Shown here one piece after another: positions 1 through 64,000 of a stretch of 64,000 bases of DNA. Within the stretch, counting starts at the first letter, position 1, and every line of letters starts with the position of its first letter. Where the stretch lies: contig NIVC01000327.1 of assembly GCA_002269645.1 (NCBI GenBank), positions 372,001 through 436,000 of the forward strand, written 5' to 3'. The translations under genes and the position numbers were made by a program. Below the pieces are notes generated by a model, which saw only the letters and a list, made by a program, of their open reading frames with translations, did no database searches and was not told the origin of the DNA. Source of the stretch: Macrostomum lignano. Lineage: Eukaryota.

Positions 1-910
1 ATATATTGAGCAGTGTGTGTGTCATTTCCCATATATTGAGCAGTGTGTGTGTCATTTCCCATATATTGAGCAGTGTGTGTGTCATTTCCCATATATTGAG
101 CAGTGTGTGTGTCATTTCCCATATATTGAGCAGTGTGTGTGTCATTTCCCATATATTGAGCAGTGTGTGTGTCATTTCCCATATATTGAGCAGTGTGTGT
201 GTCATTTCCCATATATTGAGCAGTGTGTGTGTCATTTCCCATATATTGAGCAGTGTGTGTGTCATTTCCCATACATTGAGCAGTGTGTGTGTCATTTCCC
301 ATATATTGAGCAGTGTGTGTGTCATTTCCCATATATTTCCCATATATTGAGCAGTGTGTGTGTCATTTCCCATATATTGAGCAGTGTGTGTGTCATTTCC
401 CATATATTGAGCAGTGTGTGTGTCATTTCCCATATATTGAGCAGTGTGTGTGTTATTTCCCATATATTGAGCAGTGTGTGTGTGTGTCATTTCCCATATA
501 TTGAGCAGTGTGTGTGTCATTTCCCATATATTGAGCAGTGTGTGTGTCATTTCCCATATATTGAGCAGTGTGTGTGTCATTTCCCATATATTGAGCAGTG
601 TGTGTGTCATTTCCCATATATTGAGCAGTGTGTGTCATTTCCCATATATTGAGCAGTGTGTGTGTCATTTCCCATATATTGAGCAGTGTGTGTGTCATTT
701 CCCATATATTGAGCAGTGTGTGTGTTATTTCCCATATATTGAGCAGTGTGTGTGTCATTTCCCATATATTGAGCAGTGTGTGTGTCATTTCCCATATATT
801 GAGCAGTGTGTGTGTTATTTCCCATATATTGAGCAGTGTGTGTGTTATTTCCCATATATTGAGCAGTGTGTGTGTTATTTCCCATATATTGAGCAGTGTG
901 TGTGTCATTT
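1..910. repeat. 30-bp minisatellite (CATATATTGAGCAGTGTGTGTGTCATTTCC)n, truncated by the window start
   Basis: Exactly two units per 60-nt line; explains all overlapping ORFs at 6-923. Confidence 0.97.
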
Positions 911-990
911 AGCTTATATTTAGCAGTGCATAACTCCTATTTACATTATCAAATAGATGTATTTTTAACGCAATTGCAGCAACACTAAGA

Positions 991-3952
991 ATGTCCTATC
1001 AGCTATCAACATCCCCTTTAAGTCAGCTGTTCGCTGACGCCAGCACTAAAGACAAATTTGGTAAACAGATTCGCGAGGTCATAATGCAATATTGCTATCG
1101 GACTGGACTGCTACCTGACGGAGCTGATGACAAAACAATTGATGCCTCAGTGGCCAGTTTGAATGAACTTGATGAAGCCGCTAGCAGCTGGTCAAGCTTG
1201 CAGGTGCGCTAAGCTGATGTCTGCTGACTGACGCGCCACCACGACCCCCTTGACTTAGTAGTTTCTTAGAAAAGGCAGTCTTGGCATCCCTTGTTTCTCT
1301 GGTACTCTGGTTTATCCTATAATTTTTTGTTTCTTAGAAAGGCGATGTTCACTCTGCTTTTTCTTTAAAAAAGCTTTAGTTAACGTATATAGGTTTTTTA
1401 CAGAGTTTAATTTATCCAGCACCTGAAGTTTCTTAGAAAGACCAGTTAAGCCAGAATTTTTATTTTCTTAGAAAGGCCTTTTTTCGCTAGCTTAAACAGT
1501 TTCTCAGAAAAGAAAGGCCAGTATAGCCAACATTTGAAGCTTCTTAAAAACAAAAGGCCAGTAAAGCCAGCATTTGCAGTTTCGTAGAAACAAAAGGCCA
1601 GTAAAGCCAGCATTTGCAGTTTCTTAGAAACAAAAGGCCAGTATAGCTAACATTTGCAGTTTCTTAGAAACAAAAGGCCAGTATAGCTAACATTTGCAGT
1701 TTCTTAGAAAAAAAGGCCAGTATAGCTAACATTTGCAGTTTCGTAGAAACAAAAGCCAGTAAAGCCAGCATTTGCAGTTTCTTAGAAAAAAAAGGCCAGT
1801 AAAGCCAGCATTTGCAGTTTCTTAGAAAGTTTTTTTAGAAAGTTAAGTTTACCTCAAACATGATCAGCCACTACCCCCATCCGATAACCCAGGTGTGCAG
1901 TCTGGCGGAGGTGGCTCAACCCCAGAAGCCTCTATTAGGCTGCATCATATTTTATCCAACCTACTCAACTTGGGTTGGCGGCCGGCTCAGACTGGGGCTA
2001 GTGCAGTGCGACAGCAGCCAGCAGTCAAATCAGCAGCTGCTCTATAGCCTGCTCAGATCCGTGATCTGCCGGGCGTTGGATGATGAAGATTTGCAACGGA
2101 TTGAACTGCTGCATCCGGCTTCTGATGCTGCCGTATATGGACCGCTCATGCAGCTGGGGTTTGAAGATCTCACTCAGACTGAGGAGTGGCATTTTGCCAG
2201 GTGATTTCTTGAATAATAAACGCCACACCCCAGGATCAGAAACCCCACACCCTAGAATCAGAAACCCCACACCCTAGAATCAGAAACCCCACACCCTAGA
2301 ATCAGAAACCCCACACCCTAGAATCAGAAACCCCACACCCTAGAATCAGAAACCCCACACCCTAGAATCAGAAACCCCACACCCTAGAATCAGAAACCCC
2401 ACACCCCAGGATCAGAAACCCCACACCCTAGAATCAGAAACCCCACACCCTAGAATCAGAAACCCCACACCCTAGAATCAGAAACCCCACACCCTAGAAT
2501 CAGAAACCCCACACCCTAGAATCAGAAACCCCACACCCCAGAATCAGAAACACCACACCCTAGAATCAGAAACCCCACACCCCAGAATCAGAAACCCCAC
2601 ACCCTAGAATCAGAAACCCCACACCCTAGAATCAGAAATCCCACACCCTAGAATCAGAAACCCCACACCCTAGAATCAGAAACCCCACACCCTAGAATCA
2701 GAAACACCACACCCTAGAATCAGAAACCCCACACCCTAGAATCAGAAACCCCACACCCTAGAATCAGAAACCCCACACGCCAGAATCAGAAACCCCACAC
2801 CCCAGAATCAGAAACACCACACCCTAGAATCAGAAACCCCACACGCCAGAATCAGAAACCCCACGCGCCGGAATCAGAAACCCCACACCCAAGAAACCGA
2901 AATCCCACACCCTTTAGATCCCATTATCTAGCTCGAACACACAAATTTCCCCACCACGCAGGCTAGACAGGGACGGATTGCAAAACCTGGCCAACCGTCC
3001 GGCAAAGTCCGGCATAGCTGTCCGAGCTGGCGCCGAATCCGACTGCGCCGAAGTGATGAAGATGATTCATGGATTGGCCAACTTTGAAAAGCTTCAAGCT
3101 CAGGTGAGTTTGTTTTGGCGCCGAAATAAGATAGGAATGGCCCCAAAATTAAATAGGAATGGCGCCAAAATAAAATAGAAATGGCGCCAAAATAAAATAG
3201 GAATGGCGCCAAAATTAGATAATAATGGCGCCAAAATAAGATAGGAATGGCGCCAAAATTAGATAAGAATGTCGCCAAAATAAGATAGGAATGGCGCCAA
3301 AATTAGATAAGAATGTCGCCAAAATAAGATAGGAATGGCGCCAAAATTAGATAAGAATGTCGCCAAAATAAGATAGGAATGGCGCCAAAATAAGATAAGG
3401 AATGGCGCCAAAATTAGAAGTTAAAAGCGCGATTAAAAACTTTTAAACTGGCGCCAAAAGCCTCACGAGACTACTTACTACTCGTGCAGCAGTAGAAATG
3501 CAAGCATTTTCATTCTAAACTATTTTCATTCCAAGGTCCGCATCAATGAGGATCAATTGAGACGGGATATTTTTGGAGAGCGCAAATTTGCTCAATTATT
3601 CATAGCTGAGTGCTCGAATTCGGGGGAAATTCTTGGCTACGCGTTGGCATTCGACGAGTTCTGGCCCAGTGGTCGCGGAGTTTGCTTAGAAGACGTGTTC
3701 GTTCAGCCGGCGCATCGCGGCAAAGGCGTCTGTAGCGCCCTGTTCTCAGCTGTGGCTCGCGACTCGCTTTATAATCGGCGTTGCCATTTTATGAGCCTCT
3801 GTTATCTGGCTTGGAATTCCGCCGCCTTGGATGTTTACCGACACTACGGCTTTGTAGACATCACCGGCTCCGACAGCTCCAAGTCGAATGGGGCGCATTT
3901 TTTAAGATTGTCGCGCGACCAGTTCCGATCCGCGCTTGGCCAGGCTCTGTAG
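991..3952 (+). CDS. Tandem two-domain SSAT/diamine N-acetyltransferase-like GNAT protein, about 369 aa; exons 991-1203, 1893-2200, 2932-3103, 3536-3952
   Basis: GT-AG junctions join in frame (phases 0, 2, 0; 1110 nt total). Domain 2 has SAT-family motifs VRAGAESDCAEVMKMIHGLANFEK, LEDVFVQPAHRGKGV and WNSAALDVYRHYGFVDI. Domain 1 has FYPTYSTWVG and LGFEDLTQTEEWHF. An upstream exon is possible (acceptor at 978-979). Confidence 0.85.
1430..1830. repeat. About 40-bp minisatellite in intron 1 of the GNAT gene (TTCTTAGAAACAAAAGGCCAGTAAAGCCAGCATTTGCAGT)
   Basis: Tandem copies visible, degenerate at the edges. Confidence 0.85.
2220..2912. repeat. 22-bp minisatellite (ATCAGAAACCCCACACCCTAGA)n in intron 2 of the GNAT gene
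   Basis: Direct tandem copies; the reverse complement of this family is at 5820-6500. Confidence 0.95.
3113..3460. repeat. 22-bp minisatellite (TGGCGCCAAAATAAGATAGGAA)n in intron 3 of the GNAT gene
   Basis: Tandem copies between the donor at 3104 and the acceptor at 3535. Confidence 0.9.
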
Positions 3953-4339
3953 TATGATTTGGGTGCGCTGTCCTCAGTAGTCTACTGATAGTAGAAATAT
4001 TGACATTTTTGTCGAATTTCTTTTCTCTCCGCTAAAATCCTATTGACAATCAATATAGGGTCAAATTTTCCACGTTTGTGTAGAAATTTCGATTTTCATT
4101 GTTTTGGTTTTGTTTTCAAACCGGAAAAATCTGTTTATTTTGATTTGTTATTACATTATTATGCAGCTTATTACTTGTTATTTCGGCTTCTAGCAGTTTA
4201 ATACTGTCATTAACCTATATTAGTATTGTTCTGATTGTTTTCCATGTCAAGTAATTTTGTTAAGTATTGGACAGTGGCAATCAGTAATGTGCACGAGTTA
4301 ATTGTGCAGAGCTTTTATTATGGGACCTTTTGTGCACAT

Positions 4340-5220
4340 ACTAACTCTCCCTTTACCTCTACCCTCCCTCTCATCCTCTCTCTCCCTCTCCCCCTCTGCG
4401 TCTCTCCCCCTCTCCGTCTCTCCCTCTACCTCTACCCTCCCACTCATCCTCTCTCTCCCTCTCCCCCTCTCCGTCTCTCCCCCTCTCCGTCTCTCCCTCT
4501 ACCTCTCCCCCTCCCTCTTACCCCTCTCTCTGTCCCTCTCCCTCTACCCTCTCTCTCCCTCTCCCTCTACCCTCTCTCTCCTTCTCCCCTCTCCCCCTCT
4601 CCCCCTCCCTCTTACTTCTCTCTCTGTCCCTCTCCCTCTACCCTCTCTCTCCCTCTCCCTCTACCCTCTCTCTTCCTCTCCCCTCTCCCCCTCTCCCCCT
4701 CCCTCTTACTTCTCTCTCTGTCCCTCTCCCTCTACCCTCTCTCTCCCTCTCCCCTCTCCCCTCTCCCCCTCTCCCTCTACCACCCCCCTCCCTCTTACCC
4801 CTCTCTCCCTCTCCCTCTCCCTCCCTCTGCCTCTACCTCCCCCCTCCCTCTTACCTCTCTCTCCCTCTCCCTCTACCCTCTTTCTCCCTCTTCCTCTCCC
4901 TCTCCCTCCCTCTCCCTCTACCTCCCCCTCTCCCTCTTACCCCTCTCTCCCTCTCCCTCTACCCTCTTTCTCCCTCTTCCTCTCCCCCTCTCCCTCTACC
5001 TCCCCCCTCCCTCTTACCCCTCTCTCCCTCTCCCTCTACCCTCTTTCTCCCTCTTCCTCTCCCTCTCCCTCCCTCTCTCTCCCTCTCTTCTCTCCCTCTC
5101 TCTCCCTCTCTTTCTCTCCCTCTCCCTCCCTCTCTCTTCCTCTCCCTCTCCCGCTCTCCCTCTCTTCCTCACCCTCTCCCCTCTCCATCCCTCTCTCTTA
5201 CCCTTCCCCCTCTTCATCTC
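4340..5220. repeat. Low-complexity polypyrimidine (CT-rich) tract
   Basis: Almost only C and T; explains the Pro/Leu/Ser ORFs at 4235-5306. Confidence 0.95.
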
Positions 5221-5819
5221 GCAACTTTTCCTCTAGTTTTATATTAGTGATTTCAATGTTATTTAGTATTATTTATTTACAGATATCATCTAGTATTCTT
5301 TATTAGTTAGTACTCAATTATTTCTGTCAATTTCTTGAAGCAAAATACTAACAAAAAGTTTCATAAGCGCCCAGTTGTCTGCATTCAAATAAACAGACCT
5401 TATTAATATTACTATAATTATCTTATTCTGAGCCTCTTGCAAGACGGGTGCTTTGCAGTTAATTTTTATTTTATTTTTTTCCTACATTTCCCCTTTTTAA
5501 TTTTCGATCAGCTTACAATGATAATTATTTGAGTAATTACAATATAAGTCTGCCAGTCGTGTGATTTTCATATTTCTTATTGTCTTATTTAGTACAGCTA
5601 TTAGCTTCAATATTTGTCAATCCACTTAACCATTATTCATTTTATTAAATAGTTTTGTTCTTATAATAAATTTAGTCAAAGTGATTTTGGCTTTTACCTG
5701 CTAATCTTTTGCCTGTTTATGTTATATGAATCTACTGTATTCATTCAATAGGTTTTCCACACGAGTTTTATTCTAGCTAATTTCAGTTTTAATAGGTTTT
5801 AGATGATGCTTTTCTGACT

Positions 5820-6500
5820 CTCTGTGTGGGATTTCCGATTCTGGGGTGTGGTGTTTCTGATTCTGGGATGTGGGGTTTCTGATTCTGAGGTGTGGGGTTT
5901 CTGATTCTGGAGTGTGGAGTTTCTGATTCTGGGATGTGGGGTTTCTGATTCTGGGGTGTGGAGTTTCTGATTCTGGGATGTGGGGTTTCTGATTCTGAGG
6001 TGTGGGTTTTCTTATTGTGGGGTGTGGGGTTTCTGATTGTGGCGTGTGGGTTTTCTTATTGTGGGGTGTGGGGTTTCTGATTCTGGCGTGTGGGGTTTCT
6101 GATTCTGGGGTGTGGGGTTTCTGATTCTGGGGTGTGGGGTTTCTGATTCTGGGGTGTGGGTTTTCTTATTGTGGGGTGTGGGGTTTCTGATTCTGGCGTG
6201 TGGGTTTTCTTATTGTGGGGTGTGGGGTTTCTGATTCTGGCGTGTGGGGTTTCTGATTCTGGGGTGTGGGGTTTCTGATTCTGGGGTGTGGGGTTTCCTA
6301 TTCTGGGAGTGTGGGGTTTCTGATTCTGGGGTGTGGAATATCTGATTCTTTGGTGTGGGATTTCCGATTTTGGGGTGTGGGGTTTCTGATTCTGGGGTGT
6401 TGGGTTTCCGATTTTGGGGTGTGGGGTTTCTGTGTTTGGATGTGGGATTTCTATGTTTGGGTGTGGGATTTCTATGTTTGGGTGTGGGATTTCTGATTTA
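5820..6500. repeat. 22-bp minisatellite (TCTGGGGTGTGGGGTTTCTGAT)n, inverted relative to 2220-2912
   Basis: The unit is the reverse complement of the intron-2 array unit. Confidence 0.93.
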
Positions 6501-6578
6501 AGGTACTTGAAAAGTTTCTAAATTTTGGGTGTTACACTTATTGTATTCATGCAACTGCAGTCGGAGTAGCAGACCAGA

Positions 6579-7140
6579 ATGGACTCTCTGGGCGGCCTGC
6601 AAGCTCTGCAAACTCTGCTGAAGCCTCCGGGCGGCGGTCAAGATGAAGACAGCGACAGCGAGTCAGAGTCGGGCGGCCAGCAGCGCAAGAATCACTACGC
6701 CAAGCTGAACCCGGGAGACATTGGCAGCAAGCCTTCGTCTGCGCCAGCTGCTGACCAGTCAGGAGATGCCACTGCTAAACAGCCGCAGGCGAACCCCAAC
6801 GATATCTGGCATCCCGACGAAATTGGCGAAGGCGAATCCGGTGTCCTTGACGACCGTCTGGATCCTCGAGCTCAGCCGGAGTACGAGATGCACTTCCGGC
6901 AGGCTGTGTCGCCTGAGGACATGTTTCTGGGCACCGGGAATAAGACTCCGGCTACCGCCAGCTGCGAGCAGATGGTGGTGAGCAGTCTTGTAGCTAACGC
7001 TGACTGCTGAGCACAGGATAGTGCAAGCCCATACTGTACGCAGGCGCTACTACTACTAATTCTACTACTACTACTACTGCTATACTACTACTACTACTAC
7101 TGCCACTACTAAATACTACTTCTACTAAATACTACTACTA

Positions 7141-7186
<46 letters not shown>

Positions 7187-7187
7187 G

Positions 7188-7222
<35 letters not shown>

Positions 7223-7223
7223 G

Positions 7224-7308
<85 letters not shown>

Positions 7309-7312
7309 TAAA

Positions 7313-7365
<53 letters not shown>

Positions 7366-10300
7366 TCAAATTGCTAGTGAATTAGTCTGTCAAGTTTCCC
7401 AATACCAACTCACATTGACATTGCAATGCCCACAACAAGCTGGCTCATGCATCATCTATCAGTAGGATAATTATTGTTTGATCTAGGCTAAGCGGAAAAA
7501 ACAATTTTGTTTCTATGTGAAACTGCGCAAATCGCTGAACTCTCAAAGCTGAGCAGGACTCAATATATATATACGGATGTTGCCTGAGCCAAAGCAAGCA
7601 AGACATCACATCAGCTATGCATAGCCAATCGAGCAGAGCATTCCCTACCGATCGGCAATTGACTTTGCGTCAAAAGATTCACAAAGGCTGGCACTGGAGC
7701 AATGGAACAGGCAGCTACGGTAGGCTCTCAGATCAGAGCATAACCGACTCAGAGCTGGATCACGTGACTAAAGTTATGAAACGTTGGGAAGCTTTGCAAC
7801 TGACTGACACGCTGCGTTTACACGGCGCCGCTCAGAGATTGCGCTGTTTAGAGAAATCTCTAGCCGGAGATGGAATCCAGTCTTGCTTGATGTGCGGCTT
7901 GAGACTGGCTAATACGGGACATTGCTGCTTCTCTGGCTCCTTTGCTGCTTCACCTGGCACCATATGCTGTCTCTGCGGACTGCGGTTCTGTGCTGACTGT
8001 CTGTGAGTACCTGCGGCAGCTCGTGCGGTTTTCTTGAAATTATCTGATCTGACATTTACATAATCTGACATGATTTCTGACAATCTGACATGATTTCTGA
8101 CAATCTAACATGATTTCTGATAATCTGACATGATTTCTGATAATCTGACATGATCTGACATAATTATTTCTGACAATCTGACATGGTTTCTGACAATCTG
8201 ACACAGTTGCTGACAATCTGACACAGTTGCTGACAATCTGACACAGTTGCTGACAATCTGACACAGTTGTTGACAATCTGACACAGTTGCTGACAATCTG
8301 ACACAGTTGTTGACGATCTGACACAGTTGTTGACAATCTGACACAGTTGCTGACAATCTGACACAGTTGTTGACAATCTGACACAGTTGCTGACAATCTG
8401 ACACAGTTGTTGACAATCTGATACAGTTGCTGACAATCTAACACAGTTGCTGACAATCTGACACAGTTGCTGACAATCTGACACAGTTGTTGACAATCTG
8501 ATACTATTTGTGACACTGAAAGTCCGGACAGTTTGCCACAGATATATTCTCAGTCAAGCGCTACTCAACCACACATGCCAGACCGCCTAAGGAAGATTCT
8601 CCAGCATCCACTCCATCCTGGAGCTCCACAGCCAGCTCCAACGCTGCCACCGCATCACCTCTAGCCAAGAAGACCTGCCATTGCGTCAAGAAGCTGGTCT
8701 GCGAAGTTTGCCTACAAAGAAACCGGTTGCATACAGAATCGGGCAGTTGGTGGCGCAACAATTCCGGCTCGATTTCGTCGGTTGTTGATAAGAAAATCTC
8801 TGTAACCGCCTGTCCCACAGCTGTGTCGCAAATGCCCAGTGTGAGGAAGTCAGATAGATCCAAGTTGAACAGATTCGGGACAAGATCGGCGAGTGTCAGC
8901 TGCTACTGCTGTATTGGCAGCGCTCTGGCAATGCGCAGGGCTGGTCTGCCCAAACTGAAGCTAATTAGGACAGTTGTAACCGATTGAGACACGAATAAAA
9001 CTATGCTTTATCGATAATAAATTAACCAATCATTCTGCTAAGATTGCTAACGATCGACCTTTTGTTCATTTTAACCTGAGAATTGCCCTTCAGTCTTACA
9101 TGAGAATCTTCTTCAATCTCACCTGAGAATCTCCTTCAATCTCACCTGAGAATCTCCTTCCATCTCACCTGTGAATCGGCCCTCAATCTCACCTCTGAGA
9201 ATCTCCCTCAATCTCACCTGACAATCGGCCCTAAATCTCACCTCTGAGAATCACCCTCAATCTCACCTGACAATCGGCCCTAAATCTCACCTCTGAGAAT
9301 CTCCCTCAATCTCACCTGACAATCGGCCCTAAATCTCACCTCTGAGAATCTCCCTCAATCTCACCTGACAATCGGCCCTAAATCTCACCTCTGAGAATCA
9401 CCCTCAATCTCACCTGAGAATCGGCCCTCAATCTCACCCGCAATCTCACCTGAGAATCTCCTCTCAATCTCTCATGAGAATCGGCCCTCAATCTCACATG
9501 AGAATCTCCTCTCAATCTCACATGTGAATCGGCCCTCAATCTCACCTGAGAATCGCTCTTCAATCTCACCTGAGAATCGCTCTTCAACCTCACCTGAGAA
9601 TCGCTCCTCAATCTCATCTGAGAATCGCACCTCAATCTCACCTGAGAATCGCTCCTCAATCTCACCTGAGAATCGCTCTTCAACCTCACCTGAGAATCGC
9701 TCCTCAATCTCACCTGAGAATCGCACCTCAATCTCACCTGAGAATCGCTCTTCAACCTCACCTGAGAATCGCTCCTCAATCTCACCTGAGAATCGCTCTT
9801 CAACCTCACCTGAGAATCGCTCTTCAACCTCACCTGAGAATCGCTCTTCAACCTCACCTGAGAATCGCTCCTCAATCTCATCTGAGAATCGCACCTCAAT
9901 CTCACCTGAGAATCGCTCCTCAATCTCACCTGAGAATCGCTCTTCAACCTCACCTGAGAATCGCTCCTCAATCTCACCTGAGAATCGCACCTCAATCTCA
10001 CCTGAGAATCGCTCCTCAATCTCACCTGAGAATCGCTCTTCAACCTCACCTGAGAATCGCTCCTCAATCTCACCTGAGAATCGCTCTTCAACCTCACCTG
10101 AGAATCGCTCCTCAATCTCACCTGAGAATCGCCCCTCAATCTCACCTGAGAATCGCTCCTCAATCTCACCTGAGAATCGCTCTTCAACCTCACCTGAGAA
10201 TCGCTCCTCAATCTCACCTGAGAATCGCTCTTCAACCTCACCTGAGAATCGCTCTTCAACCTCACCTGAGAATCGCTCTTCAACCTCACCTGAGAATCGC

Positions 10301-11082
10301 TCTTCAACCTCACCTGAGAATCGCTCCTCAATCTCACCTGAGAATCGCTCTTCAACCTCACCTGAGAATCGCTCTTCAACCTCACCTGAGAATCGCTCTT
10401 CAACCTCACCTGAGAATCGCTCTTCAACCTCACCTGAGAATCGCTCCTCAATCTCACCTGAGAATCGCTCTTCAACCTCACCTGAGAATCGCTCTTCAAC
10501 CTCACCTGAGAATCGCTCTTCAACCTCACCTGAGAATCGCTCCTCAATCTCACCTGAGAATCGCTCTTCAACCTCACCTGAGAATCGCTCTTCAACCTCA
10601 CCTGAGAATCGCTCTTCAACCTCACCTGAGAATCGCCCCTCAATCTTACCTGGGAATCGGCCCTCAATACTACCTGAGAATCGGCCCTCAATCTCACCTG
10701 AGAATTGCCGTTCAATCCCACCTGAAGATCGGTAAAGAGAAGCCCATTAGAATCTACAACATTTTGGCTTACCAAAAATACATACTGTATTCACTACTAG
10801 TTTAGCCAAAGCAATTTCAGTAGTAACGCGCACACATCTTCAACCCCCCTCTTCTCCTCCGCGCAGATCAGCATCAAACTGCCTGGCACAAAGTCTGCTA
10901 ACGAATTAAACTTGGACATTCGCGAGAAATTTCTTGACCTTCGTTCGGCTCGTTACCGGCTGGGTTTGCACCTGCCAAATGCGGTGGACCCAGATTCGGG
11001 TAGCGCCAAGTTCGACTGCGACTCTGCCAGCCTCACTATCATTCTCAACAATAAGCGGGAATATGACTTTGCTAATTTTTAG
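6579..11082 (+). CDS. DNAAF6: Dynein axonemal assembly factor 6 (PIH1D3/twister), 204 aa; exons 6579-6977 and 10867-11082
   Basis: Exon 1 has LQALQTLL, NDIWHPDEI, PEYEMHFRQAVSPEDMFLG. Exon 2 reads ISIKLPG...LDLRSARYRLGLHLP...KREYDFANF*. These match the PIH1D3 pattern as I recall it. Phase-0 GTGAG donor at 6978, polypyrimidine-CAG acceptor at 10866, AATAAA at 11193-11198. Confidence 0.93.
7045..7368. repeat. (TAC)n trinucleotide microsatellite
   Basis: Direct observation. Confidence 0.97.
7617..8987 (+). CDS. Rabphilin-3A/Noc2 (RPH3AL)-like Rab-binding zinc-finger protein nested in the DNAAF6 intron; exon 7617-8002 and a second exon ending at 8987 (acceptor unresolved; in-frame candidates 8582, 8624, 8636)
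   Basis: PTDRQLTLRQKIHKGW, GDGIQSCLMCG, CCLCGLRFCADC and LVCEVCLQRNRLHTESGSWW parallel the rabphilin/Noc2 motifs PNDRQLALRAKLQTGW, GNGLSQCLLCG and LCKIC...SGAWF. GTGAGT donor at 8003; AATAAA at 8994-8999. Confidence 0.78.
8040..8512. repeat. 20-bp minisatellite (CTGACACAGTTGCTGACAAT)n in the intron of the nested gene
   Basis: Tandem copies; explains the minus-strand ORFs at 8040-8516. Confidence 0.93.
9075..10732. repeat. 24-bp minisatellite (CTCACCTGAGAATCGCTCCTCAAT)n in the DNAAF6 intron
   Basis: 8-aa periodicity (SPENRSSI) in the ORF track; inverted copy at 13260-13755. Confidence 0.96.
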
Positions 11083-11299
11083 CTTCAGTTTTCTTGTTAG
11101 AACACATTCCAATTGTGAGTCGGCTGTGCTGAATGTCCGTCCAATATAATTATGTACTCAAATTCTTGCTTGCATTCGCGCGGGTGTGTCTTAATAAAGC
11201 TTTACCGTGTCGTCTGCCTTTTCTGACGCAAATATGTTCTTTTTCCAATTCCTAATTAAAATAGTCATTCTTTTCGAATTTGTTTTTATCAGTCATAAG

Positions 11300-12300
11300 G
11301 TGATTCATAGGACTCGATTCTACGGGATTCACTCTACTGATGAGTGACCAGAGAGTGACTCAATTCAGGAGATTCACACTACTGATGAGTGACCAGAGAG
11401 TGACTCAATTCAGGAGATTCACACTACTGATGAGTGACCAGAGAGTGACTCAATTCAGGAGATTCACACTACTGATGAGTGACCATAAAGTGACTCAATT
11501 CAGGAGATTCACACTACTCATGAGTGACTAGAGAGTGACTCAATTCAGGAGATTCACACTACTGATGAGTGACCATAGAGTGACTCAATTCAGGAGATTC
11601 ACTCTACTGATGAGTGACCATAGAGTGACTCAATTCAGGAGATTCACACTACTGATGAGTGACCATAGAGTGACTCAATTCAGGAGATTCACTCTACTGA
11701 TGAGTGACCATAGAGTGACTCAATTCAGGAGATTCACACTACTGATGAGTGACCATAGAGTGACTCAATTCAGGAGATTCACTCTACTGATGAGTGACTA
11801 GAGAGTGACTCAATTCAGGAGATTCACTCTACTGATAAGTGACCATAGAGTGACTCAATTCAGGAGATTCACACTACTGATGAGTGACCAGAGAGTGACT
11901 CAATTCAGGAGATTCACACTTACCGATGAGTGAGAGACCGGACTGACTCAATTCAGGAGATTCACACTACTGATGAGTGACCATAAAGTGACTCAATTCA
12001 GGAGATTCACACTACTGATGAGTGACTAGAGAGTGACTCAATTCAGGAGATTCACACTACTGATGAGTGACCATAGAGTGACTCAATTCAGGAGATTCAC
12101 TCTACTGATGAGTGACCATAGAGTGACTCAATTCAGGAGATTCACACTACTGATGAGTGACCAGAGAGTGACTCAATTCAGGAGATTCACTCTACTGATA
12201 AGTGACCAGAGAGGGACTCAATTCAGGAGATTCACACTATTCTGACAAGTGACCATGTGAGTGACTCAATTAGGCGACATTCCCGCTACTGATGAGTGAC
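11300..12300. repeat. 45-bp minisatellite (GAGTGACTCAATTCAGGAGATTCACACTACTGATGAGTGACCATA)n
   Basis: 15-aa periodicity in the ORF track; starts just downstream of the DNAAF6 poly(A) signal. Confidence 0.95.
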
Positions 12301-13024
12301 TCCTTTCACACTATATTGGCACTAGTTAGTGACTAGATCAATGATTATAGAATCGCAGCTAACCTCTCACTAATGCTGAATCAGACACTTCGGTCTGGTT
12401 AAATAATTAATGGCTAGCATTTAGCCAGAAATCTTTCACCTGGCCTGGTGCTAGATAAGCTACCTATTTGAAGAGAATTAAATGAAGCGACATCTTGCTA
12501 ATCTCAGCGGGAGGTCCTGCATTTGTCTCTGGAATTTCAACCACTCACTCGCTCAGATTCTGTTATAGTCAAAGAGTGACAATCAATAATTGAACAGGTA
12601 TATTTAGTGTGAAGTTGAAAGTTTTTTTTGCGTCAGGTAATTAGTTATAAATATTGCATTGCTCGCAAATTTTTTCGTCCTGCATCCAACTGCTGTGCAG
12701 CTTCATCATTCTTGCCTCACTTGAGGGTGAATTTTAAGTGGAAGCTGGATCACTTGATGACGTGACACGGGAAACCCTGACGGATTGTTCAAAGGTAAAA
12801 ACCTGATCCTTACTCCTACACGCCAGTATATTGCACAGATCATCTTCTCCTGTCTTTGCATTGTGTGCTCAGTCATGGATACTTCAAACAAGAACTTGGG
12901 TTGCCAAGTCTTAAGTTTGTTTTTTCAGTTAGGGCTACTTTATATGAATAATATTTTACTGAATCTGTCATGATTTCGGCTTGGTCAGACCCAAGTCTTA
13001 GCATTCCAGATATTTGGATTGAGG

Positions 13025-13755
13025 TGGGCGATTCTCAAGGAAATTTAGGGGCGATTCTCAAGGAGATTTGGGGGCGATTCTCAAGGAGATTTGGGGGCGA
13101 TTCTCAAGGAGATTTGGGGGCGATCCTCAAGGAGATTTGGGGGCGATCCTCAAGGAGATTTGGGGGCGATTCTCAAGGAGATTTGGGGGCGATTCTCAAG
13201 GAGATTTGGGGGCGATTCTCAAGGAGATTCGGGGGCGATTTTCAAGAAGACTCAGGGCGATTTTAAGGTGAGATTAAGGGGTGATTCTCAGGTGAGATTG
13301 AAGAACGATTCTAAGGTGAGATTGTGGGCCGATTCTCAGGTGAAATTGAGGGGCGGTTCTCAGGTGAGATTGAGGGGCGGTTCTCAGCAGGTGAGATTGA
13401 GGGGCGATTCTCAGGTGAGATTGAGGGCCGATTCTCAGGTGCGATTGAGGGGCGGTTCTCAGGTGAGATTGAAGAACGATTCTAAGGTGAGATTGTGGGC
13501 CGATTCTCAGGTGAGATTGAGGAGCGATTCTCAGGTGAGATTGTGGGGCGATTCTCAGGTGAGATTGAGGGGCGGTTCTCAGGTGAGATTGAGGGGCGGT
13601 TCTCAGGTGAGATTGAGAGGCGGTTCTCAGGTGATATTGAGGGGCAGTTCTCAGGTGAGATTGAGGGGCGGTTCTCAGATGAGATTGTGGGCCGATTCTC
13701 AGGTGAGATTGAGGGGCGATTCTCAGGTGAGATTGTGGGCCGATTCTCAGGTGAG
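13025..13755. repeat. 23-bp and 24-bp minisatellites, reverse complement of the 9075-10732 family
   Basis: CTCAGGTGAGATTGAGGGGCGGTT units at 13260-13755, preceded by a CTCAAGGAGATTTGGGGGCGATT derivative. Confidence 0.92.
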
Positions 13756-14055
13756 GTAACAACATGCAGTGCTGTAATGATGAGGTTTGGGTAGAGAACT
13801 GACACTCCATATTACGGTTTCCAAGTGTCCTTGGCGCAGTCCATGCAGCTCCAGCTCGACGCTCCCCTCGTCAACTGATCTACGTGACTGAAGAAGGAAA
13901 AAATTGTTTGACAAATTTCAAGTTACTCTTCTTACACAACGTGCGGTGGCCAAGCCATTGAGTGGGGGAGAGGTTCGCTGTTTATAACTTCATGCTATCA
14001 GTGGGTTTGGGGGTGGGTTTCACAAACGCGAAATTTCATAACCGCTAAAAGCACT

Positions 14056-14291
14056 TGCTTTCATAAACGCGAAACTTCACAAACGCGAAACTTCACAACC
14101 GCTAAATGTCATCTACTTTCACAACCGCGAAACTTCATAACCGCGAAACTTCACAACCGCTAAAAAGACTGCAGTATATGAAAGTATGTGCAAAATTTTT
14201 AGCGGTTGTGAAGTTTCGCGGTTATGAAGTTTCGCGATTGTGAAAGTAGATGACATTTAGCGGTTTTGAAGTTTCGCGTTTTTGAAAGCAA
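14056..14291. repeat. Foldback/MITE-like inverted repeat; arms about 14056-14166 and 14196-14291, loop about 29 nt
   Basis: The right arm TTTTTAGCGGTTGTGAAGTTTCGCGGTTATGAAG... is the near-perfect reverse complement of the left arm. Confidence 0.8.
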
Positions 14292-14439
14292 CCCGGGTTT
14301 GGTTGGCTGGGCACGGGGCTTGGGTGTACATGTGTTTAGAGGCTGTTATAAAGATTTTGTTATAAAGAAAATTAGTTTTCTTTGTTCCAATTGTGGTTTT
14401 AAAACTGAAGTTGGTTTGTTCGATATTGGAGTGCTAAAC

Positions 14440-14772
14440 ATGGAGCTTTTGGAGTGCTAAACATGGAGCTTTTGGGGTGCTGAACATGGATATTGGGATG
14501 CTGAACATGGATACTGGGGTGCTAAACATGGATATTGGGGTGCTGAACATGGATACTGGGGTGCTGAACATGGATACTGGGGTGCTGAACATGGATATTG
14601 GGGTGCTGAACATGGATACTGGGGTGCTGAACATGGACACTGGGGTGCTGAACATGGATACTGGGGTGCTGAACATGGATACTGGGGTGCTGAACATGGA
14701 TATTGGGGTGCTGAACATGGATACTGGGGTGCTGAACATGGATATTGGGGTGCTGAACATGGATATTGGGTG
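14440..14772. repeat. 21-bp minisatellite (GGGGTGCTGAACATGGATACT)n
   Basis: Tandem copies, 7-aa periodicity. Confidence 0.95.
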
Positions 14773-15884
14773 CCTATTAATCTATAAATTTTAGTGCCTT
14801 AGTGCATCAGGTGTCCAGGAGGTCAAAGCAGCCACCCTGAGTGATTTCCGGCCTCTATAGTCCTCCCAAGTCGACCTCCCCTTAGTTATGCAATGCAGCA
14901 CCGTTTAATACCAAATCGAGAGCTTTACTGATCTCATGCCACCCATGAAGAGTGAAATTGAAAACTCTGTGTCGTGATTTTTTCACCTGCCCGCCTGGAT
15001 AATTGATGAGGTCGCTACTTTAATTCATCGCGCGAAATCAATTGTCCGATAGACAGATAGTCTTGATAGATAAGTGACAGAGAGACAAGGAGAGACATCA
15101 AGTGGCTTAGAAAGATTAAACCTTGAGACAAAATGAATTCGGTGGAAATTAATTATTCAATAAGGATTACTGGATAAGGAGCACCCGATGTAAACTGCTG
15201 ACCCTGCCGTGTATACCAGTTTGTTTTAGTCAGCCGGGACCTGGGGGTTAGAGTGAACTGCTGTCAACTCAACGGCAACACAGAGCTGCGCCTGTTTAAT
15301 TCTTCAACAAGGTGACGTGACCGTGTCGTAACTGTGGACGCGCGGCAGGAGAGAGCAGAACCCGACAGATGTGGCTCTCCCACACCGGGGGGGGGGGGGT
15401 TTGAGGCTGGGGAAGTCAGACCCCGGTCTCTGATTGGTTGCCGCTATACGTGGGAAGAAGAAGCGCGGAAGTCTCTTCTCCATCATCATTGAGGTTCCGC
15501 GTGTCCTCGTTCGTTCAACAAAGTTATAAAGACAATAAAAAACTTCAGAGAGTGAGAGACAGAAAGCCAAATCTGCGTTTGGAAAGTTTTCCTTAATAAT
15601 CAACAGATCGAGTTTCTATACAATCTGAACACTCTTCAAAATGGACTCCAGTGTTGAGCCTGAACAGCAGCAGCATCTCATTGTTTATCCCGACGATGGT
15701 CGCTCGAGTAAGTTGTTCTCAAATCGGTTCCTGGGGGTTGTCACACGATTTACAGGCATGAGGACCATGCAACCCCCACGGTACAGAGACTGTACATGCC
15801 TGATGATTAGAGTTTTTCTATATGGAAAATGCACATTATCATGTACCGATAATTTTCAGAATCCGTCTTGTCAGCAATCATTTT

Positions 15885-16147
15885 ATATAGCGCCGCAGAC
15901 ACTCATTTTAGCGCCGCAGGCACTCATTTTAGCGCCGCAGACACTCATTTTAGCGCCTCAGGCACTCATTTTAGCGCCTCAGACACTCATTTTAGCGCCG
16001 CAGGCACTCATTTTAGCGCCGCAGACACTCATTTTAGCGCCTCAGGCACTCATTTTAGCGCCTCAGGCACTCATTTTAGCGCCGCAGACACTCATTTTAG
16101 CGCCGCAGACACTCATTTTAGCGCCGCAGGCACTCATTTTAGCGCCT
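15885..16147. repeat. 21-bp minisatellite (CACTCATTTTAGCGCCGCAGG)n
   Basis: Tandem copies, 7-aa periodicity. Confidence 0.93.
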
Positions 16148-17271
16148 ATGCATGGAGTCAGTGGAATGTACAGAATTGCTGTCACTACTGGTTGTGGGAC
16201 GATATCGCCAGGTGCCCACTTGCTCTTGAATTGCTCCCGAATGGCAGCAAATGGTTCCTTGGAAACTGTAACATCGTTAAAGCTTCCATCCACACCCCGA
16301 AACTAGTGGTCAATGGTTCTCTCAGATTTCATAGCCGCATAGTGACGTGATTGACACCTCTCATCGCACAGCTCTGGCTTAAATCTCCGAAACTCTAAAA
16401 CTTGAATGCAATTGAGGGTTGAAATCATAACAGCGCATAAAAATATTGAATGTCACGCAAACTTGCAATCGAGTATTTTTGTCTATTTACTAATTAGACA
16501 ATTTCTATACTAATTTCTAATTAAAGCATGTTCTCTGTGGTCAAATAATGGCCAAATGTTTGGCTTTTTCAACCGGCTGGATTATGGTTTGTCACAGTCT
16601 GTCAGCCTTCTCTGCCTTTTTAGTTGTTTGTTTTGTGGGAAAAGGTAAGGCCTATGTATAATTTCTGAGCTATTTTCGGAGTTTTCGTCACGTTTCTTCT
16701 TGACTTTGTTCAATCGGTCATATTGTTTGAGTAAAGAGGGAAACCCATGCGAAACCCATGCACAGCTGCTCTATTGAATGGCAACACTGCAGAACGATAT
16801 TCAAAATGTTGATCAAAACTTAATAACAAATTTAAAACATATGTACGCTTGGGTTCTAAAAGACGCAATTCTCAACCATTCCGCTGATTCCTAAGTGTTG
16901 TGTTGAGAAAGTCAGACTGATTTTGGGGGTACACACGAACTTAGACCACGTTGGCCTTCGACTGGTATATTTATAATTAGATATTTACCTAGCTGCATGC
17001 GACAAATCAATATCGGCAAACATAGCAGATGTACATATCTGCAAACCAACTACACAACATTCACTCTCCCTCGCGAACGAGTTGCCTTATCAACGAAATA
17101 TTCTATTATCGATTACATATTTAAAAACAATAAAACAGACATGAACATTAGGAATAAAATATTTGAAAGAGTTGGACATTAAGTCCCAATCGCAAAAAAA
17201 CCTCAAATAGAAAACTCGAAAACCAAAGGCTTGCAACTCAAAAGTCCTTTGCAGTCATTGCAATCAGTGAG

Positions 17272-18570
17272 TCACCACATCCCCGTACCACTGCGGCGGA
17301 GCCCGACTCCTCGCACTCGCTCGAATCGCCGTCGGTGCTCCTTGATGCGGCGGCAGCTCTTCAGCCGCCTCACGCGCACCCAGTCGCCGACCTTGATCAC
17401 CGGCGGTGGCCTACTGGCCGAGTTGAGCTTGCTGAAGACTCGCTGCTGCTTCTGCCTGATGCTGCCAGCCAGGTTGTGCTGCGATGGCGTCCTTGGCTGC
17501 AGTGCAGTCAGCGGAGTGCTGATTTTCCGGCTCGTCATCAGCTCCGCCGGTGACACCCCCGTCAGTGCGTGCGGGGTGGCCCGGTATGACCACAGCAGCG
17601 CCCTCACCGCGTCCTTGAAACCGTAGCCGTCCTGCAGGTGCGTCTTCAGGCCGTCTTTCAGAAACCGGTTGAAGCGCTCGACATGCAGCGTTGCCTTGCG
17701 GGTGGTAGTGCGGCGACTGGCGGTGCTGGAGGAAATCTTTGAAGTCACCGGACATGAACTGCGGCTCGCCGTCCGTGTTGATGCTCTTTGGGAGTTCCCA
17801 GCGGCTGAACCACGTCGTCAGGGCGTCGATCACGTCAGCTGTGGTCACTGTCGACATGCAGGCTGCTTCTGGCCACTTCGAATGCAGGTCGTACAGCACC
17901 AGAATGAAGCGACATGAGTTCGGCGCCGAATGCAGCTCCCCGAAGATGTCGAGCTGAAGCTCCTCCCAAGGTCGCGTCGGCCACTTTGTCGGAGTCAGCA
18001 CCGTTTTGGATGGCTTGAAGTTCTTCTTGCTGAGCAGGCAGGCCTCGCAGTGCCGCACGAACTCCTCGATTTGACTTTCGATCTGCGGCCACCAGACCGA
18101 GTCCCGGCAGTGCTGCTTCATTCTGCTCACTCCGAGGTGCCCAAAGTGCGCCAGCTGCAGCGTCTTCTCTCTCAACGACGCGGGGATCACCGCGCGCAAC
18201 CCATTCGCCAGGCACTTGCCTTCGTTCCAGACTGTGAGCTGCTCCTTGATCTGCCAGAACGGCTGCAGCTCCGGCCTCAACTGCTGGATGGAACTCGGCC
18301 AGCCCTCCAGCGTCATCTCGATCGCCTGGCTGATCACCGGGTCCTGTAAAGATGCCTCAGCCAGTTCGCTTGGGCTCACGATCTGCAGCGCGCCAGACAG
18401 CAGGACGGCGTTCACTTGGAGCTCCGCCGGGTCCTCCTCGCCGCTGTCGTTGCGGGTGCCGTGTCGCGACAAAAAGTCCGGAACGGTGTTCTTTTTCCCC
18501 GGAACGTGGCAGACCTGGAAGTCATACGCGAGCAGGCCGTCGGCCCACCGGTGCAGTCTCAATGGCCGGT
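17272..18570 (-). pseudogene. Gypsy pol remnant: RNase H C-terminus plus integrase, frameshifted near 17700-17750
   Basis: The integrase core is split between ORFs 17411-18631 and 17272-17748. Confidence 0.85.
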
Positions 18571-18940
18571 GGCCGCTGCCCTCGCTGCCAAAACCTGTGG
18601 CGCTCCGCCACCACGTTGGTCTTGCCACCAAACTGCTCCTTTAGCAGCTTCACGGTCTCGTCGAATCCCAGCGGTGGCTGTTCACCATCCGAATTCTGAG
18701 ATCGCGGTGGCTGCATCGCTGCGAACATCCGCTGTCCTTCAGCACCCAGGCAGTGCAGAAGCAGGGCTCGCTTTCTCGCGTCTGGTAGAGTGTCGAAGCC
18801 CGCCGCCATTAAGTATTATAAGCATTAAGCCCGCCGTCAAACAGGCTCTTCCACTCATTCCACGGCCTCGTTGGCGGTCCCGGTTGAGGCAGGAATTGCT
18901 CTGGTGGCGAGATGTTGATTCTTGGCACCTCCGATGTGCT
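18571..18940 (-). pseudogene. Gypsy gag N-terminal remnant, frameshifted near 18810
   Basis: PPEQFLPQPGPPTRPWNEWKSLF, then in another frame DARKRALLLHCLGAEGQRMF...KTNVVAERHRF. Confidence 0.8.
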
Positions 18941-20589
18941 AGGAGCTGTCGTTGACCGAGTTGTGTCGAGAAAGTCAGAAGTCCTGATTTTGGGGGTACA
19001 CACGAACTTAGACCACGTTGGCCTTCGACTGGTATATTTATACTTAGATATTTACCTAGCTGCGACAAATCAATATCGGCAAACAAATGTACATAGCAGA
19101 TGTGCAAACCAACTACACAACACTGAGCACATACAAGCGCTCCAATACTGTACACAGTGGCCCCTTGTGTGACTTTCTAATCGTCAGACCCTCGTGTGTG
19201 TGAATTGCACAACCCCCCATGTTTAAATTTCGTTCAGTCACACGCAAGTTCAGGAAGCCGCCCGTTAATATATCAAAACTGCATATCCCCTATAGCGTTT
19301 AGACCCTGCAGTGGAAAATCAATTAACTTTCAATTCGAGTTTGGAACCCCTCTCGCCTGATCCTCAAAGCTTTTTGTCTTCGCAAAACATTTCACCCCTC
19401 TCCCCCCCCCCCGCTCTCTCAAGTTCGATGCCCAATGCAGCAGGTCTGCAGTCTGTCTGCCTGGGAGAATGACGGTCTGGAGTTCAACTCAGTTAGTTCA
19501 GTATTGACCCAAGCCCTGCCTGCTGACCTGATTGACTGAAGGCATCTGCATTAGCCATGCCGGTGGGAACAGACGCACCGACGGTAGCCTTGGACAAATC
19601 CCCAGGACTCTCTCTCTCTCTCTCCTCTCTGTCGTCTCTTTTCAAGCGAAAAAAACACAGCAAAGTAGATAAAAAGTTAAAGACAGAAGAAATCACTCTC
19701 TCTCTCTCTCTCTAGCTCGCCCCCGCTCTCCCATGGCAGTGATTGAAAAGTGATGGCCAAATGCAGTTGGGCAGTCGAGCGCGGCGGTGAATCAATGCTG
19801 TGAGCTGCCTGGCACAGTTCCTTGACCGCAGAGAGGTCGGCTTCCCCCCCGAGCTCTCCGGCTCGAGCAGGCCTGGCCACTTTCTCACACCAGTCGATTG
19901 AAGCCACACAGAAAATGAAAAGAACGAACTGAAGGGGAGCTGAAGGGGGGTTAGAGAGAGATGGGGAGAAAAGGAAATCCCCTCCTCTCTCTCCTGTTAC
20001 CCATTTCACTTTCTCCTCATGGCAGCCAACTTTTCCCAATATTTTCTGATCCCATCAGTGAAGAATGAATGACAAGACAGAGCCGCAATGCGCATGTGCT
20101 CATTTCTCTCTGTGAAATCCATGCACAGATTCTTAAGCGCATGTATCCTTAATCGAGATTAACGACCCAGCATGACTGGAATCAAACACAGCTGACTGCT
20201 TGCTTTGAGCACTAATCCTGTCCACACGCTTCTTCAAGTCTGCTTGCTTGTTGGTCACCCATATAGATAGAAAATCTATCTTTTCTATGAAGTTCGGCCG
20301 TTATATAATCTCTCGAATGCTGCAGGCTGTTCACTTCGGAATTCGTTACACAGGTGGGCACACACAGCGACAGAGATGCGAGAGAGTAGCCTAATGACAT
20401 CTCAGCTGGGCCAGCTGCTCTCAGCCTGCTGAGGTAGCGAAAGATCATATTGAAATGTTTTTTGGCACTTAGCTGGGTAGCCTTGGGCTGCAGGTCCTGC
20501 CTGGACTTGGCTGCCGCTGGTCCACTTAGCTGAGCCCCTAATTCTCTGTAGAGAGGGCAGAGGGGGTTGTTCACGCTGTCTGCCTGTCC

Positions 20590-22195
20590 TTCTCCTGTCT
20601 ACCCTCTCTACCCCGCCTACCGTGTCTACCCTCTCTACCTCCTCTACCCTCTCTACCCTCTCTACCCTCTCTACCCTCTCTACCCTCTCTACCCTCTCTA
20701 CCCTCTCTACCCTGTCTACCGTATCTACCCTCTCTACCCTCTCTACCCTGTCTACCTTATCTACCCGCTCTATCCTCTCTACCGTGTCCATCCTCTCTAT
20801 CGGGTCTACCCTGTCTACCCTGTCTACCCTGTCTACCCTCTCTACCCTGTCTACCCTGTCTACCCTGTCTACCCTCTCTACCTCCTCTACCCTCTCTACC
20901 CTGTCTACCCTGTCTACTCTGTCTACCCTGTATACCGTGCCTACCCTCTCTACCCTGTCTACCCTGTCTAACGTGCCTACCCTGTCTACCCTGTCTACCC
21001 TGTCTACCCTGTCTACCCTGTCTACCCTGTCTACCCTGTCTACCGTATCTACCCTCTCTACCTCCTCTACCCTCTCTACCCTGTCTACCTTATCTACCCG
21101 CTCTATCCTCTCTACCGTGTCCATCCTCTCTATCGGGTCTACCCTGTCTACCCTGTCTACCCTCTCTACCCTGTCTACCCTGTCTACCCTGTCTACCCTC
21201 TCTACCCTGTCTACCCTCTCTACCCTGTCTACCCTGTCTAACCTGTCTACCCTGTCTACCCTGTCTACCCTGTCTACCCTGTCTACCCTGTCTACCCTGT
21301 CTACCCTGTCTACCCTGTCTACCCTGTCTACCCTGTCTACCCTGTCTACCCTGTCTACCCTGTCTACCGTATCTACCCTCTCTACCTCCTCTACCCTCTC
21401 TACCCTGTCTACCTTATCTACCCGCTCTATCCTCTCTACCGTGTCCATCCTCTCTATCGGGTCTACCCTGTCTACCCTGTCTACCCTCTCTACCCTGTCT
21501 ACCCTGTCTACCCTCTCTACCCTGTCTACCCTGTCTACCCTGTCTACCCTGTCTACCCTGTCTACCCTGTCTACCCTGTCTACCCTGTCTACCCTGTCTA
21601 CCCTGTCTACCCTGTCTACCCTGTCTACCCTGTCTACCCTGTCTACCCTGTCTACCCTGTCTACCCTGTCTACCCTGTCTACCGTATCTACCCTCTCTAC
21701 CTCCTCTACCCTCTCTACCCTGTCTACCGTATCTACCCTCTCTACCTCCTCTACCCTCTCTACCCTGTCTACCTTATCTACCCGCTCTATCCTCTCTACC
21801 GTGTCCATCCTCTCTATCGGGTCTACCCTGTCTACCCTGTCTACCCTCTCTACCCTGTCTACCCTGTCTACCCTGTCTACCCTGTCTACCCTCTCTACCC
21901 TGTCTACCCTGTCTACCCTCTCTACCCTGTCTACCCTGTCTACCCTGTCTACCCTGTCTACCCTGTCTACCCTGTCTACCCTGTCTACCCTGTCTACCCT
22001 GTCTACCCTGTCTACCCTGTCTACCCTGTCTACCGTATCTACCCTCTCTACCTCCTCTACCCTCTCTACCCTGTCTACCTTATCTACCCGCTCTATCCTC
22101 TCTACCGTGTCCATCCTCTCTATCGGGTCTACCCTGTCTACCCTGTCTACCCTGTCTACCCTGTCTACCTCCTCTACCCTCTCTACCCTGTTTAC
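20590..22195. repeat. 9-bp minisatellite (CTCTACCCT/CTGTCTACC)n with recurring higher-order variant blocks
   Basis: 3-aa periodicity (STL/DRV); explains the 604-aa and 542-aa ORFs. Confidence 0.96.
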
Positions 22196-22314
22196 CTTAC
22201 GTACCCTCCCGACCATTTACCCTCCCTACAAAAATAAAAAAGCAGCTTAATTTAAGATAAAAAATCCAGGATTTCTCCCATTCCCCTCTCCCTCTGTTCC
22301 TCAAACTCGTGCAG

Positions 22315-27785
<5,471 letters not shown>

Positions 27786-27954
27786 TGCTTTTAAATAACT
27801 GACTGGATTATAGAAACTGAATTGGAGGCAGTTAAAAATTTTTAATATGATTTTTTAAATTTAGCATTCGATGTAACCCCATGCATATAATCTGTCTCTG
27901 CGTATTCCTCTATCTAATTACTATATAACCAGCTTCATCTCGGCACCCCGAGAA

Positions 27955-28290
27955 ACCCTAGCAGTGGCCCTAGCAACCACTGACCTATTCTAGCAGTGGC
28001 CCTAGCAACCACTGATCTATTCTAGCAGTGGCCCTAGCAACCACTGATCTATTCTAGCAGTGGCCCTAGCAACCACTGATCTATTCTAGCAGTGGCCCTA
28101 GCAACCACTGATCTATTCTATCAGTGTACCTAGCAACTACTGATCTATTCTACCAGTGGCCCTAGCAACCACTGATCTATTCTACCAGTGGCCCTAGCAA
28201 CCACAGACCTAATGTAGCAGCGATCTTAGCAACGTTTCTATCGCGTCATTAGCAACCACTAACACTCTAAGAAATGGCCCTAGCAACCAG
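27955..28290. repeat. 32-bp minisatellite (CTAGCAGTGGCCCTAGCAACCACTGATCTATT)n
   Basis: Period 32; each unit has an internal CAGTGG/CCACTG inverted pair. Confidence 0.9.
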
Positions 28291-28944
28291 CTGAATTTTG
28301 TTCTTTTCTGTGCACTTTAGGCAACTAATTTTTTTCTTAAGCGTCCGTAGAAACCATCCAACCATTTATTAAATATGCATAAATGTAATACAAGGCTTAT
28401 AATAAACTTTCTTTCATCGATTTACTTAACTGCTTTGATAAAATCACATATACATTATCACAAAAATCTCTTTTCGAATCAATTAAATGATTTTAATGTC
28501 AAATCCTTTGCATTCTACTATTCAAGTAGTAATGATGAAAAAACGTTACTAAATAACAATACTGTTTGATAAAATTGCTTAATAATTAATAATCGTTAAA
28601 GTGCGGTGTTCTTTACATGTATGTGCAATTTGTAAGAAAACTCACTGCACTTTTATTTACTGGTATGTATTGTTTTCTTCTTCTATTACAATGGCAACAT
28701 CATTAGATTAATTGATACAATAAAATTTTAGTGATGAAAATAAAGCTATAACAAAAAAATTGATAATATAGCACTAGCTTTTTTAGCTATGCTTCATTCC
28801 TTGTTAAAATAAAATTCACAATTTGAACTGACGGCTTTAAATGTCAAATACAGCCAATTTTAATCGTTTCACTCTTCATTGCTTTCTTGATCAAATCAAC
28901 AAATAAAAATATATAGAATTCCAATTGCAATGGGTTTTCTTTCA

Positions 28945-29530
28945 CTGGGATAGAATCCCCATCGAAAGAACCCAGAAAAGTCTCAGTTCCCGATGGGATA
29001 AAATCCCCATCGATAGAACCCAGATCAATCCCAATTCCCAATGGGATAAAATCCCTATCGATAGAACCCAGATCAATCCCAATTCCCAATGGGATAAAAT
29101 CCCTATCGATAGAACCCAGATCAATCCCAATTCCCAATGGGATAAAATCCCTATCGATAGAACCCAGATCAATCCCAATTTCCAATGGGATAAAATCCCT
29201 ATCGATAGAACCAATGTAATCCCACTTCCCAATGGGATGAACTTCCCATCGATAGAACCCAAATAAAACTCATTTTCAGATGGGATAAAATCCACATCGA
29301 TAGAACCCAGATAAATCTCACTTTCAGATGGGATAAAATCCACATCGATAGAACCCAAATAAATCTCACTTTCAGATGGGATAAAATCCCCATCGATAGA
29401 ACCCAAATAAATCTCACTTTCAGATGGGATAAAATCCACATCGATAGAACCCAAATAAATCTCACTTTTAGATGGGATAAAATCCCCATCGATAGAGCTT
29501 AGATAATAGATCCCACTTCCTAAAGCGATA
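28945..29530. repeat. 48-bp minisatellite with an ATCGATAGAACCC core
   Basis: 16-aa periodicity in the ORF track. Confidence 0.9.
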
Positions 29531-30015
29531 AATATCCCTATTAATAAAGATCTGAATCCTAATTCCTACAGATAAACATCTGTAAATACCCTCCCGACAA
29601 AAACAAATCCTCTGTTTATTCGTATGAGTAATGATATATCGGACTTACCAAGTTACCAATGGTATTATTAACCTATTTACTTATCATAAGGTAGTTGAGC
29701 CAGTTCCAGCTCAACTGGAACTCCCAGTTCCAGCCCCCCAAACCCGAGCAATGGCTCCTCATAAAAAATAGTATAAAACGATAAGAGGTTTTTAAGCAAC
29801 AGACAGATAAGAGATCGCTCGATTTTATTTTGGTAGGGGAGAGGAAAAAACATTTCTAAAAGTATTAAGGCGCTCATGGCTTCTTATCTAACATTATTTT
29901 TGTCTGATAATATTAGTATTTGGCAGTCAAATAGGGGGATCATAACCTGTAGGAGAGCGGGAGACAGACTGCCCAGAAGTCACCTGACAGTTCCTGAAGA
30001 ACTGTTTTTTAACCC

Positions 30016-30283
30016 GCATAATCTAGCCTAGTGGTCAGCAGCGTCAGACTCACGACTTGAAGGTCGGGGGCTCGATTCTCGGTCCACTGGAACAGTTTGT
30101 GTCCTTGAGCACTTGACAATTAACTCTGCATTGCTTCAGTTTACCCAGAGCTGTAAAATGGGTGCCAGCATTAGCTGGGGTAATTGACGGTGGTGTGGCG
30201 ACCCCCCAGTCCTTGGACTGAACAGCCCAAGCTGTCGGTTGCACAAATGCCCCCAATAGGGCAGGTGAAAAAAATGAAAAAAA
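30016..30283 (+). mobile_element. tRNA-derived SINE with a conserved central domain and A-rich tail
   Basis: A-box TAGCCTAGTGG (30024-30034), B-box-like GGCTCGATTCT (30069-30079), GTGTCCTTGAGCA...CAGTTTACCCAGAGCTGTAAAATGGGTGCC (resembles V/Meta-type SINE domains from memory), and tail GGGCAGGTGAAAAAAATGAAAAAAA. A reverse-complement tail match lies at 14978-14992. Confidence 0.7.
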
Positions 30284-30563
30284 TCTTACTTATATTAAGA
30301 TTCTACTCGGATAGAAATTAATATAGTCAATTTAGCAGAGTAGATTAGGCTAGGGTAGGGTAGAGTAGGGTAAAGTAGAGTGGAGCATAGTAGAGTGGAG
30401 TAGAGTAGAGTAGCAAAGGTAAATGATACTGTATACTCGTATAAGAGTAGAATGGGAATAAAAACTCTGGAATAGAGTACGGTGGAATAGCACATAAATA
30501 TCTGATAATAAAATAGGAAACACTAGTAGCTCTTATATCGATCAGAGAACCAGATTGATCAGA

Positions 30564-32152
30564 TAGCGCCAATTAAGCGTCGCAGGTGAGATTCTAGCGT
30601 CAATCAAGCGTCGCAGGTGAGATTCTAGCGCCAATCAAGCGTCGCAGGTGAGATTCTAGCGCCAATCAAGCGTCGCAGGTGAGATTCTAGCGCCAATCAA
30701 GCGTCGCAGGTGAGATTCTAGCGTCAATCAAGCGTCGCAGGTGAGATTCTAGCGCCAATCAAGCGTCGCAGGTGAGATTCTAGCGCCAATCAAGCGTCGC
30801 AGGTGAGATTCTAGCGCCAATCAAGCGTCGCAGGTGAGATTCTAGCGCCAATCAAGCGTCGCAGGTGAGATTCTAGCGTCAATCAAGCGTCGCAGGTAAG
30901 ATTCTAGCGTCAATTAAGCGCCGCAGGTGAGATTCTAGCGTCAATTAAGCGTCGCAGGTGAGATTCTAGCGTCAATCAAGCGTCGCAGGTAAGATTCTAG
31001 CGTCAATTAAGCGCCGCATGTGAGATTCTAGCGTCAATCAAGCGTCGCAGGTGAGATTCTAGCGTCAATCAAGCGTCGCAGGTGAGATTCTAGCGCCAAT
31101 CAAGCGTCGCAGGTGAGATTCTAGCGCCAATCAAGCGTCGCAGGTGAGATTCTAGCGCCAATAAAGCGTCGCAGGTGAGATTCTAGCGTCAATCAAGCGT
31201 CGCAGGTGAGATTCTAGCGCCAATCAAGCGTCGCAGGTGAGATTCTAGCGCCAATCAAGCGTCGCAGGTGAGATTCTAGCGCCAATCAAGCGTCGCAGGT
31301 GAGATTCTAGCGTCAGTTAAGCGCCGCAGGTGAGATTCTAGCGTCAATTAAGCGCCGCAGGTGAGATTCTAGCGTCAATTAAGCGCCGCAGGTGAGATTC
31401 TAGCGTCAATTAAGCGCCGCAGGTGAGATTCTAGCGTCAATTAAGCGCCGCATGTGAGATTCTAGCGTCAATTAAGCGCCGCATGTGAGATTCTAGCGTC
31501 AATTAAGCGTCGCAGGTGAGATTCTAGCTCGGCAGGTGAGATTCTAGCTCCGCAGGTGAGATTCTAGCTCGGCAGGTGAGATTCTAGCTCGGCAGGTGAG
31601 ATTCTAGCTCGGCAGGTGAGATTCTAGCTCGGCAGGTGAGATTCTAGCTGGGCAGGTGAGATTCTAGCTCCGCAGGTGAGATTCTAGCGTCAATTAAGCG
31701 CCGCATGTGAGATTCTAGCGTCAATTAAGCGCCGCATGTGAGATTCTAGCGTCAATTAAGCGTCGCAGGTGAGATTCTAGCTCGGCAGGTGAGATTCTAG
31801 CTCCGCAGGTGAGATTCTAGCTCGGCAGGTGAGATTCTAGCTCGGCAGGTGAGATTCTAGCTCGGCAGGTGAGATTCTAGCTCGGCAGGTGAGATTCTAG
31901 CTCGGCAGGTGAGATTCTAGCTCGGCAGGTGAGATTCTAGCTCGGCAGGTGAGATTCTAACTCCGCTGGTGAGATTCTAGCTCGGCAGGTGAGATTCTAG
32001 CGCCAATTAAGCGCCGCAGGTGAGATTCTAGCGTCAATTAAGCGCCGCAGGTGAGATTCTAGCGTCAATTAAGCGCCGCAGGTGAGATTCTAGCGTCAAT
32101 TAAGCGCCGCATGTGAGATTCTAGCGTCAATTAAGCACCACAAGTGAGATAT
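30564..32152. repeat. 31-bp minisatellite (CAGGTGAGATTCTAGCGCCAATCAAGCGTCG)n with embedded blocks of a 20-bp derivative
   Basis: Direct observation. Confidence 0.96.
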
Positions 32153-32734
32153 CACGATAATATTTATTAGATCCTTTATAAAACTGATTCAGGACCATCA
32201 AAGAGCAAAAATCAAAATTACAAGTCTGCATGATTCATAAGAAAGAGACTAACCCATATCGTGTAGTGTTTATATTACGCATTTGCTCACTCAAACATAC
32301 AGGCTTGCAAGTCGCTATAAGAACACAAAACAGCAGCCTTGATGTAGCTTGTAGCTCTAAAAGGGTGTTTTCTTGCAAAGTAGGGAGTATAATATTTCAT
32401 GGAAATAGAATACCAAAAAACTGCAAGTTTCTATCTGAAGACAAGGTCAGGTAATCATCAGAATACTAAAATTCTCAATTATTTTAACATGAAGAAGATA
32501 AGTTTGCCTACCTTATAAATTTGTATTGTATTAATTAAGATAACTAACACGCAGTTTCCAAAAAAATGGAAATATCAGATTTCAACTCATCCATTATTAA
32601 CCTCAGATCACGAATAAGACCGCGTTCGATTCTCGTTCAAAGCAAACAGACAGCGCGTTTATGTTTAATTTAGAACCAGCAATCACACATCAGTCCCTAT
32701 GTGTTAATCTCCCCATAGGATCTTAAATTCTCAA

Positions 32735-34085
32735 CTGAAAATCTCCCCATGGGATACTAGATCCTCTTTCCTAACTGAGAATCTCCCCATGGGATACTAG
32801 ATCCTCATTCCTAACTGAGAATCTCCCAATGGGATTCTAGATCCGCATTCCCAACTGAGAATCTCCCCATGGGATCCTAGATCCGCATTCCCAACTGAGA
32901 ATCTCCCCATGGGATCCTAGATCCGCATTCCCAACTGAGAATCTCCCAATGGGATTCTAGATCCTCTTTCCCAACTGAGAATCTCCCCATGGGATACTAG
33001 ATCCTCATTCCTAACTGAGAATCTCCCAATGGGATTCTAGATCCGCATTCCCAACTGAGAATCTCCCCATGGGATTCTAGATCCGCATTCCCAACTGAGA
33101 ATCTCCCCATGGGATTCTAGATCCGCATTCCCAACTGAGAATCTCCCAATGGGATTCTAGATCCGCATTCCCAACTGAGAATCTCCCCGTGGGATACTAG
33201 ATCCTCATTCCTAACTGAGAATCTCCCAATGGGATTCTAGATCCGCATTCCCAACTGAGAATCTCCCCATGGGATTCTAGATCCGCATTCCCAACTGAGA
33301 ATCTCCCAATGGGATTCTAGATCCGCATTCACAACTGAGAATCTCCCCATGGGATACTAGATCCGCATTCACAACTGAGAATCTCCCCATGGGATACTAG
33401 ATCCGCATTCACAACTGCGAATCTCCCCATGGGATTTTAGATCCGCATTCACAACTGAGAATCTCCCCATGGGATCCTAGATCCTCATTCCCAACTGAGA
33501 ATCTCCCCATGGGATACTAGATCCTCCTTCCTAACTGAAAATCTCCACATGGGATCCTAGATCCTCATTCATAACTGAGAATCTCCCCTTGGGATACTAG
33601 ATCCTCCTTCCTAACTGAAAATCTCCACATGGGATCCTAGATCCTCATTCCCAACTGAGAATCTCCCCATGGGATCCTATAGATCCTCATTCCTAACTGA
33701 GAATCTCCCCATGGGATCCTATAGATCCTCATTCCTAACTGAGAATCTTCCCATGGGATCCTATAGATCCTCATTCCTAACTGAGAATCTCCCCATGGGA
33801 TCCTATAGATCCTCATTCCTAACTGAGAATCTCCCCTTGGGATACTAGATCCTCCTTCCTAACTGAAAATCTCCACATGGGATCCTAGATCCTCATTCCC
33901 AACTGAGAATCTCCCCATGGGATCCTATAGATCCTCATTCCCAACTGAGAATCTCCCCATGGGATCCTATAGATCCTCATTCCTAACTGAGAATCTCCCT
34001 ATGGGATACTAGATCCTCCTTCCTAACTGAAAATCTCCCTATCGGATACTAGATCCTCATTCATAACTGAGATTCTCCCCATGGA
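32735..34085. repeat. 40-bp minisatellite (ATCTCCCCATGGGATACTAGATCCTCATTCCTAACTGAGA)n
   Basis: Direct observation. Confidence 0.95.
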
Positions 34086-35808
34086 ATTTCCAATAATCTC
34101 AAATTCGCTATTGAAGTGGTGAATCTCGTTACCCATCCCATTTAATAAGGGGATTCTAATTTTCTTAAAGATAGTTATAAAATGTTATAATGAAATTAAA
34201 ATGTGGGATAAAACGAAATGAGATGAGTTAACGGTTGCCAGGAGAGCTAGCGAGGTGTTCAGATGGACTTGGACAAAGCAAATTTTGAACAAAAACTTCA
34301 TTTCTGACGTATTTGTTACACACAAAACCGCTTTGCCTAATTAATTAATACATAGCACATCTGAACAACCCACTACCTCACCTTGGTAAATTTGATTAAC
34401 AAATTAACAACCGATTAAATATATAATTATTAATCACTTGTAGTTTCGTTTGGTTCGGTTTGCAGCCTTTGCTAAAAAAAACGCCGCATAAGCAAAAATT
34501 TCGCAATAAAACAAAACTGGCCCTCGCTTACGCACAGAAGTCTCCAGCGGCGCACAGATTTTTTTCTTAAGCCGACGATTATTAGGCGACGAAAAATTTT
34601 GGAGCTCCCGTCCCGTCCCGCCGGGCCCGCCCCGATTCCGCCCGGCCAGAAAATCGTTGGCGCGTTGCGGGCAAACGGGGCAGGGAGGGCCTTGAAAAGC
34701 CATGGAAATATATATATTTTTAACCCCCCCCCCCTCCTGCCCGCAGGGGCTTGTTGGGTTGAGGTTGGGCCCGCCGCCGGCCGGCACCAGGAGGGTATGA
34801 GATTTCTACTGTGCAGCGGCGGGGACTATGGCGTGGAATTGGGTATAGAGAGCTACTAGTCTAAAAAACGTTTGGCTGAACGGAGGGGGTTGGGACTGCG
34901 GGACTTGCGGGGGCGCGGGTTGGTTGTGCCTTTGTCTGGGGTGGTGGGCGCAACAACACCCCCGGGCCACCACTCCCCCTCCTCCCCGGCCACCCTCCTC
35001 CGCTAAGTGGAGTGGAGGCCCTGGTTGTAAACTGACGTCAGGTCTATTAATAAAACGTGCTTCCCCCCCCCCCCCCCAGACGGCCGCGGGCCCTGGAGGG
35101 TTTGGATAGAGAAGGGAGTTATTACATTGAAGCGAGAATGGTCCTAGACTTGAACTATATAAAACTGGCAAATCCAAGCGTCGTGCATGTACACACATAC
35201 ACACACTTATACACACCGCGAACACAGTGACGCCCACCATCCCAAGGCTGCGCAAATAATCACGTGCCCCTCCCCGCAATTTTTTTACAGAACTAATACT
35301 GACTTTGCGCTTGCGGTTTATGGAAGGGTAAGGGAGGGGGGCAGTGGCGGCGGGTGCGGGACGGGAGGCCGCGGCACTGGAAGCCATGCATTTGGCCTGG
35401 CTCACTGTCTGGCTTGGGCTAAGAAAGGAACTCGGTTAGAGAAATTTATCAAGCCCCAACTGGTCCAGTTCTTCCTTATAGCAAACACCGACCCCCGACC
35501 CCTTCTCTCTCCCCTCTCTCAAAAGCCCCACCAAACTAAAACTAAATCAAACCACCCCGCCCCCGCTGGTGCGGGGGAGGGGGTGGGAGTCTGACTATCG
35601 GGGACAGATTTTCAACTTGCAGTTGGGACAGCTGGGAGACACCCGCTTGGACTGATCGGCCAATAAGGCTTAATACCTAAAGCCCTACAGTTACAGAGCC
35701 TTAACTGCTTTGTGCTAAATATTACGAAATGATCGAAAAACAGACAAAAAACCTAAACCTCTGCTTCCTAAGTTTAAATTTATTAACGAAACCTCTGCTT
35801 ATGGAGTC

Positions 35809-36084
35809 CAGGGCCAGGCATTAGATTTATATTTTGGCAAGGCCGAAAACCAATGACGGATACACGGGGGTCAAGAGGGTCAGCTGACCCCCTGAGAAAA
35901 TTAAGGAGGTCATTGATCCCATAGAATTTGAAACAAAAATTTTACTGTTTTGTATGTGCAATCAAGGGTTGCACTGAGACCAAGCAGACCATTACTCAAC
36001 GCGGCTCCGGGGGGAGGGGGTCAACGAGGGGGTCGGGGTCAGCTGACCCCGTAGTAAAAAATCTTAAACCCACCCCAGCCCCTG
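35809..36084. mobile_element. Possible non-autonomous DNA element (CAGGG...CCCTG ends, two GGGTCAGCTGACCC palindromes)
   Basis: Short terminal inverted match; palindromes at 35877-35890 and 36035-36050; no TSD found. Confidence 0.35.
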
Positions 36085-36089
36085 GCCGA

Positions 36090-37926
36090 AGGTGAGATTC
36101 TAGCGCCAATTAAACGCCGCAGGTGAGATTCTAGCACCAATTAAACGCCGCAGGTGAGATTCTAGCGCCAATTAAACGCCGCAGGTGAGATTCTAGCACC
36201 AATTAAACGCCGCAGGTGAGATTCTAGCACCAATTAAACGCCGCAGGTGAGATTCTAGCACCAATTAAACGCCGCAGGTGAGATTCTAGCACCAATTAAA
36301 CGCCGCAGGTGAGATTCTAGCGCCAATTAAACGCCGCAGGTGAGATTCTAGCACCAATTAAACGCCGCAGGTGAGATTCTAGCACCAATTAAACGCCGCA
36401 GGTGAGATTCTAGCGCCAATTAAACGCCGCAGGTGAGATTCTAGCGCCAATTAAACGCCGCAGGTGAGATTCTAGCGCCAATTAAACGCCGCAGGTGAGA
36501 TTCTAGCGCCAATTAAACGCCGCAGGTGACATTCTAGCGCCAATTAAACGCCGCAGGTGAGATTCTAGCACCAATTAAACGCCGCAGGTGACATTCTAGC
36601 GCCAATTAAACGCCGCAGGTGAGATTCTAGCGCTGCAGGTGAGATTCTAGCACCAATTAAACGCCGCAGGTGAGATTCTAGCGCCAATTAAACGCCGCAG
36701 GTGAGATTCTAGCACCAATTAAACGCCGCAGGTGACATTCTAGCGCCAATTAAACGCCGCAGGTGAGATTCTAGCGCTGCAGGTGAGATTCTAGCACCAA
36801 TTAAACGCCGCAGATGAGATTCTAGCACCAATTAAACGCCGCAGGTGAGATTCTAGCGCCAATTAAACGCCGCAGGTGAGATTCTAGCACCAATTAAACG
36901 CCGCAGGTGACATTCTAGCGCCAATTAAACGCCGCAGGTGAGATTCTAGCACCAATTAAACGCCGCAGATGAGATTCTAGCACCAATTAAACGCCGCAGG
37001 TGAGATTCTAGCACCAATTAAACGCCGCAGGTGAGATTCTAGCGCCAATTAAACGCCGCAGGTGAGATTCTAGCACCAATTAAACGCCGCAGGTGAGATT
37101 CTAGCACCAATTAAACGCCGCAGGTGAGATTCTAGCGCCAATTAAACGCCGCAGGTGAGATTCTAGCGCCAATTAAACGCCGCAGGTGAGATTCTAGCGC
37201 CAATTAAACGCCGCAGGTGAGATTCTAGCGCCAATTAAACGCCGCAGGTGACATTCTAGCGCCAATTAAACGCCGCAGGTGAGATTCTAGCACCAATTAA
37301 ACGCCGCAGGTGACATTCTAGCGCCAATTAAACGCCGCAGGTGAGATTCTAGCGCTGCAGGTGAGATTCTAGCACCAATTAAACGCCGCAGGTGAGATTC
37401 TAGCGCCAATTAAACGCCGCAGGTGAGATTCTAGCACCAATTAAACGCCGCAGGTGACATTCTAGCGCCAATTAAACGCCGCAGGTGAGATTCTAGCGCT
37501 GCAGGTGAGATTCTAGCACCAATTAAACGCCGCAGATGAGATTCTAGCACCAATTAAACGCCGCAGGTGAGATTCTAGCGCCAATTAAACGCCGCAGGTG
37601 AGATTCTAGCGCCAATTAAACGCCGCAGGTGAGATTCTAGCGTCAATTAAACGCCGCAGGTGAGACTCTAGCGCCAATTAAGCGCCGCAGGTGAGATTCT
37701 AGCGCCAATTAAACGCCGCAGGTGAGATTCTAGCGCCAATTAAACGCCGCAGGTGAGATTCTAGCGCCAATTAAACGCCGCAGGTGAGATTCTAGCGCCA
37801 ATTAAACGCCGCAGGTGAGATTCTAGCGCCAATTAAACGCCGCAGATGAGATTCTAGCGCCAATTAAGCGCCGCAGGTGAGACTCTAGCGCCAATTAAGC
37901 GCCGCAGGTGAGATTCTAGGTGAGAT
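36090..37926. repeat. 31-bp minisatellite (CAGGTGAGATTCTAGCGCCAATTAAACGCCG)n, same family and orientation as 30564-32152
   Basis: Direct observation. Confidence 0.96.
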
Positions 37927-38659
37927 TTCAGTAACACTTCTATACTGCAAATACTGTACTCAGTGTACTGTAAGTATTTTTTTAGTCTGGCACTATCCTG
38001 CTGTGCGGTGTGACACATTAAACTATATAATAGGAATCGATCTACATGTATATTGTATAGTACGGTTGTGCAGTACGCAGCGCACAGACCGGTTGCCCCA
38101 TGCAGACCAGACAGGCGGACTGATGGGGGGGGGGGTCTGGGTAGGGGGGGTTTGGCCAATGAGCCGTATCGTTTTATATTTTATTCCCTCTCTCTCTCTC
38201 TCTGAGCCTACCTACGAGTATAACATTATAGTAAGCCCATAATAAGTAAAACAACAAACAGAGAAGGAACACTTATTCACAGGTTGGCTTAGTGAAGAAG
38301 AAACTTGAGGATAAAAGCATACAAAGATAGAGAATTGACAAGGGGAATCCTATCATGTTGATTGCTTCGTTTACCAGGTGCACTATGCACTGTTGGAAGT
38401 CCAAAGTGGGGCCAGACTAAGTGGGGCGAGACTAAGCTGTGATTAGCATTTTAGCCATGTATAATGTTTATTTAAGAAACGCAGCGAACTACAAACGTTA
38501 GCTAGACGCTTTATTAGTAATAGTTTGTACTTACATATTTATAATATTGTTACTGCACACGCGAAATGCAGCCATCAAGGCCTTCAAATATGAGTGTCAT
38601 AATTTAAATATTGTTTACCGATGAAGCGCTAGGTTGGGGTTGGGTTTTGGGGCTAGAAC

Positions 38660-39015
38660 ATGATGAGAGGGAGAGATGAGGGAGGGAGAGGGAAAGATGG
38701 GAGAGGAAGAGATGGGAGAAGGAGAGATGAGAGATGAGAGAGGAAGAGATTGGAGAGGGAGAGATGGGAGAGGAAGAGATGGGAGAAGGAGAGATGAGAG
38801 ATGAGAGAGGAAGAGATTGGAGAGGGAGAGATGGGAGAGGAAGAGATGGGAGAGGGAGAGATGAGAGAGGGAGAGATGGGAGAGGAAGAGATGGGGGAGG
38901 GAGAGGTGGGAAAGATGAGAGAGGGAGAGATAAGAAAGGGAGAGATGAGAGAGGGAGAGATGAGAGAGGAAGAGATGGAAGAGTTGGAAGAAGGGGATAT
39001 GGGAGAGGGAGAGAG
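38660..39015. repeat. Purine-rich GAGATGGGAGAGG-type repeat
   Basis: Direct observation. Confidence 0.88.
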
Positions 39016-39715
39016 TGGAAATCATAAGAGGTGTAATGTATAACCTACAATCAAATTTACGTAGCGCTCAGGCAACTGTCAAGAATGTATAATCTGAGAG
39101 TCTGAGACGTGTCCATACATATCCATGATAATACTTATAAATAAAGATATTATTGCAATGAAAGTAAGAAAAGGCCTTCTTTGAATATAAATATTTGTTT
39201 TGAAATTTATTAACATACTGGTCAATTTCCTAGCGGTATTGCATTTGCATTCGCGCCCACTTTAGTTTGGAGTTGACATTGACTAGTCTACAGGGAATGG
39301 AGGTCGGAGGCTGAATGGAGATGATGGAGACAGACTCACTCACTGTCACTAGCTGTAAACTTACATGTAAAATGTAATGTATACAAGTGTCATCTTTTAC
39401 TCTTTCTCTTCTTTTGCTTGTTAGAAATTGTCTTCGTGCACCTTAAATGCAGGTCTCTTTTGAGTAGACACACACAGCGGTTAACAAATCTTTTAAACCT
39501 GACCTCAAACCCTCCAAGACCCAGTACAGAGTCCACAGACAAGACAGGGTCGGAGAAGAGAGAAGAGAACAGACCGAAGTAGACAGATAAGATTTAACCT
39601 AAAGAGTAAAAATAGAAATGAATATATGTACGATTCTGCACGCTTAATGTTTGTAGTAACGTTGCAAATGCGTACCTGTGTGTATGTGTGTGTGTGTGTG
39701 TGTCACTGACCTAGT

Positions 39716-41135
39716 GTGTGAACCTCTCCTTCCTCAGTGTGAATCTCTCCTTCCTTAGTGTGAATCTCTCCTTCCTCAGTGTGAACCTCTCCTTCCTTAG
39801 TGTGAATTTCTCCTTCCTCAGTGTGAATCTCTCCTTCCTCAGTGTGAATCTCTCCTTCCTCAGTGTGAATCTCTCCTTCCTCAGTGTGAACCTCTCCTTC
39901 CTCAGTGTGAATCTCTCCTTCCTCAGTGTGAATCTCTCCTTCCTCAGTGTGAACCTCTCCTTCCTCAGTGTGAATCTCTCCTTCCTCAGTGTGAATCTCT
40001 CCTTCCTCAGTGTGAATCTCTCCTTCCTCAGTGTGAACCTCTCCTTCCTCAGTGTGAATCTCTCCTTCCTCAGTGTGAATCTCTCCTTCCTCAGTGTGAA
40101 TCTCTCCTTCCTCAGTGTGAATCTCTCCTTCCTCAGTGTGAATCTCTCCTTCCTCAGTGTGAATCTCTCCTTCCTCAGTGTGAATCTCTTCTTCCTCAGT
40201 GTGAATCTCTCCTTCCTCAGTGTGAATCTCTCCTTCCTCAGTGTGAATCTCTCCTTTCTCAGTGTGAATCTCTTCTTCCTCAGTGTGAATCTCTTCTTCC
40301 TCAGTGTGAATCTCTTCTTCCTCAGTGTGAATCTCTCCTTCCTCAGTGTGAATCTCTTCTTCCTCAGTGTGAATCTCTTCTTCCTCAGTGTGAATCTCTC
40401 CTTCCTTAGTGTGAATCTCTCCTTCCTTAGTGTGAATCTCTCCTTCCTCAGTGTGAACCTCTCCTTCCTTAGTGTGAATCTCTCCTTCCTCAGCATGAAT
40501 ATCTCCTTCCTTAGTGTGAATCTCTCCTTCCTCAGTGTGAATCTCTCCTTCCTCAGTGTAAATCTCTCCTTCATCTGTGTGAATCTCTCCTTCCTTAGTG
40601 TGAATCTCTCCTTCCTCAGCATTAATATCTCCTTCCTTAGTGTGAATCTCTCTTTCCTCAGCATGAATCTCTCCTTCCTCAGTGTGAACCTCTCCTTCCT
40701 CAGTGTGAATCTCTCCTTCCTTAGTGTGAATCTCTCCTTCCTCAGCATGAATATCTCCTTCCTCAGTGTGAACCTCTCCTTCCTCAGTGTGAATCTCTCC
40801 TTCCTTAGTGTGAATTTCTCCTTCCTCAGCATGAATCTCTTCTTCCTCAGTGTGAACCTCTACTTCCTTAGTGTGAATCTCTCCTTCCTTAGTGTGAATC
40901 TCTCCTTCCTCAGCATTAATATCTCCTTCCTTAGTGTGAATCTCTCCTTCCTCAGTGTGAATCTCTCCTTCCTCAGTGTGAATCCCTCCTTCCTCAGTAT
41001 GAATCCCTCCTTCCTCAGTGTGAATCTCTCCTTCCTCAGTGTAAATCCCTCCTTCCTCGGTGTGAATCTCTCCTTCCTCAGTGTGAATCTCTCCTTCCTC
41101 AGCATGAATCTCTCCTTCCTTAGTGTGAACCTCTC
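39716..41135. repeat. 21-bp minisatellite (CTCAGTGTGAATCTCTCCTTC)n
   Basis: 7-aa periodicity; no indels in the array. Confidence 0.96.
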
Positions 41136-41254
41136 CCCAATGTAAATCGCTTGTAAAGAAATGTAAATCTATTCCTCAGTGTGAATCTCCTTCTTCAGTC
41201 ATCATGTTGGTCGCGCTTCTTGTCCTTTCTCTCTTCTTCCAGTTGAACAGCTGG

Positions 41255-41317
41255 GCCTGGGCAAGGATTTCTCTATAACTAGAACCTAGTTAGTTATAGA
41301 GAAATCCTTGGCCTGGG
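41255..41317. mobile_element. 49-bp palindromic micro-insertion (19-bp TIRs, 11-bp loop) flanked by the 7-bp direct repeat GCCTGGG
   Basis: CAAGGATTTCTCTATAACT (41262-41280) and AGTTATAGAGAAATCCTTG (41292-41310) are perfect reverse complements; GCCTGGG at 41255-41261 and 41311-41317. Confidence 0.65.
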
Positions 41318-42009
41318 ATATCAGTTAGCATAACTAGCAAAGTCCCACTCCCACCGCAAGACAAAGCCTATTGCCCTGCACTTTCTAACCCTTGGTAAAG
41401 GTCCCCCCCCTCTTCCTTGAGCGTGACTCATAAGGGTATAAAAGCTGGAAAACGGACCAGACCGCAGACTAAAAGTAAACCCTTGGTCTGGAATGGGATG
41501 ATGGGAGGGGTACTTCTCTGGGAGGGGATCCCGAGTGTGGAGATAAAGATTTGTACGGGAAAAGGACGGCTTTCGTGGCAAATCGGGAATCCAGACCGTC
41601 TGTGTCCATGACCTTGAACTGAACTTACGGCGGAGGGGGTTGCTTGCGGCAGACGTGCGTGGAAGGGCTAAGGATCGCTTCGCACTGTTGGGTGTGTAAT
41701 ATCGGCAATTGTGACTCACTTTCACTCACTGACCTTGATAATTCTTTTCGCCACCAGCTATTGAACTATTGTTAGTTGAAATTACTACTTGAAACGGATA
41801 AGTGAGTAGTAGGTCGATATGTAAGGCTAAATAAAATCACAATTTGTTTCAACAAAATAGAATGAACTTGAATTTTTCTATGTATTCTACTTACATGCGA
41901 AACGAGAGTAGTGAGTTAAAGAAAGACGCTGTTTTTTATCTAAATCACCGAGAGTCTTGGAGTCCAACTTTAGTAATAACTCTAATTGACTCAAGTCGAT
42001 TCACTATGC

Positions 42010-43330
42010 TCTCCTCTTCTCTCCTCACCTCACCTCACCTCTCCTCTCCTCTCCTCTCCTCTCCTCTCCTCTCCTCTCCTCTCCTCTCCTCTCCTCTCCT
42101 CTCCTCTCCTTTCCTCTCCTCTCCTCTCCTCTCCTCTCCTCACCTCTCCTCTCCTCCTCTCCTCTCCTCTCCTCTCCTCTCCTCTCTCTCCTCTCCTCTC
42201 CTCTCCTCTCCTCTCTCCTCTCCTCTCCTCTCCTCTCCTCTCCTCTCCTCTCCTCTCCTCTCCTCTCCTCTCCTCTCCTCTCCTCTCCTCTCTCTCTCTC
42301 TCTCCTCACCTCACCTCTCCTCTCCTCTCCTCTCCTCTCCTCTCCTCTCCTCTCCTCTCCTCTCCTTTCCTCTCCTCTCCTCTCCTCTCCTCACCTCTCC
42401 TCTCCTTTCCTCTCCTCTCCTCTCCTCTCCTCTCCTCTCCTCTCCTCTCCTTTCCTCTCCTCTCCTCTCCTCTCCTCTCCTCTCCTCTCCTCTCCTCTCC
42501 TCTCCTCTCCTTTCCTCTCCTCTCCTCTCCTCACCTCTCCTCTCCTCTCCTCTCCTCTCCTCTCCTCTCCTCTCCTCTCCTCTCCTCTCCTCTCCTCTCC
42601 TCTCCTCTCCTCTCCTCTCCTCTCCTCTCCTTTCCTCTCCTCTCCTCTCCTCTCCTCACCTCTCCTCTCCTTTCCTCTCCTCTCCTCTCCTCTCCTCTCC
42701 TCTCCTCTCCTCACCTCACCTCTCCTCTCCTCTCCTCTCCTCTCCTCTCCTCTCCTCTCCTCACCTCTCCTCTCCTCTCCTCTCCTCTCCTCTCCTCTCC
42801 TCTCCTCACCTCACCTCTCCTCTCCTCTCCTCTCCTCTCCTCTCCTCTCCTCTCCTCTCCTCTCCTCTCCTCTCCTCTCCTCTCTCGCCTCCTCTCCTCT
42901 CCTCACCTCTCCTCTCCTCTCCTCTCCTCTCCTCTCCTCTCCTCTCCTCTCCTCTCCTCTCCTCTCCTCACCTCTCCTCTCCTCTCGCCTCCTCTCGTCT
43001 CCTCACCTCTCCTCTCCTCTCCTCTCCTCTCCTCTCCTCTCCTCTCCTCTCCCCTCCTCCCTCTCGCCTCCTCTCCTCTCCTCTCCTCTCCTCTCCTCTC
43101 CTCTCCTCTCCTCTCCTCTCCTCCTCTCCTCTCCTCTCCTCTCCTCTCCTCTCCTCTCCTCTCCTCTTGCCTCCTCTCCTCTCCTCCCCCCTCTCCCCTC
43201 CTTTCTTATTCTATTCTATCCTTTCCTCACCTCTCCTCACCTCCTCCTCACTATCTTTACCTCTCAATTTCTCATCGCCTCTCCTCTTCTGTCCTTTCTT
43301 TCTCAGTCCCCTTTCTCCCCTCTCCTTTCT
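42010..43330. repeat. (CTCCT)n pentamer microsatellite
   Basis: Direct observation; explains the 509-aa and 454-aa ORFs. Confidence 0.97.
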
Positions 43331-43889
43331 TCTTTCAGAGTTTTTGCTAAAATTATGTTTCCAATTAAGATAGTGTCGTTTCTTGCAAAAATTCCTATTT
43401 CCCCCCACCGTAGCTTAAGTGTGTTTTTTTGCGCAAAAATGGACTCAATTATTTTCTTAGAAACTATAATGCTCCTGCCGCATCTACTTACTCAGCCTCT
43501 CTTAGCTGCATCCAGAAGTTTTAATCCATGTTGTCATGACAACGTTAAAAATGGATGCTGTCTTCGATGCTATGTGCCCGTTTGTGTCAGCTGTCCAGTC
43601 ATTGACGTAAATCATTCCTCACTCTGTGTCTAATTTTAAACTAGAGAGACTTCTTGTTGGTCCAATCACGCAGACCCGCGACTGCTGCATGTGAATATTA
43701 ACAGCTAATTTCGCGGGACTCAGGACCGTCGCATCAAAAAATTTTTTATGTGCAAAAATACTGAAGCATTGCAACATGAAATTAGCCTTAAGTCTGTACA
43801 CCTTGGCCTTCTTGACTTCTCTGGCTTGTGGTGAGTCAACACAATGTCAGTTTTGTAAAATGATATTTAAGCTTACGTGCTACACGGGT

Positions 43890-44580
43890 CTCTCCTGACA
43901 TCTTCACTGCGTGTGTCCTCTGACACCCCACTGTCTCTCCTGACATCTTTACTGCGTGTGTCCTCTGACACCCCACTGACTCTCCTGACATCTTCACTGC
44001 GTGTGTCCTCTGACACCCCACTGACTCTCCTGACATCTTCACTGCGTGTGTCCTCTGACACCCCACTGACTCTTTTGACATCTTCACTGCGTGTGTCCTC
44101 TGACACCCACTGTCTCTCCTGACATCTTCACTGTGTGTGTCCTCTGACACCCCACTGTCTCTCCTGACATCTTCACTGTGTGTGTCTTCTGACACCCCAC
44201 TGTCTCTCCTGACATCTTCACTGCGTGTGACCTCTGACACCCCACTGACTCTCCTGACATCTTCACTGCGTTATCCTCTGACACCCCACTGACTCTCCTG
44301 ACATCTTCACTGCGTGTGTCCTCTGACACCCACTGTCTCTCCTGACATCTTCACTGTGTGTGTCTTCTGACACCCCACTGTCTCTCCTGACATCTTCACT
44401 GTGTGTGTCCTCTGACACCCCACTGTCTCTCCTGACATCTTCACTGCGTGTGACCTCTGACACCCCACTGTCTCTCCTGACATCTTCACTGCGTGTGTCC
44501 TCTGACACCCCACTGTCTCTCCTGACATCTTCACTGCGTGTGTCCTCTGACACCCCACTGTCTCTCCTGACATCGTCACT
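43890..44580. repeat. 45-bp minisatellite in intron 1 of copy 1
   Basis: 15-aa periodicity; shorter inverted homologous array at 58855-59140. Confidence 0.93.
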
Positions 44581-45027
44581 GACCCCGTCGCTAGCCAGTG
44601 GGACACCAGCTAACTCTATCAAAGTCTTCTTCTTCTGCCAGAAGTACAGCTTGCACTTTTGAATCCTGTCACGCAACTCCCATCTGATCTCCCCAACTTG
44701 CTCGCAGCCGATGTGCCGCCATTCGAGCTCACAGAGGCCCCGGTCCAGCTCAACGCCTCCTCGAGCAGCGAGCTTTTCAACTCTACCGGCCTGCGCTCCG
44801 ACTCCGAGTGCCTCGCCGTCTGTCGGTCGCGTGACTGTCTGGCAACCGCCTTCGTTCCGTCGACCGGCTTCTGTCAGCAGCTGTTGGTGCACCACGATTC
44901 TCTGGGCCAGCAGCCTCAGGAGACTCGCGTGGACAGGCGACTGGGAGCCGAGCTGGGCGACTCCGGGCATGCGCGTGTGGCGGCGAGAGGACTTCAACAG
45001 CCAGGTTGGGCAACGCCGCATCGGAGC

Positions 45028-45330
45028 ACCTACGACGACAACTCCGACGACTACTCCAACGACAACTCCGACGACTACTCCGACGACTACTCCGACGACA
45101 ACTCCGACGACTACTTCGACGACAACTCCGACGACAACTCCGATGACAATTCCGACGACTACTCCGACGACAACTCCGACGACAACTCCGATGACAATTC
45201 CGACGACTACTCCGACGACAACTCCGACGACAACTCCGACGACTACTCCGACGACTACTCCGACGACTACTCCGACGACTACTCCGACGACAACTCCGAC
45301 GACTACTCCGACGACTACTTCGACTACAAC
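45028..45330 (+). repeat. Exonic 12-bp repeat (GACGACAACTCC/GACGACTACTCC)n encoding (PTTT)n
   Basis: Lies inside exon 2 upstream of the GTAAGC donor at 45366; absent from copy 2. Confidence 0.85.
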
Positions 45331-45792
45331 TGCCCCTCCAGTCAGCTACACTATTCAATTTCAAAGTAAGCACTTCCTGATTTAGCATGTACGCGTTAGC
45401 CAATGAGGCACCCAGAAAAAACAAAAAGTGCAGTTATGATCGTGTTATATTTTACAGATACAAACACAGGACCTTCCGGCTCGGTGCAGCAGCTGTAAAT
45501 CAACGCCACCGGTTGCTACCTCATCGAGGCCTCCGGAGCCTGGGGCGGCAACAACACCAGCAGCGGCAAGCTGGGGGGCAAAGGCGCTCTGGCCAAGGGT
45601 AACTTCAGCCTGACTCTGGGCACAACTCTGAGCATCCTTGTTGGTCAGGCGGGCGCAGAGCCCAGTCACCAGTACGGCGGTGCCGGCGGAGGCGGCGGCA
45701 GCTTTGTATTTATCAACAGCGTCTGGACCCAACTCCTGGTAGCTGCTGGTGGCGGCGGCGGAGCGACATGGTCTTTTGACGGTGAGCTGTGA

Positions 45793-46177
45793 CAGGTTAC
45801 CGTCTGCAGGATGCTGGGACCCATTGAGAGTGATGCTACATAGGTTACCGTCTGCAGGATGCTGGGACCCATTGAGAGTGATGCTACATAGGTTACCGTC
45901 TGCAGGATGCTGGGACCCATTGGGAGTGATGCTACATAGGTTACCGTCTGCAGGATGCTGGGACCCATTGAGAGTGATGCTACATAGGTTACCGTCTGCA
46001 GGATGCTGCAGGGACCCATTGAGAGTGATGCTACATAGGTTACCGTCTGCAGGATGCTGGGACCCATTGGGAGTGATGCTACATAGGTTACCGTCTGCAG
46101 GATGCTGGGACCCATTGGGAGTGATGCTACATAGGTTACCGTCTGCAGGATGCTGGGACCCATTGAGAGTGCTACAT
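45793..46177. repeat. 48-bp minisatellite in intron 3 of copy 1
   Basis: 16-aa periodicity (LHRLPSAGCWDPLRVM). Confidence 0.93.
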
Positions 46178-46897
46178 GTTTGCTCTCACCCCAGGTCTTC
46201 CCGGCCAGTCCGGCGTGAACGGCACCGACGCTACCGAATCGAGTTCCGGCAGGCAGAGCTTCGATCACGGCGGTGCCAACGGTGCTGCTGGCTACAACCT
46301 TCCTCAGGAAGTGCAGAGCTCCGCTACTCACGGCGGCTGCGGCTCGGGCTGGAATGGCAAGGCTGACAATGTCAGACGAGGCAACAATGACGGCGAACGA
46401 GGCGGATGGCTGTTCGACAGCACCGAAGGCGCTGGCGGAGCTGGTGGCACCTATAGCGGCGGCGGAGGCGGAAGCGGAAGCGGCACGGGCACCGGAGGCT
46501 TCGGCGGAGGCGGTGGAGGCGGCTGTGGCGGCAGCAGCAATAAGTGCAACGGTGCCTGCTCCGGCCAGTGCAAATCCTCTGGCGGAGGCGGAGGCGGCTA
46601 CAGCGGCGGCGGCTCCGGAGTCAACGAAGATCAAGCCGGTGGCGGCGGCGGCTCCTACTGCTCCGGTGCCGGCTGCTCCAGCGTCACAGGCGGCTCGGTG
46701 AACTCGGCGAATCCGCACGGTCTGGTGACGGTGACCGGGCCTGGCGGCGGCACCTGCTGAGGGCTGAGCACTCGGGAGTTGAGCAAGTTGAGCACTCGGG
46801 ATCTACGGAAAATAACGGAATGACGAGAGGATGTTTATGAGTTTAAACTGAAAACTTTAAACAATATAGTCGGCCACTAGCAGTAGTGAGTAGAATC

Positions 46898-47935
46898 TAG
46901 CTACAGAGGGGGACAGAGGGGGCGCCAGCTACAGAGGGGGACAGAGGGGGCGCCAGCTACAGAGGGGGACAGAGGGGGCGCCAGCTACAGAGGGGGAAAT
47001 AGGGGGCGCCAGCTACAGAGGGGGACAGAGGGGGCGCCAGCTACAGAGGGGGACAGAGGGGGCGCCAGCTACAGAGGGTCGCCAGTGACAGAGGGGGCGC
47101 CAGCTACAGAGGGGGCGCCAGCTACAGAGGGGGACAGAGGGCGCGCCAGCTACAGAGGGTCGCCAGTGACAGAGGGGGCGCCAGCTACAGAGGGGGCGCC
47201 AGCTACAGAGGAGGGCGCCAGCTACAGAGGGGGACAGAGGGGGCATCTACAGAGGGGGGCGCCAGCCACAGAGGGGGACAGAGGGGGCATCTATATAGGG
47301 GGGCGCCAACTACAGAGGGGGACAGAGGGGGCATCTACAGAGGGGGGCATCTACAGAGGGGGGCGCCAGCCACAGAGGGGGACAGAGGGGGCATCTATAT
47401 AGGGGGGCGCCAGCTACAGAGGGTCGCCAGTGACAGAGGGGGGCGCCAGCTACAGAGGGGGACAGAGGGGCATCTATTTAGGGGGGCGCCAGCTACAGAG
47501 GGTCGCCAGTGACAGAGGGGGGCGCCAGCTACAGAGGGGGACAGAGGGGGCATCTTTATAGGGGGGCGCCAGCTACAGAGGGTCGCCAGTGACAGAAGGG
47601 GGCGCCAGCTACAGAGGGGGACAGAGGGGGCATCTACAGAGGGGGGCGCCAGCTACAGAGGGGGCGCCAGCTACAGAGGGGGCGCCAGCTACAGAGGGGG
47701 CGCCAGCTACAGAGGGGGCGCCAGCTACAGAGGGGCCGCCAGCAACAGAGGGGGCGCCAGCAACAGAGGGGGGCGCCAGCTACAGAGGGGGCGCCAGCTA
47801 CAGAGGGGGCGCCAGCTACAGAGGGGGCGCCAGCTACAGAGGGGGCGCCAGCTACAGAGGGGGCGCCAGCTACAGAGGGGCCGCCAGCAACAGAGGGGGC
47901 GCCAGCAACAGAGGGGGGCGCCAGCTACAGAGGGT
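46898..47935. repeat. 18-bp minisatellite (AGCTACAGAGGGGGCGCC)n
   Basis: Inverted homologue at 55085-55705. Confidence 0.94.
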
Positions 47936-48454
47936 GTCGATGTTGAGTTGTCTTTACAAATTCAGCGAAGCTTCAGTCAGTGGGCCATAAATATCAATCA
48001 TATTTGAATGCAAAATTTAAACTTTAACTCGAATCAGCTTTTGTTTCAGTTTAGTGTGTTATAGTTTAATGTACTTTTATTTTAGTCTAACCTTCAAGTC
48101 AATATTAATATAATCGATTTTTACTACATGCACTCCTATAAGTCAATGATAATACCCCCTATCTAAAAGTTTTTTCTAACATATTTCAAAGACCGCCATT
48201 TTTTGATGAACAAAGAAAGTTCTTAAACTACCTTGTTTATACGCTTCTTTTTAAAACAAACCGTTTTTTAACAAACATGTTTTTCTGTCTGGACTGTCCC
48301 TGAAAACCATTTTATTAAATACACTGGAAAACTTGACCGAGAATATTCTGTTTTTAATGCCCTCCCAACAAGTGCATTGGCATGGTGACTTGCTTTTTTA
48401 ATGGGGTAGCAGAGTGAGTCTGGTTTTAGGTACTCTGAGTGAGTCCCCGAATCC

Positions 48455-49095
48455 CTCACTGATCCTCTAGATCCCTCACTGAGTCCTTAGATCCCTCACT
48501 GATCTTCTAGATCCCTCACTGAGTCCCCAGATCCCTCACTATGTCCTTAGATCCCAATGAGTCCCTAGATCCCTCACTGATCTTCTAGATCCCTCAGTGA
48601 GTAACTAGATCCTTCACTGAGTCCCTAGATCCCTCACTGTGTCCTTAGATCCCCAATGAGTCCCTAGATCCCTCACTGAGTCCTTAGATCCCTCACTGAG
48701 TCCTTAGATCCCTCACTGAGTCTTTAGATCCCTCACTGAGTCCTTAGATCCCTCACTGAGTCTTTAGATCCCTCACTGATCTTCTAGATCCCTCAGAGAT
48801 TAACTAGATCCCTCACTGATCCCTAGATCCCTCACTGAGTCCCTAGATCCCTCACTGATTCTGTAGATCCCTCAGTGAGTCCCTAGATCTCTCACTGAGT
48901 CTCTAGATCCCTCACCGAGTCCCTAGATTCTTTACTGATCCTCTAGATCCCTCTCTCAGTCCCTAGATCCCTCACTAATTCTGTAGATCCCTCAGTGAGT
49001 CCCTAGATCTCTCACTGAGTCTCTAGATCCCTCACCGAGTCCCTAGATCCTTTACTGATCCTCTAGATCCCTCTCTCAGTCCCTAGATCCCACTG
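48455..49095. repeat. 20-bp minisatellite (TAGATCCCTCACTGAGTCCC)n
   Basis: Inverted homologue at 54205-54615. Confidence 0.92.
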
Positions 49096-49429
49096 AACCC
49101 CTACATGTAGATCCTAGTTTCCTCGACAACCTCATTCAGGTGACTAACCTGTAGCCCAACAAAGGCAGGCCCACGGAAAAATGTGATGCTCAAAAATTCA
49201 CAGCAGGTTGAATTCTGGGCCTTCCCAAAAACTCTTTTTTAAATCCTTCTGGCAAGAAATATTTAGCACAGTCAAAGGCTGGTTACTAAGCAATTAAAAC
49301 TCAGAGAAAAGATGAAACAAAGAAGATTTTAACTTGCCTGTTCTATTCAGAGTCTTCTCTTTATCTCTTTTGTCTGACAGCTGTTGTTAAAATAAAGGCA
49401 GATATAGCTTACTGACTGGGAGAGTATAA

Positions 49430-50145
49430 TGAGTAGAGTAGAGCAGAGTAGGTTAGATAAGAGTAGAGTAGAGTGGAGTAGAGTGCAGTGGAGTGGAGTG
49501 GAGTGGAGTGGAGTGGAGTGGAGTGGAGTGGAGTGGAGTGGAGTGGAGTGGAGTGGAGTGGAGTGGAGTAGAGTGGAGTAGAGTGGAGTAGAGTGGAGTT
49601 GAGTGGAGTAGAGTGGAGTAGAGTGGAGTAGAGTGGAGTGGAGTGGAGTGGAGTGGAGTAGAGTGGATTGGAGTGGAGTGGAGTGGAGTGGAGTGGAGTG
49701 GAGTGGAGTGGAGTGGAGTGGAGTAGAGTGGAGTTGAGTGGAGTAGAGTGGAGTAGAGTGGAGTAGAGTGGAGTAGAGTGGAGTGGAGTGGAGTAGAGTG
49801 GAGTAGAGTGGAGTAGAGTGGAGTGGAGTGGAGTGGAGTAGAGTGGAGTAGAGTGGAGTTGAGTGGAGTAGAGTGGAGTAGAGTGGAGTAGAGTGGAGTA
49901 GAGTGGAGTAGAGTGGAGTTGAGTGGAGTAGAGTGGAGTTGAGTGGAGTTGAGTGGAGTAGAGTGGAGTAGAGTGGAGTAGAGTGGAGTAGAGTGGAGTA
50001 GAGTGGAGTGGAGTAGAGTAGAGTGGAGTGGAGTTGAGTGGAGTGGAGTGGAGGAGAGTGGAGTACAGTAGAGTATCGCAAAGTAGACCAGAGTAGGATA
50101 AAGTAGGGTGCACTGGAATAGAGCAGAGTCGATGTAGTTAGAGTG
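49430..50145. repeat. (GAGTG/GAGTA)n pentamer microsatellite
   Basis: Direct observation. Confidence 0.96.
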
Positions 50146-51056
50146 GAATATTAGCAAAGCAGCAGCTCACTCATACTGTTTGAAGGCAGACATGCCAGCA
50201 AATTCTGCATTGCCCAACCTGCATTTGAGCCGTGTTCGCAAACAGCTCCAGCTTAATTCCTAACTGTCCTTTTCTTAATCCCCCCCTGGTTCAGCACTTA
50301 TTATTCTTGAAGTGAACAAACCCTGTCTCTCTCTACACGCAAGACAACTACCCCCCCCAGCCAGAGCTGGTCTCAACTTTGAAAATTTAATTAAACCTCA
50401 GCAGATGGAAGAGAGCAGTGGCGCATAGGAGAAAGGCAGGGAGCAAACAGAGCTAATTGTTAGCAGAGAGGTGACAGAACGGTGCATATTTAAGTACGAT
50501 ATGGCTGGCAAGTTGCCGCTTTGCTATATGAAAGACTGCAAGGCTCTCTAGACCGTTTTTCTCAACTGCAAAAAACGAATAAATCGAGGCCCATCACCCT
50601 GCCTGTCTGAGACTAGACTCAAAAAAGCCTTTAGAAGACCAGAAATGGAAGACCCAGACGTGAAACTGAGAAGCTGCAAATCTGCCCGACCAGACATGGC
50701 TCGGAGATCCCGGTAACATAATTTATTATTAATAATATAGATTGATTAATGAGTAGTGAGTTTATCAACTGTGTCGCATTGCAGCACTGACAATCGCTGG
50801 GATCCCTGGGATCCGGTGGTCCAGGCTCGAATCCTGCCGCTCGGCACTAAGCACTGGAGTCAGATGAAGGCTCAGGTATGTAGAGGAAGTAGAATGTACA
50901 CTCTGTGTGACTTAGAGGCTGGCCCTCATGGACATCGGAAGTACATACATTTGTACTCAATTTATGCATATCAAGTTGCTTCGATACATATCGTCAAGTA
51001 ATATAGTCAATAACGAAGTATACTTACCTGCAAATCTTGCTGATAGCACATCTTAT

Positions 51057-51652
51057 TGAGCACATCTCACTGAGCACATCTCACTGAGCACATCTCACTG
51101 AGCACATCTCACTGAGCACATCTCACTGAGCACATCTCACTGAGCACATCTCACTGAGCACATCTCACTGAGCACATCTCACTGAGCACATCTCACTGAG
51201 CACATCTCACTGAGCACATCTCACTGAGCACATCTCACTGAGCACATCTCACTGAGCACATCTCACTGAGCACATCTCACTGAGCACATCTCACTGAGCA
51301 CATCTCACTGAGCACATCTCACTGAGCACATCTCATCGAGCACATCTCATTGAGCACATCTCACTGAGCACATCTCACTGAGCACATCTCATTGAGCACA
51401 TCTCACTGAGCACATCTCACTGAGCACATCTCATAGAGCACATCTCATTGAGCACATCTCATTATGCACATCTCACTGAGCACATCTCACTGAGCACATC
51501 TCACTGAGCACATCTCACTGAGCACATCTCATTGAGCACATCTCACTGAGCACATCTCACTGAGCACATCTCATAGAGCACATCTCATTGAGCACATCTC
51601 ATTATGCACATCTCACTGAGCACATCTCACTGAGCACATCTCACTGAGCACA
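51057..51652. repeat. 14-bp minisatellite (GAGCACATCTCACT)n
   Basis: Direct observation. Confidence 0.96.
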
Positions 51653-52129
51653 CTAATCCCCTTTATTTTCACAGGCCACCGCAAACTGCCCCTCGACATC
51701 CAAAAAAGACACTTCGGTGCAAGTTGCTTTGCCAGACAACGAGAAGCAACAGAAGTCTGCTGGTGGAGGCCCTGAGGTTTGAAGAATCAGGAGCAGTCAG
51801 GATCTTCCCATTAGTCAAACCATTATAATTAGGCTCAAATTCCCACAACTCCGTTGTAGAAATTCAACAGACCAAGGACTGCTGCCGAAGCCACCACAGC
51901 CGCCGCCCTCCCAGTCGCCATGGACGGCTTGCGCATTCGCTGGTCACCGCATCCGGGCTCTCCAAGCTGGCTAGCGAAGCTCAACACTGGCTACAATCAG
52001 AGGGCCAGACAGGGCTTCGTGTACTGGTTCACCGGACGGCCGAAACCGACTCAATGTGAATAAAATGATAGCTGATGATGCCTGGTTTGTTGTCAAGGGG
52101 TTCTGATTAGACGCATTTGGTTCCCTTTG

Positions 52130-53135
52130 TGAGATCCTTTGATGTTACCTTAATTCCTTAATTACCTGACAAGATCCTCTGGTATTCCTTAATTCCTCTG
52201 TGAGATCCTTTTATGTGCCTTAATTTCCTACAATATCCTTTGATGCGTCTTAATTCCCTAACAAAATCCTTTGATGTGCCTTAATTCCCCTACAAGATCA
52301 TTTGATGCGCCTTAATTCCCCTACCAGATCCTTTGATGTTGCCTTAATTCCCCTACTAGATCCTTTGATGCGCCTTAATATCCCCTACCAGATCCTTTGA
52401 TGTGCCTTACTTCCCTTACAAGATCCTTTGATGTACCTTAATTCCCTTACAAGACCCTTTGATGTGCCTTAATTCCACTACCAGATCCTTTGATGTGCCT
52501 TAATTCCCCTACCAGATCCTTTGATGTGCCTTAATTCCCCTACCAGATCCTTTGATGTGCCTTAATTCCCCTACCAGATCCTTTGATGTGCCTTAATTCC
52601 CCTACCAGATCCTTTGATGTGCCTTAATTCCCCTACAAGATCCTTTGATGTTGCCTTAATTCCCCAACATTATCATTTGTTGTGTCTTAATACCCCTACT
52701 AGATCCTTTGATGTGCCTTAATTCCCCAACCAGATCCTTTGATGTTGCCTTATTTCCCCTACTAGATCCTTTGATGCGCCTTAATTCCCCTACAAGATCC
52801 TTTGATGCGCCGTAATTCCCCTACCAGATCCTTTGAAGTGCCTTAATTCCCCTACGAGATCCTTTGATGCGCCTTAATTCCCCTACCAGATCCTTTGATG
52901 TGCCTTAATTCCCCTACCAGATCCTTTGATGTGCCTTAATTCCCCAACCAGATCCTTTGATGTTGCCTTATTTCCCCTACTAGATCCTTTGATGCGCCTT
53001 AATTCCCCTACAAGATCCTTTGATGCGCCGTAATTCCCCTACCAGATCCTTTGAAGTGCCTTAATTCCCCTACGAGATCCTTTGATGCGCCTTAATTTCC
53101 CTACAAGATCCTTTGATGCGCCTTAATTCCTTAAT
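52130..53135. repeat. About 31-bp minisatellite (AGATCCTTTGATGTGCCTTAATTCCCCTACC)n
   Basis: Direct observation. Confidence 0.94.
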
Positions 53136-53571
53136 TGACTAACAATTCGACAAGAAATCGCGCCTCACCGTCCCCGCAGTCGGTCGGTACAGCACCGGAG
53201 CGAAGCACATGCAGTACGGTCTCGGCATGGCGCCAAGAAGTTAAACGAAAGTTAGAAAACATTTCGATGAAGACGAAGAAAACATTTCTGTCTTATCAAT
53301 AGCATTAACCAACAGGTCTGCACAGAATGTACGTTAACAATGAACAGTAAATATTAGTTGCATATTTTTTGCACAGGTAACGCCTTGTTAATTACAACAT
53401 AAAACTTTGAAACACTGTTTTTAAAATTGCTTTTAATCAAATATACAGTAGAAAGCTTCTAAAATATTATTTTTCGCTTACCGTATACTTCGTATCGTTA
53501 AATTTTTTTTATTTCAACGTAAATATGAATTCAGATTTTTTATTGCTATCTGTTTTAATGGATGCAAGCTG

Positions 53572-54178
53572 CGTCACTCCAAGACTCTCGATGATCTAGT
53601 GAGCGTCATTTCAAGACTCTCGATGATCTAGTGAGCGTCACTCCAAGACTCTCGATGATCTAGTGAGCGTCACTCCACTCTCGTTGATCTAGTGAGCGTC
53701 ACTCCAAGACTCTCGATGATCTAGTGAGCGTCACTCCACTCTCGTTGATCTAGTGAGCGTCACTCCAAGACTCTCGATGATCTAGTGAGCGTCACTCCGC
53801 TCTCGATGATCTAGTGAGCGTCACTCCGCTCTCGATGATCTAGTGAGCGTCACTCTCCAAGACTCTCGATGATCTAGTGAGCGTCACTCTCCAAGACTCT
53901 CGATGATCTAGTGAGCGTCACTCTCCAAGACTCTCGATGATCTAGTGAGCGTCACTCTCCAAGACTCTCGATGATCTAGTGAGCGTCACTCTCCAAGACT
54001 CTCGATGATCTAGTGAGCGTCACTCCGCTCTCGATGATATAGTGAGCGTCACTCCGCTCTCGATGATCTAGTGAGCGTCACTCCGCTCTCGATGATATAG
54101 TGAGCGTCACTCCGCTCTCGATGATCTAGTGAGCGTCACTCCGCTCTCGATGATCTTGTGAGCATCACTCCACTCTCC
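53572..54178. repeat. 28-34-bp minisatellite (CTCTCGATGATCTAGTGAGCGTCACTCC core)
   Basis: Direct observation. Confidence 0.93.
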
Positions 54179-54204
54179 AAGATACTCCAGATAGAGGTAT
54201 ATAG

Positions 54205-54615
54205 GGTGAGGGATCTAGGGACTCAGTGAGGGATCTAGGGACTCAGTGAGGGATCTAGGGACTCAGTGAGGGATCAATGGACACAGTGAGGGATCAATGG
54301 ACACAGTGTGAGATCTAGGGACTCAGTGAGGGATCAATGGACACAGTGTGAGATCTAGGGACTCAGTGAGGGATCAATGGACACAGTGTGAGATCTAGGG
54401 ACTCAGTGAGGGATCTAGGGACTCAGTGAGGGATCAATGGACACAGTGAGGGATCAATGGACACAGTGTGAGATCTAGGGACTCAGTGAGGGATCAATGG
54501 ACACAGTGTGAGATCTAGGGACTCAGTGAGGGATCAATGGACACAGTGTGAGATCTAGGGACTCAGTGAGGGATCTAGGGACTCAGTGAGGGACCTAGGG
54601 ACTCACTTAGAGGAC
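54205..54615. repeat. 20-bp minisatellite (CTCAGTGAGGGATCTAGGGA)n
   Basis: Reverse complement of 48455-49095. Confidence 0.92.
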
Positions 54616-55084
54616 TTAGGGCCACCCATTAAAGAAGCAAGTCACCATGGCACTGCAATTATTGGGACGGCATTTAAAAACAGAATAGTTTTGGTCAAAT
54701 TTTCCTGTGTATTGAATAAAAACCTCTTTAGAAACAGTCCAGAGAAAATCGGAGTTATTTTTTCAAAGCAAAAAAGTTAAAAAACTCTCTTTGTTTTACA
54801 TTATTAAATAGCGGTTTTTTACAAGCGTAAAAAGTTAGAAAAAAATTTAAGATAGGGGGAATATTATTGACTTATAAGACTAGTAAATATCGATTCTCTT
54901 GATATTGACTTGAAAGTTGAACTAAAATAGAAGTACATTTTCCTACTGAAAAAGGCTTATTTTGGGTTAAAGCATAAATATTGCATTTGATTATGATTGA
55001 TATTTATGGCACACTGACAGAAGCTTGGCTCAATTTGTAAAGACAACTCAACACCACACAGGTGAACCCGGCCTGTCTCAGTTT

Positions 55085-55705
55085 CTGTAGCTGGCGCCCC
55101 CTCTGTAGCTGGCGCCCCCTCTGTAGCTGGCGTCCCCTCTGTAGCTGGCACCCCCTCTGTAGCTGGCGCCCCCTCTGTAGCTGGCGTCCCCTCTGTAGCT
55201 GGCACCCCCTCTGTAGCTGGCGCCCCCTCTGTAGCTGGCACCCCCTCTGTAGCTGGCGCCCCCTCTGTAGCTGGCACCCCCTCTGTAGCTGGCGCCCCCT
55301 CTGTAGCTGGCACCCCTCTGTAGCTGGCGCCCCCTCTGTAGCTGGCGCCCCCTCTGTAGCTGGCGCCCCCTCTGTAGCTGGCACCCCCTCTGTAGCTGGC
55401 GCCCCCTCTATAGCTGGCGCCCCCTCTGTAGCTGGCGCCCCCTCTGTAGCTGGTGCCCCCCTCTGTAGCTGGCGCCCCCTCTGTAGCTGGCGCCCCCTCT
55501 GTAGCTGGCACCCCCTCTTTAGCTGGTGCCCCCTCTGTAGCTGGCACCCCCTCTTTAGCTGGTGCCCCCTCTGTAGCTGGCACCCCCTCTGTAGCTGGCA
55601 CCCCCTCTGTAGCTGGCGCCCCCTCTGTAGCTGGCGCCCCCTCTGTAGCTGGCGCCCCCTCTGTAGCTGGCGCCCCCTCTGTAGCTGGCGCCCCCTCTGT
55701 AGCTA
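55085..55705. repeat. 18-bp minisatellite (CTCTGTAGCTGGCGCCCC)n
   Basis: Reverse complement of 46898-47935. Confidence 0.94.
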
Positions 55706-55840
55706 CGAAGATATTAATGGCAGACGAGGAAATCTCCCAGTTATTATCTTGAAAGCGGATCCTTCGACCCTCTGTTTTGTTTAAAGTTTCATTTCAACTC
55801 CGTTGTTTCTCCGTCGCTCCCGAGTGCTCAGCTTCAGCCC

Positions 55841-58800
55841 TCAGCAGGTGCCGCCGCCAGGCCCGGTCACCGTCACCAGACCGTGCGGATTCGCCGAGTT
55901 CACCGAGCCGCCTGTGACGCTGGAGCAGCCGACACCGGAGCAGTAGGAGCCGCCGCCGCCACCAGCTTGGTCGCGGTTGACGCCGGCTCCGCCGCCGCTG
56001 TAGCCGCCACCGCCTCCGCCAGAGGATTTGCACTGGCCTTCGCAGGCGCTGCCGCACTTGACGGCACCGGCGCCGCAGCCACCGCCTCCGCCGCCGCCGA
56101 AGCCTCCGGTGCCCGTGCCGCTTTTTCCTCCAGCTCCGCCAGCGCCTTCGGTGCTGTCGAATAGCCAGCCGCCTCGTTCACCGTCGTAGCTGCTCAGTCT
56201 GGGGTTGGCGGCCTTGCCACTCCAGCCCGAGCCGCAGCCGCCGTGCCTGGCCAGGTTCTCGACATCACTCGGCTGGTTGTAGCCAGCAGCTCCGTTGGCA
56301 CCGCCGTGGTCGAAGCTTTGCCTGCCCGAAGTCGATGGGGTTGCGCCGGTGCCGTTCACGCCCGACTGGCCGGGTACACCTGAACGAAACAGCAGTGTTT
56401 GTAGAGAAGTCAGTCAGTGAGTCAGTGAGTCAGTGAGTCAGTGAGTCAGTCAGTGAGTCAGTGAGTCAGTGAGTCAGTGAGTCAGTCAGTGAGTCAGTGA
56501 GTCAGTCAGTGAGTCAGTAAGTCAGTGAGTCAGTCAGTGAGTCAGTAAGTCAGTGAGTCAGTGAGTCAGTGAGTCAGTGAGTCAGTGAGTGAGTCAGTGA
56601 GTCAGTGAGTGAGTCAGTGAGTCAGTGAGTGAGTCAGTGAGTCAGTGAGTGAGTCAGTGAGTCAGTGAGTGAGTCAGTGAGTCAGTGAGTGAGTCAGTGA
56701 GTCAGTGAGTGAGTCAGTGAGTCAGTGAGTGAGTCAGTGAGTCAGTGAGTCAGTCAGTGAGTCAGTAAGTCAGTGAGTCAGTCAGTGAGTCAGTAAGTCA
56801 GTGAGTCAGTGAGTCAGTGAGTCAGTGAGTCAGTGAGTGAGTCAGTGAGTCAGTGAGTGAGTCAGTGAGTCAGTGAGTGAGTCAGTGAGTCAGTGAGTGA
56901 GTCAGTGAGTCAGTGAGTGAGTCAGTGAGTCAGTGAGTGAGTCAGTGAGTCAGTGAGTCAGTGAGTCAGTGAGTCAGTGAGTCAGTGAGTCAGTCAGTCA
57001 GTCAGTCAGTCAGTCAGTCAGTCAGTCAGTCAGTCAGTCAGTCAGTCAGTCAGTCAGTCAGTCAGTCAGTCAGTCAGTCAGTCAGTCAGTCAGTCAGTCA
57101 GTCAGTCAGTCAGTCAGTCAGTCAGTCAGTCAGTCAGTCAGTCAGTCAGTCAGTCAGTCAGTCAGTCAGTCAGTCAGTCAGTCAGTCAGTCAGTCAGTCA
57201 GCTCACCATCAGAGGACTGTGAAGCTCCGCCGCCGCCGCCAGCAGCTACCAGGAGCTGCTTCGGGCTGCTGTTGATGAACACGAAGCTGCCGCCGCCTCC
57301 GCCGGCACCGCCAGCCTTGTCATTGGGCTCTGCGCCCGCCTGGCCAACAAGGATGCTCAGAGTTGTGTCCAGAGTCAGGCTGAAGTTGCCCTTGGCCAAG
57401 GCGCCTTTGCCGCCCAGCGGGCCGCTGCTGGTGCTGTTGCCGCCCCAGGCTCCGGAGGCCTCGATGAGGTAGCAGCCAGTGGCGTTGATTGACAGCTGCT
57501 GCACCGAGCCGGAAGGTCCTGTGCTCGAGTCTGGTAGTTTGGAGTAAAATTAAAACTCATGTATAAAAGTAGGGCCCATGGTCGATATATAGGATTAATT
57601 GTTTTAAGACAGTGGTTGTAAAGTACGAGTATTTTATAGAGAATCCAGCTTCATGGGTGCGGGCCTGATGAGAGTGGAAAGGATAGGGAATGGAAGAAGA
57701 GAGATGAGAGAAGAGAGGAGAGATGAGAGAAGAGAGGAGAGATGAGAGAAGAGAGGAGAGATGAGAGGAGAGAAGAGAGAGGGAAGAGAAGAGAGAGTTT
57801 GAGATGAGAGAGGTTGAGAAGAGAGAAGGAGAGAAGAGAAAGGTTGAGATGAGAGATGTTGAGAAGAGAGGAGAGAAGAGAGAGGTTGAGATGAGAGAGG
57901 GGAGATAAGAAGAGAGAAGAGCTAGGGGAGAGAAGAGAGAGGGGAGAGAAGAGAGAGGGGAGAGAAGAGAAAGGTTGAGATGAGAGATGTTGAGAAGAGA
58001 GGAGAGAAGAGAGAGGTTGAGATGAGAGAGGGGAGATAAGAAGAGAGAAGAGCTAGGGGAGAGAAGAGAGAGGGGAGAGAAGAGATAGGTTGAGAAGAGA
58101 GAGGTTGAGATGAGAGAGGTTGAGATGAGAGAGGTTGAGGTGAGAGAAGAGAGGGGAGAAGAGTAGATTTAGAGAAGAGGAGAGACGGGACACGAGACTG
58201 AGAGAAGAGGGACCCCGCTGCTTAAAGACAAAGTTAAAAAAAACTTTCTGAAGGCCATTTTAATCTACAATATACGACCAAACACAGCTAAAGAGGTCTT
58301 GAAGACTTTTAACAGCTTTTTTTGCCAACGACCTTAATTTAGAAAGTCTGGACATTTTTGGTTGTTCGAATGAGTGCTTTTACTTACTTCGAAATACATG
58401 TACGGACGTCGGCTTGAACCGGCGTTGCCCAACCTGGCTGTCGAAGTCCTCTCGCCGCCACACGCGCATGCCGGAGTCGCCCAGCTCGGCTCCCAGTCGC
58501 CTGTCCACGCGAGTCTCCTGAGCCTGCTGGCCCAGAGAATCGTGGTGCACCAACAGCTGCTGACAGAAGCCGGTCGATGGAACGAAGGCGGCCGCCAGAC
58601 AGTCACGCGACCGACAGACGGCGAGGCACTCGGAGTCGGAGCGCAAGCCGGTGGAGTTGAAAAGCTCGCTGCTCGAGGAGGCGTTGAGCTGGACCGGGGC
58701 CTCCGTGAGCTCGAATGGCGGCACGTCGGCTGCGAGCAAGTTGGGGAGATCGGATGGGAGTTGCGTGACAGGATGCAAAAGTGCAAGCTGTACTTCTGGT

Positions 58801-59248
58801 AGAAGAAGAAGACTTTGATAGAGTTAGCTGGTGTCCCACTGGCTAGCGACGGGGTCACTGAAGATGTCAGGAGAGACAGTGGGGTGTCAGAGGACATACG
58901 CAGTGAAGATGTCAGGAGAGGCAGTGGGGTGTCAAAGGACACACGCAGTGAAGATGACACGAGAGACAGTGGGGTGTCAGAGGATACACGCAGTGAAGAT
59001 GCCATTAGAGACAGTGGGGTGTCAGAGGATACACGCAGTGAAGATGTCAGGAGAGGCAGTGGGGTGTCAGAGGATAAACGCAGTGAAGATGTCAGGAGAG
59101 ACAGTGGGGTGTCAGAGGACACACGCAGTAAAGATGACACGTACGGAAGCTTAAATATCATTTAACAAAACTGACGCTAAGAGTTGACCTTACCATAAAC
59201 CAGAGAAGTCAAGAAGGCCAAAGTGTACAGACTTAATGCTAATGTCAT
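55841..59248 (-). CDS. Copy 2 (intact): secreted signal peptide + PAN/apple-like + ALK/LTK-type glycine-rich domain protein, 441 aa; exons 59248-59194, 58795-58388, 57530-57207, 56379-55841
   Basis: Exons of 55+408+324+539 = 1326 nt join in frame through phase-1 GT-AG introns. Signal peptide MTLALSLYTLAFLTSLVY. PAN-like ECLAVCRSRDCLAAAFVPSTGFCQQL. GRD motifs TGCYLIEASGAWGG, LSILVGQAG, GGGGGSFVF, LLVAAGGGGG, GGFGGGGGG, GGGYSGG, GGGGSY. Confidence 0.85.
56408..57200. repeat. (GTGAGTCA)n/(GTCA)n microsatellite in intron 3 of copy 2
   Basis: Direct observation. Confidence 0.97.
57690..58205. repeat. GA-rich repeat in intron 2 of copy 2
   Basis: Direct observation; the homologous intron of copy 1 is only 92 nt. 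Confidence 0.9.
58855..59140. repeat. 45-bp minisatellite in intron 1 of copy 2
   Basis: Reverse complement of 43890-44580. Confidence 0.92.
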
Positions 59249-59787
59249 GTTGCAATGTTCCAGTACGCTCGTACAGTTTGAGTTGGAATTTTTTGCACTG
59301 AAATTTCTTGGTGCGATGGTCCCGAGTTCCTAAGTTTCCCTGTTAATATGCTTCCGAAAGAAGACAATTGCGATGCAGTCACGATGAGTCTGCTTGATAG
59401 GGTGCGCTGCTTTTGCCTCGGGCCAAAAAAAATTATGGGCGGGCTTTTTTTACAAGAAGTTAAAATTAGGCTCGTTAAACTCGAGTGCACTTTAATGCAT
59501 CTAGAGTCGAAGTAGTCTAATTAGTGTTCACGGCACATCTTCAAAGAGTCCCTACCCCTATTGTCTATTAAACAATGGGACGGGAGCCACCCACCTGCCT
59601 GAATACATGCACCTGCAGCAAGCAGGAAATTTTTTAATGAGACAGCAGAAGCTGCATCGCATGCTTTAGTTGCTAAGTGGTGGGTGACTACGGAGAAGTA
59701 AGACAGTTCTTAGTAGCTAAAAGCAAAAACCTATGCCAAAAGCAAGAACCAAGCTTTGACAAACAAATTCTGAGCAAAATACGTTAC

Positions 59788-60365
59788 TCGTAGAGACCAA
59801 TAGAGTTGATCTCAGTCAGGGGACATCTAGAGACCAATAGAGTTGATCTAAGCACAGTGAGGGGACATCTAGAGACCAATAGAGTTGATCTCAGTCAGGG
59901 GACATCTAGAGACCAATAGAGTTGATCTCAGTCAGGGGACATCTAGAGACCAATAGAGTTGATCTAAGCACAGTGAGGGGACATCTAGAGACCAATAGAG
60001 TTGATCTAAGCACAGTGAGGGGACATCTAGAGACCAATAGAGTTGATCTCAGTCAAGGGACATCTAGAGACCAATAGAGTTGATCTAAGCATAGTGAAGG
60101 GACATCTAGAGACCAATAGAGTTGATCTAAGCACAGTGAGGGGACATCTAGAGACCAATAGAGTTGATCTAAAGCACAGTGAGGGGACATCTAGAGACCA
60201 ATAGAGTTGATCTCAGTCAGGGGACATCTAGAGACCAATAGAGCTGATCTAAGCACAGTGAGGGGACATCTAGAGACCAATAGAGTTGATCTAAAGCCCA
60301 GTGAGGGGACATCTAGAGACCAATAGAGTTGATCTAAAGCACAGTGAGGGGACATCTGGAGACCA
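59788..60365. repeat. 37-42-bp minisatellite (GGGACATCTAGAGACCAATAGAGTTGATCT core)
   Basis: Direct observation. Confidence 0.93.
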
Positions 60366-60875
60366 GACATCTACTATAGCAATAATTAAATTTTTATTGA
60401 AATAAGGCAACGAACTCAAATGCAAAATTCTTTCTCAAGAAATAAATTTATCAATCCCAATTCAGGCAGCAAAAAACCAGATGTTAAATTAACCAAATGA
60501 TTCCACTCAGCTGCTAGTAAATAAAATATTTACTTATTTATTATAAATAATCTTGCAATACTCAAACACACTACTGACAGCGGCACAAAAACACAATGAC
60601 AAACCCAACTAAGCATGGGATTAAAGCGAATTTAAATTCAAACAGATCAGAAAGTTACGGTAAGAGATATAAAAAACATCAAATTACCCACAAAACTGTT
60701 AGCACGGGAAGCAACATTCTTAGAAATATGAGCAACAAAATATAGATTGTATATTTATTTAAGAGTAGATAAAAATAGAGACACAAAAACTGCTACAAAT
60801 TGCAAAGCTGTGTGCAGGGAGTGCTCGACAAACGACAGCCGGGGTGCCGCCACTTGGCACTGAAATATGCCTGTA

Positions 60876-62185
<1,310 letters not shown>

Positions 62186-62639
62186 AACAAAAAAATCAGA
62201 TTCAAAGTATTCAGAGATTTGTCTTAACAAGCAGCCATTAACAACAACAAAAAATAGAAACCTCCTTCAAATTTTATCGGCGCAAAATAGATACGTCTTG
62301 TCACACTACTTGCAATAAAAAACGGCACCAATAGTAGAATAAAGCGCACACGAACAACCAAATTTGTTTAAAAAAGTTTAAAAAAGACAACTCATCAATT
62401 ATTAAAAGCAAGCAAATTGCTTCTGGCTGATAAATCGAATGTTTTTAGATTTTAGAATCAATGCAAAATATTTTTTAAAGGAAAATTGTTTCAATTTTGG
62501 TTATCAATGATTAATTTTTCTCCACAACTGGCGAGTTTTCTGCGGTGGGTGGCTGAATCACAATCCTGGGCGCGTCTAGCAGCAGTGGGTTCGATTCCTC
62601 CGGTCTGTCCGAACTGTCCGAAGGGGGTGAGTTATTGGA

Positions 62640-63605
62640 TTTGTGTCCGAAAGATAATGGACTTGTGTCCAGAGGATTTGTGTCCGAGTGACAATAAATG
62701 AATCCGAGAGATAATGGACTTTGTCCGAGGGATAATGGACTTGTGTCCGAGAGATAATGGACTTGTTTCCGGGAGATAATGGACTTGTGTCCGGGAGATT
62801 TGTGTCCGAGAGACAATAGATAGGTGTCCGAGAGATAATGGACTAGTGTCCGAGAGACAATAGATAGGTGCCCGAGAGATAATGGACTAGTGTCCGAGTG
62901 ACAATAGATAGGTGTCCGAGAGATAATGGACTAGTGTCCGAGAGACAATGGACTAGTGTCCGAGAGACAATAGATAGGTGTCCGAGAGATAATGGACTAG
63001 TGTCCGAGAGACAATAGATAGGTGTTCGAGAGATAAATGGACTAGTGTCCGAGTGAAAATAGATAGGTGTCCGAGTGACAATAGATAGGTGTCCGAGTGA
63101 CAATAGATAGGTGTCCGAGTGACAATAGATAGGTGTCCGAGAGATAATGGACTAGTGTCCGAGTGACAATAGATAGGTGTCCGAGAGATAATGGACTAGT
63201 GTCCGAGTGACAATAGATAGGTGTCCGAGGGATAATGGACTTGTGTCCGAGAGATAATGGACTTGTTTCCGGGAGATAATGGACTTGTGTCCGGGAGATT
63301 TGTGTCCGAGAGACAATAGATAGGTGTCCGAGAGATAATGGACTAGTGTCCGAGTGACAATAGATAGGTGTCCGAGTGACAATAGATAGGTGTCCGAGTG
63401 ACAATAGATAGGTGTCCGAGTGACAATAGATAGGTGTCCGAGTGACAATAGATAGGTGTCCGAGAAATAATGGACTAGTGTCCGAGTGACAATAGATAGG
63501 TGTCCGAGAGATAATGGACTAGTGTCCGAGTGACAATAGATAGGTGTCCGAGGGATAATGGACTAGTGTCCGAGAGACAATAGATAGGTGTCCGAGAGAT
63601 AATGA
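62640..63605. repeat. 22-bp two-variant minisatellite (GTGTCCGAGAGATAATGGACTA / GTGTCCGAGTGACAATAGATAG)
   Basis: Direct observation; abuts the SLC4 stop codon. Confidence 0.94.
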
Positions 63606-63612
63606 ATTTGGA

Positions 63613-63999
63613 TTAATTAACATACCCGGCCGCATCGTCCTTCCTAGGCCGTCGTTGCATCTGGCCCCGCTTACCAGCGCCCTTCTCGTCCATCTCGTCC
63701 GACACATTGAAGGTCACTTCGATAGATTTTTTCTTTTTAACAGCGGACGAATGAGCGACGCCCTGTGGAGTTTCAGACATTGGCATGTCGACTGTTGCGT
63801 CGTTTTTGTTGGACTCGGGATTTGAACCGTCCGTTCCTCGTCCGCAGCACAGCGTGATGGGGGGCATGATGTCGTCCAGCCACCTCAGCTCGGTTGTAGT
63901 GAACAGGTGGTTCAGCGCCCATCGCACGAAGCACATGGCCAGCACCATGACGGGGAACAGGATGGAGATTGCCGAGATTGCTTTCACAACCCAAAGCAG
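63613..63999 (-). CDS. 3'-terminal coding exon of an SLC4-family (Na+-coupled) bicarbonate transporter, partial
   Basis: LLWVVKAISAISILFPVMVLAMCFVRWALNHLFTTTELRWLDDIMP matches the SLC4 last-TM/C-terminal motif (FP.MVLAL..VR...D..FS..EL.WLDD.MP). The frame is open to the window edge and stops at TAA 63613-63615. Confidence 0.88.
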   Translation of the reverse strand: MLWVVKAISAISILFPVMVLAMCFVRWALNHLFTTTELRWLDDIMPPITLCCGRGTDGSNPESNKNDATVDMPMSETPQGVAHSSAVKKKKSIEVTFNVSDEMDEKGAGKRGQMQRRPRKDDAAGYVN

Positions 64000-64000
64000 G

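Follow-up and report, generated by a model that had tools for sequence, protein, structure and literature searches.

A predicted Noc2-like Rab-effector gene on the sense strand of the only coding intron of DNAAF6 in Macrostomum lignano

The DNAAF6 locus of the flatworm Macrostomum lignano poses the question of how a sense-strand gene with a poly(A) site of its own can coexist with the host gene whose intron it occupies, in an animal that has both spliced-leader trans-splicing and operons. We analyzed this locus in a window of 64,000 nucleotides (contig NIVC01000327.1, positions 372,001 to 436,000; all coordinates below are those of the window). The reading that we favor, at a probability of about 0.6, is that of a genuine host/nested pair, in which the DNAAF6 intron holds a complete sense-strand gene for a C2-less Rab-binding-domain protein, with its own promoter and under weak constraint.

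The host gene and its only coding intron

The coding structure of the host gene and the repeats in its intron are as follows.

6579 to 6977, + strand: DNAAF6/PIH1D3 coding exon 1, residues 1-133; ATG at 6579, phase 0 end, donor GTGAGC at 6978
6978 to 10866, + strand: sole coding intron of DNAAF6, 3,889 nt, phase 0
7047 to 7365: (CTA)n repeat in the intron
8062 to 8515: 20-nt minisatellite in the intron
9074 to 10732: 24/48-nt minisatellite in the intron
10867 to 11082, + strand: DNAAF6 coding exon 2, residues 134-204, completing PIH1_CS; stop at 11080-11082

The gene was assigned to DNAAF6/PIH1D3 on its PIH1_CS domain, which scored 52.1 bits in Pfam against a cut-off of 23.3 over residues 98-193, on the names of its best matches (DNAAF6/PIH1D3, with 43-51% identity to the mollusc, annelid, fluke and vertebrate DNAAF6 proteins) and on a common gene structure, the intron having the same position and phase in M. 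lignano (CEQMV|I), oyster (CEDMV|V) and the liver fluke Opisthorchis (CEFLV|A). Since PIH1_CS spans residues 98-193, the domain crosses the exon junction at 133/134, and the annotated GenBank protein BOX15_Mlig019242g1 (204 aa, 98% identical) likewise has a two-exon structure, on two contigs. Both observations bear out the claim of an earlier note on this DNA that DNAAF6 needs the exon at 10867, and the 3,889 nt between the two coding exons agree with its statement that the only intron is about 3.9 kb long. On the two GenBank contigs, which carry a ~95%-identical copy of the locus, the annotated DNAAF6 structure matches the two coding exons of the window, and dN/dS of the whole DNAAF6 coding sequence against this other genomic copy was 0.075. 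Exon 2 is immediately preceded by CCTCCGCGCAG, and the AATAAA of the host gene lies at 11193. A candidate trans-splice site of DNAAF6, CTGCAG at 6553-6558, was discarded, as the other copy reads CTGCAA and the site is not conserved.

The oyster and Opisthorchis genes have extra exons that split regions left uninterrupted in M. lignano DNAAF6, and the host gene appears to have lost its other ancestral coding introns while retaining one ancient phase-0 intron. Tandem repeat makes up 63% of this intron; without the repeats, only ~320 nt would separate the exon 1 donor from the start codon of the nested gene described below. No snoRNA, other RNA family or spliced-leader gene was found in the intron or in the window.

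A predicted Rab-effector gene within the intron

Within the DNAAF6 intron there is an open reading frame of two exons (7617-8002 and 8582-8987) encoding 263 aa on the + strand, the strand of the host, with the following associated features.

7564 to 7573, + strand: TATATATATA, a TATA-like element that lies 53 nt before the nested ATG and is kept in the two other contigs (L001 and L002)
7617 to 8002, + strand: nested coding exon 1, with DRQLxLRxKxxxGW, the first Rab-binding helix and zinc-finger cysteines C1-C6; donor GTGAGT at 8003, phase 2
8003 to 8581, + strand: intron of the nested gene, 579 nt, mostly 20-nt minisatellite
8582 to 8987, + strand: nested coding exon 2, with a Ser/Ala-rich long loop, C7-C8 (CEVC) and SGSWW; stop TGA at 8985-8987
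8994 to 8999 and 9016 to 9021, + strand: two AATAAA hexamers behind the nested stop, only the second kept in the other copy

The whole unit, 7564-9021, lies within 6978-10866. A PDB sequence search with the nested protein gave a sole match, rabphilin-3A (1ZBD_B, E 9.3e-8), and an exhaustive HMMER search gave 71 library matches at E<1e-3, the named ones being Noc2, 'rabphilin 3A-like (without C2 domains)' or rabphilin-3A; several of the matches run from residues 6-9 to 185-212. Alignment showed that the N-terminal motif, all eight of the eight zinc-binding cysteines (in the pairs CLMC, CCLC, CADC and CEVC, kept in both copies) and SGSWW, which corresponds to the family motif SGAWF, are present. 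The predicted structure, a model of moderate quality (mean pLDDT 59, with core values of 80-86), places helices at residues 44-80 and 170-189, and in Foldseek its best match was again 1ZBD_B (E 5e-7, target-normalised TM 0.62), followed by 2ZET_C, the melanophilin-Rab27B complex. The Pfam FYVE_2 profile (PF02318), to which the earlier note had looked for confirmation, scored 16.8 bits on the 263-aa model, below the curated cut-off of 27.2; the long loop costs score, the value rising to 24.7 bits with the acceptor at 8636 and to 26.3 bits after loop removal. That check failed at the level of the profile; the pairwise and fold matches to rabphilin were significant.

Judged on these matches, the nested ORF is a rabphilin/Noc2-like Rab-effector zinc-finger gene with a predicted product, and the view that the DNAAF6 intron contains a same-orientation gene of this type, with predicted splicing, holds. 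Its family membership predicts a protein that attaches to GTPases of the Rab3/Rab27 type, in their GTP-bound state, on secretory vesicles. Exon 2 ends in a 75-aa tail without a recognised domain, and a by-eye scan of stop-to-stop ORFs downstream of the gene revealed no C2-domain exons. We describe the gene as Noc2-like in its architecture rather than as a Noc2 orthologue. No intron positions are common to the nested gene and a tunicate rabphilin gene, which does not decide between retroposition and DNA duplication because the lineage loses introns anyway.

The start codon is set by homology: similarity to Noc2 and rabphilin begins at residue 8-9, which places the start at ATG 7617. Immediately before it the other copy differs by a 2-bp indel, which shows that the sequence preceding this ATG is non-coding. 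The only strong donor of the nested gene, GTGAGT at 8003, is in frame with CAG|ACC at 8582 and out of frame with the best-looking acceptor, at 8554. The acceptor at 8582 is the nearest one in frame, and UniProt model A0A1I8FJP1 also starts an exon there; it is not proven, since 8624 and 8636 are likewise in frame. A junction from 8003 to 8554 would give a truncated product of 140 aa, and that the best-looking acceptor should be this one counts against our favored reading. Three other sites were rejected: the acceptor at 8542, whose use would give a frameshift in the other copy owing to a 2-bp indel; the acceptor at 8554 itself, which does not share a frame with the sole good donor; and a donor GTGAGG at 8841, whose counterpart in the other copy is GTGAAG and whose in-frame join to DNAAF6 exon 2 would yield a fusion with half a CS domain. 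The intron is 1,370 nt long in L001.

In databases the nested gene is represented only by three UniProt models (A0A1I8FJP1, A0A1I8FH18 and A0A1I8FAU4) that derive from an older assembly, ML2, and fuse its pieces to DNAAF6 by linking DNAAF6 exon 1, parts of the nested exons and DNAAF6 exon 2. Taken at face value, these models would make the nested exons alternative exons of DNAAF6, a reading that, together with that of an assembly artefact, we regard as extremely improbable. The models read nested exon 1 in a frame free of homology and omit parts of PIH1_CS or shift its frame, whereas the conserved frame is the rabphilin frame, with a start and stop of its own; moreover, joining DNAAF6 exon 1 (phase 0) to 7615 is out of frame, as had been claimed, and reaches a stop after 15 further codons. 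As to an artefact, the earlier note had named a misassembly at 7000-9100 as fatal to its claim, but the parts occur in identical order on three diverged contigs, those of the other copy being ~5% diverged from the window, which makes misassembly unlikely. Exact-sequence searches with the UniProt chimeras and with the ORFs in unspliced form matched no contigs, and our literature search on rabphilin, RPH3AL or PIH1D3 in Macrostomum, or on the locus tag, returned nothing specific.

Conservation between copies and routes to a nested mRNA

The same nested ORF is found in the same place on L001 and L002, where exon 2 is intact and indel-free; the stretch 7300-9100 has its equivalents on NIVC01001833.1 and NIVC01000100.1. 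Between the copies there are no indels in 792 coding nt versus 5 in 362 nt of adjacent non-coding DNA (11 in 922 nt over all unique non-coding DNA); the Poisson probability of zero coding indels is 8e-5, or 0.03 when only indels outside simple-sequence contexts are counted. The 20 amino-acid differences miss all 32 family-conserved positions (P ~0.06), and conservation in the other copy extends to the GTGAGT donor, the CAG acceptor, the TATA-like element and the AATAAA at 9016. Against our favored reading, dN/dS of the nested gene between copies is 1.00 (bootstrap 95% interval 0.52-2.86) and is equal in all three frames. The block 7365-8990 is ~3.3% diverged throughout, coding and non-coding sequence alike, so that low divergence alone is no proof of protein constraint.

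A dN/dS near 1 in every frame is what would be expected of a decaying or silent relic, that is, a partial rabphilin copy that was recently inactivated or never expressed and is by chance intact in both copies. Such a relic would also agree with the lack of any nested-gene protein in the transcript-based Mlig_3_7 GenBank annotation, which counts against the favored reading, with the loss of the first AATAAA (8994) from the other copy and with the sub-threshold Pfam score as a sign of strong divergence; in addition, when sets of 28 random substitutions were simulated, ~29% of the sets introduced no stop into the ORF, so the absence of stops proves little. We nevertheless consider a relic unlikely, given that indels are confined to the neighboring non-coding DNA, where they are many, that the zinc ligands and family motifs are all retained in both copies, that the two copies have their splice signals, the TATA-like element and the second AATAAA in common, and that homology to vertebrate and tunicate proteins is still recognizable, which implies long-term selection up to the recent past. 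In a genuine host/nested pair, the nested protein would be weakly constrained, keeping its frame and family-defining residues while its other residues change about as fast as synonymous sites do. No Noc2-like ORF was found at DNAAF6 in Opisthorchis or oyster, which indicates that the nesting is specific to the M. lignano lineage; the comparison of gene order suggested earlier thus recovered the DNAAF6 intron position in both species and the nested ORF in neither.

The signals around the ORF suggest how an mRNA could be made from it. On the + strand of the DNAAF6 span, the TATA-like element is the only match to TATAWAW (22 matches occur on that strand across the window), and by its sequence it is a candidate core promoter of the nested gene. 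AATAAA occurs on the same strand of this span only at 8994, at 9016 and at the host site; the hexamer reported 7 nt past the nested stop is indeed present at 8994-8999, but it is absent from the other copy, in which the one at 9016 is conserved instead. We infer that the nested gene most likely has a promoter of its own, with the TATA-like element ~50 nt before the ATG, from which it is transcribed, that its minisatellite-filled intron is spliced out from 8003 to 8582, and that its mRNA ends at its own poly(A) signal at 9016 and, in the window copy, at 8994 too. The DNAAF6 mRNA would be made by removal of the entire 3.9-kb intron.

In another scheme, the nested gene would be a cistron embedded in the intron with no promoter of its own: a spliced leader would be trans-spliced just before its ATG, polyadenylation would occur at 9016, and a given transcript would yield either DNAAF6 or the Rab effector. 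Trans-splicing affects 30-39% of M. lignano genes and ~15% are in operons (PMC8629364; PMC5730564), and release of the nested mRNA by trans-splicing is possible in principle because 30% of the genes are trans-spliced (PMC8629364). There is a CAG 2 nt before the nested ATG, the repeat-free distance from the host donor is short, and the SEP-domain and acetyltransferase genes lie upstream of DNAAF6, all on one strand, the SEP-to-PIH1D3 adjacency being present in Opisthorchis too. However, position 7615, which the earlier note took for an acceptor, makes a weak one: its CAG is bare, without a pyrimidine tract, and CATCAG does not fit the acceptor motif YTNCAG of the species, although that motif is found in 44% of M. 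lignano trans-splice sites and is not obligatory (PMC8629364). Cis-splicing is the expected fate of an acceptor with a cis donor upstream (Conrad et al., cited in PMC8629364), which at 7615 predicts the out-of-frame chimera; a leader added there would bring an AUG that is out of frame and opens a 16-codon upstream ORF overlapping the real start; and the conserved TATA-like element offers a simpler route. We regard this scheme as distinctly unlikely. Its fullest form, in which trans-splicing and internal polyadenylation would cut the Rab-effector mRNA from the DNAAF6 transcript, or from a SEP-acetyltransferase-DNAAF6 operon transcript, with an either/or product, appears more doubtful again; within it, DNAAF6 would keep its last ancient intron because that intron houses a cistron, and the mRNA, if real, would represent an 'operon within an intron'.

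Likeness to known loci and meaning of the pair

Among known proteins, vertebrate Noc2/RPH3AL resembles the nested protein in being short and in consisting of a rabphilin-type Rab-binding domain only, with DRQLxLRxKxxxGW, a helix, an 8-cysteine FYVE-type zinc finger and an SGAWF-type motif in common, and Noc2 proteins are among the best library matches. The nested protein differs in that a ~40-residue loop separates its cysteines 6 and 7 and its tail is unrelated; identity is only ~25-30%. Rabphilin-3A, in its complex with Rab3A (PDB 1ZBD), has the same layout of the Rab-binding domain; rabphilin carries two C2 domains, whereas no C2-like ORFs were seen by eye downstream of the nested gene. Vertebrate Rph3al arose within vertebrates by duplication and fission of Rph3a, giving the linked Rph3al-Doc2b pair, and invertebrates have been described with a single rabphilin (PMC2823689). 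Given this origin of Rph3al, the C2-less flatworm gene is probably an independent, convergent truncation, separate from vertebrate Noc2.

As an arrangement of genes, the pair can be set beside the cholinergic locus, in which VAChT/unc-17 lies in the first intron of ChAT/cha-1 on the same strand, an arrangement conserved across animals. The likeness is that of a same-strand gene in a host intron; the cholinergic genes, however, have a 5' exon and promoter in common and act in the same cells and pathway, whereas the M. lignano genes have no common exon (their join being out of frame) and unrelated functions, dynein pre-assembly for the host and, as predicted, vesicle exocytosis for the nested gene. 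Mammalian host/nested pairs such as H13/Mcts2 likewise have a complete gene within a host intron, and for H13/Mcts2 a link has been drawn between nested transcription and premature host polyadenylation (PMC11694760; PMC13309782), an interplay of the same kind as the switch between cilia and secretion that had been proposed for DNAAF6. Those cases rest on transcript and methylation data, whereas the M. lignano pair is known from genomic sequence; Mcts2 is an imprinted retrogene, and mammals lack the spliced-leader trans-splicing that M. lignano has. The operons of M. lignano (PMC8629364) resemble the locus in their same-strand neighbors, short repeat-corrected distances and CAG right before the ATG, but operon genes lie one after the other, each starting beyond the end of its upstream neighbor, whereas here the 'downstream' gene is within an intron of the upstream gene and the acceptor motif is not matched.

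The premise that nested genes are mostly antisense was not supported, the two orientations being broadly similar in number in mouse and human (PMC11694760). Since nested genes are common in either orientation, the pair does not overturn current understanding: the nested gene is real but fairly ordinary, transcriptional interference or premature polyadenylation might affect DNAAF6 output, and a role in switching the host is purely hypothetical. For M. lignano, the nested gene adds an unannotated protein-coding gene to the set, flags three chimeric UniProt models as wrong and offers a compact test locus, its unique sequence amounting to 1.5 kb, in a species for which transgenesis works. For the rabphilin family, it would represent a second origin of a C2-less, Noc2-like rabphilin, outside vertebrates and probably independent.

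DNAAF6 and its repeat-rich intron

The identities of both genes, the host DNAAF6/PIH1D3 and the rabphilin/Noc2-like gene within its intron, were confirmed, and their features are as follows.

Features of the host and nested genes
6579-6977, + strand: DNAAF6 coding exon 1, from its ATG, ending in phase 0 before the donor GTGAGC
7564-7573, + strand: TATA-like element TATATATATA, 53 nt before the nested ATG and kept in the other locus copy
7617, + strand: ATG of the nested ORF
8003, + strand: nested donor GTGAGT, phase 2, the sole donor fitting GT[G/A]AG
8985-8987, + strand: stop of the nested ORF
8994 and 9016, + strand: nested AATAAA hexamers
10867-11082, + strand: DNAAF6 coding exon 2, preceded by a strong pyrimidine tract and CAG; stop at 11080-11082
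11193, + strand: DNAAF6 AATAAA

The 204-aa DNAAF6 product shared 43-51% identity with DNAAF6/PIH1D3 of molluscs, annelids, flukes and vertebrates and matched Pfam PIH1_CS between residues 98 and 193, scoring 52 bits where the cut-off is 23.3. This match spans the exon junction at residues 133/134, and without exon 2 the frame closes 10 codons into the intron to leave a protein cut mid-CS domain; the earlier note was right that DNAAF6 needs the exon at 10867. The annotated GenBank copy has the identical two-coding-exon layout (4.5 kb). The codon boundary and phase of the intron are exactly those in oyster (CEDMV/VKIKLPG) and Opisthorchis (CEFLV/ARIRLPG), where the flanking regions are split by extra introns absent from M. 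lignano, the ancestral ones near residues 101/102 and 162/163 having been lost. The intron housing the nested gene is thus ancient, and it is the sole coding intron retained in the M. lignano lineage.

Because the window's DNAAF6-like protein, once spliced, shares 98% identity with M. lignano BOX15_Mlig019242g1 of GenBank, and unique window DNA is 92-96% identical to contigs NIVC01001833.1 (L001) and NIVC01000100.1 (L002) of assembly GCA_002269645.1, which are identical to each other across the aligned stretches, the window is, judged by sequence identity, a further copy of this locus, being either a duplicate in a partly duplicated genome or the version of a very close relative.

Tandem repeats make up 53% of the window and 63% of the 3,889-nt DNAAF6 intron, where they form three arrays; an inverted array of the intron's 24-nt unit lies immediately downstream of exon 2. 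The consensus 5' splice-site 9-mer CAGGTGAGA occurs 141 times in the window against about one expected, always within minisatellites, and in the DNAAF6 intron it lies on the antisense strand. Long GA-rich and 14-nt minisatellites also separate the two nuclear hormone receptor exons.

Minisatellites bearing the 9-mer, and other genes in the window
9074-10732, - strand; 13017-13755, 30564-32150 and 36085-37919, + strand: minisatellites with CAGGTGAGA
17414-18640, - strand: LTR-retroelement integrase fragment (Integrase_H2C2 and rve)
22251-22634 and 24940-25884, + strand: nuclear hormone receptor exons (zf-C4, 93 bits, and the start of the ligand-binding domain)
45499-46757, + strand, and 55844-57549, - strand: two inverted copies, about 9 kb apart, of a gene with an ALK/LTK-type glycine-rich domain (PF12810)
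63616-63999, - strand: C-terminal end of a bicarbonate-transporter gene (HCO3_cotransp), at the window edge

The nested gene and its protein

More than half of the unique part of the DNAAF6 intron is a single same-strand ORF in two pieces. The donor at 8003 follows the M. lignano consensus GT[G/A]AG (PMC8629364). The acceptor at 8554 has the best pyrimidine tract; joined to this donor, it shifts the frame. The closest acceptor that keeps the frame, CAG/ACC at 8582, gives 263 aa and is also where UniProt model A0A1I8FJP1 starts an exon, and those at 8624 and 8636 are likewise in frame. The spliced ORF of the earlier note was borne out, with corrections to its splice sites and signals. The intron of the nested gene (8003-8581; L001 11195-12564) is almost wholly a 20-nt minisatellite whose unit carries a branch-point-like CTGAC followed by CACAG. 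It spans 579 nt in the window, and its counterpart in the other copy spans 1,370 nt.

The results of several searches agreed with the proposed rabphilin/Noc2-like identity. The sole match in the PDB sequence search was the Rab3A-binding domain of rabphilin-3A (1ZBD_B, E 9.3e-8), and of 1.84 billion representative proteins scanned exhaustively with HMMER, 71 matched at E<1e-3, the named ones being Noc2, 'rabphilin 3A-like (without C2 domains)', rabphilin-3A or Doc2-named rabphilins from fish, coelacanth, hagfish, tunicates, one hemichordate and one nematode. FYVE_2, the check suggested earlier, was the sole Pfam family matched, but below its curated cut-off (16.8 bits against 27.2; 26.3 bits without a long loop). 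All eight zinc-binding cysteines are present, with SGSWW in place of SGAWF, and homology begins at residue 8-9 with FPTDRQLTLRQKIHKGW, matching the family motif CPxDRQLALRAKLxTGW, which fixes ATG 7617 as the start. The AlphaFold model, of moderate quality (mean pLDDT 59, core 80-86), had as top PDB matches 1ZBD_B (E 5e-7, TM 0.62) and then a melanophilin-Rab27B complex. Since inspection by eye of the ORFs downstream showed none that was C2-like, the architecture looks Noc2-like. Vertebrate Rph3al is described as having arisen by fission within vertebrates, and invertebrates as possessing a single rabphilin (Craxton, PMC2823689), so convergent truncation is more likely than orthology to Noc2.

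Maintenance between locus copies

The nested ORF is intact at the equivalent position on L001 and L002.

Window versus L001
Substitutions: nested gene, 28/792 coding nt; unique non-coding DNA, 62/922 nt
Indels: nested gene, 0/792 nt; non-coding, 11/922 nt overall and 5/362 nt directly around the exons
dN/dS: nested gene, 1.00 (95% interval 0.52-2.86); DNAAF6, 0.075 (0.013-0.20)

The dN/dS of the nested gene was equal across all three frames, and its lack of stop codons is uninformative because the ORF stays open in 29% of trials with 28 random substitutions. The absence of indels from its coding DNA had a Poisson P of 8e-5 (0.03 counting only indels outside simple-sequence contexts), and none of the 20 amino-acid differences between copies fell at the 32 family-conserved positions (P ~0.06). 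We read this as a protein whose frame and key residues are protected and whose remainder is weakly constrained. The block 7365-8990 (L001 10558-12970) is about 3.3% diverged in coding and non-coding DNA alike, with about 11% at DNAAF6 synonymous sites and about 8-17% in the outer non-coding parts; a recent gene conversion between the duplicated loci is one possible cause, and constraint at the nucleotide level another.

Signals, expression and neighbourhood

TATATATATA is the sole TATA-like heptamer on the + strand across the DNAAF6 span, and the only + strand AATAAA hexamers within the gene are those at 8994, 9016 and the host's 11193. The poly(A) signal noted earlier, at 8994, is present but reads GAACTGA in the other copy; it is 9016 that is conserved. 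On the simplest account, this would be a small autonomous gene having a promoter and terminator of its own and lying in a host intron that would be spliced out as a unit.

Release of the nested mRNA by trans-splicing, the alternative raised earlier, is possible: trans-splicing affects 30-39% of M. lignano genes, operons contain about 15% of them (PMC8629364, PMC5730564), and the same-strand neighbours and a SEP-to-PIH1D3 adjacency common to Opisthorchis hint at co-transcription. Against it stand a cis donor upstream and the weakness of the 7615 acceptor, a CAG preceded by GCAAGCAAGACATCA that lacks a pyrimidine tract and departs from YTNCAG; the other copy differs by a 2-bp indel six bases before the cut. 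Moreover, were the 35-nt spliced leader added there, its AUG would fall in the wrong frame and begin an upstream ORF of 16 codons overlapping the true start. A splice from DNAAF6 exon 1 to 7615 is, as had been stated, out of frame, and meets a stop after 15 more codons.

In both M. lignano and Opisthorchis felineus, PIH1D3/DNAAF6 has a SEP-domain (p47-like) gene upstream of it in the same orientation, a conserved microsynteny across distant flatworms; M. lignano has a GNAT acetyltransferase between them, and the SEP-acetyltransferase-DNAAF6 group may be an operon.

The SEP-to-DNAAF6 neighbourhood
934-11082: window
1199-14506: L001
1-14476: L002
1-25670: L003, the Opisthorchis felineus locus

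That the internal poly(A) site competes with full-length DNAAF6 is pure conjecture here, with a precedent in mammalian H13/Mcts2 (PMC11694760, PMC13309782). The statement that nested genes are mostly antisense was overstated: over a tenth of mouse and human genes are nested, with both orientations broadly similar in number (PMC11694760).

The GenBank transcript-based annotation of the L001 and L002 contigs carries the SEP-domain gene, the acetyltransferase and DNAAF6 and lacks the nested gene, and no GenBank protein matching the nested protein was found. The sole database entries touching it, UniProt models A0A1I8FJP1, A0A1I8FH18 and A0A1I8FAU4 of an older assembly, stitch nested pieces, out of frame or partial, between DNAAF6 exons 1 and 2; we regard the models as prediction artefacts. 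These three and A0A1I8FJN2, a frame-shifted DNAAF6 model, appear to derive from an older, error-prone assembly. Together, the gene in the DNAAF6 intron is new and unannotated, in an arrangement of a type already known, and the locus is mainly of use as a test case that lends itself to experiment and as an annotation fix.
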